The notes under the pieces are model-generated. The model worked only from the letters and a program-made list of their open reading frames with translations, was not told the origin of the DNA and made no database searches. The position numbers and the translations under genes were made by a program. Source: a virus (lineage: Duplodnaviria > Heunggongvirae > Uroviricota > Caudoviricetes). From it: a stretch of DNA of 64,000 nucleotides. This document shows positions 1 through 64,000 of the stretch, piece after piece (positions within the stretch are counted from its first letter, which is position 1; each line of letters opens with the position of its first letter). Location of the stretch: the IMG/VR virus record IMGVR_UViG_2872147552_000001. The stretch is one strand, 5' to 3'.

Positions 1-314
1 CTGGTGAAATAGATGTTTTAATAGGCTCGACTATTCTGGATGTTGGTGTTGATGTGCCAAGCGTTGGTGCGGTCATTCTTGCTGGTGGTGGGAAAGCAGA
101 AGTTGAAATGAGACAGCGTGTCGGTCGTGGCTTACGAGCCAAAAAAAATCAGGCAAACGTGTGTTTTATCACTGATTTCATTGACATTAGCAACAAATAC
201 CTGTTGTCTCACTCTTATGAGCGAAAACACATCATCGACACCACACCTGGCTTTGCAGAAGGTGTATTGCCTATTGATGGAGCATTCGATTTTGGAGTTC
301 TGAAACGAGATTAG
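1..314 (+). CDS. SF2 helicase, C-terminal fragment (5' end outside window)
   Basis: Frame from nt 3 gives ...GSTILDVGVDVPSVGAVILAGG...QRVGRGLR, helicase motifs V/VI; stop at 312-314. Confidence 0.6.
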   Translation, partial: GEIDVLIGSTILDVGVDVPSVGAVILAGGGKAEVEMRQRVGRGLRAKKNQANVCFITDFIDISNKYLLSHSYERKHIIDTTPGFAEGVLPIDGAFDFGVLKRD

Positions 315-316
315 TT

Positions 317-595
317 ATGAGTGAAAAGAAAACAACTTACTGTCAGGTAGCATTGTCTGATAAGGCCAATGACAAACTTGGAAAGTTTCAAGTGAAACTA
401 AAAGAAAAAAATATCAAAATGTCTAAGGCTGAAGTCATAAATACCATTCTGGAACAATTGACAATGGCCGACTTTGACAAGGTTATATCTTCTGTCGGGG
501 CTTCCGCTAAGACTCGTGAGAAAATCATGCGTATCTATGAGAACTCTAATATGACAAAGGAAGATCTCGAAACGCTATTAAGCAGATTAAAATAA
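317..595 (+). CDS. hypothetical protein (92 aa)
   Basis: ORF starts 2 nt after helicase stop; no recognisable motif. Confidence 0.45.
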   Translation: MSEKKTTYCQVALSDKANDKLGKFQVKLKEKNIKMSKAEVINTILEQLTMADFDKVISSVGASAKTREKIMRIYENSNMTKEDLETLLSRLK

Positions 596-621
596 TCACG
601 CTATCAATTAGGGAGACAAAG

Positions 622-1086
622 ATGAAGTCTCCCATACTGTTCACTTTCTGTTCTAAAACTATCATGAAATACTCGCTTCTCCCTCTACTAACGTTACCAG
701 TGTTGATGCTTACCGCGTGCCAATCACGCCCAATATCAATCCATGACGCCAAACCAGCACCGCAGGCCAAAGTGTTCAAGTATCAAAGCGCAGCGCCAGC
801 TACGTTGGTGGTAATGAGAGACACAGGTTTTGTAGGAGCTGGATGTGATGCTTCCATTTTCATCAACGGCGAAACTGTCGCAAAACTGGCTACAGGCGAA
901 AAAGCGACTTTCCATTTAAATGCCGGAGAATTAATTGTGGGTGCATCTCTTGAAGGTGCAGGTTTATGTGCTCTAAACCCCGCTCGTCAAGAGCGAGAAA
1001 CGACTCTGAAGAATGGAGACACAAAAGCATTCAGGGTGTTCACCAGCAATTCTGGTGACATCGACATTCTGCCAACAACTCTGTGA
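622..1086 (+). CDS. putative lipoprotein
   Basis: GGGAGA RBS before ATG; N-terminal hydrophobic stretch ending in lipobox-like LTAC. Confidence 0.5.
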   Translation: MKSPILFTFCSKTIMKYSLLPLLTLPVLMLTACQSRPISIHDAKPAPQAKVFKYQSAAPATLVVMRDTGFVGAGCDASIFINGETVAKLATGEKATFHLNAGELIVGASLEGAGLCALNPARQERETTLKNGDTKAFRVFTSNSGDIDILPTTL

Positions 1087-1090
1087 TGAC

Positions 1091-1615
1091 ATGACAACCA
1101 AAGATATTACCTACGGTATCCAAGCTGAACTCTGGCCGCGAGATTACACTAACGTTGAAAAACTACTGATGTTCTGGCGCAGAGAACAAATTCCTGTAAG
1201 GGTCACTCTCGAAGATGGCCAGGCGTTTTGCATGTACGTTTATGGCCTCATGCCATCTCGTAACAAAGTTGACCTTTGCCCAGCCCCTTTTGACAAAGAA
1301 AATCGTATAAGGCTCCCACTTGAACGCATTAGTACAATTGAATCAGGTGTGGTTGACAGTATCGCTCACGATTTCAAAGGTCGACTAACAGTTCACCCTG
1401 ATTATGTCGATAATCGGCCATCACGCCGCGATTTTTTTGCAATTTGCAACCAAGCCTACAAAGCAAACAAATCTATAAGGGTGTACATGGCGGATGGCCG
1501 TGAAATTGAGGGGGTGTCAGCAGGCGCAGATGCTTGTCAGGTTACACTACGTGTCGAGAACGGTAGAAAAATAGTTGTTTTGTTCGATTGGGTTGAACGA
1601 ATTTTGCCTTTTTGA
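1091..1615 (+). CDS. hypothetical protein
   Basis: ORF track frame; first in-frame ATG after upstream stop at 1084-1086 chosen as start. Confidence 0.45.
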   Translation: MTTKDITYGIQAELWPRDYTNVEKLLMFWRREQIPVRVTLEDGQAFCMYVYGLMPSRNKVDLCPAPFDKENRIRLPLERISTIESGVVDSIAHDFKGRLTVHPDYVDNRPSRRDFFAICNQAYKANKSIRVYMADGREIEGVSAGADACQVTLRVENGRKIVVLFDWVERILPF

Positions 1616-1618
1616 GTT

Positions 1619-1927
1619 ATGAAATCGATATTGTTACCACCATTATTTTTACTTTGCTCAGTTGCGGCAAATGCAATGGACTATAAGCCTGTCATTCAAT
1701 CGCTGATGAATGATGTGTGCTCAACGTCTCAGAATGTATCAGTTTGCATGTATCAATTTTCGGCAGCCGTAAAAGCAGGAAAAGCGATAGGTGAGAATGT
1801 GGAACTGTGTAAGAAAGTGGCAAATGAAGAACGGGCAATGTTGGATTGCGAATCTAGCGAGTCATCGGCACAGTTCGTTGATGCGCTATTTGACACCAAT
1901 CGTAAGGCTGTAGAGTCTGTTCAATAA
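1619..1927 (+). CDS. secreted hypothetical protein
   Basis: N-terminal signal-peptide-like MKSILLPPLFLLCSVAANA; followed by terminator. Confidence 0.5.
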   Translation: MKSILLPPLFLLCSVAANAMDYKPVIQSLMNDVCSTSQNVSVCMYQFSAAVKAGKAIGENVELCKKVANEERAMLDCESSESSAQFVDALFDTNRKAVESVQ

Positions 1928-1942
1928 ATCTATAAGGTTAAT

Positions 1943-1969
1943 AACCGGCTAAGTCCGGTTATTATTTTT
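1943..1969 (+). terminator. rho-independent terminator
   Basis: Hairpin aaccggctaagtccggtt followed by attattttt. Confidence 0.6.
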
Positions 1970-2117
1970 CACATCACTTCTTTATATCTATAAATCAAAT
2001 AACCTAAATATATATAAGGTCTAAAGCCGGAATCGATTATTTATTTAGGGAACACCTTCGACGATCTCGCTTTTATTTCTAGGACTTTCATCCCTGCAAA
2101 AAAATTTAAAAAAACAC

Positions 2118-2145
2118 TTGCAATCTTTTTTCGCATATCGATAAT
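2118..2145 (+). promoter_or_regulatory. sigma70-like promoter
   Basis: TTGCAA - 16 nt - GATAAT about 65 nt upstream of ATG at 2211. Confidence 0.5.
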
Positions 2146-2210
2146 TGAACTCGTCGAAAGCGAAGACGCTAACGACAATAAATTTTAAATTTACATAAGG
2201 AAAAATTATC

Positions 2211-2861
2211 ATGGCTAACATTATCATTTCTAAAAAATCCATCATTGAAGCTGCTTCCATTGTATCCGATGAACTGCGCGAAAAAGCAGATCTGGCAACT
2301 CAAACATATAACGAACATTATAAAAATGGTACGCACACTAAAGCAGACAAAGCAAATATGCAAGCTGCGACCACTAAACTTGCTTACTTCATCAACAACG
2401 TTGTAAACGCTGTAGAAGACGAAAAATTATGCTCTGTTTTCTACTATGCGATCAAAGCAAGCAAACAAGCGCCAGAAGTTTTTTTCCGTGATGCAATGAC
2501 TAACAGTTATTCTCTGGAAAAACTGGTTTATCTGGTCAAATCAATTAAATCTGGTAAATGCGTTTATTCCGTCGCTGATATGTCAGGATCTCGTGTATTT
2601 GCTTTAATCGATATGATTAACGACGAGATCGACACGTTCACCAATGGCGCTGTTTTCGATTTAATGAATGAAGCTAAAAAAGCGTGCGAAATTAAATTGG
2701 ACGCTGGCTATACTCAAGCCAACCAGTTGATCAATCTTTGCGAACGTCTCGGACTTGTTGAAAAAGTCAAAGGAGCTGGGAGCGCGAAAGCTGGTACTCA
2801 GCAATATCGCTTCGTTAAAAATGATTTTTATAACTATCTGGCTGATGCTTTTAAAGCGTAA
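2211..2861 (+). CDS. hypothetical protein (216 aa), AT-rich module
   Basis: ORF with AAGGA RBS; no family recognised. Confidence 0.5.
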   Translation: MANIIISKKSIIEAASIVSDELREKADLATQTYNEHYKNGTHTKADKANMQAATTKLAYFINNVVNAVEDEKLCSVFYYAIKASKQAPEVFFRDAMTNSYSLEKLVYLVKSIKSGKCVYSVADMSGSRVFALIDMINDEIDTFTNGAVFDLMNEAKKACEIKLDAGYTQANQLINLCERLGLVEKVKGAGSAKAGTQQYRFVKNDFYNYLADAFKA

Positions 2862-2872
2862 TTAATGGAATC

Positions 2873-2893
2873 AAGCGCCCACTATGGGCGCTT
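2873..2893 (+). terminator. intergenic hairpin (attenuator or terminator)
   Basis: Perfect stem aagcgccc-actat-gggcgctt between two genes. Confidence 0.4.
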
Positions 2894-2909
2894 TAAAGGA
2901 GCTTTAAAA

Positions 2910-3113
2910 ATGGTCAGCTATGACAAGATCCGCGCGGAATATCGCGCAAAGTATCGCGCTTATAAACTGGAATTAATCGATGATTTGATCGCGCAACGCG
3001 ACCAATTAAATTTTACGTTTTCTGATTTGCTCAACAGCAAGCGAGATTGCAAGCGCAAACGTGAATACTTACGTTTAAGCGCATTAATCGGAAAACTTCA
3101 AAATTCTATTTAA
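2910..3113 (+). CDS. hypothetical protein (67 aa)
   Basis: ATG preceded by aaaggagcttta RBS; ORF track start at 2865 would overlap the hairpin. Confidence 0.4.
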   Translation: MVSYDKIRAEYRAKYRAYKLELIDDLIAQRDQLNFTFSDLLNSKRDCKRKREYLRLSALIGKLQNSI

Positions 3114-3134
3114 TTTTTTTTAAGGAGCTTTATC

Positions 3135-3365
3135 ATGTTTGTTCTTATCGCTGGCGTTAACGTGCGCAATGAATATTTTGTTAATCGCATCGCTGGGATC
3201 GCTGGTTACGCTGGGCGCTCAGTCGAGTTTATCGATGAAACAACGCGTAAAATTGATTTATTGAGCGACCAGGAGCGAAAAAAAGCAGACGTGAACGACG
3301 CTGATATATTTTTAATGTTAAAAGCGTTTGTAGAAATGGGATTTAAAATCAGTTTACACAAATAA
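3135..3365 (+). CDS. hypothetical protein (76 aa)
   Basis: Same aaggagcttta RBS context as the previous gene. Confidence 0.45.
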   Translation: MFVLIAGVNVRNEYFVNRIAGIAGYAGRSVEFIDETTRKIDLLSDQERKKADVNDADIFLMLKAFVEMGFKISLHK

Positions 3366-3370
3366 AATCG

Positions 3371-3395
3371 AGCGCCCATAGTGGGCGCTTTTTTC
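3371..3395 (+). terminator. rho-independent terminator
   Basis: agcgcccatagtgggcgct hairpin followed by TTTTTT. Confidence 0.6.
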
Positions 3396-3415
3396 GTTTC
3401 CAATACTCCCACCAT

Positions 3416-3446
3416 AGCGCGCCATCATTGGCGCGTTTTTTATTGT
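3416..3446 (+). terminator. second tandem terminator
   Basis: agcgcgccatcattggcgcg hairpin followed by TTTTTT. Confidence 0.55.
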
Positions 3447-3854
3447 CTTTAACTCACTCCAACAACATAAAAATAAGCGCCAAAATAACGCCATAGACGC
3501 GCTTTTATATCCTTACCAGTACATACCCATTACTTAGCACATTAACGCGCTTAAAATGCGTTATATTGCGCTATAACGTATGGCTAATCATTGGCTTTTA
3601 TTCTTGCTATGTGATCCGCGTTTATTTGTCGGCGCGGATCGGCATTTTGTGTTGTTCTGTATCCGCTCGCGTATTATGTGCGCGTGATTTTTCACATAAT
3701 CACACCACTTAATCACGTATGTGATTACGCTACGAAAGAAATCTGGATGTCTCAGGCGACGAAAGTCATCATAATTTTCCCCGCTCGCCTGTCCGACAAC
3801 CGCTGGTTGGATTCCACCAGCTTCCCGATGTTTTTTTCTACATAAAGGCGAATG

Positions 3855-3970
3855 CAGCCGTTTCCCGAAAAAATCCTGGCCGTTTCCCGTCGGCTCATGA
3901 ATACGTTCCTCGCCGTTTCTGAAAATTTCCCTGCGGCAGCTGGTGGCTATAGAGAAAGGGCCGTTTCTGG
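3855..3970. repeat. cluster of four GCCGTTTC(C/T) direct repeats
   Basis: cagccgtttcccgaa, ggccgtttcccgt, cgccgtttctgaaaa, ggccgtttctgg within 115 bp. Confidence 0.6.
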
Positions 3971-3982
3971 CCCTCTTCTCAG

Positions 3983-4465
3983 TTACACGCCATCAAGGAT
4001 GTGGATGCGGTTGCTTGCGTATACATTCAGCATAAAGTTAGCGCAAAACAGTTTCCATGTATCAACGCCAGCGGTATACGTAATGTTTTTGCATTTAATC
4101 GCATTGTTGGCGATCCGCATCCCCTGCGATACTGCTTCATCGTCGGAAAATTTGAACGACGATTGAGTTTTAATCCAGACAGAAATCTGCGTAGCGAACT
4201 CAATCAGCTTGGACTGGCAGAATCGCCCGGAGCGCACCGGAAAGACGAACGTTCCGAATCCAGAATTTACCACATACGCTTTCTCAAATACCCGCGAGTA
4301 ACGACGATTGCCAATGATGTCGCGTGCAATAATGCATTTTTCTTGTGCTGACAGTTCTACCGTCTCATTGTCGCGCCATGCACCAAGTACTCGTTTTTCA
4401 ATGTCAGAGAACGTTACAGCGATATTGCCATGTGCGGGTGCGTTTACAGTAGCGATAAAATTCAT
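3983..4465 (-). CDS. hypothetical protein (160 aa)
   Basis: ORF with AAGGA RBS; upstream GATAAT -10 and palindromic leader motif. Confidence 0.5.
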   Translation of the reverse strand: MNFIATVNAPAHGNIAVTFSDIEKRVLGAWRDNETVELSAQEKCIIARDIIGNRRYSRVFEKAYVVNSGFGTFVFPVRSGRFCQSKLIEFATQISVWIKTQSSFKFSDDEAVSQGMRIANNAIKCKNITYTAGVDTWKLFCANFMLNVYASNRIHILDGV

Positions 4466-4486
4466 GATTAATTCCTTATCGTAAAT

Positions 4487-4497
4487 AACAAATTGTT
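4487..4497 (-). promoter_or_regulatory. class A palindromic leader motif (AACAAnTTGTT)
   Basis: aacaaattgtt about 22 nt upstream of the start at 4465. Confidence 0.5.
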
Positions 4498-4640
4498 TTC
4501 TTGTTGGTGTTAATTATCGTTGTACGAATAAGGCGTCAAAGTGGAAAGTTGCGGTAGCCGGACGGGAACAGGTGGGTTTGTCGGTTGCCTGGAGGTAAGA
4601 GGTTGGTGTTTTTAGCCTGCGGGAAACAGGATGGTCATTT

Positions 4641-4664
4641 AAGGCCACCAGCATTGGTGGCCTT
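4641..4664 (-). terminator. conserved GGCCACC hairpin at gene 3' end
   Basis: aaggccaccagcattggtggcctt directly after the stop at 4670; one of five related copies. Confidence 0.45.
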
Positions 4665-4669
4665 AATCT

Positions 4670-4951
4670 TTAGTGGAGCAGACCGATGTCGATGGTATCC
4701 CCTGAATCATCCACACGGATCATCAGCATGGCGAAGGCGTTTAGTGGATAACTGGCGTGCCATTCAGGGAAGCGGTCATCTCGCATGAAGTCGGCAATGT
4801 CGTAAACGCATCCCTCAAAGTGGAAGAATCGCGTGCTTACCTGCTCGTCATATTCCACATGATCCATTTCTTGCTGTTCTGTTTCCGGCAAGTCCAGCCA
4901 TGATTCAAGGAATACATTTTGTGCTTTAGGGGTAATGGTGAAATCAGTCAT
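4670..4951 (-). CDS. hypothetical protein (93 aa, acidic)
   Basis: Start moved to the ATG with GAGGA RBS (MTDFTITPK...); ORF track start lies upstream of the promoter motif. Confidence 0.45.
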   Translation of the reverse strand: MTDFTITPKAQNVFLESWLDLPETEQQEMDHVEYDEQVSTRFFHFEGCVYDIADFMRDDRFPEWHASYPLNAFAMLMIRVDDSGDTIDIGLLH

Positions 4952-4970
4952 GAGCATATCCTCACTGCGT

Positions 4971-4984
4971 AAACATGTTGTTTT
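4971..4984 (-). promoter_or_regulatory. class A palindromic leader motif
   Basis: aaacatgttgtttt about 20 nt upstream of the start. Confidence 0.45.
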
Positions 4985-5111
4985 CTTGTTGGTGTAATTA
5001 TCGCAGTGTAGATAAGGCATAAAAGAAGTTAATACAGGCTGAATACACAAGAAAGGTTCTGGAAGTTGATAGCCAGGTTTCAAACTAACCTTCGGTTATT
5101 AAAAGTCATTT

Positions 5112-5135
5112 AAGACCACCAATGCTGGTGGCCTT
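5112..5135 (-). terminator. conserved GGCCACC-type hairpin
   Basis: aagaccaccaatgctggtggcctt. Confidence 0.4.
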
Positions 5136-5140
5136 AATAA

Positions 5141-5284
5141 TTATCGACCGATTACGCTAAGGATCTTTTCCTCAACTGATTTGTTGTTGCGACTAAACTG
5201 CCTTGCGTATCTGATGACAGAAGAGGCGTTTTGCTTTCTGACCATCTCGGCTCTTTCCTTCAGGCGTTTCTTGAAATCGCCCAT
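5141..5284 (-). CDS. possible small basic protein (47 aa), not in ORF track
   Basis: ATG 2 nt after the stop of the upstream gene; MGDFKKRLKERAEMVRKQNASSVIRYARQFSRNNKSVEEKILSVIGR; ends just before the hairpin. Confidence 0.25.
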   Translation of the reverse strand: MGDFKKRLKERAEMVRKQNASSVIRYARQFSRNNKSVEEKILSVIGR

Positions 5285-5286
5285 AT

Positions 5287-5661
5287 TTACCACCAGGCGC
5301 AGAAGGTCAGTCTGTTATTGTGAAAGTCGTGGTTCTTAATCAGATCTTCCACAATCTCTTTCAACTCCCCCACATCATGCCAGTAACCTTCATCGTACTC
5401 CTGACTGCCGAAGAAAAAACCTTCCCGGGTAGGCAAGTACTCTTCGCAATTACTTTCGTTTATGTGCATCAAATGAGCCTTCAGAAAACAAATGTCATTC
5501 ATCGTTAATTCTAAAAGCTCACAATTTTCGACTTCACCTACGTTGCGCTCCATCCACCCAACGAGCGCATTGAACTTACGGAAGTAAGCAACCTGCTTTC
5601 TGGATGCCTCGTTATTCAGATCGTTTTTAGGCTGTGTCTCGATATAGATATCAAGTCCCAT
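5287..5661 (-). CDS. hypothetical protein
   Basis: Start set at ATG with AAGGAAA RBS (MGLDIYIETQ...). Confidence 0.45.
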   Translation of the reverse strand: MGLDIYIETQPKNDLNNEASRKQVAYFRKFNALVGWMERNVGEVENCELLELTMNDICFLKAHLMHINESNCEEYLPTREGFFFGSQEYDEGYWHDVGELKEIVEDLIKNHDFHNNRLTFCAWW

Positions 5662-5718
5662 GATGGTTTCCTTATTAAGTTGCTTCAGTGAAATCATTTT
5701 CACAAATCAGATAAGGCA

Positions 5719-5732
5719 GAAAACAAATTGTT
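5719..5732 (-). promoter_or_regulatory. class A palindromic leader motif
   Basis: gaaaacaaattgtt upstream of the start. Confidence 0.45.
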
Positions 5733-5778
5733 ATCGGGCATAAGAAAATGGCGCGGTTTACGCGCCATTTAAAGAGGA

Positions 5779-6174
5779 TTAAGCGAATACGCTTTCAGGG
5801 ATTAAGGTGTCGGCAGGAATGCCAGAGGTAATGCGCAGGCCGTACTGACCAATCCAGGCAGTGTTGGTATTCAGGTTGGAGGCGAATACGGTGTCAACCA
5901 TATTCATCATTGGTTCAAACACCTCTTCATCAACCTGGCGGAAGTAGTTCTCGATTTTCAGCAGCAGCGGGTCAGTTGCATCGAAAATAGACTGGTATTG
6001 AATCGCGTACTCGCCGCCGGAGGCATCACCTTTACGCACGATCGTACTGGCCTGGACTTCGGCACCAGTTTCGGTGTTGTACGTAACAACGGTGATTTTT
6101 GCCACATTCTTACCTTCGGCGGTTTCAGAGGCATAGTAAACATCAACTGTCAGTTTTTCGCGTTTAACGGTCAT
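5779..6174 (-). CDS. hypothetical protein
   Basis: Start set at MTVKREK ATG with GGAGAG RBS. Confidence 0.45.
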   Translation of the reverse strand: MTVKREKLTVDVYYASETAEGKNVAKITVVTYNTETGAEVQASTIVRKGDASGGEYAIQYQSIFDATDPLLLKIENYFRQVDEEVFEPMMNMVDTVFASNLNTNTAWIGQYGLRITSGIPADTLIPESVFA

Positions 6175-6216
6175 TTCACTCTCCGTAGTGTATTGGTTAT
6201 TTTTATATTCTATGAT

Positions 6217-6233
6217 CGTAAGTATGTACTTAC
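6217..6233 (-). promoter_or_regulatory. class B palindrome (TAAGTA..TACTTA type)
   Basis: cgtaagtatgtacttac about 45 nt upstream of the start. Confidence 0.4.
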
Positions 6234-6300
6234 AATACAAAAAAGCCCCGTAAGGATGGCGGGGCTGTCGTACTGTCGACTAATTACCACTTGCACATTA

Positions 6301-6612
6301 TCAGGCTATTGCCATCACTGATGCTCTCTGAATTTCTTGCTGGGCCACGCGGTTAACTTCCATCAAAGCCAGTTCGAGCTGATGTTCCGGCCACATTCTT
6401 TGAAATGCCATCCAGCCTTTTCCACGCTGGCGACGAACATTCATTACATAACGAGTAAAGGTGTTTTTATCGAAAGACACCGCTGTTTCACGGAACAGAC
6501 GAATAGAGGTTCCATTGGCAACGATGTCCAGCAAAGTTAATTGAGCAACCAGCGCAGGCTTCTCTTTTCTCTTCTGGTCTTTGTCCAGACCAAGAACCAA
6601 TGATTTTTTCAT
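6301..6612 (-). CDS. hypothetical protein (103 aa)
   Basis: Start at ATG with GGAG RBS (MKKSLVLG...). Confidence 0.45.
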   Translation of the reverse strand: MKKSLVLGLDKDQKRKEKPALVAQLTLLDIVANGTSIRLFRETAVSFDKNTFTRYVMNVRRQRGKGWMAFQRMWPEHQLELALMEVNRVAQQEIQRASVMAIA

Positions 6613-6623
6613 CACAACTCCGT

Positions 6624-6637
6624 AAACAACTTGTTTT
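6624..6637 (-). promoter_or_regulatory. class A palindromic leader motif
   Basis: aaacaacttgtttt 12 nt upstream of the start. Confidence 0.45.
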
Positions 6638-6737
6638 CTCAATGGCGTAAATAATACCAGTAAGAAAACGGCTACAAAGCATAATGATCAGGTGCATGAT
6701 CGATATGCAGGTTCTTCCCTGCGGCTACATATTAAGT

Positions 6738-6756
6738 TAAGCCAGCAATGCTGGCT
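6738..6756 (-). terminator. hairpin (variant of GGCCACC family)
   Basis: aagccagcaatgctggctt downstream of the gene ending at 6767. Confidence 0.35.
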
Positions 6757-6766
6757 TTGGTTGGGG

Positions 6767-7096
6767 TTACTCGAATACTTCAAGAAACTCCTGAACGTCC
6801 CAATGCTGGACGAGGTGAAGATAGACCTTAGAAATCACGTCATTTTCGCTATCGCATGTGAAGTAGTACTTCTGGCTGCGGTTGTATGTGTCCACACAAA
6901 ATTCGCTCATATCCATAAAGTCAGCATCTTCACCCATGTCGCAAATCATCAAAGCAGGTGCGTCATCACGAGTCATCAGCTCAAGCACCCACCGCGAATT
7001 GATCAGAGTGGAAGACCAACCTTCTAACTCATAAAACTGATCAAACTCTTTTTGAGTTAATTTCTTGATTTGGTTGATGTCGATATTTGCAAACAT
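6767..7096 (-). CDS. hypothetical protein (109 aa, acidic)
   Basis: Start at ATG with AAGGA RBS (MFANIDINQ...). Confidence 0.45.
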   Translation of the reverse strand: MFANIDINQIKKLTQKEFDQFYELEGWSSTLINSRWVLELMTRDDAPALMICDMGEDADFMDMSEFCVDTYNRSQKYYFTCDSENDVISKVYLHLVQHWDVQEFLEVFE

Positions 7097-7108
7097 AAAG
7101 CAATCCTT

Positions 7109-7122
7109 AAACAACTTGTTTT
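7109..7122 (-). promoter_or_regulatory. class A palindromic leader motif
   Basis: aaacaacttgtttt followed by GATAAT-like -10. Confidence 0.45.
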
Positions 7123-7457
7123 CTTGATGGTGTTATTATCGCAATAACGCACAGGCGAAAAAGGATTTTATTCCGGTGAATGTGGTTTTGGCAGTGAGTT
7201 TTCAGGTTCAGTACCGAGTACACTTTTTACATTATTCTGATTTAGTGGCCGAAGGTGGCTGGTGGGCAGAATAATCATCTCCCCGAAAACCTACTGAAAT
7301 CGATTGTGACCCGTTGGCTGTCTGGCACAATTACGCTGTAGCTGGGCATTCAGAGGGAGTCCAACGGTAAGTTAGTCCGCCTGCACGTGAGCGCCTCTCT
7401 TCTTCCCGCACATTACAGGTGGGTAGCCGCAACTCTCCCTCACGCTATACCGGTACG

Positions 7458-7595
7458 CCGCCGTTCCTGAACCGGCATCGAGCCTTTTCCCGAAATCCAC
7501 ACAGGCAACTCGACCGTTTCCCTGAAAACCTCCAGCCGTTCCCCGAAGGCAACCCAGCCGTTTCTGTAGCGGGATGCAGCTTTTTCCCTGTATGG
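7458..7595. repeat. second cluster of CCGTTTCC-type direct repeats
   Basis: cgccgttcctgaa, cgaccgtttccctgaaaa, cagccgtttccccgaa, cagccgtttctgta; same family as 3855-3970. Confidence 0.6.
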
Positions 7596-7599
7596 ACCG

Positions 7600-8640
7600 A
7601 AGGCTGACCGTAGGGGTGTTACGGGGGATAAAATCAGGAGTTGAATAAATACGAAAAAGGAGGCGACACCCCTCCTTCCCTCCCCACTTATACATACCTG
7701 GCTTCTTCGCTATACATGTTGTGTTTTATTCGTGTTTTATCTGTCTCAACCTCTCTATGGACGTTAACACTCACTCCTTCCAGAACGTTCTATACGGCGA
7801 CTAATTCTGTTGGTGAATTGGGTGTGTTGTTCTCTCTGTCGGTGTATGTGGTTTCGTTCGTTTTGCGGTGGTTCTTCTATGGGGTGTTCTCGTCGTTTTG
7901 GTGATTGTTCTTCTCCGTGTATGGAGTAATGGCAGGTGGGCGATTCCTTTCGTTGTTGTGTTTGAGTTGTTTGTCTGGAGTGTGAAAGGCTTTTGTAGTT
8001 ATTCGTGTATTGGGTAATGGCGTTTCCCGTGATTGTTCTGTTTCGTGTCTTTTGGGATTGAGAGAAGCCTTGCGGTTACAGGCTTCGTTGGGGGTTCAGT
8101 GATTCTGGTGTTTCTTCGCTGTTTGGGTAATGGCGTGTCGTGGGTATCGCGCGTATGAATGTTTTCGGATTGCCTGTGAAAGTTAGGTTGGTTGTCCGGT
8201 AGCCTGGGGAGAAGAGGTGGGTCTTTTCGGTAGCCTGCCATAAAGAGGTTGGTTGTTTTTGGAAATGGCATATGTGTTATTTAGTTGTTTTGTTATGCCT
8301 GAAAATAAGTTGTTTATATGGTTATGTAACGCAACGGGAACGATTTTGAGCGTGTGTTTTTGTTGGTAGTGTGTTGGGTCGTCTGTGGTGAAAATTGGAC
8401 GCTGTGGCGCTGTCTGCTGCGTAGAATTACGGGTATAAGCAGTGATGTGTGAAAACGTCAATTTTTTAGACCAAATAGGGTGAAAGCGTTGATGTTTCGT
8501 TGATCTGTTATTTAGTTGTTTTCTTGTTTGTATAAACAACTATAACCTATTGATATTTAAGGATGTGATTGCGGGTATGGAAGGGGAGTAGTGGCGATCA
8601 ACGGATTCTTATAGAAAAGAATCAAATTGTGACCGCCATT
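7600..8640. other. ORF-poor, GT-skewed noncoding region with degenerate repeats
   Basis: Plus strand strongly G+T rich; recurring gggtaatggcg and ggtagcctg units; only low-complexity ORFs. Confidence 0.5.
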
Positions 8641-8649
8641 ATCAATGTT

Positions 8650-9384
8650 TTACTTAGTTTTGTTTAGCAGAGAGAGAATTTCATCACTAATTTCACTCGC
8701 CTGTTTGATAGCCAATGCAGTTACCTCTTCTATGGTTGGTGACTGTTGATGCTCATGTTTGGTTTCAGTTATGACAATGTGTTCTTCACCTGAATTTGCG
8801 CATAGTGCCGCATTGACTATAAGGTTTGAGTAAGAATTTAGCAGAGCACTGTTGATAAACGCTTTCACGGTATTACTGTCTGCACCAAATACATCTTTTC
8901 TGACCGCTTCAGCCTCACAGCGAACCCCTGCAGCAACATCGTGAAGAACATGTATGGCCTTGGAGCTTGTTTGTTCACAGTACTCAATCATTATTGTCGA
9001 ATTGTTCTGTTCAACAAATGATCTGATGCCTGACGATTCACCCATAGCATCGAAGGCAGCGTGACCCGCACTAGTAGAGATATCTTCGTAGAGTTCTTCA
9101 TCGCTATCTTTTTCTTCAGGTGTCGAGGTGTCTTCATCGTCGTAATAGATATTGCCTTTAATCAGTGTTTTGGATACTTGATATAAACAATAAGAGACGA
9201 GATTTAAGCATTGGATTTTAGCTGTATTGTCCTTTGTCGCCTCGCTCTTCAGTTCTTTCGCTTCTTCAGTAAGGCTGTTGATAAGACTTTGTATTTTTTC
9301 CAACGCGTTAGGTGCACACTCCGCGTTGTCCATAAAGAATTTATAACCAGTTCCAGGGATTTCTAAACTTTTCAACTTTTTCAT
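8650..9384 (-). CDS. hypothetical protein (244 aa)
   Basis: Long ORF, acidic Ser/Glu-rich middle; no family recognised. Confidence 0.5.
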   Translation of the reverse strand: MKKLKSLEIPGTGYKFFMDNAECAPNALEKIQSLINSLTEEAKELKSEATKDNTAKIQCLNLVSYCLYQVSKTLIKGNIYYDDEDTSTPEEKDSDEELYEDISTSAGHAAFDAMGESSGIRSFVEQNNSTIMIEYCEQTSSKAIHVLHDVAAGVRCEAEAVRKDVFGADSNTVKAFINSALLNSYSNLIVNAALCANSGEEHIVITETKHEHQQSPTIEEVTALAIKQASEISDEILSLLNKTK

Positions 9385-9429
9385 TTCTTTGATAATCCTA
9401 AAAACAAACTACCAATGCTTTAATATCTG

Positions 9430-9729
9430 TTACCAGTTCCAGCACTCAAGCCCTTCAACGACCGGTGCACCACAATCAAAATGTACAGAGTCAAAGCCTA
9501 CATCAAGTACTTTCTGAATGTTAGCAATCGCGCCTTCGGATATACCATATCGACGCAAGTCCTCTTTCCAGACATCATCCTGTAACCCGGCGTGGACAAT
9601 ACAACCGCCGTCAATTTGCGAAACCCAATCCAGCTCATTGCTTGCGATCATGAATCGGCGAGCATCTTCCTCTGATGTATGAGATGAACTGATCAATGCC
9701 ACCTGGTAGGCTTGGGTAATGTTCAACAT
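9430..9729 (-). CDS. hypothetical protein (99 aa)
   Basis: ATG with GGAG RBS; class A motif in leader. Confidence 0.45.
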   Translation of the reverse strand: MLNITQAYQVALISSSHTSEEDARRFMIASNELDWVSQIDGGCIVHAGLQDDVWKEDLRRYGISEGAIANIQKVLDVGFDSVHFDCGAPVVEGLECWNW

Positions 9730-9741
9730 TTCAACCACTCC

Positions 9742-9756
9742 GAAACAATTTGTTTT
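9742..9756 (-). promoter_or_regulatory. class A palindromic leader motif
   Basis: gaaacaatttgtttt. Confidence 0.45.
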
Positions 9757-9790
9757 CTTATGTGGTTTATTATCTCCATCAACAAAAGGC

Positions 9791-9807
9791 AGAAAACAAA
9801 TTGTTTT
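9791..9807 (-). promoter_or_regulatory. class A palindromic motif, second copy
   Basis: agaaaacaaattgtttt 35 nt further upstream. Confidence 0.4.
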
Positions 9808-9844
9808 AGGTACTGTGTAAATCAGAAGGGATTGTGTCTATATG

Positions 9845-9871
9845 AAAATGCCCGGCGTGTTGCCGGGCATT
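9845..9871 (-). terminator. rho-independent terminator of metG
   Basis: Minus-strand hairpin gcccggcaacacgccgggc followed by UUUUCAU, 20 nt after the metG stop. Confidence 0.7.
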
Positions 9872-9890
9872 GCGAAGAGAGGTTGTTTAA

Positions 9891-11924
9891 TTACTTAACC
9901 TGGTGGCCAGGTTTAGCACCAGCATCCGGGCTTAACAGGAAGATATCTTTCCCGCCGGGGCCAGCAGCCATCACCATGCCTTCAGAGATACCGAAGCGCA
10001 TTTTACGTGGTGCCAGGTTAGCCACCATAATGGTGTGACGACCAATCAGTGCCTGTGGATCTGGATAAGCGGAACGGATGCCTGAGAAGACATTACGCTT
10101 TTCACCACCGAGATCCAGCGTCAGGCGAAGCAGTTTGTCAGAACCTTCTACAAACTCTGCGTTTTCAATCAGCGCCACGCGCAGGTCAACTTTGGCGAAG
10201 TCGTCAAAGGTGATAGTTTCCTGAATCGGGTCGTCAGCCAGTGGGCCAGTTACCGGTGCGGCTGTGGCTTTCACTTCTTCTTTGGATGCTTCCACCAGTG
10301 CTTCAACCTGCTTCATATCGATGCGGTTATACAGTGCCTTGAACGGATTTACTTTATGGCCCAGCAGCGGTTGCTGGATACCATCCCAGGTCAGTTCTGT
10401 ATTCAGGAATGCTTCTGCACGTTCAGTCAGTTTCGGCAGTACCGGCTTCAGGTACGTCATCAGCACGCGGAACAGGTTAATGCCCATAGAGCAAATCGCC
10501 TGCAGATCGGCATCGCGACCTTCCTGCTTCGCCACCACCCACGGAGCCTGTTCATCGACATAGCGGTTAGCCAGGTCAGCCAATGCCATGATTTCACGGA
10601 TAGCTTTACCAAATTCGCGGCTTTCCCATGCTTCGCCAATCACTTCAGCGGCATCAGTAAAGGTTTTGTACAGTTGCGGGTCAGCCAGTTCGCTTGCCAG
10701 CACGCCGTCAAAACGCTTGTTTATAAAGCCTGCATTACGGGAGGCCAGGTTAACCACTTTGTTCACGATATCGGCATTCACGCGCTGAACGAAATCCTCC
10801 AGGTTGAGATCGATATCATCAATGCGCGAAGAGAGTTTCGCAGTGTAGTAGTAACGCAGGCTGTCGGCGTCAAAATGATTCAGCCAGGTGCTGGCTTTAA
10901 TAAAGGTGCCGCGAGACTTGGACATCTTCGCGCCGTTCACCGTCACATAGCCGTGAACAAACAGGTTGGTCGGCTTGCGGAAGTTGCTGCCTTCCAGCAT
11001 GGCAGGCCAGAACAGGCTGTGGAAGTAAACAATATCTTTACCGATGAAGTGGTACAGCTCGGCGGTGGAGTCTTTCTTCCAGTATTCATCGAAGCTGGTG
11101 GTATCGCCGCGCTTGTCGCACAGATTCTTGAAGGAACCCATGTAGCCAATCGGCGCGTCCAGCCAGACGTAGAAATATTTGCCCGGCGCGTCCGGAATTT
11201 CAAAACCGAAGTAAGGCGCATCGCGGGAGATATCCCACTGTTGCAGGCCGGATTCAAACCATTCCTGCATTTTGTTCGCCACCTGCTCCTGCAACGCGCC
11301 GCTGCGGGTCCATGCCTGCAACATTTCGCTGAAAGAAGGCAGATCAAAGAAGAAGTGTTCGGAATCACGCATTACCGGGGTAGCGCCAGAAACCACCGAT
11401 TTCGGCTCGATCAATTCAGTCGGGCTATATGTTGCGCCGCAGACTTCACAGTTATCGCCGTATTGATCTGGCGCTTTACATTTCGGGCAGGTGCCTTTTA
11501 CAAAACGATCCGGCAGGAACATGCCTTTTTCCGGGTCGTACAACTGAGAGATAGTGCGGTTTTTAATAAAACCGTTCTCTTTCAGGCGAGTATAGATAAG
11601 CTCAGACAACTGACGGTTCTCTTCGCTGTGCGTCGAGTGATAGTTGTCATAGCTGATGTTAAAGCCTGCGAAATCAGTCTGGTGTTCCTGACTCATTTCG
11701 CCAATCATCTGCTCCGGTGTGATACCAAGCTGCTGCGCTTTCAGCATGATCGGCGTACCGTGGGCATCGTCGGCACAGATGAAATTAACCTCGTGGCCGC
11801 GCATTCGCTGGTAACGAACCCAGACATCAGCCTGGATGTGCTCCAGCATATGGCCGAGGTGGATTGAGCCGTTAGCGTACGGCAGCGCGCACGTCACCAG
11901 AATTTTCTTCGCGACTTGGGTCAT
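9891..11924 (-). CDS. metG: methionyl-tRNA synthetase
   Basis: 677 aa from [26 protein letters not shown] (HIGH motif) with KMSKS and C-terminal tRNA-binding domain; very close to enterobacterial MetG from memory. Confidence 0.9.
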
Positions 11925-12081
11925 AGTAGGCATTACTTCTTTGTAGTGAAAAGGGGCTTGATAGTAACAAAATGGCCTTATGTCTGCCATGTGATAACAG
12001 CATTTCTCATAAATGATTAAATGTCGTAGCTGGAGTACACTACAAGGCGACAATTGCGCAAATTAAAATAAAGGAGACGGG

Positions 12082-13182
12082 ATGAGCGAGTCCAAATCGC
12101 CGGATGCCCTGAGAGCAATGGTAGCCGGTACGCTGGCTAATTTTCAGCACCCAACCCTGAAACACAACCTGACTACGCTTAAAGCGTTACACCATGTTGC
12201 GTTGATGGATGACACACTGCATGTCGAACTAATCATGCCTTTCGTGTGGAATAAGCCTTTTGAAGACCTGAAAGAGCAATGTAGTGGTGATCTGCTCCGT
12301 ATCACTGGCGCAAAGGCTATTGACTGGAAGCTGTCGTACAACATTGCCACGCTTAAGCGCGTCAAAAACCAACCAGGCATTAATGGCGTTAAGAACATTA
12401 TCGCCGTCAGCTCAGGCAAGGGCGGCGTGGGTAAATCCTCCACGGCGGTAAACCTGGCACTGGCGTTGGCTGCTGAAGGTGCGAAAGTTGGTATTTTGGA
12501 TGCCGATATCTATGGTCCATCAATTCCAACCATGCTGGGTGCGGAAAACCAACGTCCAACCTCACCTGACGGTACTCACATGGCACCTATCATGTCTCAT
12601 GGCCTGGCAACCAACTCTATTGGTTATCTGGTCACCGACGACAATGCAATGGTGTGGCGTGGACCGATGGCCAGCAAGGCGCTGATGCAGATGTTGCAGG
12701 AAACTCTATGGCCTGATCTGGACTATCTCGTTCTCGATATGCCGCCGGGCACTGGTGATATTCAGTTGACGCTGGCGCAGAACATTCCTGTAACTGGTGC
12801 GGTTGTGGTAACTACGCCGCAAGACATCGCGCTGATCGATGCGAAGAAAGGCATTGTGATGTTCGAAAAAGTCGAAGTGCCGGTACTGGGTATCGTCGAA
12901 AACATGAGTGTGCATATTTGCAGTAACTGCGGTCATCACGAGCCAATTTTTGGCACCGGTGGCGCACAGAAACTGGCCGAGAAATACAACACGCAGTTGT
13001 TAGGCCAAATGCCACTTCATATCTCTCTTCGTGAAGATCTGGATAACGGAACACCAACCGTTATTAGTCGTCCAGATAGCGAATTTACGGCTATTTATCG
13101 TGACCTCGCAGATCGCGTTGCCGCCCAAATGTATTGGCAAGGTGAAGTAATACCTGGCGAAATCGCATTCCGCGCAGTGTGA
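12082..13182 (+). CDS. apbC: Fe-S cluster carrier ATPase ApbC/Mrp
   Basis: P-loop SSGKGGVGKS, CxxC (CSNCGHH); divergent from metG as in enterobacterial chromosomes. Confidence 0.9.
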   Translation: MSESKSPDALRAMVAGTLANFQHPTLKHNLTTLKALHHVALMDDTLHVELIMPFVWNKPFEDLKEQCSGDLLRITGAKAIDWKLSYNIATLKRVKNQPGINGVKNIIAVSSGKGGVGKSSTAVNLALALAAEGAKVGILDADIYGPSIPTMLGAENQRPTSPDGTHMAPIMSHGLATNSIGYLVTDDNAMVWRGPMASKALMQMLQETLWPDLDYLVLDMPPGTGDIQLTLAQNIPVTGAVVVTTPQDIALIDAKKGIVMFEKVEVPVLGIVENMSVHICSNCGHHEPIFGTGGAQKLAEKYNTQLLGQMPLHISLREDLDNGTPTVISRPDSEFTAIYRDLADRVAAQMYWQGEVIPGEIAFRAV

Positions 13183-13183
13183 T

Positions 13184-13210
13184 AAAAAGGCGGTGCATTG
13201 CACCGCCTAA
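13184..13210. terminator. bidirectional terminator between apbC and umuD'-like gene
   Basis: aaaaaggcggtgcattgcaccgcc hairpin; T-run on minus strand. Confidence 0.6.
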
Positions 13211-13219
13211 TCAGTTCTC

Positions 13220-13609
13220 CTACATCACGGGACAATCATCAAACTCGCCACTTCTTGCGTCGTTGATAATGTGAGTGATCACACCAAACACGGCATTGCT
13301 GCCCGTGCATCCATCGTCATCCTTTGGCAATGCTTCCTTCTTACCGGTTCTTAAATCCTCCAGATGCTGACGTGGGTACTTCCGGTATCTTTTTACGCGA
13401 TATTCCCCATCCAGAGCGCATACAAGCAGAGAACCATCAACCGGGGTAAGCGAGGAATCGACCACCAGCAATGCACCCTGTAATATTCCCTCACGATGAT
13501 GACTATCAGCTGCCCTCATGAAGTAGGTCGCTGAAGGATGTCTAATTATCTGCTGATCAAGAGAAATACGGCTCTCAGCATAATCCGCCGCAGGAGAAGG
13601 GAAGCCCAT
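13220..13609 (-). CDS. umuD: UmuD'-like protein (pre-truncated, HumD-like)
   Basis: 129 aa beginning M-GFPSPAADY, the residue after the UmuD self-cleavage site; retains S24 peptidase fold motifs (HPSATYF, Ser and Lys positions). Confidence 0.7.
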   Translation of the reverse strand: MGFPSPAADYAESRISLDQQIIRHPSATYFMRAADSHHREGILQGALLVVDSSLTPVDGSLLVCALDGEYRVKRYRKYPRQHLEDLRTGKKEALPKDDDGCTGSNAVFGVITHIINDARSGEFDDCPVM

Positions 13610-13625
13610 AGCGTTTTGCCCTCAA

Positions 13626-13645
13626 TACTGTTCATTTATACAGTA
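13626..13645. promoter_or_regulatory. LexA (SOS) box
   Basis: TACTGTtcatttatACAGTA = CTGT-N8-ACAG, 17-36 nt upstream of the umuD'-like start. Confidence 0.7.
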
Positions 13646-13728
13646 TACATGAAAGAAGCTCACTCAGTGCAACTGATCGGTACATAGCACCAGACAAAGG
13701 AACGTTATTTTCTCGAACAAGAAAAGGT

Positions 13729-13743
13729 AGAAAACAAATTGTT
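13729..13743 (-). promoter_or_regulatory. class A palindromic motif
   Basis: gaaaacaaattgttt; part of the 50-bp unit repeated at 18003-18038. Confidence 0.45.
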
Positions 13744-13744
13744 T

Positions 13745-13765
13745 AAGGCCACAACTAGTGGCCTT
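13745..13765 (-). terminator. conserved GGCCAC hairpin
   Basis: aaggccacaactagtggcctt right after the gene ending at 13782. Confidence 0.45.
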
Positions 13766-13781
13766 AATGGAGAAGGGATGC

Positions 13782-14306
13782 TTATTGGCTATGGCTAAAA
13801 ATCAAATGAGACACTTCATTTGGTTGTAGCTCGTCAAGATCCGGGGCCACAAAACCTTTTCCAAAAGACTTCACAAGTGATTCACCAGCCGCATCATTGT
13901 CACCTATTACGCGAAAGTCATACGGCAGCATTGCCAGTTGACGACGTAATCCTGCTGAGAAAGTCGAACCTAACAGCGCCCACGAATTTCCGCCCGCGTT
14001 GTGCACTGCTGCACTTTTAAAAATCGACTCAGTTATCCATATCGGTCCATCTTTTAAAGGAAGATAGGTTCCCCATAGTAGCTGTCTGCCGTTCGCTCGT
14101 GTGAAATACCGGGCCATCTTCGGATTGCTATGCTGCTTAGGAGCGCCTGGTCTGTATGTCTGATACCCGGCCAACATCCCATCAAACCTGTATAGAGGGA
14201 ACGTAACAACTCCTTCGCTTTCATCGATCCACTGTCTATATGGATGCACATCATGGCGGTAGTTACGAGTTAGCAAATGAGCTTCCAGCTTTCCATATTT
14301 GGTCAT
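13782..14306 (-). CDS. hypothetical protein
   Basis: ORF track frame; start at MTKYGK ATG (alternative ATG at 14345 would overlap the upstream gene). Confidence 0.4.
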   Translation of the reverse strand: MTKYGKLEAHLLTRNYRHDVHPYRQWIDESEGVVTFPLYRFDGMLAGYQTYRPGAPKQHSNPKMARYFTRANGRQLLWGTYLPLKDGPIWITESIFKSAAVHNAGGNSWALLGSTFSAGLRRQLAMLPYDFRVIGDNDAAGESLVKSFGKGFVAPDLDELQPNEVSHLIFSHSQ

Positions 14307-14319
14307 AACTTCGCATCCC

Positions 14320-15135
14320 TCATAACACTTCCCATTTATCACCATATTTCTCCATAGCTCTTAGCCAGTAAACATGGCCACTAGGCATAGTGATGTGAGG
14401 CTCGCCAAACTCTTCTCCATGCACATCAAAGATGTCCCCAACAGAGAATTGGGGGATTTCTACGCCGTTTTCACCTATATGCGTAATTCGTATACGTTTC
14501 GGTTGAGATTCTCCCCCTTTGAGCGAGTTGTTCACTGCTCTGGCAATCTTCTCCCGCAATTGCTGCGTTCCGTGGTACTGAACCGCAATATCCCTCAACT
14601 CATTCACCAGTTCTCGAATCTGGTGATCTTTAAGCTCATTATTTGAGTGATGGGTAACAACTCTGGTTAATTCACCCTTGTCTTTTGCTCTTACGTATGC
14701 AGCTCTTGTGCATTCGACCCATGTATTACCGCCTACATTAACTTCGTAGATTAGGCTGGACTTATCTGTCAATTCGGAACAAATACGGGCCGTGGTCTGG
14801 CAACTAGAGCATTCGCAGTTATCGCGGAAACCGTGATCTACCGGTCGAGAAAGAGGTTTAACTTTTTCATCCAACTTCATCACAGCATCGTGATAAGCGT
14901 TCCAGCCGTCATCTTTACCAAGTTGATAAATCTCTGAAGGCTCCATGTAGTCTATATCGCAACCTTCTTCATCCGATCTATCTGGTCGCTTCCCTGGTAA
15001 TCGCTCATAAAAACGATTTCTGTCTCGACGTTCGGCTCTCAGTGCTAACGCAAGAAGTTGCTCAAGCGAGGTATTTGCACCAGCAATAATTTCATTGAGA
15101 ATATCTTCTGTGAGATCTTTCGCTACCGTGCTCAT
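14320..15135 (-). CDS. hypothetical protein (271 aa)
   Basis: Long ORF with Cys cluster CECSSCQ; operon context. Confidence 0.5.
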   Translation of the reverse strand: MSTVAKDLTEDILNEIIAGANTSLEQLLALALRAERRDRNRFYERLPGKRPDRSDEEGCDIDYMEPSEIYQLGKDDGWNAYHDAVMKLDEKVKPLSRPVDHGFRDNCECSSCQTTARICSELTDKSSLIYEVNVGGNTWVECTRAAYVRAKDKGELTRVVTHHSNNELKDHQIRELVNELRDIAVQYHGTQQLREKIARAVNNSLKGGESQPKRIRITHIGENGVEIPQFSVGDIFDVHGEEFGEPHITMPSGHVYWLRAMEKYGDKWEVL

Positions 15136-15515
15136 TTATCTCTCTCAGTATGTTGCGATGGCGTAAATTTGACGACATCAAATATTTTGGATGGCATCAA
15201 CTTTATCCGCGAGCTTAGTTCGGCTCTTCTCTGTAATGCGGTTAATAATGTTTTCGTTCTGACGCCTTCGTGTATCCTCATCCCTGGCACAAGAACTACA
15301 TCGCAGGGGAGATGCTCAGGTGACAAATCATTTTGGGCATCGCTAATCAGTCGTGTAATCTCTCTTTCAAGCCGACCGCCTAGCTCTGTTTTAGTGCAAT
15401 GTTCTGACCAATCACCAGCCTCAAGCAGCGCGAGAATGCTTAAAATATCGTCCAATAGATCAGTGGTATTATCGACTTCCTTCTGAAGCTCACCGGCTAC
15501 TGATTTATGCATCAT
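15132..15515 (-). CDS. hypothetical protein (127 aa)
   Basis: Start/stop overlap with neighbours. Confidence 0.45.
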   Translation of the reverse strand: MMHKSVAGELQKEVDNTTDLLDDILSILALLEAGDWSEHCTKTELGGRLEREITRLISDAQNDLSPEHLPCDVVLVPGMRIHEGVRTKTLLTALQRRAELSSRIKLMPSKIFDVVKFTPSQHTERDK

Positions 15516-16165
15516 TCGTCATCCTCATCCGAGTCATCCTCATCACAGGATGAGAGTAGTGGGTTAGTCATTCGCCCTACTTGAGTGGCGTAGCCACGCC
15601 GACAGAGATTGCGCAGCACACTGTATATTTCGAACATCTCGGTTCGTTCATCGCCAACATCAAGCTCAGATGCTATAGCGTGGCATTCAGTCGCGAGAGC
15701 CGATATTTTCTGAAATAACTCTGCATTATTCACTGTTCGACTCCTGCGGCGTTCTGGTAGTGACATCCAGTGTGTGACATTGCTAATCAGACCATATTCA
15801 TTAGTTTGAGGATGGTTGCCGTTAGCGTCTCCGTATTTAAGACTCTCCATAAAGCCATAATGCCTATCACCATTAACGCTCACAAAGCCGTAATAAGCAG
15901 GTATAACGCCGATCTCACACGTAACCAGTAAAGGAAAACTAGTTCTCCAATTTAGCTCGCCAATTACAGGCATTCGCTCACTACAGCTTATCCAACCATC
16001 CTTAGATGCGGCTGTATTGGCATAGGCCTTACGGTGCTTCTGTAACTCTGCTGCAATCGCTCTCACGACTTCAACTGGTGCCCTTGCAGCAAACTCAATG
16101 TTGGTGATCAGCTCATTAAGATATTTCTCGCTTGGGTAGCATTTCTTATTGTTAACGGTGGTCAT
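15512..16165 (-). CDS. hypothetical protein, DUF551-like phage protein
   Basis: WISCSERMP...THWMSLP pattern; acidic C-terminal tail. Confidence 0.45.
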   Translation of the reverse strand: MTTVNNKKCYPSEKYLNELITNIEFAARAPVEVVRAIAAELQKHRKAYANTAASKDGWISCSERMPVIGELNWRTSFPLLVTCEIGVIPAYYGFVSVNGDRHYGFMESLKYGDANGNHPQTNEYGLISNVTHWMSLPERRRSRTVNNAELFQKISALATECHAIASELDVGDERTEMFEIYSVLRNLCRRGYATQVGRMTNPLLSSCDEDDSDEDDE

Positions 16166-16350
16166 TAGGCAGCTCTCTCAACAACAAGCAATTCGTCGTA
16201 GTCATAATCAGTTTCGGAACCATCCGTACCGAACAGAGTCACTTTGTCATTTTCCATCCAAAAAGATTTAACCGCACATTGTTGACCTTTAGATGTTATG
16301 AGCACATCACCAGGGATTACGTCTTCAGCGCGAACCTCTAGTGTTCTCAT
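16165..16350 (-). CDS. hypothetical protein (61 aa)
   Basis: Tightly packed between neighbours. Confidence 0.35.
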   Translation of the reverse strand: MRTLEVRAEDVIPGDVLITSKGQQCAVKSFWMENDKVTLFGTDGSETDYDYDELLVVERAA

Positions 16351-16769
16351 CGTGCTGCCCCCTCTTTGGTGAAAATGCCTGCTGCAATGCTGTTTATGAT
16401 GCTGTCAGTGCATGGAGTAGAAAGCTGGGCATCTCCAGCAATTTTCATGACCTCAACATCCGCATATCGAATACCGAGGTGTATCAGACCGGCTATACCT
16501 GACTTAAGTCGAACATTTTCCATAAACAGATCCTTTTCCCGCTGTTTAACGGTCTCCAGCTCAACACGCAACTTCTCAATTTCGGCAGCCATGTAGTAAC
16601 CAACCATAGCGAAAGTGGCGAAAGGGTAGTCCGAATCATCAGGAGATACGGAGGCCATTAGCAGACCATCGTGCATGTTCTGGCTTCCATCAGTGATAGA
16701 TACCGCATAAGAATCGCTGGTTTCCCGCTTATACAATACGACGACCGGGTTCTTGATTTTCTCTCTCAT
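16347..16769 (-). CDS. hypothetical protein (140 aa)
   Basis: 4-nt overlap with flanking genes. Confidence 0.45.
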   Translation of the reverse strand: MREKIKNPVVVLYKRETSDSYAVSITDGSQNMHDGLLMASVSPDDSDYPFATFAMVGYYMAAEIEKLRVELETVKQREKDLFMENVRLKSGIAGLIHLGIRYADVEVMKIAGDAQLSTPCTDSIINSIAAGIFTKEGAAR

Positions 16770-17311
16770 TACGATGCCTCTAACTTGTCTAACTCTTTCA
16801 GCCCTTCACGTACCGCGTTCACAATGCGTTCCAGATACTGGTATTTCGGGTTTGGTACCGTTGGCCAGTCGGCATACCACGGATCATCACCAAAGAGATT
16901 CAGTAGTTTGTTACCGACGCCGAAACAGCAGCAGCTTTCTTTTACGTCATCGGCGTTTTCCGCCTCGTCCCACATTTCGCGAGCCAGTACGGCGTCTATT
17001 TCTCTCTCTCTTCGTAACTTTATGATTTCTGACTTCACGAAAAGCAGATTTGCATCGTTGTCATCGTCGACCGTGCTTCGCAGTTGAGGGTCGAAATAGC
17101 CGATTAGATACTCGTTGCTGACCCGCTTAATGAACGTCTGCACATCATCACCGCCCATAGCAAACCAAGCCGCAGTCCACGCTTTTCCGTAGCAGGTGAT
17201 GGTGATTCTTCCCTTACCAGGTTCGTAGTTTTCAATCATCACTCGAACCGGATCGAGGCGTTCCAGATCCGTCAGCACAAAGGAAAGAACATCTATTTTT
17301 TCGATCTTCAT
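16769..17311 (-). CDS. hypothetical protein
   Basis: ATG overlaps the stop of the HD-domain gene (ATGA coupling). Confidence 0.45.
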   Translation of the reverse strand: MKIEKIDVLSFVLTDLERLDPVRVMIENYEPGKGRITITCYGKAWTAAWFAMGGDDVQTFIKRVSNEYLIGYFDPQLRSTVDDDNDANLLFVKSEIIKLRREREIDAVLAREMWDEAENADDVKESCCCFGVGNKLLNLFGDDPWYADWPTVPNPKYQYLERIVNAVREGLKELDKLEAS

Positions 17312-17949
17312 GCAGCCTCCCACGCGCTCCAGATCAGCGATTTGTGTTTTTCATAACGTTTGATGTGTACCGGTTTCAGAAGCGCAATACCTTCAGTGAC
17401 TTTCGCCATTGCGCTTAATAACAACGGGTGTTCTATACCTATCCTCTCCATGTACTCGACAACATCAGCGTTGGCACCAATCTCCTTCCCGTTAAAAAGT
17501 ACGTCCAGCATCAGCTCTTTCTCTGCAAGGTAGATAGCTGAAAACTCAGGATCGCGACTCACGATAGAAGAGGTATTGTCGAGCAGGTCAGCCAGCTTGA
17601 TCATGCGCGTCTGCATGTCGAGATTTTGCTCCAGCTCCCGGACATTGATGATGAAACGCTGTATTCGATTGCCGTCTTCTGGCCTTGCAATGTTGGTCAG
17701 AGCCTGAACCATTTCAGCTACGCGCTCACCGAAGTGATCACGAACCATCTCTATGGTTACATGGGTGTCTTCGACCACATCATGCAGAAGCGCCGCGATT
17801 TGCATCTCCACGGTTCCGTCATGCAATGCAACAATCTCTCGGACAGCAACCGGGTGGTTGATGTAGTCTTCGCCGGTATATTTTCTTTTCTGACCAACGC
17901 CACCATGAGCGCCAGCGGCGAACATATGAGCTTCGGAAATACTAGACAT
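17308..17949 (-). CDS. HD-domain phosphohydrolase, RelA/SpoT-type (p)ppGpp hydrolase-like
   Basis: HPVAVREIVALH ... AALLHDVVEDT (His...HD motif) as in the SpoT/Mesh1 hydrolase domain; no synthetase domain. Confidence 0.55.
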   Translation of the reverse strand: MSSISEAHMFAAGAHGGVGQKRKYTGEDYINHPVAVREIVALHDGTVEMQIAALLHDVVEDTHVTIEMVRDHFGERVAEMVQALTNIARPEDGNRIQRFIINVRELEQNLDMQTRMIKLADLLDNTSSIVSRDPEFSAIYLAEKELMLDVLFNGKEIGANADVVEYMERIGIEHPLLLSAMAKVTEGIALLKPVHIKRYEKHKSLIWSAWEAA

Positions 17950-18002
17950 TCTTAACTCCGTTGTTTTCTAGTTGTGGTTATTTTCACAAATAAGAAAAGG
18001 TA

Positions 18003-18017
18003 GAAAACAATTTATTT
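18003..18017 (-). promoter_or_regulatory. class A palindromic motif
   Basis: gaaaacaatttattt in the leader of the HD-domain gene. Confidence 0.45.
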
Positions 18018-18038
18018 AAGGCCACAACTTATGGCCTT
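18018..18038 (-). terminator. conserved GGCCAC hairpin
   Basis: aaggccacaacttatggcctt after the gene ending at 18069. Confidence 0.45.
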
Positions 18039-18068
18039 TATTTATTCATGCCGAAGGATTTGTAGCGT

Positions 18069-18449
18069 CTAATTGCCGGATAAAATGGGGTGAGGTGCTT
18101 GCCAGTAGGCTCCACCGGTCCATGTGAACCCCATGCGAATAAGAGTGTTTATTGCGGCTTTGGTAGACTCCGATTCGACACTGGCTTTTCGAAACTCTTG
18201 AACCTCTTTCGCCAACTTGTATGTAATTGTGCAGGGGACGATTGCAGCCCAGCCTTTCTCATGACTGTTAATGACCATCTGGATGTGACCATCCAGAATA
18301 GGTTGATTAGGCATGTTATTGAAAATGTCTGCCTGTTTTTGAATGTGAAGAAAAAGCCTTGCCAGCTCCATTTGCTCACTACGAGACAAGGGATTATCAA
18401 GAGGGCTTTTTGCAAAAGCGGCTATACGCTGTGCGTCAATGCCAAACAT
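18069..18449 (-). CDS. hypothetical protein (126 aa)
   Basis: ORF; start overlaps the upstream gene stop. Confidence 0.45.
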   Translation of the reverse strand: MFGIDAQRIAAFAKSPLDNPLSRSEQMELARLFLHIQKQADIFNNMPNQPILDGHIQMVINSHEKGWAAIVPCTITYKLAKEVQEFRKASVESESTKAAINTLIRMGFTWTGGAYWQAPHPILSGN

Positions 18450-19153
18450 CAGCGCACCTCACCATCTTTATGGCTGGAGTTAACTTCCGCCATTAAATGT
18501 CTGACGTAATCGACAAGAGAGCCGCCTGGTGGAATCTGGCATTCCTCAACTAACTGGAAGTAGATATCCGCTGCATTACGTGTATTGCTACCCGCGCATA
18601 TTCTTTCTTCCCGAAGTGCATGAAGCTCGTTGATCAAACGGTCACACTCTCCGTTACGCTGATCCACAACGGCCTCAAGCTCTGCGACGCGTTCACCTGG
18701 CGTCTTACCTTCTTTGCGTTGGATGGTAACGACGAAATCGCCAATTGCAGGGACGTTGTAATCCAGCTCAAGGTAGTTTTTGGCACCGCTGCGGACGAAC
18801 TCACCCGCGAACATGGTGGCGAACATCGCAGAGGCCACTTCGCCGTTGAAAAGTGACTCCAGATCTAACGGAGTCCCGGCATCAAGAGCCTCTTTTGCTG
18901 TATCCATTGCATCCATGAACCGATCAAACTCATTGGCGCGCTTTTCCAGGTTTTTCCATTGCTCGCTCCAACGTTTGGCAACGAAGTCTATGAATGTTTT
19001 CGCGGATTCATCAAAATTCCCCTCAAACTTAACGATGCCTTTATCAATAATGATCTGGCCTACCGCATCCTCTGCATAACCTTTCAATGTAAACTTGAAA
19101 GGAAAATCGGAATGGCCTGTGACGTTAAAATGCTCTAACTGGAGGTTGCTCAT
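18449..19153 (-). CDS. hypothetical protein (234 aa)
   Basis: ORF; class B palindrome upstream. Confidence 0.5.
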   Translation of the reverse strand: MSNLQLEHFNVTGHSDFPFKFTLKGYAEDAVGQIIIDKGIVKFEGNFDESAKTFIDFVAKRWSEQWKNLEKRANEFDRFMDAMDTAKEALDAGTPLDLESLFNGEVASAMFATMFAGEFVRSGAKNYLELDYNVPAIGDFVVTIQRKEGKTPGERVAELEAVVDQRNGECDRLINELHALREERICAGSNTRNAADIYFQLVEECQIPPGGSLVDYVRHLMAEVNSSHKDGEVR

Positions 19154-19192
19154 GTGTTTTCTCTTATCGTTTAGTTACTACATTCTTACATA

Positions 19193-19215
19193 AACTAAGT
19201 AAGTATTTACCTATC
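19193..19215 (-). promoter_or_regulatory. class B palindrome
   Basis: ctaagtaagtatttacctatc. Confidence 0.4.
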
Positions 19216-20899
19216 ATTTAACGCGTTTGAAAACGTATACGCTGACTGTGATCCCTGTGTCTTCAAACTCGTTGGTAAACGACTTCCCTCTGGCATAAAC
19301 GTAATTATCCATCGTCATCCAGTCCAGTATTGGCGCAGTGCCCGGCAATACTGCTACAAGACGCCCGCCGACTTTCAGATGCCCCAGCGCAGCCAGCGTG
19401 TGCTCTCTATGACGACCAAGCGAGTACGGCGGGTTCATAACGATTTTGTCGAACTGATAACCTACGTTGTCCTCAGACCACTTTATGAAGTCGCAGCAAA
19501 TCGTGTTCGTATACCCTTTTCCGCGCAGGATATCAGCGAAGAGAGGTGCGATTTCTATGCAGGTAACATCTTCCAGATCGGCGTTAATATAGGCCAGAAG
19601 ATCCCCACGTCCGGCTTGAGGCTCCAGCAGCTTCTCACCAGGCTTCAATTCAGTGGCTCTGGCAACGTACTCAGCAATCAAGCGTGGGGTAGGGTAGAAC
19701 TGGTGTGATTTTGTATCCGGTATTAAACCGGTAGCCACAATCGTATTTAGCGTATGGACGATGTCATACGGGAACTGCCAGTGCTTTTTCTCCTGCACGC
19801 CGCCAATGAAGCTCAGTGTGCGCTCAAGCTCTTCCACCTGCGACTTCTGGAGAGCTGAATCAGAGAAGTACCATACGCCTTTGTCTTTGCTCAATCGCCC
19901 GTCACGAAGCGCAGTGCGAACCGGCACGGAGATCGTCTTCTGGATTAACCCGAACTGCTTTGGTGCCCGTGTTTTTGGCGCGGTGCGACATGGCGCGGGG
20001 ATTGCAGCAGGCATACTGTAAGCCAGCACCTCATTCAACTTCCAGGCCACGTCAGGATGTATTTCAAAGTGAACGTTGCCGTTCTTGAACATCTTCACGC
20101 GCATCAGATTTCCATCGACGTTCATCCAGTCACCGGTCTGGCAGTCGTTTGCCCGATACGCAGCTGATAGCACCTCAGCAGTGCGGTTGATGGTAATAAA
20201 TTCTTTGTGCGCGAAGAAATGAAGCAAGACACGCAGATCGTCGATGTAGTCCTCTTTGCGATAGTTCACGCTAACGCTGTCCCGCCAGAAATCAGAAATG
20301 CAGTCAGCGATTATCAGCCGCTCGCTGAAACCGTTTGTCTTATTTGTCTTGTGCGCAGGACTCAGCGCCTTAAACAAGCCATACACGCGCTCAGAGAGAT
20401 ATTTGTGCCTGTCATTCAGCAAATTAAGCATCGTGGGTATGACCGTTTCTGCTTTGAACTCCGGTACACCAACGAACTCTTTAACCTTCATCTGGTAGCC
20501 GGTTCTGTCAGTTTTGATGACTTCCTGTTTGCCCTCTATAAACTGCTCGCGCCACTCATCTCGACGGGAAGCTGGCATGATCAGCAAAACGTTAGTCATG
20601 TCCGTGACCTTCCTCCAGTACTCGGCCCAAATATTCTGTTTCACCCATTCCAGATCGACTTTATCCAACCAACCTCGATTTAAACGCGAGCGATCTTCAT
20701 CTGGTCGATGGTTTAGTCTCAGCAGGCGATTAATCATGTTGTGGCGTTCGTCGCCATAAACGAAGTCGTGTACCTGATACATGAAGGCGATCTCTTTCTC
20801 GCACTCGGCCACAATTTCGTGGATGACGTTCATTTCCTGCCGATAGTCGATAGCAGTGTTTGAGTTGGCATCGTCGATGATGGAAAGGGCTGTATTCAT
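19214..20899 (-). CDS. DNA N6-adenine methyltransferase with large N-terminal domain of unknown function
   Basis: C-terminal third has FYPTP, EPQAGRGDLL (SAM-binding) and NPPY catalytic motif; about 380 aa N-terminal with no recognised motif. Confidence 0.65.
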   Translation of the reverse strand: MNTALSIIDDANSNTAIDYRQEMNVIHEIVAECEKEIAFMYQVHDFVYGDERHNMINRLLRLNHRPDEDRSRLNRGWLDKVDLEWVKQNIWAEYWRKVTDMTNVLLIMPASRRDEWREQFIEGKQEVIKTDRTGYQMKVKEFVGVPEFKAETVIPTMLNLLNDRHKYLSERVYGLFKALSPAHKTNKTNGFSERLIIADCISDFWRDSVSVNYRKEDYIDDLRVLLHFFAHKEFITINRTAEVLSAAYRANDCQTGDWMNVDGNLMRVKMFKNGNVHFEIHPDVAWKLNEVLAYSMPAAIPAPCRTAPKTRAPKQFGLIQKTISVPVRTALRDGRLSKDKGVWYFSDSALQKSQVEELERTLSFIGGVQEKKHWQFPYDIVHTLNTIVATGLIPDTKSHQFYPTPRLIAEYVARATELKPGEKLLEPQAGRGDLLAYINADLEDVTCIEIAPLFADILRGKGYTNTICCDFIKWSEDNVGYQFDKIVMNPPYSLGRHREHTLAALGHLKVGGRLVAVLPGTAPILDWMTMDNYVYARGKSFTNEFEDTGITVSVYVFKRVK

Positions 20900-21002
20900 A
20901 ATTGCACCATTAAGAAGTGATTTGTTTAATGGTGCAATTATTTCAAAAATGAAAAGGTACTAAATAGAAATAAACAGGCAATCCTTCAAATAAAGGCATT
21001 GG

Positions 21003-21614
21003 CTAATCATACTTGGAGGTATTTATCACCAGAATTTTGTTTGTATAAATCTTCTTAATATCCCATGTGACATTACCGGAATACCATTGACCGTTATATA
21101 CTTGGTTTCCAGTTGCACCTGTCATTGTTACATAGACAGGTCTGTCGTAATCGGTTCGTCTATAGTTATATACTCCAACCATAGCAGGCATTACCGCACA
21201 TGGATACCCCATATCTATTGTAAATTGAGGGTCAGAAATAGTGATAAGTTTCGCATCAAGGGGCATCATCTCACCGTGATACACCATTGCGCCTGCGCTG
21301 TTATACATGGCAATGCCATAGCCAGAATGTGGTAACACCATATCAGAAAAAGCATAAACTGTTATTGTTCCGGGGCTACCATTTACCTGATGCAATCTGA
21401 GAGCATTGTATCCGTTACTATGCTCATGAATAAACATCATGTTCGCCTTATTACTGCTTTTTATGAAGAAAAAGCATGATTTGTTTGATGGGATTGATGT
21501 TTGAAAAACAGAACCTTTAGATGTAGACATTGTCCCTTTATTAATCAGATTTTGCGGAGTAAATTCTGGACTCATCCACAAACTTCCATCTGATTGAGTA
21601 ATTGACATCCCGAA
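21003..21614 (-). CDS. hypothetical protein, AT-rich island
   Basis: Tyr/Gly/Asn-rich; hydrophobic N-terminus; low GC. Confidence 0.35.
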   Translation of the reverse strand, partial: FGMSITQSDGSLWMSPEFTPQNLINKGTMSTSKGSVFQTSIPSNKSCFFFIKSSNKANMMFIHEHSNGYNALRLHQVNGSPGTITVYAFSDMVLPHSGYGIAMYNSAGAMVYHGEMMPLDAKLITISDPQFTIDMGYPCAVMPAMVGVYNYRRTDYDRPVYVTMTGATGNQVYNGQWYSGNVTWDIKKIYTNKILVINTSKYD

Positions 21615-21619
21615 CATAA

Positions 21620-21901
21620 TTATCCCCAGTATGTGTATATGTAAGAACCAAGCCCCGTATATAAATTTGACCAACTAACCGTATTTCCATTAATAGTAAC
21701 TGTTGGAACAGGTAAATTAATGTAGTTGTCGTTGTTAAGAGGCATCAATGACCACACGGCATGTAGCGATTTACCCGGTGGCGGATTGGAGTACGTCTTA
21801 GAGCCTGATGACGCAGTAAATCGATCAAGAAAAAAAATAGGAGTAAGGAAGCCAGTAACGTTAATTCCTTTATTGTTGTAAATCCCTGTACCGTATGCCA
21901 T
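21620..21901 (-). CDS. hypothetical protein, AT-rich island (possibly upstream part of a frameshifted gene)
   Basis: Good RBS; overlaps the next ORF in a different frame. Confidence 0.35.
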   Translation of the reverse strand: MAYGTGIYNNKGINVTGFLTPIFFLDRFTASSGSKTYSNPPPGKSLHAVWSLMPLNNDNYINLPVPTVTINGNTVSWSNLYTGLGSYIYTYWG

Positions 21902-21956
21902 TTTTCATCCTTGTTTTTTATCAACACAATATGGCCGATCATGCGGCCATATCAGA

Positions 21957-22526
21957 TCAATTAGAGCTTTGAAAGGCTTTGTGTGGCTGTGTTGCGAGGT
22001 TATGTCGATGGCTTAACTCACGCATCATGTCTTCAAGCCGACTCTTTGTGTCGTCGAGTTGGTCGGCCATTGCTCCCAAAAGCTGACGAACGGCCATCGG
22101 ATCATCGCTGTTTAGTGATGGCATTTTATAACCCGCCTGAGAAGACATAAGATTGAACGCAGACATCAACATCGTTAGAGAGGATTTAAGCCCAGCAATT
22201 TCACGATCTTTGCTGGCAATAATCGCCTCACTCTTGTTAGTGTCATCAGTTCGTTGAGTCTCGCTCACCATATCCAAAGTCGCCTGCAACTTATCAGCGC
22301 GCTCTTTTTCAGCAAGATAATGAACACCGAAATGATGTGCTAAAGCTACAACCTGAGTTGGCTCTTCAAAGGTGGACTCAAAATTAAGTGCTGTAACCAC
22401 TCTCTCAAATATGGAAACGTCTTCTATTCCTCGAAGAATGGCTAACATTTTGACCAGTTCATTAGCATCCATTTCTTCGAATAAGGCGTTTTGTTCATCA
22501 GCTATCGCTTTGCATTTCTTGCACAT
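21957..22526 (-). CDS. hypothetical protein (189 aa)
   Basis: ORF; class A motif in leader. Confidence 0.5.
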   Translation of the reverse strand: MCKKCKAIADEQNALFEEMDANELVKMLAILRGIEDVSIFERVVTALNFESTFEEPTQVVALAHHFGVHYLAEKERADKLQATLDMVSETQRTDDTNKSEAIIASKDREIAGLKSSLTMLMSAFNLMSSQAGYKMPSLNSDDPMAVRQLLGAMADQLDDTKSRLEDMMRELSHRHNLATQPHKAFQSSN

Positions 22527-22544
22527 GTGTTTTTCCTAATGCTT

Positions 22545-22558
22545 AAACAAGTTGTTTT
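22545..22558 (-). promoter_or_regulatory. class A palindromic leader motif
   Basis: aaacaagttgtttt about 20 nt upstream of the ATG. Confidence 0.45.
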
Positions 22559-22640
22559 CTTATTGGCTTTATTGTGATGTGGCATAAAAGGGGAGCAAGC
22601 TAAACGTAAAGGTGCAAACTCTCTATTTCGGTCAACGAAA

Positions 22641-22664
22641 CACAAGGGCCATTTGGCCCTTGTC
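22641..22664 (-). terminator. terminator hairpin
   Basis: cacaagggccatttggcccttgtg right after the small ORF stop. Confidence 0.5.
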
Positions 22665-22665
22665 A

Positions 22666-22824
22666 TTAACACGTTGCTTTACGGACTAGCGGATAAGCGA
22701 AGTAGATCGCCAGACCAATGAGGACGCCATCAGAAATGACAGACATCATCTTTCCCGTAAAATCCACCAACACCGCCATCACCAGAAGAGCAATGACGGT
22801 CACAAGCCGGAATCTCTCAAGCAT
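22666..22824 (-). CDS. small two-TM membrane protein (52 aa), not in ORF track
   Basis: ATG overlaps the TAA of the TerB-like gene (TAATG); MLERFRLVTVIALLVMAVLVDFTGKMMSVISDGVLIGLAIYFAYPLVRKATC. Confidence 0.4.
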   Translation of the reverse strand: MLERFRLVTVIALLVMAVLVDFTGKMMSVISDGVLIGLAIYFAYPLVRKATC

Positions 22825-23249
22825 TAGAGATAAGCATCCAGTGACAACTGAAGCGCCTGTGCGATCTTTTTCAGTGCCAGCTCTTCTTGTTCGCCAATAC
22901 CGTCTTGGTCGGCAATATCAAGGCACAGACACAGTACATCTACTGCATCATTAGTCCCGGCCACATCAGCCAGCTCACGTAAAGCCTGGGCATTAGCGCG
23001 GCGCGGTGAGGCTTCGTATTGAGCACGGATATTGGCGCTCATTTGGGCAATCTCACCAGCAAACGGAGAAAACGCAGGCAGAGCTGCAATTGTTTTCTCA
23101 AGAATGGAAATTTCCTTTGCGTCGCATGTGCCATCGGCATAGGAGATCATGTACGCGCCCCACACGGTGGCTTCAACCGCATCACGGTTCTCCATTTTTT
23201 TGACTTCAATAACAGCTTTACGAGTTTTCTTTTTGAATAAACCTAACAT
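22824..23249 (-). CDS. TerB-like (tellurite-resistance TerB domain) protein
   Basis: Two helical repeats with D-G/D-x-D-x-x-E pattern (DGTCDAKEISILEK, DQDGIGEQEELALKK); AAGGAAA RBS. Confidence 0.5.
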   Translation of the reverse strand: MLGLFKKKTRKAVIEVKKMENRDAVEATVWGAYMISYADGTCDAKEISILEKTIAALPAFSPFAGEIAQMSANIRAQYEASPRRANAQALRELADVAGTNDAVDVLCLCLDIADQDGIGEQEELALKKIAQALQLSLDAYL

Positions 23250-23272
23250 GTGTTTTCCTTTTATTATTTGTC

Positions 23273-23287
23273 AAAACAAGTTGTTTT
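23273..23287 (-). promoter_or_regulatory. class A palindromic leader motif
   Basis: aaaacaagttgtttt. Confidence 0.45.
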
Positions 23288-23341
23288 CTAGTTTCATAAA
23301 TGCTTGCGCAAAGATGGTCAATGCATATGCACTAACAACCG

Positions 23342-23530
23342 TCAGAAATAACCAAGTACCGAACCAACTGGAAAAACAAAAATCCCAACTACACGAGCCA
23401 AGGTCATGCCAGCCTGAAACTGGAGATCACCAGAGCAAACAAGTTTTATAATGTTCGATACCCAACCGGCGGCCATGAGGGCCAGAATTGCCAGCCAAAT
23501 TTTTCCAAAGTGATTTGAAAACCAGTTCAT
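23342..23530 (-). CDS. small membrane protein (62 aa)
   Basis: Two hydrophobic helices; ATGA start/stop overlap with the upstream ORF. Confidence 0.4.
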   Translation of the reverse strand: MNWFSNHFGKIWLAILALMAAGWVSNIIKLVCSGDLQFQAGMTLARVVGIFVFPVGSVLGYF

Positions 23531-23778
23531 ACAACCGCCTTAGTCACAACATGATCCTGAGTAACTGGATGAACTTGAGGTATCGCATCCACCGTCATCC
23601 CATCCAGAGTGACAGGACGCTCTACTGGAGTGGTGGTAATTGTCGTCGACGGAGGTGTGGTGATGGATGAACCCGGCATCAAAAGGCTCTGGCCGGCTGG
23701 AACGGCTATCGTCGCCAGTGAAACTATAATGAGAACGTAGGCCATTGGTTTCAGCCTCTTTCTTTGAAAATTTTCCAT
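23527..23778 (-). CDS. small secreted or membrane-anchored Thr/Pro-rich protein
   Basis: Hydrophobic MAYVLIIVSLATIAVPA then TTPPSTTITTTP; coupled to downstream gene. Confidence 0.35.
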   Translation of the reverse strand: MENFQRKRLKPMAYVLIIVSLATIAVPAGQSLLMPGSSITTPPSTTITTTPVERPVTLDGMTVDAIPQVHPVTQDHVVTKAVV

Positions 23779-24034
23779 TCGAACTGTCCTTGTTGTTTTT
23801 CTCCTTCACTAAAGGCCGTGCATTTTTCGCTTGGTGTGAAGAACCAGAGGTAACAATCGCCCCCACGTTCGCAACAACTGACGCTTGCTTATCTAAACGT
23901 TCATTCAGCAACCGAACGGTAGTCTCCAGTTCATCAAGACGTGACAGAACACGACCGCTAAATAATTCGGCCAAAATTTGACGTAGTGAACGAGGACGTT
24001 TAGTTGCAGAAGTGAAATAGGTTTGACGTGCCAT
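23540..24034 (-). CDS. hypothetical protein (N-terminal part plausible, C-terminal part overlaps 23527-23778 in another frame)
   Basis: N-terminal about 85 aa look protein-like; C-terminal part low-complexity Ser-rich. Confidence 0.3.
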   Translation of the reverse strand: MARQTYFTSATKRPRSLRQILAELFSGRVLSRLDELETTVRLLNERLDKQASVVANVGAIVTSGSSHQAKNARPLVKEKNNKDSSNGKFSKKEAETNGLRSHYSFTGDDSRSSRPEPFDAGFIHHHTSVDDNYHHSSRASCHSGWDDGGCDTSSSSSYSGSCCD

Positions 24035-24163
24035 GTGGACTCCATCCAGTGTCAGAAAGAGTTGCGGCTGGCGATTGCCAGCCGCCTTTCTCGTTCCATC
24101 CTGGAACTGTGTCTTACCGACACATTGTCATCCTGACGCTGATAAGATACATGATTTAAAATG

Positions 24164-24183
24164 ATAGGTAAACACTTACTTAC
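24164..24183 (-). promoter_or_regulatory. class B palindrome
   Basis: ataggtaaacacttacttac. Confidence 0.35.
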
Positions 24184-24773
24184 TGCTTGTTGTAAACAAA
24201 ACCAATATCTTTCTTGTGAGGCATATCTGCTGCGGAAAAAGCTGCGATCTTCGCGAGTCGATCACATATTTCATTTTCACGATGCCCGGCGTGACCTTTA
24301 ACCCACTTCCAGCGAACATTATGTCGACTTGCAGCCTCATCCAGACGCTTCCACAGATCAACATTCTTTACCGGTTTTTTGTCAGAAGTCACCCATCCAT
24401 TGCGTTTCCACCATTTCATCCACTGTGTCATGCCGTTTTTCAGATACTGGCTATCAGAGTACAAAATAACGTTGCATGGATATTTCAAACGCTCCAGCCC
24501 GATAAGTGCGCCCATCATCTCCATGCGGTTATTGGTGGTGCTATGAAAACCATCTGAGAACTCGCGTTCCTCACCACGATACTGGAGAACGATACCGTAA
24601 CCACCCGGGCCACCCGGATTTTTAAGGCAAGAGCCATCACTAAAGATTTTCACGGTTTTGAGCTGGGGATTGAACTCTACGACAGGCGTTGTGGGATTGG
24701 TGCGGGGAGAATTTTTGTTTTTGGCTTTTTTGCGAGTTTTTGCTTGCGATCGGGCTGGTGTCTTCGTCGTCAT
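24180..24773 (-). CDS. rnhA: ribonuclease HI
   Basis: IFSDGSC...[27 protein letters not shown] motifs; basic N-terminal extension; AGGAG RBS. Confidence 0.8.
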
Positions 24774-24849
24774 ATAAACTCCTGAATCAAGCGCCGCGCC
24801 GATTTTTTCCTCGCGCGTGCGCACACGCGTGCGTGTTAATAATTATTAA

Positions 24850-25350
24850 AATAAACAAATTACTTCCCAGAACAGGTTTTTATAAACCTGAACTGAACGA
24901 ACGAAGTGAGTGAAGTTCACCTCGAACGAAGTGAGAGGTTGTCTTTTCAGGTAATACTCTCCCAGGGAGGTGAGTATAAAAATCCCTCACCAACCTGGTC
25001 GTTTCATAACCTGAAAAGTTATGGCCTAAGTCTACTGCCAGCTTAGACTTGGGAAGTTATGGATGACAGCACCCCAGAACCGAGATCTTCCCACACTTTA
25101 TGAAGGGGAGTACTGGATTCAACCTCTCGAAACACCCCAGACTCGACAATCATAAAGTGACCCTTGTCTCCGCTCACTTTGGTTCCCCCTTCCCCGACAC
25201 CTAAACGGCACCGGTTCTACGCTGGTAGTGAGCTTTTTTTAAACCTGACGCCAGTGACGCTTACCCCCACCCATCAGGTCGAGTCTCCAGTCTACGACTG
25301 GAAACTAGCAGATCTTAGCACTTACAATTCACTTTATGAATAGTTTGTAC
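24850..25350. other. about 500-bp noncoding region with dense dyad symmetry (candidate structured RNA or origin)
   Basis: No ORF on either strand; multiple stems such as aagtctactgccagcttagactt and repeated gaacgaagtgag. Confidence 0.35.
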
Positions 25351-25357
25351 TTATCTA

Positions 25358-25588
25358 TCATTTCGATTGATTATTTTCTCGACCATGTAGTTGAACATTC
25401 AAGGCAAACACCTCATTGATCAACTCACCTAAAAGCTGTTCAACAAGTTCGCGATGCTCGCCAAGATGCAAGCACTTAATTGCCCATTCGTACAAGTTGA
25501 AAGCCTGCTCGCGATCTTTCATCATTTCACGGGCCTGGGCCAGAAAATCGCTCTCTACGAGCGCAACGACATTAGTCGGGTATGACAT
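25358..25588 (-). CDS. hypothetical protein
   Basis: ATG start (MSYPTNV...). Confidence 0.4.
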   Translation of the reverse strand: MSYPTNVVALVESDFLAQAREMMKDREQAFNLYEWAIKCLHLGEHRELVEQLLGELINEVFALNVQLHGRENNQSK

Positions 25589-25693
25589 GTTGGTTTCCTT
25601 AAAGTGGTTCATAAAATCGATTTTAAAGCGTCTGGGAAGGGGTTCTAGTGGATTCTGTAGTGGTGTTCAGGTCTGGGAGTCTCTGATATAAAA

Positions 25694-25753
25694 CAGCCTG
25701 CTTCCGTATATTAATAATTAATATGTAGTTATTTATATATACAGAAGCAGGCT
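25694..25753 (-). terminator. long-stem hairpin terminator
   Basis: cagcctgcttc ... gaagcaggct with AT-rich loop downstream of the methyltransferase gene. Confidence 0.5.
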
Positions 25754-25774
25754 AATTACAGACGCCAGAACAAA

Positions 25775-26368
25775 CTAAGCAGCCTTCTTTGATGGTCTTT
25801 TTTTCCTGATCACATTCGCAGGATCATACCCTCCCAGACTTTTCATGACATCCAAAGGGATCTTGCTTATAGAGTGCCCAGCGTCCTGACAGAATCCTCG
25901 AAAAACAACGAGCATACTGCCACCGGGGTTGATGTTTACTTCTACCTGACCCAGATTGACGTCAGGCTCGACAAACGCTACGCGGCCACCAGACAGAATA
26001 ATCGTCTCATTCGCACACTCTGTTGCACGCTCATACCACTTTGTATCGAGGGATTGAGGAATTAGCATCACTGTTGTAACTCCGCGAGCCTGCTCACGTA
26101 TAGCCGCATCAATCCAGGGGGAGATTTTGGAGTAGGGTGGATTGAGGAAGGCAATTGTACCTGGCTGCCCCCATTCAGATTTCAAAGCATCACGCTCAAC
26201 GCCTATGAAATTAGGCAGCTTCGCATTATCCTTGTTGCAGGCAACGTCAACATCAAATGTCACTCCAAGATAACGTTGAATGGCAGAAAACAGCCAGTCA
26301 GGTGTTCTCCAGAGGTCACGAAGAGAGTTGTCGCGCTTTCGCTGTTTGATTTTTTCGGCTGCAATCAT
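25775..26368 (-). CDS. DNA N6-adenine methyltransferase (phage Dam-like family)
   Basis: WRTPDWLF and NPPYS motifs. Confidence 0.7.
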   Translation of the reverse strand: MIAAEKIKQRKRDNSLRDLWRTPDWLFSAIQRYLGVTFDVDVACNKDNAKLPNFIGVERDALKSEWGQPGTIAFLNPPYSKISPWIDAAIREQARGVTTVMLIPQSLDTKWYERATECANETIILSGGRVAFVEPDVNLGQVEVNINPGGSMLVVFRGFCQDAGHSISKIPLDVMKSLGGYDPANVIRKKRPSKKAA

Positions 26369-26377
26369 CTTCTTTCT

Positions 26378-26400
26378 CGATAGGTAAGTGATTACCTATT
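26378..26400 (-). promoter_or_regulatory. class B palindrome
   Basis: cgATAGGTAAGTgATTACCTATt, near-perfect dyad 10 nt upstream of the methyltransferase start. Confidence 0.5.
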
Positions 26401-26551
26401 TTTGCATTTGATTTTATGTCTGGCAATCAAATAAAACGCGACAGAAATGCAAACGAGAAGCTCTCTGGCGCGTTTTTGTGGTGCTGGATATGTGATTGGC
26501 TTACCCAGCACTATAAAGCTCTCTATGGGCTTTATTTTCAGTAGGGGGACG

Positions 26552-27361
26552 TCATCCAATAGTGTACTCCGCGACAAACTTCTTAACGATCGGTGATTCT
26601 TCGTTCAATGTTAGATTTCCACCGTCTCTAACAGCAATTCCTGTAGCTGGAAATACAGCCATCATTTGCCCAGCCTGAGTTGACGCAGTGTTAAGCGGAT
26701 ACGGTTTTTCTGGATTGCTCATTAAAGCAATCTTAATACTATTACTTGTAGCCTTCTTTTCTGTGAGAAGGTGTCTCATGGAAATTACCGTGTAAACACT
26801 AATATCTGGACCTCCGCTAAACCAATTAAGAAGGTTTAATATCTTATCCTTTGCTTTGACAGGCGCGTTTTCGTAAGCGTCTAAGAAAATATCTTTTTCT
26901 AAGCCTGCTTTATTGAAAAACAAATCATCTTTATCACTTAAAGTAAAACGAGGACCTCTTGCAGTACGAGCTTTTTTATTTGTATTGCTATCATTTGACT
27001 GTTGAACTTTTAATTCATCATTAACCTCAACACACTCTTCAACCTCAATAAACCCCAATTGTTCTGGCTCGTTTTCGGCAGATTCAACACTTTCAGCCTT
27101 AATTACGTTTATAGGCTCATGAGCTAACTCCAACTCATTTAAAGCGGAGCTGAAATCACCTGCTTTTCCTTCATTGAACAGTTCTTCGGCAACATCATCA
27201 GAACTCATGGCTACGCCAGCATCGAGGCCGAGAAGCAGATCGTCAATATCATCAGTATTTTCAACCTGTGCAGCTTTTTTTACTGGTTCATCAAGTGATT
27301 GCAACATGGCTGTCAGCTCATCCAGATCATCATTTGTCATTACATTTTCAACCGAACTCAT
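26552..27361 (-). CDS. acidic hypothetical protein (269 aa)
   Basis: Highly acidic N-terminal half. Confidence 0.5.
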   Translation of the reverse strand: MSSVENVMTNDDLDELTAMLQSLDEPVKKAAQVENTDDIDDLLLGLDAGVAMSSDDVAEELFNEGKAGDFSSALNELELAHEPINVIKAESVESAENEPEQLGFIEVEECVEVNDELKVQQSNDSNTNKKARTARGPRFTLSDKDDLFFNKAGLEKDIFLDAYENAPVKAKDKILNLLNWFSGGPDISVYTVISMRHLLTEKKATSNSIKIALMSNPEKPYPLNTASTQAGQMMAVFPATGIAVRDGGNLTLNEESPIVKKFVAEYTIG

Positions 27362-27482
27362 GTAAGTCTCCTTCTGTTTGGTTACATTTGCGTTTCGATG
27401 GCTACATTTTGACTAAACCTATCAGGCGGAAAAGTATTAAATACAGGCAGGAAATGATTGAAAGGCGACTGTTCTTTAAAAG

Positions 27483-27515
27483 AAAGCCTACTTTAAACTT
27501 TTTAAAGTAGGCTTT
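27483..27515 (-). terminator. rho-independent terminator
   Basis: aaagcctactttaaactttttaaagtaggcttt with T-runs on both sides. Confidence 0.55.
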
Positions 27516-27519
27516 TGTT

Positions 27520-28077
27520 TTACACAATTTCAGAGGGTAATTTAAAAAATCCGTACTTATTACGTGCCTTAAAGAAGCATTGCATCATTAAGTTTGTGTC
27601 ATATAAGGCACTATGTGCTTTGGCATGATCGTATATAAAGCCAAGAGAGAAGGCCAACTCTTCAAGGCGGGGACGTTTACCGTCTTCTGTGGCCCACAAT
27701 CCCGATAACATAGTATCTATAACAGGAACTTCTGGCAGTCTTACTCCATACCCTGAAAACTCGTGTCGAATAAATGGTATATCAAATGCTTCGCCGTTAT
27801 GAGCAACCCACACACTACATGCCCCCATATAAGCGCCAATTTCGCTGGCATGATTTGACAACAAAGGTTCAGCTGCGAGCTGTTCCAATGAAATGCCATG
27901 AACGGCTTGAGCTTTCGGATCTATGTTTCTGCGAGGGTTAAAACGCATCTCCAGACTATCAATATGTCTCTGTGTCTCCAGTTCATAGCGGGTAATTGCG
28001 ATTTCAATAATTTTATGACCAGCAAGGAAATCCAGTCCCGTAGACTCGATATCGATGCCTGCAACAATCGTTGTCAT
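27520..28077 (-). CDS. DnaQ-like 3'-5' exonuclease (DEDDh)
   Basis: Exo I GIDIESTG, Exo II HNGEAFD, Exo III YDHAKAHSALYD. Confidence 0.75.
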   Translation of the reverse strand: MTTIVAGIDIESTGLDFLAGHKIIEIAITRYELETQRHIDSLEMRFNPRRNIDPKAQAVHGISLEQLAAEPLLSNHASEIGAYMGACSVWVAHNGEAFDIPFIRHEFSGYGVRLPEVPVIDTMLSGLWATEDGKRPRLEELAFSLGFIYDHAKAHSALYDTNLMMQCFFKARNKYGFFKLPSEIV

Positions 28078-28086
28078 CAGAACTCC

Positions 28087-28506
28087 TTACAACTTCTTAG
28101 CGCCCTTAAGTAGTGCGCTACGTACAAATTGAGCCGCTTTTTTCAAAGTTTCTTCACTGGTTTCACAGACAATCGGATCTTTCCACTTACCTGACACAGT
28201 GTTGAGAATATTGATTTGGTTGCTATCCAGACAAACAGAGATATAAAGCACCGTGCCACCAGCCAGCATCAAATGCATAGGAAACAGAGGCTTTTTACTG
28301 CCTTCACTGAACTGAGACATGGCGATGTTAATGGCTTCACCCACTTGTGTACCAACAAGCCCCTGCGCAGTTTCGAATATGGCACGAATAGCCAGACGAG
28401 CCTCTCGATCGCTCATAAGCGACCGGGAATGTTCGTCCGCTACACGAATCAAAGCCTCTGTTGTTTTCCGATCCAGTTCATCTTCAAGCAACATTTCACT
28501 AAACAT
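28087..28506 (-). CDS. hypothetical protein (139 aa)
   Basis: ORF in operon. Confidence 0.45.
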   Translation of the reverse strand: MFSEMLLEDELDRKTTEALIRVADEHSRSLMSDREARLAIRAIFETAQGLVGTQVGEAINIAMSQFSEGSKKPLFPMHLMLAGGTVLYISVCLDSNQINILNTVSGKWKDPIVCETSEETLKKAAQFVRSALLKGAKKL

Positions 28507-28567
28507 TTTTTATCCTTAACCCATTTTGAGAGTTTTATTGTCGCAATGTCGAAGAGGCGAACAATTT

Positions 28568-29212
28568 CTAATGAACGGTCACTCGGCCACAGAACCGGTT
28601 TTCTATCTTTTCTACAGCGTTATCTAGCATTCTCATCACTGATCTGGCTCTTGCTTCAACCGTGCGATATCGGTTGGAAACGACGAAGGTTTGCAGATCC
28701 CCCCTTTGCGGATGCAGGTGAATTTTTGTCAGTTCCCCGCACATCAACGCATCAATACGAGCGACATACAGACGGTCTAATGATGCTCGTTGTGATCGCA
28801 AGTAATCTCGCTCTGAGAGAGCGACTCCCGGGCGTAGGCCAGCAATGGCGTTAAAGTTTGAAATAGCAGTTTTGTGGCAAAACTTTTCGATATCGAGGGC
28901 TAACTCAATACACCGATCTTCATTTGTATGGCCGACCAAATCCAACGTGTAGGCCATAACATCAGCAGGTGTGCGATCGATAACAAAGCCTTCAACACCA
29001 CGTGTAAGTAGCTCTATATGCTTTGCTATTTCCATTTGAATCTGAAGCCGCTCATATAGAGGCATAGACTCACCTACTCGAACACCGAGGCGGCTCATCA
29101 AACTTCCGACACCAGCATCCACGTAAGGGATTCCGTAATGTTTGTCGATATATTTAGCCAGGGTTGTTTTCCCACTGCCCTGAGCACCAGTGATCCCAAT
29201 CCGGTAATCCAT
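28568..29212 (-). CDS. P-loop NTPase, putative (deoxy)nucleotide kinase
   Basis: Walker A GITGAQGSGKTT at N-terminus; sits with folA and thyA. Confidence 0.45.
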   Translation of the reverse strand: MDYRIGITGAQGSGKTTLAKYIDKHYGIPYVDAGVGSLMSRLGVRVGESMPLYERLQIQMEIAKHIELLTRGVEGFVIDRTPADVMAYTLDLVGHTNEDRCIELALDIEKFCHKTAISNFNAIAGLRPGVALSERDYLRSQRASLDRLYVARIDALMCGELTKIHLHPQRGDLQTFVVSNRYRTVEARARSVMRMLDNAVEKIENRFCGRVTVH

Positions 29213-29688
29213 TACGACCTTCTGTATACGATCTGCGAAAAGCCAGGCTCTTCCTCGCTGGCTCGTTGGGTAAAAACTGTTTCAACAGGCACAAAGCCTA
29301 AATTACGCATCATGCTTGCCGGGAAGAATGCATCGGCGTTTGGCACATCAACGCCGATGTGGGAGAGCCAAATCTCTTCAACATGCGGCATGAATAGCGA
29401 GTAAATTTGTTCCCCGCCAATCACCCACACAGGCTCTGGTAATCGCAACACATCATCCACACCAGCAGGGTAGAATCCATTTGGTACAAAGCCATGAGAG
29501 CGCGTCAAAACGAGGTTATGACGCTCTGGAAGAGGGCGTTTGAGACTTTCCATCGTTTTACGCCCCATAACGACAGTGGCGTTTTTGGTGAGTCTCTTAA
29601 ATAGCTTCAGATCGGTAGAACAACGCCAGGGGAGTTCATTCGCTATGCCGATCTCATAGTTACGGCCAACAGCAGCGATCATCTTCAT
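29212..29688 (-). CDS. folA: dihydrofolate reductase
   Basis: MIAAVGRN..IG..LPW, VVMGRKT, VIGG motifs; 158 aa. Confidence 0.8.
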   Translation of the reverse strand: MKMIAAVGRNYEIGIANELPWRCSTDLKLFKRLTKNATVVMGRKTMESLKRPLPERHNLVLTRSHGFVPNGFYPAGVDDVLRLPEPVWVIGGEQIYSLFMPHVEEIWLSHIGVDVPNADAFFPASMMRNLGFVPVETVFTQRASEEEPGFSQIVYRRS

Positions 29689-30098
29689 TTGCTCACCTCA
29701 TAGATGACCGGTCGATGGTGAGAGTCGGCTAAAGCGGCACGGAGTCGAGGATCGTGCACCAGCGCAGCGATAAGCAGATCGCCTTTATGCTCCGCTAATG
29801 TGCGCTTAATATGCTTCTCATAACTGGTGCCATTCGGTACGAGATGAAGCCAGTCATAATCAACGCCAAAATCTTTCAGCCATCGTTTAGTTGGCGCTTC
29901 AAGAGTTTCAGAGCGGCTACTGATAAGCACCACTTCAGCCCCTGAGCGAGCAAAACCACGCAACATACGGCTGGTGGGGAAAATGAGTTCATCACCGGCA
30001 ATGAGCTGGCCTGCATCCGCGTCAGATACTGATTTACGATGGCTGGCATTTGCCAGCACACCTTCAATTTCGCATAAGACATACATACCTCTTGCCAT
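29685..30098 (-). CDS. hypothetical protein, possible HAD-like hydrolase
   Basis: ATG 1 nt after thyA stop; weak HAD-like pattern. Confidence 0.35.
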   Translation of the reverse strand: MARGMYVLCEIEGVLANASHRKSVSDADAGQLIAGDELIFPTSRMLRGFARSGAEVVLISSRSETLEAPTKRWLKDFGVDYDWLHLVPNGTSYEKHIKRTLAEHKGDLLIAALVHDPRLRAALADSHHRPVIYEVSK

Positions 30099-30099
30099 A

Positions 30100-31203
30100 T
30101 CACACCGCCACTGGAACCTTGATCCACGGAAGAGTGCTGTAGCCGCACACCTGCACACCTTCCCATTTGAAGTCGTCCAGTTCGGCCCATTCATGCGGGA
30201 AGATGACAACCGGGTCGGACTCTTTGGGCGGCTCGCGCTTCATCAGTTCCTCAACGCCTTCCATGTGGTTGTTGTACAAATGCACGTCAAAGCCAAAATG
30301 CACGAATGCGCCAGCCATGTGGCCGGTGATCTTCGCGAGGAAGTGGGTGAGAATGCCGTAACCGGCGATGTTGAACGGCATACCAACAAAGGTATCGACA
30401 CTGCGTTGAACCAGGCATGAGTTCAGAATGCGTTTCGGGATGCCCAGCTCGTCCAGCATGTTCTCAGTAATGCCGCCATCTCTTTCCAGAAGACACAGCA
30501 TCTGGGTGTAAATGGACTCGTGGCCGTGGCGGTTGTGCTGTATACCAATGTCAGTTGCCATCGTTAAACGGGTTTCAAAATCCAGCTCACGACTCCACAA
30601 AGAGAAGACAAAGTGGCAAGGTGGCAGTTTCATATCCTCAAGCTCGCCTACGTTCCATGCGTTAAGCATGATGCGACGATCGGTAGGGTTCGTGCGCAGT
30701 GTATCGACAATACGCTGTAGCTGATCGATTTCACGGGACAGCACTACGCGATCTTCACTGATACCCAGGTATCCCTCGACTCTGTACCCGCGTTCACGGA
30801 AAGTAGCGATCTTGCTCAGATATTCACTATGGCTCACGATGCGGGTATCTTCCCATCGACGCCACTGCTTACCGTAAACCGGCCCCAAATCGCCATTCTC
30901 ATCGGCCCATGCATCCCAAATCTTAACGCCGTTATCCTTGAGAAATTGGATGTTGCCCGTGCCTTTCAGATACCACTCAAGTTCGACAAGCAGTGGCTTA
31001 AGATTTACCGCCTTTCCAGAAATAAGCGGCACAGTCCCACCAGTAAGCATGTAATAAGAGGGAACGTAGCAGGTGCTTAAAGTACCAGTGCCTGTGCGAT
31101 CATCAGCCTGCACGCCGCTTTTAAGCACCGTCTCAATAACTTTTGCATACGATGCGTTTGTTACCTGACCGTTCGTATGCTCTCGATTCAAAAGGAGTGA
31201 CAC
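30100..31203 (-). CDS. thyA: thymidylate synthase with about 50-aa internal insertion
   Basis: DRTGTGT, LPPCH, PFNIAGY, HLY, IKVPVAV motifs; GTG start with GAGG RBS; extra segment between PPCH and the SCxxxxRS region. Confidence 0.85.
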   Translation of the reverse strand: MSLLLNREHTNGQVTNASYAKVIETVLKSGVQADDRTGTGTLSTCYVPSYYMLTGGTVPLISGKAVNLKPLLVELEWYLKGTGNIQFLKDNGVKIWDAWADENGDLGPVYGKQWRRWEDTRIVSHSEYLSKIATFRERGYRVEGYLGISEDRVVLSREIDQLQRIVDTLRTNPTDRRIMLNAWNVGELEDMKLPPCHFVFSLWSRELDFETRLTMATDIGIQHNRHGHESIYTQMLCLLERDGGITENMLDELGIPKRILNSCLVQRSVDTFVGMPFNIAGYGILTHFLAKITGHMAGAFVHFGFDVHLYNNHMEGVEELMKREPPKESDPVVIFPHEWAELDDFKWEGVQVCGYSTLPWIKVPVAV

Positions 31204-31217
31204 AAAAACCTCACAAA

Positions 31218-31235
31218 GATAAGTAATTACTTATT
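31218..31235 (-). promoter_or_regulatory. class B palindrome
   Basis: gATAAGTAATTACTTATt, perfect dyad about 15 nt upstream of the thyA start. Confidence 0.5.
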
Positions 31236-31373
31236 CATCATGTGAGTTTACATTCATTGAGAGAACAAGACCAGACAGATAAAAAAATGGTGGCCATAGG
31301 CCACCAAAACGAATAGTCATTCCAGAGTTTTATTACGCATGTTAAATATACATAGATAGATAACTACCTACAA

Positions 31374-32243
31374 TTATTTTTTGATCATTCCGTACATTGC
31401 TGAGGCTTTAGCTTGCTCAACAAAGGAGGATAAATCGACATCACTATAGGTTGGAGACTTCAGAATCTTTCCATCGGAAATTCGAAAACCGATCATCTTA
31501 TCGGTGCCATCAGCATGGCGGAATCCCAGATCTGAAGAGTCGTATTTGCAGTTGGCCACAGCCTGGCGACGTTCCTCAACATCAGCAGGCCATAATTTTG
31601 TCATGTTAGACCGATGAATTTCGCCAACCAGCTCGACGACATTGATACCGAGGAAATCAGCCAGTCGATAAGTCATCATGCACGCCACATAGATTTTGTT
31701 CATTACACGGCGCAGTTCCTGAATCAGCTCAGAATCCTTAACAGCCTTCTTCTCAAGTTTATCTGCCAGCTCTTCGAGCATACATGACGCCTCACGAGCT
31801 TCCTGAAATGGCATTGCCATATCATCGAAAACAGTGTTACCAGGCACAAAAATTGTCTGCATAAAGCGATCAATGCTCTGTTCCTGCGTGTAATAGGTCA
31901 TGCCGGTAGAAATACCACCTTTGATGGCGACCATCGTACCAACACCAACGTATAAAAAGTCGGCCATTGCATCCAGCAGTTGCTCAATATCCCCATTCAT
32001 TGCAGCTGGAATACCTTCCACTACAGCTTCTTCATGAATCAGGCTTGCACGGAGACGAAGCAGCTCTGGTGTCGGCATAACGCGTCTCGGATGCTGGAAG
32101 AGTTCATGAAACTGATCGACCATCTTGTAAATACTTTCAGTGGCTACACCATGGCCTTCATGCAACTCATATGGTTCTGGCTTAAATCCAATGAGTCGAT
32201 CGGTGGCAAGTTTCAGGTGGTCAGTCAGTTTGGTAAAGTTCAT
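31374..32243 (-). CDS. hypothetical protein, possible all-alpha NTP pyrophosphohydrolase (MazG/dimeric dUTPase-like)
   Basis: HEEAVVEGIPAAMNGD acidic EExxE-like patch; weak assignment. Confidence 0.3.
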   Translation of the reverse strand: MNFTKLTDHLKLATDRLIGFKPEPYELHEGHGVATESIYKMVDQFHELFQHPRRVMPTPELLRLRASLIHEEAVVEGIPAAMNGDIEQLLDAMADFLYVGVGTMVAIKGGISTGMTYYTQEQSIDRFMQTIFVPGNTVFDDMAMPFQEAREASCMLEELADKLEKKAVKDSELIQELRRVMNKIYVACMMTYRLADFLGINVVELVGEIHRSNMTKLWPADVEERRQAVANCKYDSSDLGFRHADGTDKMIGFRISDGKILKSPTYSDVDLSSFVEQAKASAMYGMIKK

Positions 32244-32320
32244 GCTAGTTTTGTTCCTTCTTAATTCTTGTGATCCATTGTGGCCCAGCGTTGCCAGGCC
32301 ACATAATGCTTTGTATCGGT

Positions 32321-33463
32321 TTACAGGTCTGCAAACTGGCTTAGAGAAGCCTTATCCACGGTAGAATCGATCTGACCTACCAGATATGTGCTTTGCTCTG
32401 CCTCTTGTGGTGCAATTTGCAGTGTGTCGGTTAACAACCACTTGTTCATCCAGACCAGCGGATCGGTGGTAACCTCTGGAAATAAAGCCTTCAGGCCAAG
32501 ACGATTCATAGCCAGATTGGTGCGGTATTTTACATAGGTTTTGAGAATATCCGCGTTTAAACCAATCATCGAACCGTCTTTGAAGAGATAGTCTGCCCAG
32601 TTCATTTCTTGTTCGGCGACTGATTTCATGGTGTCGTAAATGACGTTTTCTTCATCAGCAGCAATCTCTTTCCACAATAAACCTTCGCGACCGGTACGCA
32701 TGAAGCGGATCATGCGTTCAGTTCCTTCGCAATGCAGAGCTTCATCACGGGCAATAAAGCGCATAATTTTGGTGTTACCCTCAAGCAACTTCCGTTCGCC
32801 AAAGGCAAACGTACATGCAAAACTTACATAGAAACGGATCGCCTCAAGCGCATTAATGGACACCAACGTGCGGAAAAGCTGACGGTGCAAAGGGTATGGC
32901 TCCCAGCCATATTCATTTACGTACAGACGTTCAAACTCTTTCTCACCTAACGACTGGCGCTCGCAGGTCATCCCATAAAGCCTGTCATATTCAGCAGAGA
33001 TACTGATCGCTCGGTTGATGATTTCTTCATCCGTAACAATACCGTCAAAAACAATACTCGGATCGTCCACCATGCCACGAATAATGTGGGTGTAGCTGCG
33101 GCTATGGATAGTCTCAGAGAAAGACCACGTTTCAACCCACGTTTCCAGTTCAGGAATAGAGATAAGCGGCAGCAGAGTTGCGTTTGGGCTACGTCCCTGA
33201 ACTGAATCGAGCAACGTTTGATAACGGAGATTACTCAGGAAAATGTGGCGTTCGTGGTCCCGCAGCTTCGTATTGAAGTCGATGCGATCGCTCGAAATAT
33301 CAACTTCTTCCGGCCGCCAGAAGAAAGACAATTGACGTTCAATCAACTTTTCAAAATCACGGTATTTTTGTTGATCGTAACGTGCCACGTTGACAGATTG
33401 TCCGAGGAACATAGGCTCTTTGGTTGCATCATTAGCACCCAAACGGAACGTTGAATATGACAT
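32321..33463 (-). CDS. nrdB: ribonucleotide reductase class Ia beta subunit
   Basis: About 75% identical by eye to E. coli NrdB, including iron ligand motifs. Confidence 0.9.
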
Positions 33464-33488
33464 GTGTTTTTCCTTTTTTGATGTGTTT

Positions 33489-33500
33489 AAACAAGTTGTT
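33489..33500 (-). promoter_or_regulatory. class A palindromic leader motif
   Basis: aaacaagttgtt about 25 nt upstream of the nrdB ATG. Confidence 0.4.
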
Positions 33501-33563
33501 ATCTTATGTGTTTAAACAAGGCTTACAAATCAAAGATAAGGTGGGGATATACCCCACCATATG

Positions 33564-35879
33564 TCAGATTTTGCAGGCTCCGTCGCACTCATCTTCTGGC
33601 TCGACGGCTACAGCTTGCGTCAGTGGATTCTGCGCTTCGTCGTCATCACGCTTTCCTGCCCCATCTCTGGTGTTGTGGTAGTAAAGCGTTTTAACTCCCA
33701 TCTTGTAGGCGAGAAGCAAATCTGACAGTAGCGTCATCATTGGGACTTTATCGCCTTCAAAGCGAGAAGGGTCATAGTTGGTATTGGCTGAAATAGCCTG
33801 GTCAAAGAACTTCTGGATGATCGCCACCTTTGTCAGATAGCCGCGGTTGTCCGGCATATCCCACAGGTATTCATACTGTTCCTTCAGTTTTTCAAACTCA
33901 GGCACGACCATCTTAACGATGCCGTCCTTAGAAGATTTCACCGACACCGGTCCACGAGGCGGTTCGATGCCGTTGGTGGAATTAGTGATCTGGCTGGAAG
34001 TCTCGCATGGCATTTGTGCCGTCAGTGTGGAGTTGCGAAGGCCGTATTTTGCAATACGTTCACGCAGTTCTTCCCACGGCATCTTTAACTCAAAGTTGGT
34101 TTCGCCGCTTTCGTCTAATGAAGAACGGTAATGGTCGATCGGCAACTGACCAATTGCGTACTTGGTCTGCTCAAACCAGTCACACTCACCTTTTGCTTCA
34201 GCAAGTCGGCAGCTGGCATCAAGAAGGTAATACTGGATAGCTTCGAACGTTTCATGCACCAGTTTATTGCCAGCGGTATCAGAATAACGAACGCCATTCT
34301 TTGCCAGGTAATAAGCAAAGTTGGTTACACCAATTCCCAAGCTACGACGAGCTTTGGCAGGCACTTCGGCTGCCTCCATCGGATAGTCTTGATAATCCAG
34401 TAACGAATCCAGTGCAGCAACGGCATAGAACGCCACCTCTTTAAGAGACTCCAGTGAACGGATGGCTCCGAGGTTAAAAGCGGATAAAGTGCATAGCGCG
34501 ATCTCACCGTTCGGGTCGTCGGTAAATGCCAGTGGACGAGTGGGTAGAGTGATCTCCATGCACAGGTTTGACTGGCGGACAGGTGCAAGAGCAGGAATGA
34601 AAGCGCCATGCTCATTAATATGATCGACGTTCGCAATATAAATTCGGCCCGTGGACGCTCGTTCCTGCATCAGAGATGAGAACAGCTCAATGGCAGGTAC
34701 TGACTTCTTGCGAATTGAATCATCGGCTTCGTATTTATGGTACAGCTTTTCAAACAGATCCTGGTCTGTGAAGAAGGCTTCGTACATATCAGGCACATCA
34801 TGCGGGCTGAACAGAGTGATGTTCTCGCTTCTGACGAGTCGACGGTACATTAGACGGTTACTCATGACGCCGTAATCAAGATGGCGAACGCGGTTTTCAT
34901 CAATACCACGGTTATTTTTCACCACCAGCAGACTTTCAACTTCAAGATGCCAGATCGGGTAAAACGCTGTTGCTGCGCCACCACGAACACCACCTTGCGA
35001 ACAAGATTTAACAGCCGTCTGGAAATGCTTCAGGAATGGAATAACTCCGGTATGGGTGGCTTCACCATTGCGGATCTCGCTGCCCAGCGCACGGATACGG
35101 CCAAAACCAATACCAATTCCAGCACGACGTGAAACGTAGTCGATAATTGCGGCTGAAGCTGCACTAATCCCTTTCAGACTATCGCCAGACTCAATCAGCA
35201 CACAACTGGAGAACTGACGGGTTGGAGTACGGACGCCAGCCATGATTGGTGTGGGCAGAGACAGTTTGAACGTACTTGTAACGTCATAGAAACCTTTGAC
35301 CATCTCCATACGTGTTTTGCCCGCGCAGTCGTCTTCCCAATTCTGGAACAGACACATGCCCACCAGCATATAGATATGTTGCGGGCCTTCGTGAATCTCA
35401 CCAGTAACACGGTTTTGAACGAGGTATTTGCTTTGCAACTGCACCGTAGCTGCATAGCCAAAAAGATCGTCACGTTTAGGCTTAATGTAATTGCCGAGTT
35501 CTTCGATCTCTTCAAATGAATAATGTGTCAGCAAATCCTTGTCATAAACGCCCTTGTTAACGTTCTTGACAATGTGTTGGTAGAAGTTCGGATAGTCGTA
35601 ACGACCGAAGGCATCTTTGCGGATTTTAAAAATGTTCAGGCGGGCAGCCACCTGCGAGTAATTTGGTGCATCTGGTGAGATCAAATCAGCGGCAGATTTA
35701 ACCAAAGCCTCATGCAACTGGCTGGTGGTAATCCCATCAAAAATGCTGGCCGCAGCTCCCATTGCTACAGCGGATGCGCTTACGCCACGAATGCCTTCTA
35801 CGCCATACATTACGACGCGGTTGTATTTTTCTTCGGATAACGGCTCTGTTTGGCCGTTACGTTTTACGATGCTTATCAT
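33564..35879 (-). CDS. nrdA: ribonucleotide reductase class Ia alpha subunit
   Basis: ATP-cone N-terminus, catalytic NLC.E and C-terminal CxxC tail; closely resembles E. coli NrdA. Confidence 0.9.
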   Translation of the reverse strand: MISIVKRNGQTEPLSEEKYNRVVMYGVEGIRGVSASAVAMGAAASIFDGITTSQLHEALVKSAADLISPDAPNYSQVAARLNIFKIRKDAFGRYDYPNFYQHIVKNVNKGVYDKDLLTHYSFEEIEELGNYIKPKRDDLFGYAATVQLQSKYLVQNRVTGEIHEGPQHIYMLVGMCLFQNWEDDCAGKTRMEMVKGFYDVTSTFKLSLPTPIMAGVRTPTRQFSSCVLIESGDSLKGISAASAAIIDYVSRRAGIGIGFGRIRALGSEIRNGEATHTGVIPFLKHFQTAVKSCSQGGVRGGAATAFYPIWHLEVESLLVVKNNRGIDENRVRHLDYGVMSNRLMYRRLVRSENITLFSPHDVPDMYEAFFTDQDLFEKLYHKYEADDSIRKKSVPAIELFSSLMQERASTGRIYIANVDHINEHGAFIPALAPVRQSNLCMEITLPTRPLAFTDDPNGEIALCTLSAFNLGAIRSLESLKEVAFYAVAALDSLLDYQDYPMEAAEVPAKARRSLGIGVTNFAYYLAKNGVRYSDTAGNKLVHETFEAIQYYLLDASCRLAEAKGECDWFEQTKYAIGQLPIDHYRSSLDESGETNFELKMPWEELRERIAKYGLRNSTLTAQMPCETSSQITNSTNGIEPPRGPVSVKSSKDGIVKMVVPEFEKLKEQYEYLWDMPDNRGYLTKVAIIQKFFDQAISANTNYDPSRFEGDKVPMMTLLSDLLLAYKMGVKTLYYHNTRDGAGKRDDDEAQNPLTQAVAVEPEDECDGACKI

Positions 35880-35925
35880 GTATCACCAAATAAAGAGGGC
35901 CACTATATTTAGTGGCCCATGTTAA

Positions 35926-35946
35926 TAGATAAGCACTTACCTATCA
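35926..35946 (-). promoter_or_regulatory. class B palindrome
   Basis: atagataagcacttacctatc; hairpin gggccactatatttagtggccc at 35898-35919 lies between it and the ATG. Confidence 0.45.
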
Positions 35947-35952
35947 ATGAGA

Positions 35953-36522
35953 TCAAATGAGAGACTTGAGAACATCGCGCACCTGGCGAAACTGATCTGT
36001 TTGCATACCGGTATGGATGGCAGCCACCGCATCAGCCAAATGTTCGTTTTTGTTCACGAGAACATCCTGTCCAGATTGCTTACGACGCAGCCACGGTGCT
36101 TTAGGGTGTTTTTTCGTAGCCCACTGGATAATCTCTTCTTTCGATGTAGTAAGTTTATTGCCGACAAAATGTTTAATTTCGTTTGGAGTAACCTGGATCA
36201 ATGGCTTATCTACGCACGCAAGTACACCGATGCAAATACCGTAAGACGTCTGCGAACGAGAGTTTTGGCTCCCAACCGGTAGCTCACAAAAAACCATATT
36301 TGCCTTATCAATGATTGGCTTCGCAACACGCCATATTTCACTGGCACGGCGCAGATCGTCACTGTTCACACGAACGGTCTTTTTGTTACTCCCCGCTTTA
36401 GTCTCAACAAGAGTAAGGCCGTGAATCTCAAGTTCGTCCGTTTCAAGGTCTAAAGTGCCCACAGCAAGCCCAAAGTTGCTCATAGAGGGATCAACACCAA
36501 CTACGCTGATTTTTTTACTCAT
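35953..36522 (-). CDS. RuvC-like Holliday junction resolvase
   Basis: VVGVDPSMSNFGLAV, CELPVG and EHLADAVAAIH acidic-residue pattern. Confidence 0.55.
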   Translation of the reverse strand: MSKKISVVGVDPSMSNFGLAVGTLDLETDELEIHGLTLVETKAGSNKKTVRVNSDDLRRASEIWRVAKPIIDKANMVFCELPVGSQNSRSQTSYGICIGVLACVDKPLIQVTPNEIKHFVGNKLTTSKEEIIQWATKKHPKAPWLRRKQSGQDVLVNKNEHLADAVAAIHTGMQTDQFRQVRDVLKSLI

Positions 36523-36531
36523 ATAGTCTCC

Positions 36532-37275
36532 TTACCATGTTCCCCATATAGGGTTTTCCAATAATCTCGCCTCCAACGAATTGGCTACTATTGCCGTTTG
36601 CAACGTTGGTTGGGGATAGTTTGCAAAGTCTGAATACTCATTTTCCTGCGTGACACGTTTATCTGCGGCATGTTTAACACCACTTGCTATGAAATGACGC
36701 ATGATGCCCAATAGCCTCCGACTGTCTGCACTATCGTTTGCTAAAACATGAGGGAGCTGAAGTTCGATTTCTACCATTTCTCCATACTTACCAACAAACT
36801 GTAGTTTGTCCGCACTGTACTTTTTATCCCTCCTTTGGATAAGGAAACCAGTAAAAGCATCACCTGGCGATGCCAAACTATCCACCCGCTTATTGGCAAG
36901 TCGAATAAGGTTCGTGAAAGCCATACAGTGATGCGCACCCATTCCCCCAAAGAACCCTTCGCTATTAATGTTAAGATCTTCAGTTTCATGGGATGCAATA
37001 AACCCAGGCCCGACGTTGGGAAGATATCCCCCCTCAACAAAAGGATTAATCAGGATCGGCGCAATACATCCAGGTGGTAGTGATTTCAAACTTTGCATCA
37101 ATGGCGTCTCGGATATTAGACCAAGCAACGCGGCGAATTGTACTCCGTCAATATTGTTGCTGCCCCACAGAATACGTGGAGCCGCACCATTGGAGGTATG
37201 CCCATTGATCAGTTTTATCGACTGCATCACTGCAAATACCTGCAAAAACTGTGAGCGGCTTAATTTAAACGACAT
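36532..37275 (-). CDS. hypothetical protein (247 aa)
   Basis: ORF between resolvase and SbcC-like gene. Confidence 0.45.
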   Translation of the reverse strand: MSFKLSRSQFLQVFAVMQSIKLINGHTSNGAAPRILWGSNNIDGVQFAALLGLISETPLMQSLKSLPPGCIAPILINPFVEGGYLPNVGPGFIASHETEDLNINSEGFFGGMGAHHCMAFTNLIRLANKRVDSLASPGDAFTGFLIQRRDKKYSADKLQFVGKYGEMVEIELQLPHVLANDSADSRRLLGIMRHFIASGVKHAADKRVTQENEYSDFANYPQPTLQTAIVANSLEARLLENPIWGTW

Positions 37276-39181
37276 AGCTGCGCCCCTCTTTAACTTCCAG
37301 CGTAATAGTTTCCCGGAACCACGACTTCATCTCTTTATGGGAGATAATCAGCACAGTACCTCGCTCGCGAGCTTTGGACTCCAGAATACCCATGAGGCGT
37401 TCAAGACCGGCTGTATCGAGTGCATCGTCAATTTCGTCGCCGATAAACAAATCGATGTTTTTACTCGCCCGGTTACTAACCAGATCCTGCAATGCCAAAG
37501 AACACGCAATGCGAACCTTCCGCTTCTCACCACCAGAGAGGGTTTGGAACGACTTACTTGAACCTTTCTTCTGCACACTAATGTTGAATTTGTCGCGATA
37601 CTCACCTTTTTTAGTGACATCCATCGTCGACCACTCAGCAGTAATATTCCCGTCAGACAACGTATTGAGATACTCGGCAGTGCGTGTATTCAGGAAAGGC
37701 GTAACAGACGTCAAAATATGAGAACGCACCCCGGCAGGAGAGTAGACCTGACGAGCTTTTTCCAATAGCAACGTTTGTTCCTGAATAGCCTTCAACTCAT
37801 CTTTTAAGGACTTGAAGGTAGACTTACTGGATACCAGGTTATCTTCGTGTCTGGCGATAAGAGCAATAAACGGATTAATCTCTTTTGATATACGATCGAC
37901 CTCAGTACGAGCACGAGTCACAAGAGACTCAATAGCAACAACCTCCTTCTCACGATGACGCAAAGATGAGAGTTGTTTCGTAAGCTCTTCAATCCGGGCA
38001 ATGATAGCCGTTACATCAGGTGTCGTTTTAACAAGGGCAGACTCAATGCTTAACGCTTTCTCAAGATTCGTTTTGTGTTTAGCCATTGCCTCTGCAAGTG
38101 TCTTCGCCTGACCAATTTCCTGACGTGCTTGTTCAATGAAACTCTCCTTCACCGTTGATAGATCTTCTTCGCAGTAGGCTTTGCCACAAGTAGGGCATGG
38201 TGATCCCACTTTAGTACCAACCTCTTCTGCTTTGGTCTTAAAATTACGCGCGCGGTTCATTGCATCAGCCTGACTATTTTCTGTAGCTTTGATGCTTGCC
38301 CGAATATCAGTTATCGCACCACGAACTTTGAGCAACTTGGCGTCATGTTCTTCTTTTGAGGCTAACTTTTTGCGCTCACTTTCGATTGCCTTCTCGGTAT
38401 CACGTATCTGTTCGGGAAGAGTGCGGATCTCAAGTTCAACTTCCGTTAACTCAACTTCGGCACTGGCCAGCCCAGCCAGGGCATCGTCATAACGTTTAGA
38501 ACGCTCTTGCTCCCATGATTCAGAGGAGGCTTTCGCTGACTCAATTTCTGACTGTGTTGCCTCAATGGTCGAGATTGTCGACTCCAATTTGGTTTTAACC
38601 ACATCCATACGTGCGGCAGCTGCATTAGCTCGCTCACGAGCAATAGCGTAGGCGCGTGTCAGTCTGTCAACGCCAGCGGCTTCTTCTACGATGGTTTTGA
38701 GGTTTTTGTCGGACATTCCAGGTAAATCTGGCATAGCTTCTTGGCTCGCATAGATGGAAGCCATGAAAACCTCTTTAGATGCACCGATCAGACGCTCGAC
38801 GAACTCCTGCGTCAGCGCATCTTTGCCTTTCGTCATATCGCCATCTTCACCACGAACGATAAGACGATTTTTGAACTCTTTGTGTTTACGGTGACGAATG
38901 ATTGCGTATCTCTTGCCTTCATCCTCGATGGTTACTGCAACACGACAGTTCTTTTCATGGTCGGTAGACAACACATCGTCACCCTTCACACCATGAGCTG
39001 TTTCGCCATAAAGACACCACATCAGACTATTCATTAGAGTTGACTTTCCAGAGCCATTACTTGATGCGGAACTATCATCACTATTAACACCCTGAATAAG
39101 CACTAAACCACGCTGATCTAACTCGACCTCCGCGCTGGCGATAGCCATAAAATTCTCAACCTGGAGCTTTAAAAACTTCAT
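37265..39181 (-). CDS. sbcC: SbcC/Rad50-like ATPase
   Basis: Walker A GSGKST, central CPTCGK zinc hook, C-terminal signature LSGGEKRK and D-loop. Confidence 0.8.
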   Translation of the reverse strand: MKFLKLQVENFMAIASAEVELDQRGLVLIQGVNSDDSSASSNGSGKSTLMNSLMWCLYGETAHGVKGDDVLSTDHEKNCRVAVTIEDEGKRYAIIRHRKHKEFKNRLIVRGEDGDMTKGKDALTQEFVERLIGASKEVFMASIYASQEAMPDLPGMSDKNLKTIVEEAAGVDRLTRAYAIARERANAAAARMDVVKTKLESTISTIEATQSEIESAKASSESWEQERSKRYDDALAGLASAEVELTEVELEIRTLPEQIRDTEKAIESERKKLASKEEHDAKLLKVRGAITDIRASIKATENSQADAMNRARNFKTKAEEVGTKVGSPCPTCGKAYCEEDLSTVKESFIEQARQEIGQAKTLAEAMAKHKTNLEKALSIESALVKTTPDVTAIIARIEELTKQLSSLRHREKEVVAIESLVTRARTEVDRISKEINPFIALIARHEDNLVSSKSTFKSLKDELKAIQEQTLLLEKARQVYSPAGVRSHILTSVTPFLNTRTAEYLNTLSDGNITAEWSTMDVTKKGEYRDKFNISVQKKGSSKSFQTLSGGEKRKVRIACSLALQDLVSNRASKNIDLFIGDEIDDALDTAGLERLMGILESKARERGTVLIISHKEMKSWFRETITLEVKEGRSYVV

Positions 39182-39410
39182 ATAACACCTCTGATACCGC
39201 GTGTTAGCTTTTGGCCTTCTTTCAATCTGAACTCCGTATGCGCCGGGAAGGATCTGCGCCTCAATACGCCTTTTCTTGTTAACCTTCCAAGATAAAACGC
39301 TACGGGATTTCCTTGTGGCGGGTAGGGCTTGTGAAACATCACCGTCTGGCCTCGTTCAAGTCTTTTCATCGTGATGGCAAAGTCTCGAAAGCTCCCATAA
39401 CGACTTTGCT

Positions 39411-40496
39411 TCACACAGCCTCCGAACTCTCCGCTTCGGTGAGGATTTCCTGACACAAAATATCCAATTTGCTCAGATCAAATCCGCCGTCAGTATCGTG
39501 GACAATCTTGCAATAAGCAGATACCGACTCTCCCAGGCTATCGATTTTGCTGGTTTCAGTTGTGCTGGCTGTACCTTCCATCATTGATGACTTACGGATG
39601 AAGTTGCACACGACACCTTTTGCACCCATTGTTTTGAGGATGTTCTGGTACTTAATGCCTTCTTCATCGTTCTCAATTACGGCGCGGAAACGCACGTAGT
39701 TGCCGCGAATTTGGTCATCAGCAACATCATCTTCCAGGTTAATGAATTTAGGCGCACTGGTTTCGTAGTGACTGAAACTGCCGTCCGGGTTTACGATCAT
39801 GTAGCCAGCCAGAGATCCAACATCTCCCCAATTTTGATGAGTCAGTGCACCGACACTGATAACTCCAGGAATGACCTCTTTGTGGTTGTGGTAATGCCCA
39901 CTAAGCACGAGACGAAAGCCGATATCCTTTAACTCCTGCGCATCGATACCGACGTCAGGCATTGTTGGAATGGCTTTGTTAATGGATGTATGGATAACAA
40001 CGTCATGATTATCACCTTCTACGCTCTTACGTAATGCTTTCAGATCGCTGATAAGCTCCGCATGATTGTTACGCCAGCTAATCAGGTGGACAGTCACATC
40101 ACCAATTTTTATTGAGTGTGGGCGCTTGCCACATACGATTACCACGCCGATAGAACTCAGCGATGCTGCTGCGTTGGCGCTATATACTGAATCGTTGGTT
40201 TCAAGATCGTGATTACCGGCCAGCATTACTACTGTCAGATCAAGCTCGTTGATAATCCACTTGTACGTTTCAGTTACGTAATGCAAAACAGAAGGGGACA
40301 CAGTTCCTCGGACGTGAAATGTATCACCGGCAACCAACATGTACTTACAACCGGCCTTCTTCATGGCGATGGCTGCTTCTTTCGTTGCTTCCAACTGTAT
40401 TTCAAGTCTGGAGTTAAGCCCCTCAGCGTTCGTCGTGGAGAACGCATCCCATTTGTGGTAGTGGCAGTCAGAAATGACGCCGTATGGCAAAGTCAT
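39411..40496 (-). CDS. sbcD: SbcD/Mre11-like nuclease
   Basis: Phosphoesterase motifs DCHYH, GDTFH, GNHD, GHYH. Confidence 0.8.
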   Translation of the reverse strand: MTLPYGVISDCHYHKWDAFSTTNAEGLNSRLEIQLEATKEAAIAMKKAGCKYMLVAGDTFHVRGTVSPSVLHYVTETYKWIINELDLTVVMLAGNHDLETNDSVYSANAAASLSSIGVVIVCGKRPHSIKIGDVTVHLISWRNNHAELISDLKALRKSVEGDNHDVVIHTSINKAIPTMPDVGIDAQELKDIGFRLVLSGHYHNHKEVIPGVISVGALTHQNWGDVGSLAGYMIVNPDGSFSHYETSAPKFINLEDDVADDQIRGNYVRFRAVIENDEEGIKYQNILKTMGAKGVVCNFIRKSSMMEGTASTTETSKIDSLGESVSAYCKIVHDTDGGFDLSKLDILCQEILTEAESSEAV

Positions 40497-40607
40497 GTGT
40501 TTTTCCTTTGTGGTTATTTTGATACAAATTCTAAGAGCAATGAGGAGGTAAACAACTATGCATAACGGTATGTTAGGAATGAAACTAGCGCCTTAATATA
40601 CAAAATT

Positions 40608-40631
40608 TATAAGTAAGTATATACCTATTTA
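40608..40631 (-). promoter_or_regulatory. class B palindrome
   Basis: tataagtaagtatatacctattta. Confidence 0.4.
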
Positions 40632-40750
40632 TCGTGGCGCAACTTTGCTTGTCTGTATGACTAAAAATAAGACAGGATCACTGTAGAACGCTATGAGAGC
40701 TATTTTGAGGGGGCGTAGATTCTATCTACGCCAATATACGATCTGGAGGG

Positions 40751-41395
40751 TTACAGCGCGTCAGTTGGCTTTTTACGCGCTGCATTTATGCTTATGACGC
40801 CAGCTTTAGGACGTGGATCGACAAGGTTCAGTTCTTCTTCGCTATGGTATTCAAGGTCGAACTCACGTTTTACATGTCTGATGTAGATTGCAGTGAGCAG
40901 GCTATCTTTGGTCAGGAAGTGTCCGTAGGATTTGCGGATCACTTCTTCAACCTTCTCGATTTTCTCACCACCCATGCAGAGGTGATTAAACCGGCTGTGT
41001 TTCCGCAACATCTCGTCAACTGGGCCTGAGTAAACCTTGTCTACTTTCCCAAAACGAATGATTTTTCCTGTATCTGCGGATACAAGGCAAATCAGTTTGT
41101 CTGGTGATAAACGATCTCGCCACGTTACTCCTGAACGGAGTGTGTTGAAGTAGGGCGCATCCAATCCGATGATCGGTTTACGAAATGCGAGCAATGGAAC
41201 GTACCTGATACAACTATTCAAATGAAAGTTCACACCAGCCTTATCAAGTTTAATTCTGGTTTCGTAGATCGGGCACTTCGCCGCTATACCGCAGATATCA
41301 CAAAGTAACTTCTGCTTATTCAGGTTGGAATTTGATTCGATAGTGTAGGAGCCGTCCTCAAGACGACGAACCCAGCGCGTGCGTTTTAGATCCAT
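40751..41395 (-). CDS. hypothetical protein (214 aa)
   Basis: Basic protein with CxxC; sits beside the origin. Confidence 0.45.
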   Translation of the reverse strand: MDLKRTRWVRRLEDGSYTIESNSNLNKQKLLCDICGIAAKCPIYETRIKLDKAGVNFHLNSCIRYVPLLAFRKPIIGLDAPYFNTLRSGVTWRDRLSPDKLICLVSADTGKIIRFGKVDKVYSGPVDEMLRKHSRFNHLCMGGEKIEKVEEVIRKSYGHFLTKDSLLTAIYIRHVKREFDLEYHSEEELNLVDPRPKAGVISINAARKKPTDAL

Positions 41396-41482
41396 AATCG
41401 TTTTTTCAGTAGTTATTGGCCGATGCTACGATAACTCATTAGGCATACCTTAATCTGCATTTGCCTGTTTTACTTATCCCAG

Positions 41483-41700
41483 TTATCCACTGGATAGATC
41501 CAAATAAGAGATCCCAAGTAAGATCAAATAGAAGATCCAAAGAGATCCCAGATCGCCTCTAGCCGTTGCGGTTACTGGTCTGAAAGGGTGTTGCCATCCA
41601 CTATGGAGAGCAAAGAAACCTCTGTAGAGAGCTGAATAACCGCTATGAAGAGTAAAACAACCACTCTGGAGAGCTGTATATATCCACTGTAGAGAGTAGA
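41483..41700. promoter_or_regulatory. origin-like unit 1: DnaA box, GATC cluster, iteron array
   Basis: TTATCCAC at 41483; six GATC in 41497-41554; five approx 21-bp-spaced iterons CCACTnTrGAGAG 41596-41700. Confidence 0.6.
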
Positions 41701-41808
41701 GCACATTGTCTTTTATGGATAACTTAATGACTTAATTCTTCATTAACATACTGATATACATAGATATATTTTAAACTCTACTCTTAGTCATGATTCTTAT
41801 GTCCTTAA

Positions 41809-42098
41809 ATATCCACAGAAGAGTAGAGTTACCTGTTCTTGAAATCCTCTGATTTTTATCCACAGGCCCGATCCAGTAATTCAGATCACAAAGAGAACCA
41901 AAGAGACCCATAAAGACCCAATAAGATCCCCGCCCACCTCAAACCGTTGTGCCATCTGCCTTCAGACATGATCGATATCCACTATAGAGAGCGAATAATC
42001 CACTATAGGGAGCAAAGCAACCACTATAGAGAGGAGAAAAACCACTATAGACGGTAGGATAACCGCTGTGATGAGTGCTACTATCCACTGTAATCAGC
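41809..42098. promoter_or_regulatory. origin-like unit 2 (incC-like): DnaA boxes, GATC sites, iterons before repA
   Basis: ATATCCACA 41809, TTATCCACA 41856; GATC sites; six iterons 41976-42098. Confidence 0.65.
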
Positions 42099-42138
42099 AA
42101 AGGCCACCAAAGCCGTCGAATAACAAGAGACATTTGGA

Positions 42139-43194
42139 ATGAGCGAAAACGGCAATAAAAACATAGCGATCGTTGAAGCATTTTCAGAAACAGATAAAAA
42201 GACAGGCGAAGTTGTTACGTTGGTTCCTAACACTAATAACACTGTTCAGCCTGTTGCTTTGATGCGTCTGGGCCTCTTCGTTCCGACGCTGAAATCGACA
42301 TCCAGAGGAAGAAAGGGGCAAATGGTCTCTATGGATGCCTCTGCTGAACTCAAACAGCTGTCTCTGGCAAAAGCCGAAGGGTACGAAGACATAAGGATCT
42401 CTGGCCTTCGGCTTGATATGGATAACGACTTTAAAACGTGGGTGGGAATAATCCACGCGTTTGCCAAACACAAGGTCGTTGGCGATACTGTCACGTTGCC
42501 GTTCGTTGAGTTTGTAAGGCTGTGTGGCATTCCGACCGCCAGGTCATCAGCGAAGTTACGCAAACGCCTGGACAGTTCGCTAAGCCGTATTGCCACAAAT
42601 ACCATCTCGTTCCGTAGTAAAGGCTCTGATGAGTTTTACGTAACGCATCTTGTGCAAACGGCAAAATATAGTGTCAAGCACGATACGGTCGAACTGAAAG
42701 CAGATCCCAAGATTTTCGAACTCTACCAGTTCGACAAAAAGGTTCTTCTGCAACTCCGGGCTATAAACGAACTCTCAAGAAAAGAATCCGCTCAGGCGCT
42801 TTATACTTTTATTGAAAGTTTGCCGCCTGATCCGGCACCAATATCACTAGCCCGTTTACGCGCCAGACTTAATCTGACAAGTCGCACTATTACTCAGAAT
42901 GCGACGGTAAGAAAGGCTATGGAACAGCTGCGAGAGATAGGATATCTCGATTACACGGAAGTTAAGCGCGGAAACTCGGTCTACTTCGTCATCCACTATA
43001 GGCGGCCAAAGTTACGCCAGGCACAAATATCAACAAAAATCGATAATGATGAGACGGAATATAGCCTCCCAGATGAGAATCAAGATGACATTATCGACGT
43101 TGTGCCTGACGAAAAAGAAGGCAAAATGGTCATGTTGAGTAAAGAAGAACTGGCGCTTCTCGAAGAGTTGCGCAAGGCAAAGACTCGCAAATAG
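42139..43194 (+). CDS. repA: replication initiator RepA (P1/RepFIB iteron-binding type)
   Basis: [77 protein letters not shown] recalled as hallmark of P1/RepFIB RepA; iterons on both sides. Confidence 0.85.
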
Positions 43195-43196
43195 CC

Positions 43197-43675
43197 CAAC
43201 CACTGTAGTTAGTAGTAAGGCTCACTATCCACTGTAGTGAGCCTTACTTATATCTGTAATTCGCTATCCACTATAGTGAGTATCGTTATCTGTTGATAAC
43301 CACTGTAGGCAGTAGAATGCAAATACTGAATTAAATGTTAGTGATCACTAACACTGATGAAACAAGGGCTGCGAGGTTAGTGGTCACTGGGTATCTTGGA
43401 AAATTTACTGTCTATAGTGGTTGTTGTCGCCCTCATCTTTGAGCGTATCCACTGTGGCGAGTGGATATCCACTGAAAACAGCAAAGGCTTACTCACCATA
43501 GTGTATACCCGCTGGACATCTCACTCCAATACTCACCATAGTGGTTGTTTGATGCGAATGAAAGGCTGTCTACTCGCTACAGTGGTTAGCAGATATGTAG
43601 GAAGAGAGGACTGCAGACCACAGTGGATAATGAGCTGATACGAATGCGGTGAGCTGGCTACTCACCGCAGTGGTT
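43197..43675. repeat. incA-like iteron array downstream of repA
   Basis: At least ten CCACTGTAG / CTATAGTGG type iterons in both orientations. Confidence 0.65.
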
Positions 43676-43682
43676 GGTGCTA

Positions 43683-43895
43683 TTAGTGTATTTTCTTCAA
43701 CAGACCCCAAAGTGTTCCGGCTTTTGTAGTCAGTTTTCCTGTTTCTGGATCGTACATACGCCATTCACGCCGCTGGTGGACGATATACCCATCTTCACGT
43801 TCCAGACGCTCAAGAATGCCAGGCTGCTTGAAACCCTTAGCGCGCCAGTATCCGCTTGTTTTCTCGATTTCCAGACCTGCCAGTGTTAATGCCAT
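43683..43895 (-). CDS. hypothetical protein (70 aa)
   Basis: ORF coupled to upstream gene. Confidence 0.4.
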   Translation of the reverse strand: MALTLAGLEIEKTSGYWRAKGFKQPGILERLEREDGYIVHQRREWRMYDPETGKLTTKAGTLWGLLKKIH

Positions 43896-44230
43896 TATCC
43901 AACCTCCTTGCAGTCATCGAAAAGGTAGCTTTGCTGAGAAGCGTGAACGCCATAGAAGCCCTTGTATTTGTTGTATACGAAGTGGTCTTCTCCGACGCCG
44001 GTTAATTTGCCATTACGATTTGTGAGATATGGGGATGACAATACTCGATCGTCACGCACAACATAGAACTGGTCGCCGCTGTCTACGACCATCGCTCCAT
44101 ATGGTGCTTTTATGACGTCGGTAAGAGCACCATTCTTAACGTCGGCTACAGACATTTCACACTGATAAACAGTGGTGTCGGCCACAACGATCGAAGAAAG
44201 GAACAACAGCGCGAATGGGATGGCCTTCAT
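43895..44230 (-). CDS. secreted hypothetical protein (111 aa)
   Basis: Signal peptide MKAIPFALLFLSSIVVA; ATGA overlap with small membrane ORF. Confidence 0.45.
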   Translation of the reverse strand: MKAIPFALLFLSSIVVADTTVYQCEMSVADVKNGALTDVIKAPYGAMVVDSGDQFYVVRDDRVLSSPYLTNRNGKLTGVGEDHFVYNKYKGFYGVHASQQSYLFDDCKEVG

Positions 44231-44406
44231 GCTGCCACCTCTTTGATTACATCAAATGCTGAATTAAATACGAGCACGATAGCCAAAGCGTTTATGACTA
44301 CGTCGTGCACCGGGGAAAAGACTTTACGAATGACACCAGTGAAAATGCAGTCGATGACAAAAGCTATTGAAACGATGAGTAACAAGTATTCAATAAAAAT
44401 CTTCAT
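44227..44406 (-). CDS. small two-TM membrane protein (59 aa), not in ORF track
   Basis: MKIFIEYLLLIVSIAFVIDCIFTGVIRKVFSPVHDVVINALAIVLVFNSAFDVIKEVAA; stop overlaps next ATG. Confidence 0.35.
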   Translation of the reverse strand: MKIFIEYLLLIVSIAFVIDCIFTGVIRKVFSPVHDVVINALAIVLVFNSAFDVIKEVAA

Positions 44407-44429
44407 GATAGGTAGATACTAACTTATAT
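44407..44429 (-). promoter_or_regulatory. class B palindrome
   Basis: gataggtagatactaacttatat immediately upstream of the small membrane ORF. Confidence 0.4.
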
Positions 44430-44445
44430 AAATTTTACTGTAAAC

Positions 44446-44721
44446 TCACTCAAAAGTGCTGATGCTTAAAATACGCTCAAGATGTTCGGCATCTTCATCA
44501 CTGATTTGTTGAGTCTCTTCTACGTACCAACAGTTGCCGTTATGCCAACAAACACCATCATCATCAACCATCACTGAATCAGCGTCATGACCTGTATATT
44601 CAACGAGAATACGCTGGATCAGCGCGTCAGTTTCTTCGTCGTTAAGGCCATCGGCTTTGACCATAAAAAGCGGAAACACGTCATAGACAGTGCTGGTAAC
44701 GATTCGAACTAAAACTCTCAT
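44446..44721 (-). CDS. hypothetical protein (91 aa)
   Basis: ORF. Confidence 0.45.
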   Translation of the reverse strand: MRVLVRIVTSTVYDVFPLFMVKADGLNDEETDALIQRILVEYTGHDADSVMVDDDGVCWHNGNCWYVEETQQISDEDAEHLERILSISTFE

Positions 44722-44776
44722 GTGTTTTTCCTTTTGTGGTTAGTGTTTACTTATTTTGTTAGTTATGAATAGGCGA

Positions 44777-45202
44777 TCAATCTTCTTGTTTAGGGAAAAA
44801 CTGTTCAATAACTCTGTCAACGGCTGTGTCTATATGGAGTAGATGCCACACAACCATATCTTTGCTTCCCATGCCTTGTGTGAATATCACGTCATACTTA
44901 CGCCATGCGCAGTGGAACCAATATGCTGAGTCATCAATTGGTAAATCCTCTCCCGCCTCTTTGAAGTATTTCAGCAGCATTGCCTGCTCTGCCGTTGGCG
45001 TTGGACCTATTTCCTGAGCGTACATACGGATGAATCGCTGCCAGTCTGTCTCGTCGGGGGTTGGATCTGGTGGGGTCATTTCTGCGATAGCGTTTCGTAG
45101 CTGATGCGCCCAATCAGGTTCAGGAAAGCCTTTTGCTACTTCATCATCAATAACATCCAGAGCCACGTTTGCGGCATCGTAGAGTTTCTTAATAACTGTC
45201 AT
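44777..45202 (-). CDS. hypothetical protein (141 aa)
   Basis: ORF with class A motif in leader. Confidence 0.5.
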   Translation of the reverse strand: MTVIKKLYDAANVALDVIDDEVAKGFPEPDWAHQLRNAIAEMTPPDPTPDETDWQRFIRMYAQEIGPTPTAEQAMLLKYFKEAGEDLPIDDSAYWFHCAWRKYDVIFTQGMGSKDMVVWHLLHIDTAVDRVIEQFFPKQED

Positions 45203-45218
45203 GTTTTCTTATCCTTTT

Positions 45219-45232
45219 AAACAAATTGTTTT
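45219..45232 (-). promoter_or_regulatory. class A palindromic leader motif
   Basis: aaacaaattgtttt. Confidence 0.45.
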
Positions 45233-45293
45233 CTTAATAAGATAATTGCGATAAAAAAGGCGTCCAACTGGACGCCTGAACTTTTTAGGGGAG

Positions 45294-46124
45294 TTATTTC
45301 ACTGTAATGAAAGGAGTGTTAGCCCCTTGAGTCATGTACTGCGGTAACTGGCCATTCCATTTATTGATGGCTTCCAGTTCCATAACGTTCGGGTTTTGAC
45401 GCAGAGCTTCACCGCGCAGACGAATGGCGTCTGCTTCTGCTTGCGCACGAGCACGGATAGCATCAGCTTCACCATTAGCCTGTTCACGTAGCATATTCGC
45501 CTCAGCTTTACGTTGTTCAACTTCCTGCTGACGTTGCAGAGTACGCTGGTTAGCCGTTACTTTGGCGTTGATAGATTCTATGACGGTTTTTGGGTAATCA
45601 GGCTTTCCAACCCATGACAGGCTCAGTACCTCAATACCAACCGGAGACATCTCTTTCTGAATATCTTTCAGTGCGTTGTCCAGCAATTGCGCCTTACCAC
45701 CGTCGATAAATGAGTCAGTGGTCATACGGCTGGCCAAACGGTTTAGAGAGTCGGCAATTTTCTGACGCAGATCTGATTCGGTGATATCGTCTACGCCTTT
45801 GCGATAGGTCTGGAACACCGTCGTTACCTTGTCACGATTAACCAGATACGCAACGCCAATTTTGTGACCAATAGCAGTACCGTCACTCATCTGGAATGTG
45901 AATGGCTCGTCGTAGGTCTTCATTTGTTTGAAGGTCGGGAATACGTAAAGTTCGGTGTTAAGACCTGTCCATTGGCGACCAACGCCAACCACTTCACCAA
46001 TCCCTTTGTCTTCACCTAATTTGTTTACTTTGATGCCAACGTATCCAGGCTCCACGCGATCGCAGCCAGTAAGACCCATTGTGCAAATAGCCGCCAGAGC
46101 AACTGCAAGTAAACCTTTCTTCAT
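45294..46124 (-). CDS. SPFH/band-7 domain lipoprotein
   Basis: Lipobox LTGC after signal peptide; long coiled-coil Ala/Glu/Arg-rich segment typical of prohibitin/HflC-like proteins. Confidence 0.6.
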   Translation of the reverse strand: MKKGLLAVALAAICTMGLTGCDRVEPGYVGIKVNKLGEDKGIGEVVGVGRQWTGLNTELYVFPTFKQMKTYDEPFTFQMSDGTAIGHKIGVAYLVNRDKVTTVFQTYRKGVDDITESDLRQKIADSLNRLASRMTTDSFIDGGKAQLLDNALKDIQKEMSPVGIEVLSLSWVGKPDYPKTVIESINAKVTANQRTLQRQQEVEQRKAEANMLREQANGEADAIRARAQAEADAIRLRGEALRQNPNVMELEAINKWNGQLPQYMTQGANTPFITVK

Positions 46125-46127
46125 TAC

Positions 46128-46328
46128 TTATTTCCCCTTTGCTTTGATTAATGAGTTGATAAACTTACGACCAGCAATAAGACCGATTACAGGAGCACCA
46201 AAACCAACGATAACTCCAAACATGACGGCTAAATCACTCTTGGTAGAAATCAGCGACGGAACCAGTAAACCGTAGATGAGAGCCACTGAAAGGCCTGTGG
46301 CTACTGCCAATAGATAGATTTTGATCAT
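46128..46328 (-). CDS. small membrane protein (66 aa), possible partner of SPFH protein
   Basis: Two hydrophobic helices; ends 4 nt before the SPFH start. Confidence 0.45.
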   Translation of the reverse strand: MIKIYLLAVATGLSVALIYGLLVPSLISTKSDLAVMFGVIVGFGAPVIGLIAGRKFINSLIKAKGK

Positions 46329-46359
46329 GTGTTTTCCTATGTGGTTGTTATGCGAAAAT

Positions 46360-46378
46360 AATAAGTAAGTGCTTATAT
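46360..46378 (-). promoter_or_regulatory. class B palindrome
   Basis: aataagtaagtgcttatat. Confidence 0.4.
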
Positions 46379-46420
46379 ATTTTCAAGAGATAAAAAAGGC
46401 GTCCTGTGGACGCCTTGTGT

Positions 46421-48760
46421 TTACTCTTCTACTGACTCGGTGGGGTTGTCTTTTGCTCTTCGGTCGTCGATTGCCTGCAAAGCCGCAATGATTTCAGCCA
46501 GTGGCTTCTCCCGATACATCTCGACGATCTGCGATTTGGTGTATTTCTTGTCACCAATTTCAACTCGCCCGCTGGCGTTCTTTGGCAGGTATCCTTCTTC
46601 CAGCATGTACTCGACGAGCGATTCGATAACGTCGAGGCCACGAGTAGGATCGAAGTAGAATTTCCAGGTGCATTTGCCATACGGTGGTGCAACTTTGTTT
46701 TTGATGCATTCTGCGCCTACGTCCTGGCCGATCTTCTCTTTACCATCCTTCATCACCGATGCACCAAGACGGATACGTACAGAAGCGTAGAACTTCGGTG
46801 AATCTCCACCTGGCGACGTAGTAGGGTCGCCAAACATTACACCGATTTTTGTGCGAACCTGATTCAAGAAGATGATGCAGGCGTTGTATTTGCGTGCCCA
46901 CAAAGCCAGAGTAGGGAAGTTCGCACTCGTCGCACGAGCCAGTGCCGTATTGTCGTTCATGTTTAGCTGATCTTTGTCTTTGGCAGTGCCTTCAGCCATC
47001 TTTTCGAACTTCTCGGCTTTGGAGTTCGGAACCATAGACGCAAGAGAGTCAGCCACGATACAGATTGGTGCTGATTCGGGGATAAGCTCTTCATCACGAA
47101 CCAATTTAAGTATTGTGCCGATCAACTCTACAGAGTCTTCGAAGGTATCTGGCTGCTTGTATACCCACTGACCGTCATCCTCATCTGCGTTCAGGCCATT
47201 GGCGACAGCCAGGCCAACGTCAAAACTGTTTTCATGATCGAGGAATACCGCCAGACCATCCTGTTTTTGTGCTGACACCATCGCAGCCGTCGCGAGGAAT
47301 GTGTTGTGGCTGATAATCCCGTTAGACCAGAAAGAGTGTGTTTCCGGCATCGCTACGTCGAACGTTGGTGCTTCACCTTCCTCAATAGCCACGACTTCGT
47401 CGTAGAACAAGTTAGAGCCAATTACCGCTGCCAGTTGTGCAAACAGATGCTCGTTAAAACGATTCTTTCTGCCAATGAAGGAGACATAGATTTCTCGCAG
47501 TTTGTCTATTCCGACACGATCGCCGCGGCCAATAACGTGGTCTACCAGAGCGTAGTCTTCACGGGTGGTCTTGGTGAGCGACTCGTAGAGTGATTTCACT
47601 AAGCCGCTGATGTGCGGAACATAGCCTGAGTAAGTGCGGTCAAAACCAATGTCCCGTTTGGTTGCCACTGATAAACGTGCCGGAGATTCGAAACCAATCG
47701 TTGACAGAAAAAGGTCGTAATTAGAGCCACTGAATGACAGCCGGTAATATGTATTTTCATAACCCGCGACGTGTTTTTCAGAGATAGTTGACGTAATCCC
47801 CAGATTCAGGAGCATGAGGCGAATTTGCTGTAGCAGCAGCCCACTCGCGCTCACAACCTCAATGCAGCGACCATCATTGACGTGGCATTCCAGCTCAAAG
47901 TAGCCGCGAAGGAATGCAATTTGAGCCTCGCTATTGGCGCGACGCACACTCAACGGAACCTGCTTGCCAGCAGCTTTCTCATACTCCAGACCATATTCTT
48001 TAAAAAGCAGCGAACGCACCTCTTTGCTAAACAGCACATGGTCTTCCGAGCCGTTATGTTTTCTCGTAACTGGCATCTTGTCTGATACCAGCGAAATGAG
48101 GCGGTAGTACTCATCCTTGATGAATGGATCTGTGTTAGAAAAATGCACAGAATTTTCAGAGGCCACGTATCCGTCAGCAATTAAATAGCCCATCAGTTTT
48201 GCGATATTGGCATCCAGGTGCTGATCGCCGAATTGATGTGTGCCAACCATTGAAGGAATCGTGTCGCCTACACTGATTTTTTCAGCATACCGCCAGACGA
48301 TATTGCCTAAGTCGTCAACCACACGGATTGGGTGACGGAACGTAGCCTCGATGTAACCCCCTGATGCCAGCTTAATGCGCTTGAATTTGCGACGGTTGTT
48401 CCATGTCAGGTGTGAGGTCTTCTCTATCACGCCATTTTCATTGATGAGTCCAACGTTATGCTCTACATCGCGAGTAGTGCATGTCGCTTTGTACCCTTCA
48501 ATCTCAAACAACTCTTTCACTGTTACCATTCCACGCTCCGTCAGCAGCATGGTGTCTGCGGTAACACATTTCCCCGCACTTGGTGGCCCGAATACTTCTA
48601 CGATACGACCACATGGGAAACCGCCATCGTAACGACCGGAAATAGCTTTGTTTAACGGAGGAAAGCCTGTGTCAATCCAATGAGTTACTTTCTGAATTTC
48701 GTCGTTGCTACCGATTTTCTTTTTCAGAGCAAGTGCCAGTGCGGATTTTCCTTTTGCCAT
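46421..48760 (-). CDS. RecA-family recombinase interrupted by an intein
   Basis: Exteins GRIVEVFGPPSAGK|TF, QPDT.E, IIFLNQVRTKIGVMFGDP, KFYASVRIRL match RecA motifs; 422-aa insert after the Walker A lysine. Confidence 0.7.
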   Translation of the reverse strand: MAKGKSALALALKKKIGSNDEIQKVTHWIDTGFPPLNKAISGRYDGGFPCGRIVEVFGPPSAGKCVTADTMLLTERGMVTVKELFEIEGYKATCTTRDVEHNVGLINENGVIEKTSHLTWNNRRKFKRIKLASGGYIEATFRHPIRVVDDLGNIVWRYAEKISVGDTIPSMVGTHQFGDQHLDANIAKLMGYLIADGYVASENSVHFSNTDPFIKDEYYRLISLVSDKMPVTRKHNGSEDHVLFSKEVRSLLFKEYGLEYEKAAGKQVPLSVRRANSEAQIAFLRGYFELECHVNDGRCIEVVSASGLLLQQIRLMLLNLGITSTISEKHVAGYENTYYRLSFSGSNYDLFLSTIGFESPARLSVATKRDIGFDRTYSGYVPHISGLVKSLYESLTKTTREDYALVDHVIGRGDRVGIDKLREIYVSFIGRKNRFNEHLFAQLAAVIGSNLFYDEVVAIEEGEAPTFDVAMPETHSFWSNGIISHNTFLATAAMVSAQKQDGLAVFLDHENSFDVGLAVANGLNADEDDGQWVYKQPDTFEDSVELIGTILKLVRDEELIPESAPICIVADSLASMVPNSKAEKFEKMAEGTAKDKDQLNMNDNTALARATSANFPTLALWARKYNACIIFLNQVRTKIGVMFGDPTTSPGGDSPKFYASVRIRLGASVMKDGKEKIGQDVGAECIKNKVAPPYGKCTWKFYFDPTRGLDVIESLVEYMLEEGYLPKNASGRVEIGDKKYTKSQIVEMYREKPLAEIIAALQAIDDRRAKDNPTESVEE
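47303..48568 (-). mobile_element. intein with LAGLIDADG homing-endonuclease domain
   Basis: Insert begins Cys (CVTADTMLL) and ends HN before Thr; LMGYLIADGYV and LRGYFELECHVND motifs. Confidence 0.6.
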
Positions 48761-48762
48761 GA

Positions 48763-49035
48763 TCAGGCTCCTTTTGTTTCGTTGATTCGTTTTAAAGCGG
48801 CGGATTCATCGAATACAATCGCATCGTGGTTAAGGAGTCTGGATACACGAGCGAGGATTTTTACGACCTGCTCGCTGACTAATCCAAACTCGCGATCTGT
48901 CGCTTTCATTCCGGCAGCGCCTAGAATTGACGGCAGTGCGATGACAGCGTACTCACCGTGATAAAAGACAATCTCTTTTGCCAGTTGGGCAGGGGTGGTT
49001 GTAGCGCCATTGATAATCGATTTAAGCATTAGCAA
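48763..49035 (-). CDS. hypothetical protein (90 aa)
   Basis: Starts 3 nt after the recombinase stop. Confidence 0.45.
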   Translation of the reverse strand: MLMLKSIINGATTTPAQLAKEIVFYHGEYAVIALPSILGAAGMKATDREFGLVSEQVVKILARVSRLLNHDAIVFDESAALKRINETKGA

Positions 49036-49973
49036 TACCTTTCGAATGGAAGAACAAACACTTCAAGGTCTTCAAGGAACGAACGGAAATTCAGCTCGTA
49101 GCACAGTTGCTCGAATGCTTTCACGTCACGATTGCCTTTGATTGTTTCGATTTCGGTAGGCGGAAACTTCGTCTCAATCAGGTTCATTAGCGTGATGTTT
49201 CTCTTGAACGCTTCGAGCATTCGACAGCCTGTTTTCTCGTTGAAGGCATTCTTCGCTAGTTTGTTGAAGGCGGTCTTATGACGCCCTTTATTAACCACGA
49301 TTGAGCCGTCGTTGATGCCGCGTACCATCGTTGCGACACTTCCCCATTCATGCAGCAGCTCTTTCGCACCGCCAGCACCAATGCCACCAACACCGCTAAT
49401 GTTGTCCGAGTTATCGCCTTGTAATGCTTTTGCTTCCAAAAATGCGCGAGGCGTGGCGAATCCTGTCAGCTCCGCAAATTGCTCAAAATTAACCTGCTTG
49501 TTTTTGGCGTCTTCACGCAGGCTTACCCAGCTTACGTTTTCGCGAACTAACTGAAGCCAGTCGCTATCGCCTGTTAACAGATAGATGTGTTCAACGGTTG
49601 GCTGCGGTGCCATGCGGGATACCAGCAGCCCGGCCAGATCATCCGCTTCTGCATCTTTTGCAATGATTTGGTTAACACCAAGCGCGGTCATCATTTTGAG
49701 GATGTATGGCTTCTGGATAGCAAAGCCTTCCTTCATCTTTTTCATATCAGGATCGTCGTCGCGATTTGCTTTGTAGTCCGGGTAAAAGTCGCGACGCTTG
49801 TCACTAAATCCATCCCAAAGAATCATAGGTCGGGCATGGAGGATGGAGGCATAACGACGGACGTTCTTAACAAAGCCGAAAGCAGCCTGTACTTCCATTT
49901 CGCCGTTGTGCAATTTGTCAGATTGTTGGTGGTAATAACCCAGGCTATTGCCATCTACGAAGAGATAATTCAC
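49029..49973 (-). CDS. 5'-3' exonuclease / flap endonuclease
   Basis: YLFVDGNSLGYY N-terminus and AKDAEADDLAGLL, LLTGDSDWLQL acidic clusters; start moved to GTG with GGAAGGA RBS because a terminator sits inside the ORF-track N-terminus. Confidence 0.7.
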   Translation of the reverse strand: MNYLFVDGNSLGYYHQQSDKLHNGEMEVQAAFGFVKNVRRYASILHARPMILWDGFSDKRRDFYPDYKANRDDDPDMKKMKEGFAIQKPYILKMMTALGVNQIIAKDAEADDLAGLLVSRMAPQPTVEHIYLLTGDSDWLQLVRENVSWVSLREDAKNKQVNFEQFAELTGFATPRAFLEAKALQGDNSDNISGVGGIGAGGAKELLHEWGSVATMVRGINDGSIVVNKGRHKTAFNKLAKNAFNEKTGCRMLEAFKRNITLMNLIETKFPPTEIETIKGNRDVKAFEQLCYELNFRSFLEDLEVFVLPFERYC

Positions 49974-49993
49974 CGGTACATTCCTTCCAAAAA

Positions 49994-50017
49994 GTAAGGC
50001 GTCCGTAGACGCCTTAC
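49994..50017 (-). terminator. rho-independent terminator of SSB-like gene
   Basis: Minus-strand hairpin gtaaggcgtctacggacgccttac followed by TTTTT. Confidence 0.6.
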
Positions 50018-50033
50018 TGGTCACGTAATGGGA

Positions 50034-51062
50034 TTACAGAGAGTCCAGCTCTCTCAGTAGGTCATCCAGACCTTCATCTTCCGTCGCAGATGCGGTTGCT
50101 ACAGATGTCGCTGCGACTGCTTCAGACTCTTTGACTGATACAGCAACGGCAGCGGAACTTGCCTCTGGTTTAAATTCAGTTTCAACGGCACGGAGGATTT
50201 CTTCATCAACCAGACTGGTTGGTTCAGAAGCCGGTGTGTGCGCGGTTGCTACAGCCGTCGCTCCTTCTGTATGACCAGTGACAGAGCCAAATCCAGGTAG
50301 TGCCGCAGCCGATGTTTTCGCGGTTGAGGAAATTGCTGGTGCAGATGCTGCGGCAGTTGGTGCAGCGATGCCAATCAGACGACCCATAGTGCGAACTGTC
50401 GACAGAAGACGAGTTTCATCAGCCTGATTTGCGTATGCGATCAGATCATGCTGGGTGTTCCAGAATTTATCTTCGATATCGCCTTTGTAGACTTTACGCT
50501 TAGGCGAGACGTCATATTTGGTATCGCGACCAGAGCCAGTACGTTTAATCAGGAATGCGTAGCCTTCCTCTTTGCTCAGTGGATTGCCGATATCATCAGC
50601 GATGTCTTCGGTGATTGCTTTGCAGATATCATCGAATACAGTAGACGGCAGCTCGATTAACTGGCATTTCTCAGCATCTGCGAAATCCTCACGAGCAGAA
50701 AGAATGCCGTTGACCAGGTAGCGAGGAGTGGCACGCATTTGACCGATGCGTTCTTCCATTGCTTTGTTACCCTTGTGACGAGCGCGACCTTCCATCACCA
50801 TTTCGCATAGCTGACAAGCGCGACCGTGAGTATGTTGCTCACAAATATAAGCGTTGGTTGCTTCTTTACCTTCCTCGTTCTGATACTTAACGTAGTGCAT
50901 ACCGAAAGTCTGGAAGAACTTACCGTTTGGGTCGTCTTTATTCGGGAAGATGCGGATATAGTTGACGCCGTCTTTTAAGCGAGTCAGATCAACGTTGTTG
51001 CCACGTTTGGCGGCAATGTCTTCACGAGTTTTGTTAAGCAAATCAAGTAATGTCTTAGACAT
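50034..51062 (-). CDS. single-stranded DNA-binding protein, gp32-like
   Basis: Cys/His cluster CEQHTHGRACQLC and acidic C-terminal tail EDEGLDDLLRELDSL. Confidence 0.5.
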   Translation of the reverse strand: MSKTLLDLLNKTREDIAAKRGNNVDLTRLKDGVNYIRIFPNKDDPNGKFFQTFGMHYVKYQNEEGKEATNAYICEQHTHGRACQLCEMVMEGRARHKGNKAMEERIGQMRATPRYLVNGILSAREDFADAEKCQLIELPSTVFDDICKAITEDIADDIGNPLSKEEGYAFLIKRTGSGRDTKYDVSPKRKVYKGDIEDKFWNTQHDLIAYANQADETRLLSTVRTMGRLIGIAAPTAAASAPAISSTAKTSAAALPGFGSVTGHTEGATAVATAHTPASEPTSLVDEEILRAVETEFKPEASSAAVAVSVKESEAVAATSVATASATEDEGLDDLLRELDSL

Positions 51063-51145
51063 GTGTTTCTCCTTGTTGTGATTTGGCCGATGGCGCTATG
51101 CGCGTTGGGCTTTCGTTCATTCGTGGCTCTTTCGAGCTGTTAAAT

Positions 51146-51174
51146 GATAGATCAGTACTTACTTATTATCTATC
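51146..51174 (-). promoter_or_regulatory. class B palindrome
   Basis: gatagatcagtacttacttattatctatc. Confidence 0.4.
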
Positions 51175-51179
51175 AAAAA

Positions 51180-51611
51180 TCAACGGGGAGTAATAAAGCG
51201 TTCAGAGCCTAATCGCTCTAATTCAACGATGGCCATCTTTGACGCCTGAACGATCATGTCTCGGCGATGCGAAAAGGCGGCGACAGCATGTTTGTATATG
51301 TCTGCGATGTGCCGTGCTTCATCCAACTTCTGCCGTTTAGACAGATACTGTGGGTTTGTTTTAACCTTAGCGTCCAGTACAGACTCGTTGAACTTAATGC
51401 CGTTCATACTCAAGTTCTTACGCTCTGTGTCGTATAGCTTTGCTTCAACAGCTTCAAGGTTAAGTTTTGCCTCTGCGACATCTCGATCTGCCTGCGCTAG
51501 TTTTGACCCATACTCCATTAAAAGCCGTGGCTGTTTACGCCATACTTCCTCAAGGTTGTCGCGGTCGAACTCCAGATCGGCCATGATTTTAGAAAAAATA
51601 TCAGTGTTCAC
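51180..51611 (-). CDS. hypothetical protein, possibly UvsY-like recombination mediator
   Basis: Size and helical pattern loosely resemble T4 UvsY; sits with SSB and RecA-like genes. Confidence 0.35.
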   Translation of the reverse strand: MNTDIFSKIMADLEFDRDNLEEVWRKQPRLLMEYGSKLAQADRDVAEAKLNLEAVEAKLYDTERKNLSMNGIKFNESVLDAKVKTNPQYLSKRQKLDEARHIADIYKHAVAAFSHRRDMIVQASKMAIVELERLGSERFITPR

Positions 51612-51819
51612 TCTAATAGGTTCCTACTTATAAAATCTGTATCAATTATATCAAACAGAGAACGGGTTTATGGCGTCATGTCAACTTTGTTCAGGGGAAA
51701 ATATTGAGATCACCGAAGATAATTAGTTGTCTTATTTTGGTAAGCTGTGCTGACCATCTTTAGGTCACATACATGAGATGGATGGGGGTGTGGCATGAAC
51801 GGATGAAATTCAGTCGCCG

Positions 51820-51848
51820 TTGACAGATGTCAACACTGTGAATAGAAT
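51820..51848 (+). promoter_or_regulatory. near-consensus sigma70 promoter
   Basis: TTGACA - 17 nt - TAGAAT, about 18 nt before the ATG at 51866. Confidence 0.6.
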
Positions 51849-51865
51849 ACTATTATCGGAGGCGA

Positions 51866-52090
51866 ATGAAGCAACATCCGAATAAGCATATTCAAGCAGC
51901 CATTGACTATGCATTAAGTAAAGGCTGGATCTGGGTAGCAGCTGGTGGTGCTGCACATTGTTTTTGCAGACTGCGATGCGGTAATCCAGAAGGTGAACAC
52001 AAAACTCACCAAATGAGCGTATGGTCGACTCCGGGTAATCCCGAAAACCATGCCAAACAGATCAAACGAATGGTTGATCGTTGTAAATGA
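51866..52090 (+). CDS. hypothetical small protein (74 aa)
   Basis: GGAGG RBS; followed by hairpin ggcggctattgccgcc + TTTT at 52098-52118. Confidence 0.45.
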   Translation: MKQHPNKHIQAAIDYALSKGWIWVAAGGAAHCFCRLRCGNPEGEHKTHQMSVWSTPGNPENHAKQIKRMVDRCK

Positions 52091-52150
52091 TTTCAAGGCG
52101 GCTATTGCCGCCTTTTGCAGAAACTGTCCAACTATCTTCAAAGGAATACT

Positions 52151-52714
52151 ATGGCGCTTTATAACTTCACTCTGACGCTCTCAGGCGTATCGTATGAGAC
52201 GGAAGGACTGGAAGACGCGCTGTACCAAAACGGCTGTGACGATGCGCTAATTTGCGCATATGGAAACTCCGTCTATGTAGAATTTGACCGCGAAGCACAA
52301 TCACTTGATGCAGCTATCGCATCTGCGGTCGACAATATTGAATCAGCCGGTATCGGTGCAATTGTTGAATCCGTCGACTCGGCTCTTGTGGGCTTAAGCG
52401 ATATCGCGGAACTGACAGACCTGTCTCGCCAGGCTGTGGCGTTGCTCAAAGACGGTAAGCGCGGAAGCGGCGACTTCCCTTGCCCTGTACAACGCATAAA
52501 AGGCCAGTCGCCTCTGTGGGATTGGGCTGATGTGGCTGAATGGCTCATGGATAACGGACGACTTAAAGAGGGCGATCAGATTGTCCAAAATGCCCGAACT
52601 TTGAGTAAATGGAATCTGGCGCTTCGAAACAGCGTCTCGAAAGATTTCAACGAAATAGAGCAAATTGCTGAGAAACTGATTAAACGCCGCAAGGATATTG
52701 CGAAATGCGCATAA
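52151..52714 (+). CDS. hypothetical protein (187 aa)
   Basis: AAGGAA RBS; ends at a bidirectional terminator. Confidence 0.45.
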   Translation: MALYNFTLTLSGVSYETEGLEDALYQNGCDDALICAYGNSVYVEFDREAQSLDAAIASAVDNIESAGIGAIVESVDSALVGLSDIAELTDLSRQAVALLKDGKRGSGDFPCPVQRIKGQSPLWDWADVAEWLMDNGRLKEGDQIVQNARTLSKWNLALRNSVSKDFNEIEQIAEKLIKRRKDIAKCA

Positions 52715-52717
52715 TGA

Positions 52718-52745
52718 AACCCGCCAGTTGGCGGGTTTTCTTTAT
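52718..52745. terminator. bidirectional terminator
   Basis: aaacccgccagttggcgggttttctttatt. Confidence 0.6.
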
Positions 52746-55700
52746 TACTTATTTATCGTCTCCGCGATATCAGCCAGAATGGCCTCCAGTCGCTCTCCTT
52801 CTTCCGGTCGGAAGTACAGGATATTCGGGTTAAATCCGTAGAAGACGGTTGCATCAAGCTCCGGGAAGTACTCCTTACGACCAATCAGATCTGATGGTTT
52901 ACTCTTATTGTTAAATAGTGCGGTTGAACGACTACCACACGTCAAAATGTAGGTTGGTCGTACAAGATTAATTTCTTCCCGCATAAAGTCTGTGAACTGG
53001 CCTATCTCGTCTTTGGTATAGTCTTTCTCTTTGTCCTTAACCTTCTTACAAACACCCGTGACATAAAGATCGCCCATGCGCAGATCTCCAACTGTCAGTA
53101 GTTTTGCCTTAAAGTCGTCGTATCCGTTCTCCATGAAGTAGCCGGTACGAGCGTCATTGCCGTTCGCATTGTCCAGAATGATCATGATTTTGGGTTTAAT
53201 ACCAATAGTCGGGCGTATCAACTCCTCACCCAAGCCCATTTCAGCCGCCATACGTGTCATGAGTACGTTGATTTCGGCAGAACGCTTAGGATTCATTTCG
53301 AACGGACGTGATGCTTTAACAGCGTCAATGATGAGATTGCCCATCAGCTCAGCCTGGTCGCGCAGTCGTTCAGGATCAGTTGCTGGCAGACTGCCTGGCT
53401 CAATTGACGCAAAAGCCCCTACTTTATGAAGCGACTCGCGTACACGACTGTTACATGCACGCTTCTCGACCGCTTCATCGAATTGTGCCACTGACTCGAA
53501 TTTGCCACCAACTTTCTCACGCGCACGCATAATTGCCTGACAACCATTTTCAGAACAGCCTTTCACAGCAGAGAATGGCGCATACAGTGCCTGACTGCCG
53601 TCTTCGAGTGTGCGGATCTCAATTCGGTTAGATGACACATTAACGTCTGGTGGCAATACGCGAATGCCATAGGTCAGCGCATCCTTCACCAGCCCCTGAT
53701 GCTTATCCTCGCCCAGAATGGTGAGCGCAGCTGCGAAGAACTCAGCAGGGTAGTGCGTCTTTAGCCACATAGACTGATAACTGATTAAAGAATAAGCAAC
53801 GGAGTGTGATTTGTTGAAGGCATATCCACCGAACTTCTCAAAGGCGTCCCATATTTCTTGGGCTTTTTCCTTACTGAGACCTTCTTGTTCAGAGACGATC
53901 TCCACGTAGTCTATGCCGTCACTAATAGCCTCGCTGTAGCTTCTACGCTTACCGTCTGAGCAATCCAGTTTTGCGTGTTTGTGAACCTCTACAGTACCTC
54001 CATTTTTGAGTGACAGTGTCACCCAGCCTGCTTGTGCTCGTTCTACAAAATCGCTGCCGATCGCTTTCATCTTATCCATGTTCTTTTTACCGATAGCGGA
54101 ACGCAGAGCGTCTGCTTCGGCCATAGAGAACCCGGCAAGTACTCGGGAACTTTGCATGATTTGTTCCTGATAGAGCAAAACACCATTAGTCTCCCGGGTG
54201 ACTTCCTCAAGACGCGGATGAATTGAATGTGGAGCCATAAAGCCTTTGGCTACAGAAACATAGTCATCCAACATGCCTGACTGAATTGGCCCCGGCCGGA
54301 AGAGTGCAGTCGTAGCAACAACCGTTTTAAAGCTCATTGGCTCAATTCCACCACCTAAATCTTTAAGCAGCTTGCGCATTGGGCCTGATTCAAGCTGGAA
54401 AACACCTTGAGTGTACCCAGCAGCAAAACCATCCAGCACCTTGCGATCTTCAAGAGAAATGGCATCAAGATTGATATCTTCACCTGTGTTCTCTTTTATG
54501 TAGCGTTTTGCACTATCGAGCAAATCGAGAGTTGCCAGACCAAGTACGTCCAGCTTAATTAGGCCCATAGCCTCGCAGTAACGCTTGTCAAATGCGATAC
54601 AACGCGCGTCACCACGGCGTTCAACCGGTGTACGTTCTGTCAGAGGAACACCTGCTACGATCATCCCTGCCGCATGTCTACCAAAGCCACGCATAAGGCT
54701 TTGTAACTTGCAGGCTGCATTGAATGCATCAGGATATTTTGTTGCGTATTTGTCGAGACTTGCCAGTTGTTCGCGCAGCTCTTCCAATGGAAGGCTATCA
54801 TCCTCGACGTTCTTCAGTTCTTTTGATACCGCCATATCTGCGGACTCCACACCATAAATACGAGCGGTGTCACGTAGTGCAGATGCCGCGCCCAGATAGG
54901 TGAAGTTCGGAATGCCTGCAACGTAATCTTCGCCGTAGCGTTCATTCAGATACTCGATCACCTCATGGCGACGTGCCTGGCTGAAGTCCAAGTCCGCATC
55001 CGGCAAGTCGAGACGCTCAGGGTTGATGAAACGCTCAAACAGAAGACCGTGACGGATTGGGTCGACGTTGGTTATGCCTATGCACCACGCCACCAGAGAA
55101 CCGGCAGAGGAACCACGACCAGGCCCAACGGGAATGCCAGTTTCACGACTATGATTCATCAGATCGCGTACCATCAGGAAGTAACCACAAAATCCCAGGC
55201 GAGTCAGCGTGTCCATTTCGTACTTTAGCCGCTCAACATAAACCCTGTTCTCAGAAGCAGGTGGTGTGTAGCCAAACTCTTTTGTGGTAAGACGTTTACG
55301 CAGCCCTGCAACAGCCAGCTTCATAAGCGTTGCAGGCTCGTCGTCTGCCATCTTTGGCAGTGCTGGCGGCAATTCATGCCAGCGCCATGTGCAGGCATCG
55401 ATAATGGTATCCTGCGTTGTTGAGGCCATTGCAGCTGTTACCGGCACATCCATGCGAACGGAGAAGGCTTTAAGCGCCTCAAGGAGATGGCGGCGACCAT
55501 TGACGGCGTTATCTCGCTGGTGGGGGATACGCAGACGATGCGGCTGGTCGATTTTGATGTTGTTCGTAACCATGTGCGCAATGTCTTTAATGTCTGCATC
55601 GTCGATCGATTCGTAATAAGCGGGATAGAACGCCACTGGCTCTATTTTCAATGCGCTGGCGACTTTCATCGCCCGGACGTTAATCTGGTCGTAGAATGGG

Positions 55701-56251
55701 GTAGGATGCGGATAAACCACACTATAGAAGTTGTCTTTTCCACCCGCTGTAATCAGTGTGCTTATGATTTTTGCAAAATCGTTGCGTTGGAACACGCTAC
55801 CGATGTCGGAAGTAAGCAGGATGATGTTGCCTTTGGCATATGTAGAAACCAACTGTTCGAGCGAGAGACGCGGTACAAAGTAGAACTGTTCTCGTGTGTT
55901 GGCCGCCGTCATTAGTTCGCAGATGTCGCGATATCCTTGCTCATTTTTAATTAGAGCGGTAAACGAGTAGTTACGTCCCCGCTCTAATGATTCCATACAT
56001 CTCATAGATTCTTTAGCAAGTTTAGCCCGGTGCTCGTATGTGGGATCATCAACAATGTTTAGTTTCACACCACAAATAACCGCCATGTCGTCACCAGCGG
56101 CACGTTGTAGTGGAATAACGCTCGCAATATTCATGCTATCTGCTGAAATTACAGCGGTGTAGCCAGCTTCTCTGGCAATCTTCACCGCGTTTTCTGCTTT
56201 TAGAGCCGACTCCCCAAGTGAGAAGTCAGTTCGAACCATCAGTGCCTTCAT
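52745..56251 (-). CDS. dnaE: DNA polymerase III alpha-type (DnaE family, PHP + polymerase core)
   Basis: 1168 aa; GYAFNKSHSVAYSLISYQSMWLKTHYP and other DnaE core motifs. Confidence 0.8.
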   Translation of the reverse strand: MKALMVRTDFSLGESALKAENAVKIAREAGYTAVISADSMNIASVIPLQRAAGDDMAVICGVKLNIVDDPTYEHRAKLAKESMRCMESLERGRNYSFTALIKNEQGYRDICELMTAANTREQFYFVPRLSLEQLVSTYAKGNIILLTSDIGSVFQRNDFAKIISTLITAGGKDNFYSVVYPHPTPFYDQINVRAMKVASALKIEPVAFYPAYYESIDDADIKDIAHMVTNNIKIDQPHRLRIPHQRDNAVNGRRHLLEALKAFSVRMDVPVTAAMASTTQDTIIDACTWRWHELPPALPKMADDEPATLMKLAVAGLRKRLTTKEFGYTPPASENRVYVERLKYEMDTLTRLGFCGYFLMVRDLMNHSRETGIPVGPGRGSSAGSLVAWCIGITNVDPIRHGLLFERFINPERLDLPDADLDFSQARRHEVIEYLNERYGEDYVAGIPNFTYLGAASALRDTARIYGVESADMAVSKELKNVEDDSLPLEELREQLASLDKYATKYPDAFNAACKLQSLMRGFGRHAAGMIVAGVPLTERTPVERRGDARCIAFDKRYCEAMGLIKLDVLGLATLDLLDSAKRYIKENTGEDINLDAISLEDRKVLDGFAAGYTQGVFQLESGPMRKLLKDLGGGIEPMSFKTVVATTALFRPGPIQSGMLDDYVSVAKGFMAPHSIHPRLEEVTRETNGVLLYQEQIMQSSRVLAGFSMAEADALRSAIGKKNMDKMKAIGSDFVERAQAGWVTLSLKNGGTVEVHKHAKLDCSDGKRRSYSEAISDGIDYVEIVSEQEGLSKEKAQEIWDAFEKFGGYAFNKSHSVAYSLISYQSMWLKTHYPAEFFAAALTILGEDKHQGLVKDALTYGIRVLPPDVNVSSNRIEIRTLEDGSQALYAPFSAVKGCSENGCQAIMRAREKVGGKFESVAQFDEAVEKRACNSRVRESLHKVGAFASIEPGSLPATDPERLRDQAELMGNLIIDAVKASRPFEMNPKRSAEINVLMTRMAAEMGLGEELIRPTIGIKPKIMIILDNANGNDARTGYFMENGYDDFKAKLLTVGDLRMGDLYVTGVCKKVKDKEKDYTKDEIGQFTDFMREEINLVRPTYILTCGSRSTALFNNKSKPSDLIGRKEYFPELDATVFYGFNPNILYFRPEEGERLEAILADIAETINK

Positions 56252-64000: not shown

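Follow-up and report, generated by a model that had tools for sequence, protein, structure and literature searches.

An orphan, SOS-box-controlled umuD'-like gene of the HumD family on an SSU5-like phage-plasmid of Escherichia coli

The open reading frame on the minus strand at 13220-13609 of the DNA analysed here (64,000 nucleotides, referred to below as the window) is almost certainly an orphan gene of the HumD family under the control of an SOS box. It possesses all the defining features of the family that can be tested by sequence, and it is an ordinary, known member that RefSeq already annotates as such. Its modest significance lies in its setting: the SOS-controlled humD cassette known from phage P1 is standard equipment also in the E. 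coli branch of the SSU5-like phage-plasmids.

The window is part of an SSU5/pHCM2-like phage-plasmid of E. coli of about 110 kb. The humD region is collinear with E. coli plasmids of about 108-112 kb at 98-99% identity, and those relatives that are annotated belong to the SSU5/pHCM2 type of phage-plasmids, with genes for tail, capsid, terminase, partition and DNA metabolism. The window also encodes a class I ribonucleotide reductase, CobT/CobS-like proteins, an SbcC-like ATPase and a tyrosine recombinase, together with the following genes:

9891-12053, minus strand: metG (methionyl-tRNA synthetase), the element's own copy, conserved in the relatives of about 110 kb
12082-13182, plus strand: apbC (Fe-S carrier), the element's own copy, conserved in the same relatives
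52745-56251: gene for a DnaE-type Pol III alpha subunit

A chromosomal island beside metG and apbC was considered as the setting and rejected, since the entire window is collinear with plasmids of about 110 kb that bear their own metG and apbC; chromosomal copies of apbC in E. coli match that of the element at just 80-90% nucleotide identity. Cyrano, an SSU5-like phage-plasmid, is maintained at a copy number of about 5.5 per cell, and ciprofloxacin induces it 39-fold (PMC9928086).

SSU5-like phage-plasmids are frequently found in clinical isolates, and resistance genes are often part of their cargo, CTX-M-15 in one relative being an example. This relative, the 98%-identical E. coli plasmid p48956_3, has ISEcp1-blaCTX-M-15 in its variable early region, at a distance of about 6 kb from humD (locus L002, 15136-17920), and HumD-bearing phage-plasmids of this type are therefore resistance vectors. 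A separate observation concerns a 779-aa RecA/DnaB-like ATPase (46421-48760, minus strand), which is split by an intein that contains a LAGLIDADG homing-endonuclease domain; the corresponding helicase of a relative has 446 aa and is annotated without an intein.

The humD reading frame and its product

The elements of the reading frame are as follows:

13220-13609, minus strand: humD CDS for a pre-truncated UmuD' homolog of 129 aa, with a TAG stop (from the ORF list)
13220-13255, minus strand: C-terminal codons of HumD, the tail-encoding end of humD
13619-13623, minus strand: Shine-Dalgarno sequence GAGGG, 9 nt 5' of the humD ATG (read from the sequence)
13622-13624, minus strand: in-frame TGA stop, five codons (15 nt) 5' of the humD ATG

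The product of 129 aa, translated from the minus strand as MGFPSPAADYAESRISLDQQ...NDARSGEFDDCPVM, begins with MGFPSPAADY. Under the rule that an ORF starts at the start codon first met after a stop, the ATG at 13609-13607 is the earliest start possible in this frame, and the TGA 15 nt before it means that an N-terminal extension or arm cannot be encoded. Gly2 of HumD is aligned by HMMER (against 1umu, 1i4v and 8gmt) to Gly25 of E. coli UmuD, the residue directly after the Cys24/Gly25 site of RecA*-stimulated cleavage, and MAFFT gives the same result. The initial annotation, which proposed that the protein starts exactly behind the cleavage site of UmuD and is made in the UmuD' form, and which called for alignment with UmuD and P1 HumD, is borne out on both points by these alignments, by the upstream stop codon and by the lack of the N-terminal arm; the identity to P1 HumD is 91.5%.

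The family assignment rests on a full-length match to the NCBIfam equivalog NF051876 ("HumD family translesion DNA polymerase"), in which residues 1-129 align to profile positions 1-129 with 219.8 bits against a cutoff of 120 bits. The Peptidase_S24 domain (Pfam PF00717) is matched with 37.9 bits (gathering score 23.3), and HMMER against PDB chains finds residues 2-118 to be homologous to the solved UmuD' structure 1umu (E = 6.7e-23). HumD is 100% identical to the HumD protein of Escherichia phage Cyrano (pLF82). In a large protein database 561 homologs were found at E <= 1e-5; most of those listed have 125-130 aa, and many of the 561 are already named "HumD family translesion DNA polymerase", the name that PGAP also gives to the copy on the 98%-identical plasmid. 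Comparison of humD with its P1 counterpart gave dN/dS = 0.055 (dS = 0.77), hence strong purifying selection acts on HumD.

Two other identities were tried and rejected. UmuD proper (NF007621) reaches 87 bits, below its cutoff of 110, and besides, the arm is impossible here and umuC was not found in the window. The LexA repressor (TIGR00498) reaches 27.2 bits, below its cutoff of 110.95, with the match limited to the C-terminal domain. Some homologs bear names like "LexA family transcriptional regulator" in the databases; these are mis-annotations.

The equivalents of the catalytic residues Ser60 and Lys97 are kept in HumD (ADSHH and VKR), and the alignment with UmuD shows a one-residue deletion just before the Asp-Ser pair. 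Across the HumD-type proteins in the alignment, the Ser column holds S, T, Q or Y and the Lys column K, M or R; this variability is expected because self-cleavage is no longer needed. The loss of these residues had been named beforehand as an argument against the HumD assignment. Both are present in this protein, in agreement with the assignment, but the yardstick itself is not diagnostic, since genuine HumD-type proteins vary at both positions.

All HumD-type proteins have in common an acidic C-terminal tail of about 10 extra residues (..NDARSGEFDDCPVM; ..SGEFDDCPVM), which is absent from UmuD and UmuD'. Within the alignment of HumD-type proteins N116, D117, D124, D125 and P127 are invariant, giving the family motif ..ND.R..E[FW]DD.P... 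An AlphaFold2 model built on a 22-sequence alignment had a mean pLDDT of 49.8, too poor for interpretation of the tail.

The LexA box, the transcription unit and the missing umuC

The signals that flank the reading frame are listed below:

13626-13645: LexA (SOS) box, TACTGTTCATTTATACAGTA, reading TACTGTATAAATGAACAGTA on the coding strand, at -36 to -17 from the humD ATG
13642-13647, minus strand: TATACT, a candidate -10 hexamer found by eye, which overlaps the LexA box over the first four bases of the box; a prediction only
13667-13672, minus strand: candidate -35 hexamer TTGCAC, with a spacer of 19 nt to the candidate -10; a prediction only
13188-13208: intrinsic terminator of humD, a GC-rich hairpin between the convergent apbC and humD, with TTTTAT after it on the minus strand (terminator scan)
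13743-13767, minus strand: terminator-like hairpin at the end of the upstream toprim-gene operon (terminator scan)

The box has no mismatch to TACTGT-N8-ACAGTA and agrees with the 20-nt LexA consensus at 17 of 20 positions, and it is identical at 20 of 20 positions to the annotated LexA site of P1 humD/lxr. None of the 300 block shuffles of the window contained a site that scored 17/20 or higher, and sites of at least 16/20, of which two were observed, had a shuffle mean of 0.003 per window. The geometry is that of the E. coli umuDC operator, which lies at -39 to -20 and scores 18/20. The segment 13626-13645 is thus probably a LexA-type operator, a reading that the conservation of the box supports.

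The second site of this strength, CACTGTATAAGTAAACAGTA at 61945-61964 (16/20), is found 27 nt 5' of the ORF of the tyrosine recombinase (Phage_integrase; 60815-61918, minus strand) and directly 3' of a promoter-like TTGATC-17-TAATAT. With 0.003 such sites expected per window, the tyrosine recombinase of the phage-plasmid therefore also looks SOS-controlled.

A scan for consensus promoters found no canonical sigma-70 promoter on the coding strand of humD; the TTGCAC hexamer occurs in P1 at an equal distance from the LexA box, although the flanks differ. An Rfam scan of 13000-14000 found no Rfam family. With hairpins on both sides, humD looks like a monocistronic cassette of its own.

A partner gene was sought with E. 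coli UmuC as the tblastn query. No match better than E = 4.4 was obtained in the 64-kb window, and the best match in the 98%-identical complete plasmid of 110.85 kb, covering the stretch beyond the window and the humD neighbourhood, had E = 1. Thus the two further features put forward in the initial annotation, an SOS box of the form TACTGT-N8-ACAGTA at 17-36 nt upstream and the lack of an adjacent umuC-like gene, were both recovered, and the search for an overlooked neighbouring umuC, named there as what could overturn the reading, turned up none in the window or the plasmid stretches. The partner gene is available in the host species: of 5426 complete E. coli genomes, 5423 contain umuC.

Conservation of the locus across relatives

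The same arrangement was recovered at three levels of relatedness. The closest set consists of 80 IMG/VR loci whose HumD is at least 91% identical, and every one of them carries a LexA box, scoring 16-19/20 and placed at -36 to -39. These loci comprise 17 variants of the box and 17 upstream flanks, the CTG/CAG arms always being retained, and umuC was found within 4 kb in none of the 80. In plasmid pRHB23-C03_2, apbC and humD match those of the window at 99.6%, the match ends at the humD start codon, and the unrelated region 5' of humD again has a perfect TACTGT-N8-ACAGTA, TACTGTATGTGTATACAGTA, at -37.

Near-identical SSU5-like plasmids behave alike in that their homology breaks at the humD ATG or a few tens of bases 5' of it (window 13610-13660; relative L175, 2211-2420; query positions 711, 748 and 761). 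This marks the upstream region as a recombination junction whose cargo varies. Every variant upstream region examined still provides a LexA box.

More distant members were taken from eight phage records with 46-91% identity, namely P1, N15 gp26, phiKO2 gp23, HK140, HK639, an Enterobacter phage, Aeromonas pAEv1818 and Hafnia yong1. All eight proteins start at the equivalent of Gly25 and all eight genes have a box of 16-18/20, proximal in seven and, in HK140, 282 nt upstream with a small ORF after it; umuC was found in none of these records.

The widest survey was a species-level scan of contigs from one genome per species, in which 43 loci with the HumD-type C-terminal motif were found, mostly titled Enterobacterales, and N-termini were judged relative to the Gly25 equivalent. 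The start codon stands immediately before the Gly in 38 of the 43. An upstream box of at least 15/20 is present at all of them, at -34 to -66 in 30 loci, at about -280 or -305 in 12 and at -124 in one. Only one has umuC within 5 kb; for comparison, classical umuD loci in the same scan have umuC in 24 of 25 cases, mostly directly downstream. Across the 80 viral loci, the 43 genomes of the species-level scan and the 8 phage records one package recurs, in which the N-terminal arm is missing, a LexA box precedes the gene, umuC hardly ever accompanies it and the protein ends in the family-specific tail.

Two loci in which a pre-truncated gene adjoins umuC deserve separate mention. Cedecea sp. S5-13 (locus L125, 5001-6654) has a HumD-type gene, without N-terminal arm, with the C-terminal motif and with a box at -35, followed 11 nt later by a umuC whose product is 84% identical to E. 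coli UmuC, that is, a natural humD-umuC operon. A Chitinophagaceae MAG of the Bacteroidota (locus L160, 5001-5378) has a pre-truncated umuD' (MAFPSPAKDY...) directly 5' of umuC, without the HumD tail and with the DSM kept, apparently of independent origin.

Proposed function and comparison with known systems

[quoted passage not shown] The RefSeq record of P1 carries the note "functionally complements E. coli UmuD'" on humD and a LexA protein_bind feature just upstream. Replacement of UmuD' in vivo, with binding to UmuC and to RecA filaments, is known for P1 HumD alone. Binding of LexA, partnership with UmuC and a mutagenesis phenotype, and with these the boost to host Pol V mutagenesis suggested earlier for this locus, would follow here by analogy with the published work on P1 HumD. 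On that basis, the locus would very probably be a humD cassette complete in itself and repressed by LexA, made up of a terminator, a promoter that bears the SOS box, an RBS, the ORF of 129 aa and a second terminator, and it would supply pre-activated UmuD' for the UmuC of the host.

The proposed course of events starts with the undamaged cell, in which host LexA would sit on the box overlapping the likely -10 hexamer and keep humD off. After damage, RecA* would trigger the self-cleavage of LexA, and humD would be transcribed alongside the umuDC operon of the host. HumD would be born in the UmuD' form, with neither the 24-residue arm nor the cleavage site, and would for this reason bypass the slow RecA*-dependent step from UmuD to UmuD'. 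A HumD dimer would then join host UmuC and RecA-ATP in a Pol V-type translesion polymerase, and the outcome would be more damage tolerance and more SOS mutagenesis for the host and for the element at its 5 copies. UmuC-dependent mutagenesis is probably the main function of HumD, and the humD-umuC operon of Cedecea favours the partnership of the two proteins. P1 HumD is reportedly poorly expressed, with good complementation only from a high-copy vector. If HumD does lift Pol V activity during an SOS response induced by quinolones, carriage of such elements could slightly raise the supply of mutations under antibiotics, an idea that is not new.

Among the other explanations, the one that holds up best is that HumD mainly modulates RecA* filaments in a DinI-like manner, damping or tuning SOS, recombination or prophage induction, and is not a mutagenesis factor. 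P1 HumD is said to bind RecA filaments, and the UmuD'2C complex inhibits RecA-mediated recombination. The genomic neighbourhood in some phages points in the same direction, because a dinI homolog adjoins the humD-type gene in phiKO2 and HK140, and in phiKO2 an annotated LexA site lies between the divergent humD-type gene and the dinI homolog; the element is itself SOS-inducible, as the induction of Cyrano indicates (PMC9928086). Against it stand the UmuD' complementation in mutagenesis given in the P1 annotation and the papers citing it (PMC7092418) and the Cedecea operon in which a humD-type gene is joined to umuC. RecA* modulation and partnership with UmuC can moreover coexist and are not mutually exclusive. 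As the main role of HumD, RecA* modulation is considered unlikely.

The C-terminal tail gives rise to a further proposal, which we regard as quite unlikely: the HumD lineage, with its relaxed Ser-Lys dyad and its gain of an invariant acidic tail (E-F-D-D-x-P), may dock a partner other than UmuC, such as the DnaE-type polymerase of the element, the beta clamp or RecA*. If this were true, the job of HumD would be the management of element replication or induction during SOS, not host mutagenesis. Another alternative, in which HumD partners the element's own replication machinery instead of host UmuC and adapts phage-plasmid replication to damaged templates, draws on the DnaE-type Pol III alpha encoded in the window (52745-56251), on the position of humD within about 1.5 kb of hot, a homolog of Pol III theta, in P1 and D6, and on the HumD-specific EFDDCPVM, a sequence with no counterpart in UmuD' that could be a docking peptide. 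UmuD and UmuD' are also said to bind Pol III subunits. HumD-type genes are, however, just as frequent in lambdoid and N15-like phages, which have no polymerase gene, and a dedicated role in the replication of the element is considered very improbable. That the ORF is a decaying umuD remnant, or a chance ORF beside a chance palindrome, as the variable Ser-Lys dyad and the one-residue deletion beside the Ser might suggest, is effectively refuted by the conservation data, namely the dN/dS of 0.055 against P1, the 561 homologs at E <= 1e-5, the presence of the locus's own RBS, box and terminators, and the retention in every relative examined of a box whose chance expectation is near zero, and it has next to no probability left.

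Read as a LexA-repressed source of UmuD', the locus can be compared with four known systems. The nearest is P1 HumD (P1_gp103, NF051876), which also has 129 aa and shares the M-GFPSPAADY start and the C-terminal tail. P1 is likewise a plasmid-prophage of E. coli and likewise lacks a umuC partner, and its humD has the identical 20-bp LexA box, at -39 as against -36 here, with the Shine-Dalgarno sequence GAGGT in place of GAGGG. The two elements are unrelated, the present gene residing on an SSU5-like siphovirus phage-plasmid, and the nucleotide homology is limited to window 13221-13656 (ORF, RBS and box; 86%). The neighbours of humD are apbC and the toprim-gene operon here, whereas they are lxr/hot and phd-doc in P1, where the divergent lxr shares the LexA box; there is no such gene here. 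The proposal that the locus follows the logic of P1 HumD is nevertheless well founded, given the identity of 91.5%, the LexA box that agrees base for base and the orphan state.

N15 gp26, phiKO2 gp23 and the "UmuD-like" morons of HK140, HK639 and other lambdoid phages belong to the same family at 46-73% identity and are pre-truncated, LexA-boxed and orphan, with the same C-terminal motif. They differ in being placed between tail-fibre genes and int or sop, and in several of them Ser60 is replaced by Thr, Gln or Tyr, or Lys97 by Met or Arg. In the HK140-type loci the box is found about 280 nt upstream, before a small leader ORF, as compared with -36 here.

E. coli UmuD/UmuD', the accessory subunit of Pol V (1UMU, 1I4V, 8GMT), shares the S24 fold region and is 42% identical over UmuD residues 25-139. 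In comparison with UmuD, HumD lacks the 24-residue arm, the umuC operon and the Cys-Gly site, and the absence of this cleavage site means that there is no RecA*-dependent activation step; HumD also has the one-residue deletion before Asp-Ser and about 10 added C-terminal residues. The full-length umuDC operons of Klebsiella phage ST846-OXA48phi9.2, Cronobacter phage ENT39118 and Salmonella phage Oslo also place a UmuD homolog on a mobile element, but with its own umuC immediately downstream. The UmuD proteins of ST846-OXA48phi9.2 and ENT39118 retain the N-terminal arm and the cleavage site, unlike HumD. A LexA box was found in two of these three records, ENT39118 and Oslo (in the latter upstream of the annotated, 5'-truncated umuD), and none was found in ST846-OXA48phi9.2; the humD of P1 and that of the present phage-plasmid have one and the same box.

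Follow-up and report, generated by a model that had tools for sequence, protein, structure and literature searches.

The DNA analyzed here is a 64,000-nt window, the whole stretch that was presented, and the locus between positions 13704 and 18041 raises a specific question. Do eight tightly packed genes, bracketed by two near-identical repeats and headed by an alarmone hydrolase-like gene, form a dedicated anti-defense cassette, or are they accessory cargo that comes and goes by other rules? At the DNA level, the window best matches E. coli plasmids that are non-mobilizable and ~110 kb long, together with the phages SSU5, CMS-2020a, Cyrano and PhiR41_1, and these identify its source as an E. 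coli SSU5-like phage-plasmid. The locus is a variable accessory ('ea-like') operon of this element. The best explanation, and a quite probable one, is that the operon is led by paSpo, carries promoter/terminator units at both ends and is excised or installed by homologous recombination. Its constant left flank (13220..13645, minus strand) comprises humD, a UmuD-like gene (13220-13609, minus strand) matching Peptidase_S24 and phrog_811, and the LexA box of humD, TACTGT-N8-ACAGTA (13626-13645, minus strand), which is annotated in the same form in P7.

The anatomy of the operon agrees with the original prediction of eight minus-strand genes between repeats. The eight ORFs, which span 17949 to 13782, all begin with ATG and join one another through ATGA or 1-nt overlaps, with an RBS-like purine run ahead of each. 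On sequence grounds, the eight genes are translationally coupled.

The first gene, paSpo (17308..17949, minus strand), encodes a 213-aa small alarmone hydrolase (SAH) with a stand-alone RSH hydrolase domain. Pfam HD_4 matches residues 8-135 (E = 1.4e-18), and the NCBIfam model spoT_relA aligns at profile positions 1-123 of 687 only. As had been proposed for this gene, the H..HD..ED..D motifs are present, aligning with HPIAV / LLHDVIEDT / KLAD..N of SpoT, and a synthetase domain is absent. Across 33 homologs with 43-88% identity, residues R22, H32, P33, H56, E60, D61, D121 and N125 never vary, and D57 almost never does. A PDB sequence search returns SpoT, Rel and MESH1. Structure prediction likewise gives a MESH1/SAH/SpoT hydrolase fold: the AF2 model (pLDDT 96.5, pTM 0.92) has 41 Foldseek matches in the PDB at E <= 0.001 (TM-score up to 0.82), all 41 of them MESH1, SAH or Rel/SpoT hydrolase domains, and the SAHs among them include a (p)ppApp hydrolase and Lmo0812.

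The closest described relative is SSU5_099, or PaSpo, of Salmonella phage SSU5 (Jimmy et al. 2020, PMC7229694). The two proteins share 88% identity over their full length (213 residues) without gaps, and the 26 substitutions in the E. coli allele fall mostly in the C-terminal helices. Both have a single hydrolase domain, intact H/HD/ED/D motifs and a MESH1-like fold, and the genes occupy the same position, after a methylase operon and in synteny with SSU5_098 to SSU5_100. The window gene differs in heading a longer operon with a different set of downstream genes. Sequence and modeled fold together identify it as a PaSpo orthologue, that is, a phage-borne small alarmone hydrolase of the RSH superfamily, SAH class and PaSpo subfamily. 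Because the SSU5 protein has already been shown to neutralize toxSAS toxins, the lead gene is a known one, and the suggestion that its cassette may be undescribed is not supported.

What this protein does can be proposed from work on its SSU5 counterpart. SSU5 PaSpo neutralizes all five toxSAS toxins against which it was tested, CapRel, PhRel, PhRel2, FaRel and FaRel2 (PMC7229694, Table 1). It is in routine use to detoxify CapRel and FaRel2 (PMC9712102; bioRxiv 10.1101/2024.07.05.602228) and has made overexpression of CapRel-SJ46 possible (PMC9712102). SAHs also restore aminoacylation of pyrophosphorylated tRNA (bioRxiv 10.1101/2021.04.30.441581). If the enzymatic and toxSAS-neutralizing activities carry over to the window allele, its product would be a Mn-dependent RSH hydrolase that strips the 3'-pyrophosphate off (p)ppGpp, (pp)pApp and those tRNA CCA ends that toxSAS enzymes, for example, CapRel and FaRel2, have modified. 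Most likely, PaSpo shields the element against abortive infection of the toxSAS type, dampens the stringent response of the host, or does both. This counter-defense role is proposed by analogy, and the literature searched contains no demonstration that PaSpo protects a phage or phage-plasmid in a real infection.

Toxin-antitoxin modules that pair a toxSAS with an SAH, for example, FaRel-ATfaRel of Cellulomonas marina, use the same SAH chemistry for toxSAS neutralization, to which the window protein would correspond by analogy. Such a module was considered here and rejected, since no synthetase toxin gene is adjacent. Among the ten ORFs between 13220 and 19153, searches against Pfam, NCBIfam and PHROGs found no RelA_SpoT synthetase, and the window SAH is stand-alone, as already described for phages (PMC7229694).

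The overlapping junctions might still be the mark of one coherent anti-defense or host-takeover system in which PaSpo depends on its seven neighbors. Gene 2 (16769..17311, minus strand; 180 aa), which matches Pfam PF26211 Phage_phiTE_072, accompanies paSpo in SSU5-like elements and adjoins it in E. coli, Salmonella SSU5 and Klebsiella elements. However, no more than about 30% of E. coli relatives have the pair, gene 2 stands without an HD gene in the early-left operons of lambdoid prophages, and a PADLOC search of the operon gave no match. PaSpo alone neutralizes toxSAS toxins in heterologous expression (PMC7229694), and genes 3-8 are individually swapped, gained or lost among near-identical plasmids. 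A coherent eight-gene system is thus highly improbable, and the idea of a cassette with unknown partners gives way to that of a lead gene with changing company.

The identities of the remaining genes fit accessory cargo of this kind. Gene 3 (16347..16769, minus strand; 140 aa) encodes an Ead/Ea22-like accessory protein (phrog_492, E = 1.1e-20), and the homologous positions in relatives are annotated ead or Ea22-like. Gene 4 (16165..16350, minus strand; 61 aa; phrog_15283, E = 2e-46) is kept in most relatives as WP_001355905. Gene 5 (15512..16165, minus strand; 217 aa) carries the DUF551 domain that had been recognized from the sequence (Pfam, E = 2.7e-8). Its N- and C-terminal segments are mosaic, with three different PHROGs each matching another segment, and it is 93-97% identical in nucleotide sequence to lambdoid phages HK140, Emek and HF4s. 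Gene 6 (15132..15515, minus strand; 127 aa) belongs to phrog_19524 (E = 3.8e-88) and has no match in Pfam, NCBIfam or PADLOC. Gene 7 (14320..15135, minus strand; 271 aa) encodes a mosaic ea-type protein with the expected cysteine cluster (phrog_21749 and phrog_20174). Its full-length homologs are limited to a few SSU5-like plasmids of E. coli, and elsewhere it is just a short central segment, common to many DUF551/Ea-type proteins, that is found. Gene 8 (13782..14345, minus strand), originally counted among the unknowns, encodes a toprim/primase catalytic-core protein. It matches phrog_849 'DNA primase' (E = 5e-53) at profile positions 143-333 of 435, lacks a zinc-binding domain and corresponds to the RefSeq 'toprim domain-containing protein', and its RefSeq relatives start at 14306.

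Operon content varies gene by gene in relatives L001 and L003-L007, and because this variation occurs among near-identical relatives, the seven companions are not a fixed partner set. By sequence comparison they are interchangeable lambdoid 'ea'-type genes, and they would behave as independent moron-type accessory genes traded with lambdoid and P1-like phages. The early-left 'ea'/moron region of lambdoid phages holds the same gene families (Ea22, Eaa, Eae, DUF551), often at >90% nucleotide identity and with several of the operon genes at 93-97%, and its genes are likewise packed tightly head to tail and mosaic from one gene to the next. The setting is different. The lambdoid region sits between recombination genes and int/xis, whereas the window operon lies beside humD, metG and apbC on a phage that replicates as a plasmid. 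The window operon is also led by an SAH, which is absent from the lambdoid ea regions examined.

The bracketing repeats, reported at first as units of ~37-50 bp combining a palindrome with a GGCCAC hairpin, are indeed present in two copies, and a repeat search and direct count extend them to 65 bp, with 57 of 65 bases (88%) identical between 13704-13768 and 17977-18041. A 47-nt core occurs at these two sites only in the window, with 0 expected in shuffles. Read on the coding strand, each unit consists of the GGCCAC hairpin followed by a palindrome-bearing promoter. In the upstream terminator-promoter unit (17977..18041, minus strand), the hairpin (18038-18018; predicted -12.1 kcal/mol) is followed by the palindrome AAATAAATTGTTT (18017-18005) and the extended -10 element TGTGAAAAT (17988-17980). 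In the downstream unit (13704..13768, minus strand), the hairpin (13767-13743; predicted -16.2 kcal/mol, z = -4.6) is followed by a palindrome (13744-13732) and a weakened -10 region, GAGAAAAT, with its hexamer at 13712-13707. It had been allowed that the repeats might be simply a common terminator/operator. This is true of the palindrome and promoter half, a family used elsewhere in the element, but the full 65-nt unit with its GGCCAC hairpin is specific to the two sites.

The promoter and terminator activities of the units are predicted from these elements. The hairpins lie 15-31 nt past stop codons. The promoter core of the upstream copy, including TGTGAAAAT, does not vary between E. coli, SSU5 and Klebsiella elements, and hairpin pairing is preserved in Klebsiella by two compensatory changes. 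The operator-like palindrome is centered near -40. The -35 element is poor, and a simple scan for the sigma-70 consensus does not call the proposed upstream promoter. An interrupted U-tract (AAACAAUUUGUUUU) follows the hairpin, and the interruption makes terminator strength uncertain. In the proposed arrangement, the hairpin of the upstream unit would first terminate the preceding DNA-methylase operon, its promoter would then drive the eight genes, and the hairpin of the downstream unit would end their transcript. The promoter half of the downstream unit, aimed at humD, looks vestigial by sequence, and relatives show variation in its -10 part or have another sequence in its place (L007, L008).

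The unit is confined to SSU5-like and P1-like phage-plasmids, where it occurs in 575 plasmid records at 685 places. Most genomes have a single copy, placed precisely at a point that calls for both a terminator and a promoter, and in some records nothing but the unit itself matches. The P1-like family that shares the unit includes SJ46, which carries CapRel. Homology breakpoints in relatives fall at the edges of the unit (17975-17978, 18048 and 13701), the last of these in both L001 and the P1-like L008.

As direct repeats, the units make homologous recombination across them possible. Recombination between the two copies would excise or install the whole operon and leave one chimeric unit. A deletion junction synthesized from the flanks of the window is matched end to end, in a single piece and at 97.7-98.8% identity, by plasmids NZ_CP075723, NZ_CP139126 and NZ_CP045191, in which humD is followed by one chimeric unit and then backbone, and the operon is missing. 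The repeats thus bound a segment that some related elements have and others lack, a point that had been put forward for checking. In the first type of chimera (L009), the crossover lies in TGGCCTT at the right end of the unit, and in the second (L011, L012), it lies in GTTATTTTC at the left end. These are the only three deletion variants among several hundred relatives, and other deletions in the region bypass the repeats (L010, L003). The backbones of the three plasmids are closely related, so the two junction types may stem from a single event.

The unit, discrete and 65 nt long, combines an imperfect palindrome with a hairpin, is found in two unrelated phage-plasmid families and is marked by breakpoints at its edges. 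It could also be the recognition site of a site-specific system, such as an integron/attC-like or mobile cassette, rather than a mere substrate for homologous recombination. Yet searches of the module and its immediate neighbors against Pfam, PHROGs and NCBIfam reveal no integrase, recombinase or transposase domain. The parental switch lies at one end of the unit in L009 and at the other in L011 and L012, and not at one fixed crossover, and the usual single copy is placed where a terminator and promoter are needed. Site-specific recombination is extremely improbable on this evidence.

Another way to lose the operon is for the repeats to be duplicated regulatory sequence and for large blocks to be replaced between co-resident elements, for example, P1-like and SSU5-like, with no excision between copies. 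P1-like plasmids, P7 and SJ46 do share humD, the unit and the 3' end of the toprim gene as a block, the three solo-unit plasmids are close relatives, and every solo unit derives almost entirely from one parental type. A crossover within or at the unit would nevertheless be required for block replacement too, such that only the partner molecule differs from the main explanation, and a junction made from the window's own two flanks matches at 98-99%. Replacement in this form is very unlikely, and homologous recombination between the units is the reading followed here.

The nearest known parallel is the PeSL (promoter-early stem-loop) cassette of T4-type phages (Arbiol et al. 2010, PMC2839356; Comeau et al. 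2014, PMC4122927), in which a terminator hairpin and an early-type promoter occupy tens of bp. PeSLs are also repeated, flank non-essential genes in a hyperplastic region and mark indel boundaries between relatives, and the shorter (deletion) genome retains one chimeric cassette. Circular excision products, or mini-circles, are a further characteristic of PeSLs. In contrast, the window element is a temperate phage-plasmid of another lineage. PeSLs number about 50 per genome and enclose single ORFans, whereas two full units, plus related promoter-only sites, are present here and flank an eight-gene operon. PeSL promoters are of a strong sigma-70 consensus type; the predicted promoter of the window combines its extended -10 with a weak -35 and bears a palindrome resembling an operator. 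The 65-nt unit, with its predicted hairpin and promoter functions, is an analogue of PeSL cassettes and not a member. A bolder proposal, which at present seems rather doubtful, is that the unit is a portable recombination adaptor of a PeSL-like system in temperate phage-plasmids. Whole accessory or counter-defense operons would then be excised, lost, reinstalled and moved between SSU5-like and P1-like families, possibly via circular intermediates, with the promoter tied to a palindrome-binding regulator.

Two consequences follow for this group of elements. In hundreds of phage-plasmids from clinical E. coli, Salmonella, Klebsiella and Enterobacter, the product annotated as 'HD domain-containing protein' is the toxSAS-neutralizing hydrolase PaSpo. 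A large DefenseFinder survey reported few anti-defense systems in the SSU5 group and none in its Salmonella members (bioRxiv 10.1101/2025.09.12.675607), a count that probably misses paSpo. In addition, a short terminator-promoter unit marks, and probably mediates, both the gain and the loss of a whole accessory operon. Neither point, on annotation or on mechanism, upsets present understanding. Common to SSU5-like and P1-like phage-plasmids, the unit offers a testable handle on how cargo is reshuffled in medically relevant elements.

The region from 13200 to 18500 is 97-99% identical to ~110-kb non-mobilizable E. coli plasmids of rep_cluster_488 and also matches the phages SSU5, CMS-2020a, Cyrano and PhiR41_1. 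These matches place the window in an SSU5-type phage-plasmid. Two full-length housekeeping genes occupy 9891-13182, metG (methionyl-tRNA synthetase, minus strand) and apbC/mrp (Fe-S carrier, plus strand), and both are kept in E. coli relatives. They do not mark a chromosome-prophage junction, because both are annotated on circular plasmids themselves. Plasmid pGS04EC-1 has a DUF4145 gene in their place, with its left breakpoint exactly at the palindrome at 9794-9806. Elsewhere, iteron-like direct repeats (CCACTATAGAGAG, 21-nt spacing) at 41591-42050 and 43222-43488 lie on either side of a plus-strand ORF of 351 aa (42139-43194); the repeats and the ORF are probably the origin of plasmid replication and the gene for its initiator.

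Eight minus-strand ORFs, running from 17949 down to 13782, form the operon described in the original prediction, all with ATG starts and with ATGA or 1-nt-overlap junctions. The near-identical repeats said to bracket it are real, with 57 of 65 bases common to 13704-13768 and 17977-18041, although at 65 nt they are longer than was first given. The 47-nt core of the repeat is matched at just two places in the window and nowhere in shuffled sequences.

Each copy of the unit, read on the minus strand, starts 15-31 nt past the stop codon of the preceding gene with a hairpin, AAGGCCAC(N5)GTGGCCTT, whose predicted folding energies are -16.2 and -12.1 kcal/mol in the two copies. The palindrome AAA(C/T)AAnTTGTTT follows, then TTTTCTACCTTTTCTT and finally TGTGAAAAT in the upstream copy or GAGAAAAT in the downstream copy. 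Conservation was judged from an alignment of nine such regions, in which the stretch running from the palindrome to GAAAAT shows little or no variation ahead of the HD gene in E. coli, SSU5 and Klebsiella. Pairing in the Klebsiella hairpin is kept through two compensatory changes (GGCCAC/GTGGCC to GGCTAT/ATAGCC). The promoter half also occurs at two other promoters in the window (near 5721 and 9794), with a different hairpin or none. We infer that the unit combines an intrinsic terminator with a regulated promoter, whose putative operator is the palindrome. The proposed promoter has a weak -35 element, and a simple sigma-70 scan did not flag it. In the downstream copy, this half is directed at humD (13220-13609), which has its own LexA box (13626-13645); it is probably vestigial, because it is degenerate or replaced in relatives. 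An Rfam search of 13000-19500 at E <= 1 gave no match, and no description of the unit or its palindrome was found in the literature searched.

The palindrome is not confined to these two places. The motif AAACAAnTTGTTT has 19 sites in the window versus 6.3 expected, an excess of about threefold, and almost all sites are intergenic. They lie either near -40 of minus-strand promoters or between the -10 element and the RBS, for example at 4486, 4971, 5721, 6624, 7109, 9743, 9794, 22545, 23274, 33489, 45219 and 59891. The copies at 9794 and 9743 are 51 bp apart with one promoter between them. Together these sites are probably operators for a regulator of the element; a literature search for these 13-mer palindromes found no paper. 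A separate recurrent sequence, the translation-start context AAAGGAAAAACACATG (minus strand), is found at many gene starts (23246, 33461, 40494, 44719, 51057, 56249 and 57662), which suggests a common strong RBS/leader module.

The repeats delimit a segment that is present or absent in related elements, a point that the original prediction had listed for checking. A synthetic junction query was built by joining the window's own flanks over one unit (13400-13768 plus 18042-18400). Three plasmids, NZ_CP075723, NZ_CP139126 and NZ_CP045191, match this query over its whole length as a single piece (97.7-98.8% identity), and a search of the complete E. coli genome set recovered the same three. Their annotations run from apbC through humD directly to a homologue of the gene at 18069, and the operon is absent. 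The solo units that remain are chimeras of both window copies. That of NZ_CP075723 is of the downstream type as far as the 3' arm of the hairpin and of the upstream type beyond, and those of NZ_CP139126 and NZ_CP045191 switch inside the first nine bases and are of the upstream type from there on. A chimeric solo unit is the expected product of direct-repeat recombination, or of the reverse insertion. The three backbones are closely related (five SNPs in the left flank, none in the right). The two types of junction may have arisen independently, or from one heteroduplex, as sister products or by conversion. Some further deletions in the operon region do not use the repeats.

Mosaic junctions also fall at the edges of the unit when 17800-18200 is searched against all plasmids. 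E. coli relatives that lack the HD gene align only from query position 176-179 (window 17975-17978), the promoter-proximal edge, and this class of breakpoint is confirmed at nucleotide level in PhiR41_1. In Salmonella, Citrobacter and Enterobacter elements the alignment stops at position 249 (window 18048), just beyond the other edge, and in P1-like plasmids of 92-103 kb it covers only 178-242, the unit alone. At the downstream copy, pAVS0968-B carries a two-gene insertion (1.1 kb) abutting 13701. P1-like plasmids, P7 and SJ46 have in common humD and then, resuming at 13701, the unit and the 3' end of the toprim gene. The unit is found only in SSU5-like and P1-like phage-plasmids, at 685 places in 575 records, so about one fifth of the records carry two copies. 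The humD/unit locus shows block exchange between these two families.

In the P1-like elements, such as SJ46-like NZ_CP064676.1 and phage P7 (93214-93278), the unit adjoins humD and is preceded by two plus-strand genes, named upf94.2 and upf93.6 in P7. Counterparts of these two genes form an insertion in one SSU5-like plasmid (locus L001, 4584-5525). In P7, IS903 adjoins the unit.

The first gene of the operon (17308-17949) encodes an HD-domain protein without a synthetase domain, as originally read (Pfam HD_4, E = 1.4e-18). The suggestion that it may be undescribed does not hold. Its product is 88% identical, without gaps across all 213 residues, to SSU5_099, annotated in SSU5 as a guanosine polyphosphate pyrophosphohydrolase. 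This SSU5 protein is the stand-alone phage small alarmone hydrolase (SAH) PaSpo, which is already in experimental use. PaSpo neutralises the toxic small alarmone synthetases (toxSASs) CapRel, PhRel, PhRel2, FaRel and FaRel2 (PMC7229694, Table 1), and its co-expression made purification of CapRel-SJ46 possible (PMC9712102). SAH enzymes also restore aminoacylation of CCA-pyrophosphorylated tRNA (bioRxiv 10.1101/2021.04.30.441581). Catalytic residues of the lead protein are invariant among 33 homologues, and every significant PDB neighbour of its AF2 model (pLDDT 96.5) is a bacterial SAH, MESH1 or a Rel/SpoT hydrolase domain. On all the sequence and structure criteria tested, the lead gene is a predicted member of the PaSpo SAH subfamily. 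In an NCBIfam scan of the operon-region ORFs, the HD protein was the sole match, and no toxSAS gene is adjacent to it. A literature search found no paper in which an SAH serves as counter-defence during a real infection, and a large phage-plasmid survey lists few anti-defence systems for SSU5-group elements and leaves this hydrolase unmentioned (bioRxiv 10.1101/2025.09.12.675607).

Four minus-strand tRNA genes, Ser(tga), Thr(tgt), Tyr(gta) and Asn(gtt), lie at 62943-63596. Since tRNA-Thr is one of two reported targets of FaRel2, the element carries a hydrolase that repairs tRNA as well as a spare tRNA-Thr. The operon directly upstream of the eight genes starts with a DUF4942/SAM-dependent DNA methyltransferase of 561 aa (19214-20899, minus strand), whose SSU5 counterpart is annotated 'putative DNA modification methylase'. 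Such a gene is in keeping with an early region dedicated to evasion of host defences.

The seven companions, originally taken as partners in a cassette, are ordinary interchangeable accessory genes that are swapped among relatives. Gene 2 (16769-17311; Pfam Phage_phiTE_072) is 87% identical to SSU5_100 and directly follows the HD gene in Klebsiella elements as well. In Klebsiella lambdoid prophages its neighbours are an MT-A70 methylase gene on one side and xis/int on the other, and no HD gene is close by; the fold predicted for gene 2 gave no informative structural match. Genes 3-8 encode an Ea22-like protein, a 61-aa ORF, a DUF551 protein, two proteins matched only by PHROGs of unknown function, and a toprim/primase core (13782-14345). 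Near-identical plasmids carry 8 to 12 genes in differing combinations, some with a ClpX-type zinc-finger gene or extra Ea22/Eaa/Eae genes, some without the toprim gene. Both the HD gene and gene 2 are missing from pERB3f3 and PhiR41_1, where an eae-type gene comes first. The pair was detected in ~50 Escherichia plasmid records and the adjacent backbone genes in ~170. Parts of genes 2-5 are 93-97% identical in nucleotide sequence to lambdoid phages. The lead gene and its companions amount to an array of moron-type accessory genes rather than a multi-component system. A PADLOC scan of all ten ORFs gave zero matches, and PDB sequence searches with the toprim and DUF551 proteins found nothing. Gene 7 encodes a mosaic protein with only a short central segment in common with its homologues. 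A primase split between genes 7 and 8, the Cys cluster of gene 7 serving as zinc finger, was rejected because gene 7 does not match primase PHROGs. For the original prediction as a whole, the observation stands, the interpretation is right in part and the headline novelty is gone.

The arrangement resembles the promoter-early stem-loop (PeSL) cassettes of T4-type phages, composite promoter-stem-loop motifs found on both sides of non-essential genes; recombination between them deletes or inserts the flanked genes and leaves one chimeric cassette (PMC2839356; PMC4122927). The 65-nt unit likewise brackets accessory genes, and the three plasmids that lack them keep one chimeric copy. However, it resides in phage-plasmids, a different phage lineage, is present in two copies per genome rather than about fifty, has a palindrome in its promoter, and flanks an operon instead of single ORFans. 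By this comparison, the unit is regarded as an analogue of PeSLs, not a member of that class. The hydrolase is an already known, experimentally used enzyme. What is new is modest: a predicted terminator-promoter unit of 65 nt, common to two phage-plasmid families, that brackets an operon and marks the site of its loss.

What the first reader, a model, noticed from the sequence alone, without database searches (positions are those of the whole stretch)
19214..20899. Adenine methyltransferase fused to a 380-aa N-terminal domain of unknown function
Only the C-terminal third carries methyltransferase motifs (FYPTP, EPQAGRG, NPPY). The large N-terminal portion has no motif recognisable by eye and might be a target-recognition, sensor or second enzymatic domain. 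No restriction endonuclease partner is adjacent, so it looks like an orphan protective methylase, possibly with an unusual specificity.
Basis: partly seen in the sequence, partly recalled or inferred. Interest (0 to 1): 0.5.

Follow-up and report, generated by a model that had tools for sequence, protein, structure and literature searches.

The report
Phage-plasmid orphan adenine methylase, DUF4942 family
This is a real but already catalogued gene of SSU5-like phage-plasmids: a lone DNA adenine methylase, probably protecting the element's DNA from host restriction, whose conserved N-terminal domain (Pfam DUF4942) remains untested and has no known structural relative.

Summary
The window is an E. 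coli SSU5-like phage-plasmid. The gene is the ortholog of SSU5_095 and Cyrano CYRAN_90, and is 99.5% identical to genes in many public plasmids.

Residues 396-561 form a minimal gamma-class N6-adenine methyltransferase core with no C-terminal target-recognition domain. Its nearest sequence relatives are IncF YdcA and the methylase module of DarB-like giant virion proteins. It is unrelated to M.EcoGIX.

Residues 1-395 are not an odd add-on. They contain Pfam DUF4942 and form a fixed architecture with this core in hundreds of protein clusters from phages, plasmids and proteobacterial prophages.

- DUF4942 is the most constrained part of the protein (dN/dS 0.037) and is basic.
- No nuclease partner is found here or in 43 diverse related loci. 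Neighbours are phage early genes and other orphan methylases.

Best reading: a solitary anti-restriction DNA methylase in which DUF4942 supplies DNA binding. Substrate, specificity and the domain's role are inferred, not shown. It is ordinary as a kind, with a modestly interesting uncharacterised domain.

The parts
19214..20899 (-). Whole gene, 561 aa plus stop. Ortholog of SSU5_095 and Cyrano CYRAN_90; PHROG 6263; annotated 'DUF4942 domain-containing protein'.
20654..20899 (-). aa 1-82: disordered tip plus a long helical hairpin. Acidic (pI 5.1) and the most variable part across the family. Often survives as a 70-130 aa gene fragment in other plasmids.
19964..20653 (-). aa 83-312: DUF4942 core, with invariant W95 W116 T156 L179 S180 H183 T185 N186 I196 W258 D262 H277 N289 L292 and conserved arginines R112 R113 R164 R171 R223 R305. 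Basic (family median pI 9.1); dN/dS 0.037.
19715..19963 (-). aa 313-395: linker plus a small alpha/beta domain containing the conserved IGG motif and F376/Y378. It travels with the methylase core in PHROG 9133 (match aa 328-560).
19217..19714 (-). aa 396-561: minimal class-I SAM methyltransferase core of the gamma-class N6-adenine type. It ends 72 aa after motif IV, so there is no C-terminal target-recognition domain.
19685..19699 (-). Motif X, FYPTP (aa 401-405), the 'TP' helix cap typical of EcoKI/TaqI-like adenine methylases.
   Evidence: PMC5512222
19604..19624 (-). Motif I, EPQAGRG (aa 426-432), the SAM-binding loop.
19424..19435 (-). Motif IV, NPPY (aa 489-492), the catalytic adenine-N6 motif.
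20898..20941 (-). Perfect 16-bp hairpin or palindrome that covers the only Shine-Dalgarno-like GGUG and the first two bases of the start codon. It may control translation or act as an operator.

Best explanation
The gene encodes a solitary (orphan) N6-adenine DNA methyltransferase of an SSU5-like phage-plasmid. The C-terminal 166 residues are a stripped-down gamma-class catalytic core that binds SAM and flips and methylates adenine, but has no target-recognition domain of its own. The N-terminal 395 residues (DUF4942 core plus a small alpha/beta domain) are the family-specific module that most likely holds the DNA and presents it to the core, standing in for the missing recognition domain. The gene lies in the early replication block of the element. 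The enzyme would methylate the element's own DNA as it replicates, so plasmid copies and packaged genomes resist restriction enzymes in the current and next host. Shown: the motifs, the fold, the fixed two-part architecture, purifying selection on both parts, the lack of a nuclease partner, and the mobile-element context. Inferred: that the substrate is DNA, that the role is anti-restriction, and that DUF4942 binds DNA.
For: Catalytic core:
- Motif order X-I-IV.
- Aligns to M.TaqI through the TP and NPPY motifs.
- PADLOC hits to Type II methylases and mad2.
- 33% identity to IncF YdcA and 34% to the methylase module of a DarB-like antirestriction protein.
- Motifs conserved in 236 of 243 family members.

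Fixed architecture:
- The N-domain alone finds 613 clusters at 50% identity. Nearly all of the 150 best, the only ones listed, are 500-580 aa.
- Full-length homologs occur in IncHI2 plasmids (31% identity) and in Pseudomonas phages.

N-domain:
- dN/dS 0.037 against 0.098 for the core.
- Basic across the family, while the other parts are acidic.
- Six conserved arginines.

Orphan status:
- Window neighbours show no nuclease.
- No conserved neighbour in 43 diverse loci.
- Their neighbours are phage early genes and other orphan methylases.

Context and precedent:
- The window carries Pol III alpha, RNR, RecA and a second Dam-like methylase on the same strand.
- Mobile-element orphan methylases that protect against restriction are documented for M.EcoGIX (PMC4288162 and PMC7736820).
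Against: - No member of this family was found to be characterised. A full-text search for 'DUF4942' returned only four incidental mentions.
- Specificity domains normally vary, yet here the N-domain is the most conserved part. That fits a fixed or non-sequence-specific function, or a role other than recognition.
- A 360-aa standalone form that ends exactly before the methylase exists with no methylase gene beside it. The N-domain may therefore work on its own.
- In 64 of the 251 E. coli genomes with a match, the match covers less than 80% of the gene, and truncated or frameshifted protein copies occur. Selection may therefore be weak or episodic.
Confidence: 0.6

Rival explanations
1. It is a regulatory (epigenetic) methylase. 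It marks specific sites on the phage-plasmid or host DNA to time replication, partition or the lysis-lysogeny switch, as Dam and CcrM do, rather than to block restriction.
For: It is orphan. The highly conserved N-domain suggests one fixed target across the family. The gene lies among replication genes. The ribosome-binding site is sequestered in a strong hairpin, which implies controlled expression.
Against: It sits beside other orphan methylases in several prophages and in this window, a pattern more typical of anti-restriction sets. In 64 of 251 E. coli genomes the match covers less than 80% of the gene, which argues against an essential regulatory role.
Confidence: 0.15
2. It is an RNA adenine methylase acting on rRNA, tRNA or mRNA, with the N-domain as an RNA- or ribosome-binding module.
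Against: The significant sequence relatives are DNA methylases: PADLOC Type II methylase E 4e-10 and mad2 1e-15, and DarB-like and phage 'DNA methyltransferase' PHROGs. The TP plus NPPY combination is the EcoKI/TaqI signature. All RNA-methylase sequence hits fall far below their cut-offs.
Confidence: 0.1
3. It is a DarB-like protein that is packaged in the virion and injected with the DNA, methylating or shielding it in cis immediately on entry.
For: The methylase core is most like that of giant virion or 'polyvalent' proteins (PHROG hits to 1,259-3,925-position profiles; Parlo gp81 and H66 or Epa33 structural proteins).
Against: It lacks the SNF2 helicase and the other polyvalent domains. The gene lies in the early replication block, not among structural genes. 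Homologs also sit on conjugative IncHI2 plasmids, which have no virion.
Confidence: 0.07
4. The N-domain is a second enzyme such as a nuclease, making the protein a single-chain restriction-modification enzyme of the Type IIG/IIL kind, or else a sensor domain.
For: Invariant polar residues (S180, H183, T185, N186, D262, H277) could form an active site. A standalone N-domain form exists.
Confidence: 0.05

Closest known systems
SSU5_095 (Salmonella phage SSU5) and CYRAN_90 (Escherichia phage Cyrano); PHROG 6263; PGAP 'DUF4942 domain-containing protein'
   Same: Orthologs with the same length, position and gene order: 89.8% and 98.5% nucleotide identity. The PHROG match is full length, E 5.5e-299.
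   Different: Nothing substantive differs. No experimental study of the family turned up in the held literature.
YdcA, the 187-aa 'putative adenine-specific DNA methylase' of IncF plasmid leading regions
   Same: The closest stand-alone relative of the catalytic core: 33% identity over aa 400-517 with the same TP, motif I and NPPF/Y layout. It is also on a mobile element among anti-defence genes.
   Different: YdcA has no N-terminal domain. Its upstream neighbour ydbA is DUF3560, not DUF4942. No mention of YdcA was found in the two papers checked for it.
Methylase module of DarB-like 'polyvalent' virion proteins (phage P1 DarB type; Serratia phage Parlo gp81)
   Same: A gamma-class EcoKI/TaqI-like core with the TP cap and NPP(Y/F): 34% identity over 122 aa, plus PHROG hits. 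The role ascribed to that module is anti-restriction (PMC5512222).
   Different: No SNF2 helicase and no giant multidomain context. The region before the core is DUF4942 plus a small domain rather than LPD36, and similarity starts only at the TP motif.
M.TaqI, M.BseCI and CamA (solved gamma-class Type II or orphan adenine methylases)
   Different: In M.TaqI the catalytic motifs lie at the start of the chain (residues 22-110 of 421), leaving room for a recognition domain after the core; that it is one, and that M.BseCI and CamA are built the same way, is from my own knowledge. Here nothing follows the core, and a large unrelated domain precedes it.
M.EcoGIX / M.BceJIII (plasmid leading-region, single-strand-specific, promiscuous m6A methylases)
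   Same: A functional analogy only: an orphan adenine methylase on a mobile element that protects incoming DNA from restriction (PMC4288162 and PMC7736820).
   Different: Not homologous. The IncF homolog of M.EcoGIX that was compared (227 aa) belongs to Pfam PF01555, which I take to be the beta class, and shows no similarity (E 1.6). M.EcoGIX sits on conjugative plasmids, whereas this gene is on a non-mobilizable phage-plasmid.

Membership tests
Gamma-class (EcoKI/TaqI-like) N6-adenine DNA methyltransferases | Linear motif order X (TP-capped helix), then I (SAM loop), then IV (NPPY/F) | tested here: met
   FYPTP aa 401-405, EPQAGRG aa 426-432, NPPY aa 489-492; conserved across the family; aligned to M.TaqI.
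Gamma-class (EcoKI/TaqI-like) N6-adenine DNA methyltransferases | Class-I Rossmann methyltransferase fold superposable on solved members | tested here: met
Gamma-class (EcoKI/TaqI-like) N6-adenine DNA methyltransferases | Target-recognition domain C-terminal to the catalytic core | tested here: not met
   The protein ends 72 aa after motif IV (family median 72). The extra 395 aa are N-terminal.
Gamma-class (EcoKI/TaqI-like) N6-adenine DNA methyltransferases | Pfam N6_Mtase (PF02384) score above the gathering cut-off | tested here: not met
   13.4 bits against a cut-off of 20.4.
Gamma-class (EcoKI/TaqI-like) N6-adenine DNA methyltransferases | Demonstrated SAM-dependent m6A formation in DNA | not testable with these tools
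   Requires a methylome or an enzyme assay.
Pfam DUF4942 (PF13708) / PHROG 6263 | Profile match above the curated threshold | tested here: met
   DUF4942 at 74.5 bits against a cut-off of 25. PHROG 6263 matches aa 1-561 to profile positions 1-548, E 5.5e-299.
Pfam DUF4942 (PF13708) / PHROG 6263 | N-domain followed by the minimal methylase core in one ~510-580 aa chain | tested here: met
   Nearly all of the 150 best N-domain hits have this length. Alignments A2 and A3 confirm the layout.
M.EcoGIX / M.BceJIII single-strand-specific plasmid methylases | Sequence homology to M.EcoGIX (PF01555 family) | tested here: not met
   BLASTP E 1.6 to the IncF M.EcoGIX homolog, which is PF01555.
M.EcoGIX / M.BceJIII single-strand-specific plasmid methylases | Location in the leading region of a conjugative plasmid | tested here: not met
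   The host replicons are ~110-kb plasmids typed non-mobilizable (543 of 556) and identical in sequence to SSU5-like phages.
DarB-like polyvalent methylase-helicase proteins | Related gamma-class methylase core | tested here: met
   34% identity over 122 aa to Parlo gp81; PHROG hits to giant-protein profiles.
DarB-like polyvalent methylase-helicase proteins | C-terminal SNF2 or SF2 helicase fused to the methylase | tested here: not met
   The protein ends with the methylase core, and there is no helicase hit.
DarB-like polyvalent methylase-helicase proteins | N-terminal LPD36 four-helix domain with a GxGU motif | tested here: inconclusive
   The region before the core is alpha/beta with a conserved IGG(V) motif, not a clear GxGU. 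Similarity to Parlo gp81 starts only at the TP motif. No LPD36 profile was available.
Type II restriction-modification system | Cognate restriction endonuclease gene next to the methylase | tested here: not met
   No nuclease in Pfam or PADLOC scans of the window neighbours. No conserved neighbour in 43 loci. No endonuclease family among the 25 commonest Pfam families of their 142 neighbours.
Type IIG/IIL single-chain restriction-modification enzymes | N-terminal nuclease domain and a recognition domain after the methylase | tested here: not met
MADS defence system (mad2 methylase) | Full-length match to mad2 together with the other mad genes | tested here: not met
   Only aa 394-523 match mad2 profile positions 265-401 of 492. 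None of the ten neighbouring ORFs scanned (15512-26368) hits a mad model.

The most novel reading that the evidence does not exclude
DUF4942 could be a new kind of nucleic-acid-handling module that gives a minimal adenine methylase a non-canonical target. Examples would be near sequence-independent methylation, or methylation of a DNA structure such as replication forks or single strands. That would provide broad-spectrum anti-restriction for phage-plasmids, prophages and IncHI2 plasmids. The extreme conservation of the domain, unlike variable specificity domains, and its lack of any solved relative are compatible with this reading.
Probability: 0.2. Interest if true: 0.55.

Novelty: new member of a known kind. 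Interest (0 to 1): 0.3.

Why it matters
SSU5-like phage-plasmids are common in clinical Enterobacteriaceae, and phage-plasmids in general have been reported to carry antibiotic-resistance genes (PMC9600943). This gene is found in 251 of 5,426 complete E. coli genomes. A methylase that lets these elements cross restriction barriers would affect their host range. The DUF4942 domain is widespread, strongly conserved, confidently modelled and has no structural relative. Working out what it does would close a small, well-defined gap in methyltransferase biology. Nothing here overturns current understanding, because orphan methylases on phages and plasmids are expected.

Tried and rejected
1. Homology to M.EcoGIX. 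I first suspected it from memory. The IncF homolog of M.EcoGIX belongs to PF01555 and is unrelated.
2. A split ydbA + ydcA pair in IncF plasmids as the unfused version of this protein. Rejected, because ydbA is DUF3560.
3. An N-terminal 62-aa match annotated 'restriction endonuclease subunit M' in a Klebsiella plasmid. It is only a 71-aa remnant of this gene beside an unrelated Type I system.
5. A nuclease or defence partner among the neighbours. None was found.
6. Promoter and terminator scan of 18900..21300. Matches were no more frequent than in shuffled sequence and none lies upstream of the gene.
7. Other copies of the upstream palindrome elsewhere in the window. None beyond chance.
8. Literature on DUF4942, on pHCM2 or SSU5 methylases, and on phage-plasmid methylomes. 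No characterisation was found.

Full report
**Observation.** The window has an ORF at 19214..20899 on the minus strand, 561 aa long with an ATG start. The finding is real and the coordinates are exact.

**Where it comes from.**
- The gene is 99.3-99.5% identical in DNA to genes on many ~105-113 kb E. coli plasmids.
- It is 98.5% identical to Escherichia phage Cyrano (CYRAN_90, 'DUF4942 domain-containing protein').
- It is 89.8% identical to Salmonella phage SSU5 (SSU5_095, 'DNA methyltransferase').
- In all, 556 plasmid records match, from Escherichia, Klebsiella, Enterobacter, Salmonella, Citrobacter and Cronobacter. Of these, 543 are typed non-mobilizable.
- Among complete E. coli genomes, 251 of 5,426 carry it, almost always on a plasmid. 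In 64 of them the match covers less than 80% of the gene.

The window is therefore an SSU5-like phage-plasmid. The gene lies in a long same-strand block that also holds:
- an HD-domain protein, RNase H, a TerB-like protein and a second Dam-family methylase;
- an epsilon-like exonuclease, a ribonucleotide reductase, an SbcC-like ATPase, an intein-containing RecA and a Pol III alpha subunit.

**Catalytic part (aa 396-561).**
- Sequence searches against curated families give only sub-threshold hits to N6_Mtase, RrnaAD and MTS and to KsgA/Erm models.
- PADLOC gives significant hits to the mad2 methylase (E 1e-15) and to Type II methylases (4e-10) over aa 394-523.
- The best PDB sequence hit is M.TaqI (E 0.13), with the alignment running through both the TP and NPPY motifs.
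- A full-length AlphaFold2 model is confident (mean pLDDT 82.5).
- The motif order X-I-IV marks it as gamma class.
- The chain ends 72 residues after NPPY, so there is no C-terminal target-recognition domain.
- The catalytic motifs are conserved across the family (NPPY or NPPF in 236 of 243 full-length members). The enzyme is therefore probably active.

**Nearest relatives of the core.**
- I first suspected the plasmid methylase M.EcoGIX (PMC7736820, PMC4288162). The comparison rules it out. The IncF homolog that was compared is a 227-aa PF01555 enzyme with no similarity to this protein.
- The closest stand-alone relative is the untested 187-aa YdcA of IncF leading regions, at 33% identity over aa 400-517.
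- The core also resembles the methylase module of giant virion proteins. These include PHROG profiles of 1,259-3,925 positions, the 'DarB-like antirestriction' protein of Serratia phage Parlo at 34% over 122 aa, and structural proteins of Pseudomonas phages.
- Iyer et al. describe this module as EcoKI/TaqI-like, with an N-terminal TP motif and NPP(Y/F), and link it to anti-restriction (PMC5512222).
- This protein lacks the helicase fused to such modules. Its similarity to Parlo gp81 begins only at the TP motif.

**N-terminal part (aa 1-395).**
- Pfam assigns DUF4942 (E 1.2e-20).
- A search with aa 1-395 alone against 1.84 billion cluster representatives found 613 hits, 158 of them below 1e-30. 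Nearly all of the best 150 are 500-580 aa, with the match at the N-terminus.
- Full-length homologs at about 31-40% identity occur on IncHI2 conjugative plasmids and in Pseudomonas phages phiPSA1 and Touem01.
- A scan of one genome per species found 243 relatives. The 80 best kept are mostly from beta-, gamma- and alpha-proteobacteria.
- This is therefore the fixed architecture of a widespread family, not an unusual fusion.
- A model of the N-terminal part alone is confident (pLDDT 86.4, pTM 0.78). It shows a helical hairpin (aa 1-82), a mixed alpha/beta core (aa 83-312) and a small alpha/beta domain (aa 313-395).
- The fourteen invariant residues include S180, H183, T185, N186, D262, H277 and N289. 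Six arginines are conserved.
- Against the SSU5 ortholog, the DUF4942 core is the most constrained segment (dN/dS 0.037). The methylase core is at 0.098, aa 1-82 at 0.156 and aa 313-395 at 0.188.
- It is also the only basic segment across the family, with a median pI of 9.1.
- These properties fit a nucleic-acid-binding module. They do not fit a variable specificity domain.
- A 360-aa standalone form ends exactly before the methylase and has no methylase gene beside it. Truncated and frameshifted copies are common.

**Partner genes.**
- Pfam and PADLOC scans of the window neighbours find no nuclease.
- In 43 diverse related loci, the largest cluster of homologous neighbours covers only 5 loci.
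- The commonest Pfam families among 142 neighbours are other DNA methylases (C5 in 5, N6_N4 in 2, Eco57I-type in 1) and phage early functions. The latter include the Q antiterminator, SSB, RdgC, Gp157, antirepressors and a RecA-dependent nuclease. No restriction endonuclease family is among the 25 commonest families listed.
- The enzyme is orphan throughout its family, and most of the identifiable neighbours are phage-type early genes.

**Mechanism.**
- The best-supported reading (confidence about 0.6) is a solitary DNA adenine methylase that pre-methylates the element's DNA to blunt host restriction. DUF4942 plus the small domain would supply the DNA binding that the minimal core lacks.
- Established: the motifs, the fold, the architecture, the selective constraint, orphan status and context.
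- Inferred: DNA as substrate, the protective role and the function of the N-domain.
- Rivals: an epigenetic regulator (0.15), an RNA methylase (0.1), a packaged DarB-like protein (0.07), and a second enzyme or nuclease in the N-domain (0.05).

**Novelty.** The sequence and its annotation are already public. The kind, an orphan methylase on a phage or plasmid, is well known. The open points are the specificity and the role of DUF4942. A full-text search found no study of either. I rate it a new member of a known kind, with interest 0.3.

**Side observation.** A perfect 16-bp hairpin (-20.6 kcal/mol, z = -6.4) covers the Shine-Dalgarno-like GGUG and the start codon of the gene. It is identical in phage Cyrano and only partly kept in SSU5. 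It is unique in the window.

Noticed in passing
window 20898-20941 (minus strand): A perfect 16-bp hairpin or palindrome (AUAAUUGCACCAUUAA, 12-nt loop, UUAAUGGUGCAAUUAU) buries the only SD-like GGUG and the first two bases of the methylase start codon. Free energy is -20.6 kcal/mol, z = -6.4 against shuffles. It is identical in phage Cyrano. In SSU5 only the 3' arm and a CACCA/UGGUG core are kept. No other copy is present in the window.
   Followed up: partly
window 25775-26368 (minus strand): A second orphan adenine methylase of 197 aa, Pfam Dam family PF05869 (E 2.5e-38), also matching PADLOC orphan-methylase models. The element therefore carries at least two lone methylases about 5 kb apart on the same strand.
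   Followed up: partly
window 9891-12053 (minus strand): A full-length methionyl-tRNA synthetase (catalytic, anticodon-binding and C-terminal tRNA-binding domains; E 4.6e-166) is encoded on the phage-plasmid. It is annotated the same way in phage Cyrano.
   Followed up: partly
window 46421-48760 (minus strand): A RecA-like protein of 779 aa is interrupted by an intein with a LAGLIDADG homing-endonuclease domain (Pfam RecA, Intein_splicing, LAGLIDADG_3).
   Followed up: no
window 52745-56251, 33564-35879, 37265-39181, 27520-28077 (all minus strand): The element carries its own replication and nucleotide-metabolism set: a Pol III alpha (DnaE-type) subunit, a class I ribonucleotide reductase large subunit with an ATP cone, an SbcC/SMC-like ATPase, and an epsilon-like 3'-5' exonuclease.
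   Followed up: no
window 17308-17949, 22824-23249, 24180-24824 (minus strand): An HD_4-domain phosphohydrolase, a TerB-like protein (called TciA-like in Cyrano) and an RNase H with a ~55-aa basic N-terminal extension lie near the methylase.
   Followed up: no
L010 4001-5083 (JGI metagenome contig); proteins P0284 and P0286: A 360-aa standalone DUF4942 protein ends exactly at the boundary before the methylase core, with no methylase gene next to it. One such cluster has 65 member sequences, which hints that the N-domain may also work alone.
   Followed up: partly
L003 4506-6477 (IncF plasmid pB8FEP-TC-CTX): In the IncF leading region, the minimal methylase gene ydcA is immediately preceded by ydbA, a 453-aa DUF3560 protein. 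This could be an analogous two-gene arrangement of accessory domain plus minimal methylase. They are unrelated in sequence to DUF4942.
   Followed up: partly
L002 about 9700-9760 (SSU5, upstream of SSU5_095): SSU5 has a GC-rich terminator-like hairpin (GGGGGCGAAAGCCCCC followed by a T run) just upstream of its ortholog. The window and Cyrano lack it, so the transcriptional unit differs between relatives.
   Followed up: no

Follow-up and report, generated by a model that had tools for sequence, protein, structure and literature searches.

Genes at the locus

Two small genes lie on the minus strand of the 64-kb stretch of viral DNA analysed here (the window), between a gene for a DUF4942 methyltransferase (561 aa) and a gene for a 189-aa protein, and thus not adjacent to the gene for the central tail fibre J. 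Two SSU5-like phage-plasmids of ~108 kb match the window closely, Escherichia phage CMS-2020a at 99.5% identity and phage Cyrano at 98.5%. The window corresponds approximately to positions 40-104 kb of Cyrano, so the tail genes fall outside it, and the evidence on J presented below is therefore taken from close relatives. The features of the locus are as follows.

20959..21975, no strand assigned: inserted AT-rich segment of ~1.0 kb (the cassette plus short flanks), delimited by alignment with SSU5, GC content and empty sites
21003..21617, minus strand: gene B, 204 aa, a 'hand-like' all-beta protein and candidate receptor-binding protein (RBP); PHROG 425
21618..21627, minus strand: A/B junction, consisting of GGGGA, TAA, 2 nt and ATG (junction sequence ...TGGGGATAATTATG...)
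21620..21901, minus strand: gene A (93 aa), encoding an 'Ig-like' protein, a small beta-sandwich that is accessory to the tail-tip module; PHROG 557
21908..21912, minus strand: Shine-Dalgarno sequence AAGGA, 6 nt 5' of the gene A ATG (21901-21899), identified in the sequence
21929..21952, minus strand: GC-rich hairpin with a 9-bp core, an inverted repeat between the 189-aa gene and gene A

The two minus-strand ORFs are in different frames, as the earlier note had reported, but the overlap it described exists only with a mechanically called ORF that starts at a TTG (21674). The true start of B is the ATG at 21617, given that every homologue begins there with M-(F/Y)-G-M-S-I-T, and the RefSeq gene calls are identical (a 615-nt gene and a 282-nt gene). 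The TAA of gene A occupies 21622-21620 and is followed by 2 nt and then the ATG of B; GGGGA, the Shine-Dalgarno sequence of B, sits inside the last codons of A, 5 nt before that ATG. Judged from its layout, the junction would suit translational coupling of the two genes. No slippery sequence was found there. The hairpin at 21929..21952 has an RNA folding energy of -17.5 kcal/mol (z -3.1) and is not a canonical terminator, since it lacks a U-run and the terminator scan did not report it. Consensus scans, which are weak evidence in this respect, found neither a sigma-70-like promoter nor a canonical terminator within 20900-21960.

The hydrophobic N-termini formerly ascribed to the ORFs are not a property of the genes. 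The maximum 19-residue Kyte-Doolittle mean is 0.94 in A and 1.10 in B, and LVKFIYGAWFLHIHILGII, the hydrophobic stretch, lies in the TTG extension, which is not conserved and reads the 3' end of gene A in another frame. Hydropathy and lipobox checks revealed no signal peptide, lipobox or transmembrane segment in A or B, and on these negative results we rejected a reading of either one as a membrane or exported protein.

Base composition and acquisition of the cassette

Apart from the overlap and the hydrophobic N-termini, what the earlier note observed holds up: an AT-rich island that carries two ORFs with products rich in Tyr, Gly and Asn. Windows of 300 nt fall to a GC content of 0.34-0.35 within 20850-21750, compared with 0.49-0.54 in the methyltransferase (0.50 for the gene as a whole). 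The segment 20959-21975 has a GC content of 0.383, where the window averages 0.460 (sd 0.031, 1-kb windows), and is among the lowest 1.7% of 1-kb windows, with the regions around 1400-2300 and 26600-27800 just as low. The bias is also synonymous, because GC3 is 0.37 in both genes and 0.60 in the methyltransferase. Tyr, Asn and Gly are enriched about twofold in A and B: Tyr makes up 8.6% and 6.9% of the two proteins (3.2% in the long ORFs of the window), Asn 11.8% and 7.4% (4.5%), and Gly 10.8% and 8.3% (6.4%). The neighbours of the cassette are co-oriented genes of early or accessory type (RNase H, TerB-like, methyltransferase, Ea22-like), not a late operon.

The evidence supports separate acquisition of the cassette, as the earlier note had proposed on compositional grounds. 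In SSU5 the methyltransferase gene and the homologue of the 189-aa gene are immediate neighbours; homology with the window stops near 20958 and restarts near 21975, and ~80 bp of SSU5 intergenic DNA, including a terminator hairpin, is replaced by the cassette segment. The same empty site occurs in some E. coli sister plasmids (pMRY16-002_2; two-piece matches). We found no convincing direct repeats or target-site duplication flanking 20959-21975, and for this reason rejected a mobile-element mechanism; the insertion has the appearance of intergenic DNA replaced by recombination.

The pair also keeps its own base composition wherever it is found. The GC content of window-type pairs is 0.36-0.42 in every carrier genome (~0.38-0.42 for the segment) and is independent of that of the J gene nearby, even beside a J gene with a GC3 of 0.71. 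In the comparison with PhiR41_1, dS is 0.65-0.84 in the cassette and 0.07-0.09 in the flanking genes, so that, between sister plasmids, synonymous sites have diverged 8-10 times as much in the cassette as in the flanks. For A and B, dN/dS is 0.08-0.10. Both genes are thus under purifying selection, and alleles of the cassette have been exchanged between conserved flanks. A plasmid with only ~70% DNA identity carries a third allele (~50% amino acid identity) in the same neighbourhood, and the window sequence is present unchanged in many plasmids.

Families, folds and genomic neighbours

Both proteins match a PHROG family over their full length, A matching PHROG 557 (residues 1-93, E 4.7e-29) and B matching PHROG 425 (residues 1-204, E 2.2e-72). 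Searches of Pfam and NCBIfam returned nothing significant for A or B, with only a sub-threshold match to DUF6453 in Pfam. The PHROG labels ('outer membrane protein' for 557 and 'membrane associated protein' for 425, category 'moron') are misannotations, as is the C39 label that B carries in RefSeq.

The pair is found in ~280 phage records, always as two genes and nearly always beside the central tail fibre, and A and B align end to end with the homologues in JenP1, 933W, tonijn, SSU5 and JLBYU60. Its nearest relative is the pair of Nonagvirus JenP1 (83% identity in amino acids, 78% in nucleotides), which follows J in antisense. A lambda-like contig has the pair (75%) after J, Stx phage 933W (61%) after a J-like ORF and before lom, and Warwickvirus tonijn and FritzSarasin (42%) convergent with J. 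The more distant pairs of Dhillonvirus JLBYU60 (26%; hhalign probability 96.7%) and SSU5 (22-29%) lie, respectively, after J and before a Cor-like gene, and after the fibre genes and before cor. In Yersinia P400 the pair also directly adjoins a J-like fibre. The junction between A and B differs by lineage, being a 2-nt spacer here, an ATGA overlap in the SSU5 type and an in-frame stop in Yersinia P400. Among 5,426 complete E. coli genomes, 150 carry the cassette.

The earlier note suspected a receptor-interacting protein, and the literature supports this in a specific sense, in that the PHROG 557/425 family has been proposed to cap J-like fibres and bind outer-membrane receptors. Matusiak et al. 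2025 modelled 'Ig-like' and 'hand-like' proteins capping J-like spikes without a receptor-binding domain (RBD), with the hand-like protein binding FhuA or BamA; they considered both proteins to be misannotated as membrane proteins, and the membrane-affinity estimates were low (PMC12309495). The published support for the tail-tip role consists of AlphaFold models and one tentative SDS-PAGE band (PMC12309495). The tip pairs of JLBYU60, Traversvirus 24B/933W and Littlefixvirus belong to the same families as the pair in the window, with the same sizes and order (~93 aa, then ~204 aa). Like the published pairs (PMC12309495), A and B have all-beta predicted folds, no membrane targeting and an RBD-less J-like fibre, but they are encoded ~60 kb from J in an early-type block rather than directly downstream of it.

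The predicted model of B resembles a solved phage receptor-binding protein. It shares its fold with the LptD-binding RBP of Oekolampad and Rtp (Rtp44, PDB 9rpt), although that protein is a single chain of ~310 aa with no detectable sequence homology, as opposed to the split A and B, and Rtp44 is accompanied by the exclusion lipoprotein Rtp45, which has no counterpart beside the cassette. At the level of sequence, profile searches against PDB sequences found no solved relative for A, B or a profile of the A-B fusions described below. An outer-membrane fold, also suggested earlier, is not supported. The N-terminal 20 residues of B have low pLDDT and yet are the best-conserved stretch among members that are only 22% identical.

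J tips and two loci in phage-plasmids

The J proteins of pair-adjacent phages and of Cyrano end in ...V(Y/K)D.NG.L(R/A)V.IG.. and lack a lambda-type RBD; the set compared comprised JenP1, 933W, tonijn, FritzSarasin, SSU5, JLBYU60, the lambda-like contig, Yersinia P400 and Cyrano. In Cyrano, SSU5 and six further plasmids, J ends in ...NGQRIDVYDDNNVLRVRIG(R/L)L, a C-terminus that can be aligned with those of JenP1, tonijn, 933W and JLBYU60. This end, and with it an RBD-less tip, is found in the cassette-bearing plasmids Cyrano, pMTY18780-3, pM-64-197 and pEC7518-111k. On the Cyrano map, the end of J is at 22.4 kb and the pair at 82 kb. Plasmids whose pair types are only ~22% identical share the same final 70 residues of J, which makes the docking of both pair types on one tip an assumption. 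An apparent covariation in the first four records, with the penultimate residue of J being R with the cassette and L with the tail pair, was broken by six more plasmids (pLAO7 combines a tail pair with R, and pM-64-197 a cassette with L), and we rejected it.

Phage-plasmids tend to have the pair at one of two loci. In PLSDB, 253 plasmids carry it at 264 places, 118 of the cassette type and 132 of the tail-module type, and ~11 of the 253 (~4%), for instance pHH12_P1, have both loci filled. This pattern of one pair per plasmid is derived from the aggregate PLSDB counts and ten sampled records. Cyrano, pEC7518-111k, pMTY18780-3 and pM-64-197 have only the cassette and no tail-module pair, the fibre being followed straight by the holin. 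Conversely, SSU5, pMRY16-002_2 (inspected over its whole length), pLAO7, pECOH89 and p503829_100 have an empty cassette site and a tail-module pair of 84 aa and 202 aa.

The two types also differ in what accompanies them. A gene for a Cor-like lipoprotein lies behind all seven SSU5/JLBYU60-type pairs and at none of ten window-type loci; the 64-kb window contains no cor-like match, and there is no lipobox ORF beside the cassette. In addition to the pair, the phage-plasmids encode a large side fibre of P1 S-like or SSU5 type.

Receptors and genetics of related phages

The sub-clades of the pair sit in phages with experimentally different receptors. JLBYU60 depends on FhuA and Stx phages use BamA (PMC12309495), while FritzSarasin depends on BtuB. 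In the literature, no receptor is documented for the nearest relatives JenP1, JenP2 and BRET, which have the JenP1-type allele; Lewis 2023 took J to be the RBP and did not address the pair. In Drexlerviridae, Dhillonvirus and Queuovirinae, terminal-receptor use varies with the allele of a horizontally exchanged, hypervariable locus that lies downstream of gpJ (Maffei et al. 2021, PMC8594841; 10.64898/2026.04.02.716166). In FritzSarasin, this locus consists of an 89-aa gene, A and B only, so that B is its sole sizeable gene, and the loci of FritzSarasin (BtuB) and JLBYU60 (FhuA) both contain homologues of A and B. The cassette resembles this 'bona fide RBP locus' (PMC8594841) in being exchanged as divergent alleles between conserved flanks, and differs from it in position and in the lack of a cognate superinfection-exclusion lipoprotein with the window allele.

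Displaced RBP genes have precedents in gp38 of Krischvirus and pb5 of T5. The FhuA-binding pb5 of T5 with Llp, and the Cor proteins of phi80, N15 and T1, follow the same logic, in which a small separate RBP sits non-covalently on the central fibre. FhuA-type loci pair the RBP with a receptor-blocking lipoprotein, as in the SSU5-type pair followed by cor. T5 pb5 is, however, unrelated to B and much larger, and the window cassette has neither cor nor llp.

The genetic evidence comes from Stx2 phage Sp5, in which ORF72 (92 aa) and ORF73 (205 aa), the orthologues of A and B, were deleted one at a time (PMC5155283). Neither is among the nine essential genes or the two whose mutants had reduced infectivity; mutants in ORF72 or ORF73 still form plaques on K-12 and lysogenise it. 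By contrast, the essential genes include the fibre ORF67 and the J-like ORF71 (PMC5155283). Given that the deletions have no listed defect, the pair is dispensable for infection of K-12, at least in that podovirus.

A possible tail-tip module

We consider it probable that the two genes form a detachable receptor-recognition module for the tail tip of the siphovirus virion of this phage-plasmid. The central fibre J of this phage group ends in a short conserved tip domain without a receptor-binding domain of its own. In the mechanism that we infer, B would cap the trimeric tip of J via its conserved N-terminal segment and a C-terminal strand, and the variable loops of its beta-sandwich may bind an outer-membrane protein of the host. 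We suspect that A is an obligate partner of B, serving as an adaptor or co-folding subunit, because A and B are one polypeptide in some relatives. Encoded ~60 kb from the tail operon at a site where it would have arrived by horizontal transfer, the module would replace an ancestral block of the pair plus cor that is kept by SSU5 and many sister plasmids. Transcription of the cassette probably occurs by read-through together with the co-oriented genes around it, and A and B may be translationally coupled. A swap to the window-type pair would shift the terminal receptor away from FhuA, a change predicted from the lack of the FhuA-blocking cor, which is the constant companion of the other pair type.

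Several observations speak against a tail-tip role. The cassette lies in a block of early or accessory type, outside the late operon. The pairs of JenP1 and tonijn run antisense to or convergent with the tail genes, an arrangement common among morons and exclusion genes. The Sp5 orthologues are dispensable on K-12, one and the same J tip occurs with pair types of only ~22% identity, the suspected covariation at that tip failed, and plasmids with both loci filled do exist.

We also entertain, as a rather unlikely extension, that SSU5-like phage-plasmids have a second, remote 'plug-in' tail-tip locus in their early or accessory region with at least three divergent alleles, through which the receptor could be changed (in the window, away from FhuA and with loss of cor) without touching the tail operon. 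If this were the case, plasmids with both loci filled might produce mixed or dual-specificity virions. In a stronger version, non-late expression would give the module a second role in the plasmid-prophage state. The existence of split and fused forms would, in addition, make the 'Ig-like' protein an integral domain of the RBP and not a separate trimeric tip.

Alternative explanations

The pair could be associated with the virion or tail and yet not bind a receptor, for example as a tip-assembly chaperone, a stabilizing cap or a conditional host-range accessory. Essential recognition would then be provided by the side fibre or J, with the pair needed, for instance, only on O-antigen-bearing or non-K-12 hosts. 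We regard this as possible but not likely. It would account for the infection of K-12 by the Sp5 mutants when ORF67 and ORF71 are essential, it is consistent with the additional large side fibre, and a structural or chaperone-like function was left open in the literature (PMC12309495). On the other hand, the receptor-tracking locus downstream of gpJ in FritzSarasin (BtuB) is essentially this pair alone, and B as modelled is similar to a solved receptor-binding protein. A receptor binder, unlike a chaperone, would also be expected to show the linkage to the receptor-specific exclusion gene cor that is seen in one sub-clade.

An improbable explanation is a non-structural accessory ('moron') cassette that aids the lysogen or infected cell, for example by superinfection exclusion or envelope modification. 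The database names and the PHROG 'moron' category imply a role in the envelope, the composition is foreign and the gene block is early-type and unrelated to the tail, and the pair is antisense to the tail genes in some phages, adjoins lom and is dispensable in Sp5. As in the case of the lambda-type morons lom and bor, the insert is small and compositionally foreign, and the pair is a neighbour of lom in Stx and lambda-like phages. Nevertheless, given the lack of a signal peptide, lipobox or transmembrane segment and the low published membrane affinity, A and B cannot reach the envelope by known routes. In contrast to the lambda-type morons, no promoter or terminator of its own was detected for the cassette by the scans described above. 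The pattern of one pair per plasmid and the constant adjacency to an RBD-less J are hard to explain for an optional gene, and the true exclusion genes (cor) are separate neighbours. Thus, although its base composition, distinct from that of its neighbours, is one hallmark of a moron, the term that the earlier note used is not supported for the cassette in its strict sense, the cassette lacking a detected sigma-70 promoter, a canonical terminator and exported products.

It is very improbable that a frameshift has split a single gene into A and B, whether in a pseudogene or by programmed frameshifting. This idea drew on the adjacency of ORFs in different frames, and single-chain relatives of 307-325 aa do exist. 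An exhaustive profile search showed the family to be small (114 clusters), with ~10 of the 114 being genuine A-B fusions of that length, in which residues 1-78 match A (probability 93.5%) and residues 109-309 match B (98.4%). The fused protein is colinear across both Cyrano genes, and one of the fusions is encoded between a J-type C-terminus and an antisense gene for a Cor-like lipoprotein. The intuition of a split gene is therefore echoed in evolution. For the window it is refuted: ~280 phage records and ~250 plasmids as a rule have two separate genes, each with a start and a Shine-Dalgarno site of its own, purifying selection acts on both, the junctions vary by lineage, and there is no slippery sequence.

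The chance that B is a cysteine peptidase of the C39 family, as the PGAP product name of WP_000467662.1 ('C39 peptidase domain') has it, is negligible: Cys48, Cys140 and His114 are invariant in the family alignment, but B has no match to a C39 profile and no papain-like alpha+beta fold.

Of the interpretations offered by the earlier note, receptor interaction and separate acquisition have found support, while the strict moron, the frameshift split and the outer-membrane fold have not.

Implications for phage-plasmids

The gene family, the type of locus and the idea of a detachable RBP are already known. In the literature consulted, three features appear not to have been described: that phage-plasmids have an ectopic locus complementary to the one in the tail module, that cor is strictly linked to a single sub-clade, and that natural fusions of A and B exist. 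The labels 'outer membrane protein', 'membrane associated protein', 'moron' and 'C39 peptidase' are misleading for tools that predict receptors. If the pair is dispensable, as in Sp5, the cassette would be ordinary accessory phage DNA.

SSU5-like phage-plasmids are common in E. coli, and determinants of their host range therefore affect their spread. If the cassette is a receptor binder, its presence or absence, together with the loss of cor linked to it, would allow receptor use to be predicted from sequence, and the two genes would constitute a compact and naturally portable unit for retargeting siphoviruses.

Other sequences of the window

Features of the window outside genes A and B:
20898-20941, perfect inverted repeat of 16 bp with a 12-nt loop
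21929-21952, GC-rich hairpin after the 189-aa gene; extended stem -17.5 kcal/mol, z -3.1
within 22502-23249, TciA/TerB-like (141 aa) and TciB/DUF3927-like (52 aa) genes, among the downstream neighbours

Folded as RNA, the inverted repeat reaches -20.6 kcal/mol (z -6.1). The ribosome-binding region of the DUF4942 methyltransferase gene falls within the 3' arm, together with the first two bases of the start codon. The repeat, which is kept in part in SSU5, might control translation as a hairpin or serve as an operator. The GC-rich hairpin lies where a canonical terminator stands in SSU5 (AGGGGGCGAAAGCCCCC and then a T-run). Given that the hairpin in the window lacks a U-run, transcription likely continues past it and reaches the cassette by read-through.

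Two further 1-kb stretches of the window (~1400-2300 and ~26600-27800; GC 0.37-0.39) are as AT-rich as the cassette, and may be additional horizontally acquired inserts. Cyrano annotates the TciA/TerB-like and TciB/DUF3927-like genes as homologues of the P1 Tci-like tellurite/colicin-resistance genes; they are typical accessory content of this early-type block.

Annotation of genes A and B

Gene B (WP_000467662.1, 204 aa; window 21003-21617, corresponding to 1544-2158 of the compared record L013) is named a "cysteine peptidase family C39 domain-containing protein" by RefSeq/PGAP. This name is rejected, given that no Pfam or NCBIfam match backs it and that nothing in the structure model favours it. 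The PHROG names "outer membrane", "membrane associated" and "moron" for the A/B pair are equally unsupported.

Two tail-module B genes, SSU5_024 (L006 7001-7609) and the one at L010 36943-37551, apparently lack 14 codons at their annotated starts. In pHH12 the homologue begins MYGSKIYRSDGKVW and overlaps gene A by ATGA, and with this start the conserved N-terminal motif of the family is regained.

Variation among related plasmids and phages

Loci in relatives, each in its own coordinates:
L014 25481-26343 and L015 31333-32286, pHH12_P1 loci
L005 5452-5727 (tonijn_18) and L026 2912-3181 (bas04_0025), ~90-aa gene upstream of A
L025 276-1226, natural A-B fusion gene (316 aa), immediately 3' of a J-type C-terminus
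L025 1220-1477, antisense, Cor-like lipoprotein gene (85 aa; lipobox ...VVSSASC) after the fusion

In the plasmid pHH12_P1 (CP058914.1) both loci are occupied: the tail module has a pair accompanied by cor, and the ectopic cassette is intact. The cassette adjoins a truncated DUF4942 methyltransferase gene, with a type I restriction-modification system (HsdR/HsdM) also present there. Given that an IS1203 copy lies inside the J/fibre region of the cassette-bearing phage-plasmid pEC7518-111k (NZ_CP085184.1; L022 ~8750-16260), and that no intact J gene is annotated in this region, pEC7518-111k may be tail-defective.

At BtuB-type Warwickvirus loci, a third gene of ~90 aa lies immediately upstream of A, and might encode a cognate exclusion factor or else a further tip component. 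The fusion and the Cor-like gene in L025 are an FhuA-type module in compact, single-chain form.

What the first reader, a model, noticed from the sequence alone, without database searches (positions are those of the whole stretch)
22641..23287. TerB-like gene translationally coupled to a 52-aa two-TM membrane protein
The 141-aa protein has the paired-helix D-G/D-x-D-x-x-E repeats typical of TerB domains. Its TAA stop overlaps the ATG (TAATG) of an unannotated 52-aa ORF with two hydrophobic helices, followed by a terminator. TerB domains occur in stress and phage-defence-associated operons, and small membrane effectors are common abortive-infection toxins, so this pair could be a compact defence or exclusion module.
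Basis: partly seen in the sequence, partly recalled or inferred. Interest (0 to 1): 0.6.

Follow-up and report, generated by a model that had tools for sequence, protein, structure and literature searches.

The report
Phage tciA–tciB (TerB plus membrane partner)
This is the known but functionally untested tciA–tciB gene pair of phage P1 and many other phages, here carried by an E. coli phage-plasmid: a TerB-fold cytoplasmic protein made together with a tiny membrane protein, more likely a helper for the phage's own lytic growth than an abortive-infection toxin.

Summary

The pair is the tciA-tciB unit first named in phage P1. The window is an SSU5-like E. coli phage-plasmid. In all 78 testable viral loci that hold tciB, tciA lies directly upstream, with a 1- or 4-base overlap in 76.

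The pair also occurs in strictly virulent phages and in lytic-cycle operons. It matches no PADLOC defence model, and intact tciB persists beside truncated tciA. A toxin/abortive-infection reading is therefore not favoured.

My best reading, which is an inference, is that TciB is the membrane partner of TciA. That is the role TerC is reported to play for TerB. On this reading the complex protects or conditions the inner membrane of the infected cell.

The pair is already known, its function is untested, and interest is modest.

The parts
23263..23290 (-). Promoter-like region upstream of tciA (TAGAAA-16-AATAAT). It overlaps the palindrome AAACAAnTTGTTT (core 23274-23286) that recurs upstream of about 12 genes in the window.
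   Evidence: Consensus scan. The motif gives 20 matches against 0.24 expected. Aligned sites show the palindrome 6-25 nt upstream of SD+ATG. It is conserved upstream of tciA in Klebsiella phage pJN2-26. Function as an operator or promoter is inferred, not shown.
23256..23260 (-). Shine-Dalgarno sequence AAGGA of tciA, 6 nt before the ATG.
   Evidence: Sequence. 17 of 19 distinct tciA leaders have a 4-5 nt match to AAGGAGGT.
22824..23249 (-). tciA: a 141-aa cytoplasmic TerB-family protein with a basic N-terminal tail (residues 1-22: 8 K/R, 2 D/E), an acidic body (8 K/R, 19 D/E) and two DG...E motifs.
22822..22826 (-). TAATG stop/start overlap: the tciA stop (TAA) shares its last A with the tciB ATG.
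   Evidence: Junctions in 78 related viral loci are -1 nt in 52, -4 nt in 24, and -109 nt in 2 (probably an artefact of taking the longest ORF start; not checked). SD-like matches before tciB are weaker than those before tciA.
22666..22824 (-). tciB: a 52-aa DUF3927 helical-hairpin inner-membrane protein. Conserved residues are R6, D21-F22-T23, S28, D32-G33 and P45.
   Evidence: Pfam PF13064 at 1.9e-12. PHROG 1470. Hydropathy. Alignments A2 and A6. dN/dS 0.30-0.43.
22634..22663 (-). Terminator-like hairpin (ACAAGGGCC AAAU GGCCCUUGU) plus a weak U-tract, 3 nt after the tciB stop.
   Evidence: Compensatory change in pJN2-26.

Best explanation
The locus is the tciA-tciB unit, known from phage P1, carried here by an SSU5-like E. 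coli phage-plasmid. It is a self-contained two-gene cassette: a palindrome-bearing promoter region, tciA, tciB and a hairpin terminator.

Shown here: TciA is a soluble TerB-fold protein with the family's two acidic DG...E motifs and a basic N-terminal tail. TciB is a 50-60 aa hydrophobic hairpin protein. The two genes are almost never separated, and the tciB start overlaps the tciA stop, so the two proteins are made together.

Inferred mechanism: TciB is the inner-membrane partner (anchor or receptor) of TciA. That is the role TerC is reported to play for TerB in ter operons. The TciA-TciB complex would act at the cytoplasmic face of the inner membrane of a cell in which the phage is growing lytically. 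There it would buffer or sense divalent cations or membrane stress. This would keep the infected cell energised and less vulnerable to outside membrane insults, such as pore-forming colicins, superinfecting phages or oxidants, until lysis.

On this reading it is an accessory host-conditioning function that is dispensable for plaque formation, not a toxin.
For: Identity of the pair:
- The window is 95-97% identical to phages PhiR41_1, CMS-2020a and Cyrano. Cyrano annotates the two genes as P1 TciA-like and TciB-like.
- TciA is 83% identical to P1 TciA. TciB matches P1 TciB at 39% identity.
- P1 has the same 1-nt overlap.

TerB family membership.

Linkage of the two genes:
- In 78 of 78 IMG/VR loci with upstream DNA, tciA lies directly upstream of tciB.
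- The same holds in 12 of 14 species-representative genomes.
- Of 16 diverse phage TerB-like genes, 10 have a DUF3927-like ORF within -8..+3 nt. Two have a different single-TM ORF coupled in the same way. Two sit in TerD-TerB-TerC-TerB operons without tciB. Two have no partner. In 14 of 16, therefore, a membrane protein is encoded beside the TerB-like gene, and tciB and terC do not co-occur.

Ter precedent from the literature:
- TerB was found as an interaction partner of TerC, and ter clusters give phage and colicin resistance (PMC11003894).
- TerB is membrane-associated (Millman et al. preprint 10.1101/2022.05.11.491447 citing Alekhina 2011).

Lytic-cycle setting:
- The pair lies in the P1 and P7 C1-controlled ban operon and between Q and the lysis genes in lambdoid phages.
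- It occurs in virulent phages.
- It is transcribed in P1vir infection (bioRxiv 10.64898/2025.12.28.696737).

Dispensability: a P1 CRISPRi screen scored tciA, tciB and tciC as nonessential (PMC10695390).
Against: No experiment on TciA or TciB exists in the literature I could search. The name 'tci' comes from homology only.

A physical TciA-TciB interaction is not shown. An AF2 model of a naturally fused TciA-TciB (P0094) was low-confidence in the TciB part (pLDDT 41-71) and says nothing either way.

If TciB is a hairpin with both ends in the cytoplasm, its most conserved residues (DFT, S, DG) would face the periplasm, leaving very little cytoplasmic surface for TciA.

Two phage TerB-like genes have no membrane neighbour.

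TciB shows no profile similarity to TerC, so 'TerC substitute' is an analogy only.

Adjacent genes share history, so tight linkage alone does not prove a complex.
Confidence: 0.4

Rival explanations
1. Defence or abortive-infection module. In a lysogen, TciA would sense infection at the membrane and release or activate TciB, a small membrane-disrupting effector that kills the cell or blocks the incoming phage.
For: TerB domains occur in validated defence systems (Shango, Bunzi, Dionysus). Dionysus pairs a TerB-like protein with a pore-forming membrane protein. The ter cluster gives a phage-inhibition phenotype. The tciABC region is variable among P1-like elements, as defence cargo often is (PMC9603915). 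The locus has its own promoter-like region and terminator.
Against: The pair is present in strictly virulent phages. It lies in C1-repressed or Q-dependent lytic operons, which are not known to be expressed in lysogens. No PADLOC hit at E<=1. Intact tciB persists beside truncated tciA in 10 loci. TciB has 52 aa, far smaller than the 4-TM pore-former of Dionysus.
Confidence: 0.12
2. Counter-defence. A phage-made TerB look-alike, held at the membrane by TciB, would compete with or poison host TerB-based membrane-surveillance systems (the ter cluster's phage inhibition, or Shango-, Bunzi- or Dionysus-like systems).
For: The pair is carried by many unrelated lytic and temperate phages and is expressed in the lytic cycle. 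TciA is a close relative of genuine ter-operon TerB (36% identity to the TerB of the Vibrio phage MS02 ter cluster). Phage copies of host immune components are a common anti-defence route (general knowledge).
Against: There is no evidence of any kind for an interaction with host systems. Most E. coli hosts lack a ter cluster (my knowledge, not tested). TciA does not match the Shango or Bunzi TerB models.
Confidence: 0.12
3. Regulator of lysis timing or of cell division. TciB would act as a holin- or antiholin-like membrane protein, or the pair would block septation. The latter is the 'i' in tci, and ter genes cause filamentation in Yersinia pestis.
For: In lambdoid phages the pair sits just upstream of the holin-endolysin cassette. 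TciB is similar in size and topology to small holins (my knowledge). A paper found (PMC4633105) links the ter operon to filamentous growth. A P1vir study groups tciA/B/C with cell-division control genes, by annotation only.
Against: Those lambdoid phages have their own annotated holin. In P1, in N4-like phages, in jumbo phages and in this window the pair is not next to lysis genes. Knock-down in P1 did not affect plating.
Confidence: 0.1
4. Genuine tellurite or metal resistance gene carried as an auxiliary metabolic gene, acting through TciA alone. TciB would be an unrelated neighbour.
For: Database names ('tellurite resistance TerB family protein'). Papers on Salmonella and Pseudomonas phages discuss it in these terms.
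Against: The window has no TerC or TerD (tblastn E>1). The plasmid constructs reported to confer tellurite resistance all carried several ter genes, the smallest being terBCDEF. The near-absolute tciA-tciB coupling argues that TciB is part of the function.
Confidence: 0.06

Closest known systems
Phage P1 tciA-tciB-tciC (P1_gp074-076; Lobocka et al. 2004 annotation, NC_005856)
   Same: Homologous proteins: TciA 83% identical, TciB 39% identical, both in the same PHROG and Pfam families. Same gene order and the same 1-nt stop/start overlap. Both lie on a phage-plasmid.
   Different: There is no tciC here; a terminator follows tciB at once. The pair is not embedded among tRNA genes or in a ban operon. 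It has its own palindrome-bearing upstream region instead. TciB has diverged far more than TciA.
TerB of terZABCDE(F) tellurite-resistance clusters (KP-TerB, PDB 2JXU) and its membrane partner TerC
   Same: Same family and fold, and the same two DG...E motifs. A membrane protein is encoded alongside. TerB is reported to bind TerC and to associate with the membrane.
   Different: The window has no TerC, TerD, TerZ or TerA. The membrane partner is a 52-aa hairpin with no detectable similarity to TerC. The locus is phage-borne and linked to the lytic cycle.
TerB-containing anti-phage systems: Shango (SngA), Bunzi (BnzA), Dionysus (DinB plus pore-former DinC)
   Same: A TerB-type domain combined with membrane components. 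These systems were proposed to carry out 'membrane surveillance'.
   Different: No PADLOC match to either protein. No ATPase, helicase, MAEBL or 4-TM pore-forming partners. Encoded by phages, including virulent ones, rather than in host defence islands.
Membrane-tethered TerB-like proteins of E. coli (DjlA N-terminal domain, YebE/DUF533). From my own knowledge; not tested here.
   Same: A TerB-like helical domain held at the inner membrane by transmembrane segments.
   Different: In those proteins the anchor and the TerB domain are one polypeptide. Here they would be two coupled gene products. All 16 representatives found with the 52-aa protein alone (phmmer, E<=1e-3) against 1.84 billion proteins were stand-alone proteins of 25-87 aa with no TerB fusion. 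The single fused protein found elsewhere (P0094, from the TciA search) looks like a frameshift.

Membership tests
TerB family (Pfam PF05099 / COG3793) | Sequence match above the curated Pfam threshold | tested here: met
   29.3 bits against a cutoff of 24.4, E 1.2e-6, residues 33-136. A profile of 11 homologues hits TerB 2JXU at E 5.7e-14 over residues 15-138 and 2OU3 at 6.6e-5.
TerB family (Pfam PF05099 / COG3793) | All-alpha TerB-clan fold | tested here: met
TerB family (Pfam PF05099 / COG3793) | Two conserved acidic (A/S)DG-x5-E motifs, one per half-domain | tested here: met
   D39, G40, E46, G117 and E122 are invariant and D116 is nearly invariant across 11 diverse phage homologues. They align with the corresponding motifs of 2JXU.
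ter tellurite-resistance determinant (terZABCDE) | Co-encoded TerC membrane protein and TerD-family proteins | tested here: not met
   tblastn of TerC and TerD from Vibrio phage MS02 against the whole window gave nothing better than E 1.9.
ter tellurite-resistance determinant (terZABCDE) | Confers tellurite, colicin or phage resistance | not testable with these tools
   This needs MIC and plating assays. No published test of tciA or tciB was found.
P1-type tciAB(C) module | TciA homologue followed by an overlapping DUF3927 (TciB) gene | tested here: met
   TAATG overlap. PF13064 at 1.9e-12 against a cutoff of 25 bits. PHROG 632 and PHROG 1470. The same layout is seen in P1, P7 and D6.
P1-type tciAB(C) module | Third small single-TM gene, tciC | tested here: not met
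   The terminator hairpin starts 3 nt after the tciB stop and no ORF follows. Among the loci I examined, tciC was seen only in P1 and P7.
Known TerB-containing defence systems (Shango, Bunzi) | Match to system HMMs and presence of partner genes (ATPase and helicase, etc.) | tested here: not met
   No PADLOC hit at E<=1 for TciA, TciB or three of the neighbouring ORFs; the fourth (the 189-aa ORF) gave only two weak, unrelated hits at E 0.016-0.022. The neighbours belong to phage families of unknown function.
Dionysus (DinA/DinB/DinC) | Three genes: a MAEBL+TM protein, a TerB-like protein and a 4-TM pore-forming protein | tested here: not met
   The architecture differs: two genes and a 52-aa hairpin. 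Sequence comparison with DinB was not possible because no sequence was held.
Toxin-antitoxin / abortive-infection pair | One product is toxic and the other is an obligatory antidote, so the toxin is never kept without the antitoxin | tested here: inconclusive
   Ten loci keep an intact tciB beside a 5'-truncated tciA, which argues against the model. However, expression of tciB in those loci is unknown, and toxicity itself cannot be tested here.
Holin / antiholin | Encoded in the lysis cassette next to the endolysin | tested here: not met
   None of the four ORFs scanned beside the pair (two upstream, one downstream, plus the 62-aa ORF) matches a lysis family; all fall in PHROG families of unknown function. 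Lambdoid carriers have a separate annotated holin.

The most novel reading that the evidence does not exclude
tciAB would be a widespread, phage-encoded minimal 'TerB plus membrane hairpin' device with a role in phage-phage or phage-host conflict. It would be either a new type of superinfection/colicin exclusion system acting during lytic growth, or a decoy that disarms host TerB-based membrane-surveillance immunity. In both cases TciB, TerC or other small membrane proteins would be interchangeable docking partners for TerB.
Probability: 0.15. Interest if true: 0.6.

Novelty: already known. Interest (0 to 1): 0.27.

Why it matters
The pair has been annotated since the P1 genome was published. 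Here it was found in 215 of 5,426 complete E. coli genomes for this variant alone, and IMG/VR holds 368 tciB relatives, yet nobody has tested what it does. TerB itself is one of the least understood parts of the ter stress cluster and of several new anti-phage systems. A two-gene, phage-borne TerB unit that is dispensable in P1 would be a simple system for asking what a TerB domain does at the membrane. For this window, though, the result is an ordinary accessory cassette of a known kind.

Tried and rejected
- C-terminal tail swap. tblastn stopped at residue 123 of TciA against P1, which suggested a swapped C-terminal tail co-varying with the TciB type. The full alignment shows that the tail aligns and is similar, so I dropped the idea.
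- TciB as a fragment or mimic of TerC (SxxDG versus the TerC S-x-DN motif). hhalign gave probability 0.14. Rejected.
- AF2 on the naturally fused TciA-TciB protein P0094 to look for docking. The TciB part had low confidence, no contact output is available, and the fusion is probably a frameshift from a single contig. Uninformative. A first MSA that included TciB rows was misaligned by MAFFT and was discarded.
- The word-indexed protein search with the 52-aa query found only near-identical proteins. The exhaustive search found 16 representatives and no fusions.
It was repeated with a tighter alignment.
- phmmer of TciA alone against PDB gave only weak EF-hand and centrin-like hits at E>0.3. I treated these as reflecting the acidic DxDG-like loops, not homology.
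- Rfam found nothing in the window apart from tRNAs.
- The P1 genome paper (PMC523184) is not held, so P1 statements rest on the GenBank notes.

Full report
**1. What is in the sequence**

Both ORFs lie on the minus strand. The 141-aa ORF runs 23249 to 22824 and the 52-aa ORF runs 22824 to 22666. The TAA stop of the first shares its last A with the ATG of the second, giving TAATG.

The first gene has a good Shine-Dalgarno sequence, AAGGA, 6 nt upstream of its ATG. The second has only a weak, distant GGA.

Three bases after the second stop there is a 9-bp hairpin with 6 G-C pairs. The 48-nt stretch 22625-22672 that contains it folds at -22 kcal/mol (z -5.7), but it is followed by a poor U-tract.

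The small protein has about 41 hydrophobic residues, broken by DFTGK and containing SDG, with basic residues at both ends. This is what a tight helical hairpin in the inner membrane would look like.

**2. What the two proteins are**

The two (A/S)DG...E acidic motifs are invariant or nearly so. Residues 1-22 are strongly basic and the rest of the protein is acidic.

The 52-aa protein is a member of Pfam DUF3927 (E 1.9e-12) and of PHROG 1470, 'TciB-like'.

Both genes are under purifying selection. dN/dS is 0.04-0.11 for the large gene and 0.30-0.43 for the small one. The small ORF is a real gene.

**3. Where the window comes from, and whether the pair is known**

The region is 95-97% identical to the roughly 108-kb Escherichia phages PhiR41_1, CMS-2020a and Cyrano. 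I recognise these as SSU5-like phage-plasmids from my own knowledge. Cyrano's annotation calls the two genes 'P1 TciA-like' and 'P1 TciB-like'.

In P1 itself, tciA, tciB and tciC are laid out with the same one-base overlaps. The window's TciA is 83% identical to P1 TciA, and its TciB is 39% identical to P1 TciB.

This variant is present in 215 of 5,426 complete E. coli genomes, and 215 of the 219 matching places are on plasmids; the listed records are about 100-120 kb. RefSeq annotates both genes there, as 'tellurite resistance TerB family protein' and 'DUF3927 family protein'. So the pair is already known and named, and the small ORF is not unannotated in public records.

[quoted passage not shown] It rests on homology only. 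I found no functional experiment. The relevant literature is as follows:
- A P1 CRISPRi screen scored all three genes as nonessential (PMC10695390).
- A P1vir transcriptome shows that they are expressed during lytic infection.
- A survey of P1-like elements found the region variable and often lost (PMC9603915).

**4. How tightly the two genes go together**

A scan of IMG/VR with a TciB alignment found 368 relatives. Of the 80 loci fetched, 78 had DNA upstream, and all 78 had a TerB-like gene directly upstream. The junction was -1 nt in 52 loci and -4 nt in 24; the remaining 2 showed -109 nt, probably an artefact of taking the longest ORF start (not checked).

In species-representative genomes, 12 of 14 TciB loci had tciA upstream. 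The two loci I examined in detail were prophages.

Going the other way, I looked at 16 diverse phage TerB-like genes:
- Ten are followed within -8 to +3 nt by a DUF3927-type ORF. One of these is an unannotated ORF in Pseudomonas phage Nican01, and one is a divergent copy in the Erwinia jumbo phage ChrisDB.
- Two (Pseudomonas phages AF and Zuri) are coupled to a different single-TM ORF.
- Two vibriophages carry the gene inside TerD-TerB-TerC-TerB operons with no tciB.
- Two have no membrane neighbour.

An exhaustive search of 1.84 billion representative proteins found only small stand-alone TciB relatives and no fusions. The single fused protein, P0094, looks like a frameshift.

**5. When it is expressed**

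In P1 and P7 the genes lie in the C1-controlled ban operon among tRNA genes. In lambdoid phages and prophages they lie between the Q antiterminator and the lysis cassette.

They also occur in phages with no lysogeny module, such as FSL SP-076, and in the Erwinia jumbo phage ChrisDB.

In this window the pair has its own upstream region carrying a palindrome, AAACAAnTTGTTT. The palindrome recurs upstream of about a dozen minus-strand genes, with 20 matches against 0.24 expected. The pair also has its own hairpin terminator. The palindrome, the TAATG overlap and the hairpin are all conserved in Klebsiella phage pJN2-26, the hairpin through a compensatory change. Whether the palindrome is a repressor operator is not known.

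**6. Interpretation**

The defence or abortive-infection reading is not favoured, for four reasons:
- The pair is carried by virulent phages.
- In temperate phages it sits in lytic-cycle operons.
- Neither protein matches any PADLOC model. I recall, without having checked here, that the library includes the TerB-containing systems Shango and Bunzi.
- Ten loci keep an intact tciB next to a truncated tciA.

My preferred explanation (confidence about 0.4) is that TciB is the membrane partner of TciA. This is analogous to TerC, which is reported to bind TerB (PMC11003894). TerB itself is reported to be membrane-associated. The supporting pattern is that phage TerB-like genes nearly always have a membrane protein next to them, and that tciB and terC are mutually exclusive.

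On this view the complex acts at the inner membrane of the lytically infected cell. It would maintain ion or membrane homeostasis, or exclude outside insults, echoing the colicin and phage resistance phenotypes of ter clusters.

All of this beyond the anatomy is inference. The rivals are Abi/TA defence, counter-defence by TerB mimicry, control of lysis timing or cell division, and true tellurite resistance. Each is listed with the experiment that would refute it.

**7. Verdict**

This is a correct observation of an already known, widely distributed phage accessory gene pair whose function has never been tested. It is not a new kind of system. The modest additions from this work are three: a quantified near-obligate tciA-tciB linkage, evidence that TerB-like phage genes pair with alternative membrane partners, and evidence against a toxin role. 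Interest is low to moderate.

Noticed in passing
window, 15 sites: 4486, 4971, 5721, 6624, 7109, 8303, 9743, 9794, 13732, 18005, 22545, 23274, 33489, 45219, 59891: The palindrome AAACAAnTTGTTT (often AAGAAAACAAnTTGTTT) gives 20 matches against 0.24 expected. Most sites lie 6-25 nt upstream of the SD+ATG of minus-strand genes, and many are preceded about 14 nt upstream by a GATAAT-like hexamer. It looks like a shared operator or promoter element of the early/replication gene block of this phage-plasmid. It is conserved in Klebsiella phage pJN2-26.
   Followed up: partly
window 23342-23530 (-): A 62-aa ORF with two hydrophobic segments (PHROG 6006, unknown function) lies directly upstream of tciA. 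It is conserved in the same position in pJN2-26. Some public gene calls fuse it to tciA (P0034).
   Followed up: no
IMG/VR loci L013-L092; L003, L005, L006, L007, L008, L011; window 62943-63596: tciAB lies within 1.5 kb of tRNA genes in 41 of 80 IMG/VR loci, and also in P1, P7, D6, JLK-2012, ChrisDB and Nican01 (often tRNA-Asn and tRNA-Thr upstream). In this window the only tRNA cluster (Ser, Thr, Tyr, Asn) is 40 kb away.
   Followed up: partly
L039-L046, L063 (IMG/VR) and L093 (Enterobacter sp.): tciA is truncated at its 5' end (39-74 codons left; in L093 a 46-codon remnant) and replaced upstream by unrelated sequence that I did not characterise. The overlapping tciB stays intact.
   Followed up: partly
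L108 2932-3153 (Pseudomonas phage AF); L113 2943-3146 (phage Zuri): The TerB-like gene is coupled to a different small protein (67-73 aa) with one N-terminal TM segment and the conserved motif C..YG.QTERET.YA.FVGCMV. In Zuri this ORF is mislabelled 'tellurite resistance protein' and the TerB gene is mislabelled 'dCTP deaminase'.
   Followed up: no
L007 2935-3117 (Pseudomonas phage Nican01): An unannotated 60-aa TciB-like ORF with a GTG start lies 2 nt after the stop of the annotated tellurite resistance gene.
   Followed up: partly
L009 and L110 (Vibrio phages MS02 and BUCT194): These N4-like vibriophages carry a ter-like cluster (TerD, TerD, a second TerB-like gene, TerC, TerB) rather than tciAB.
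   Followed up: no
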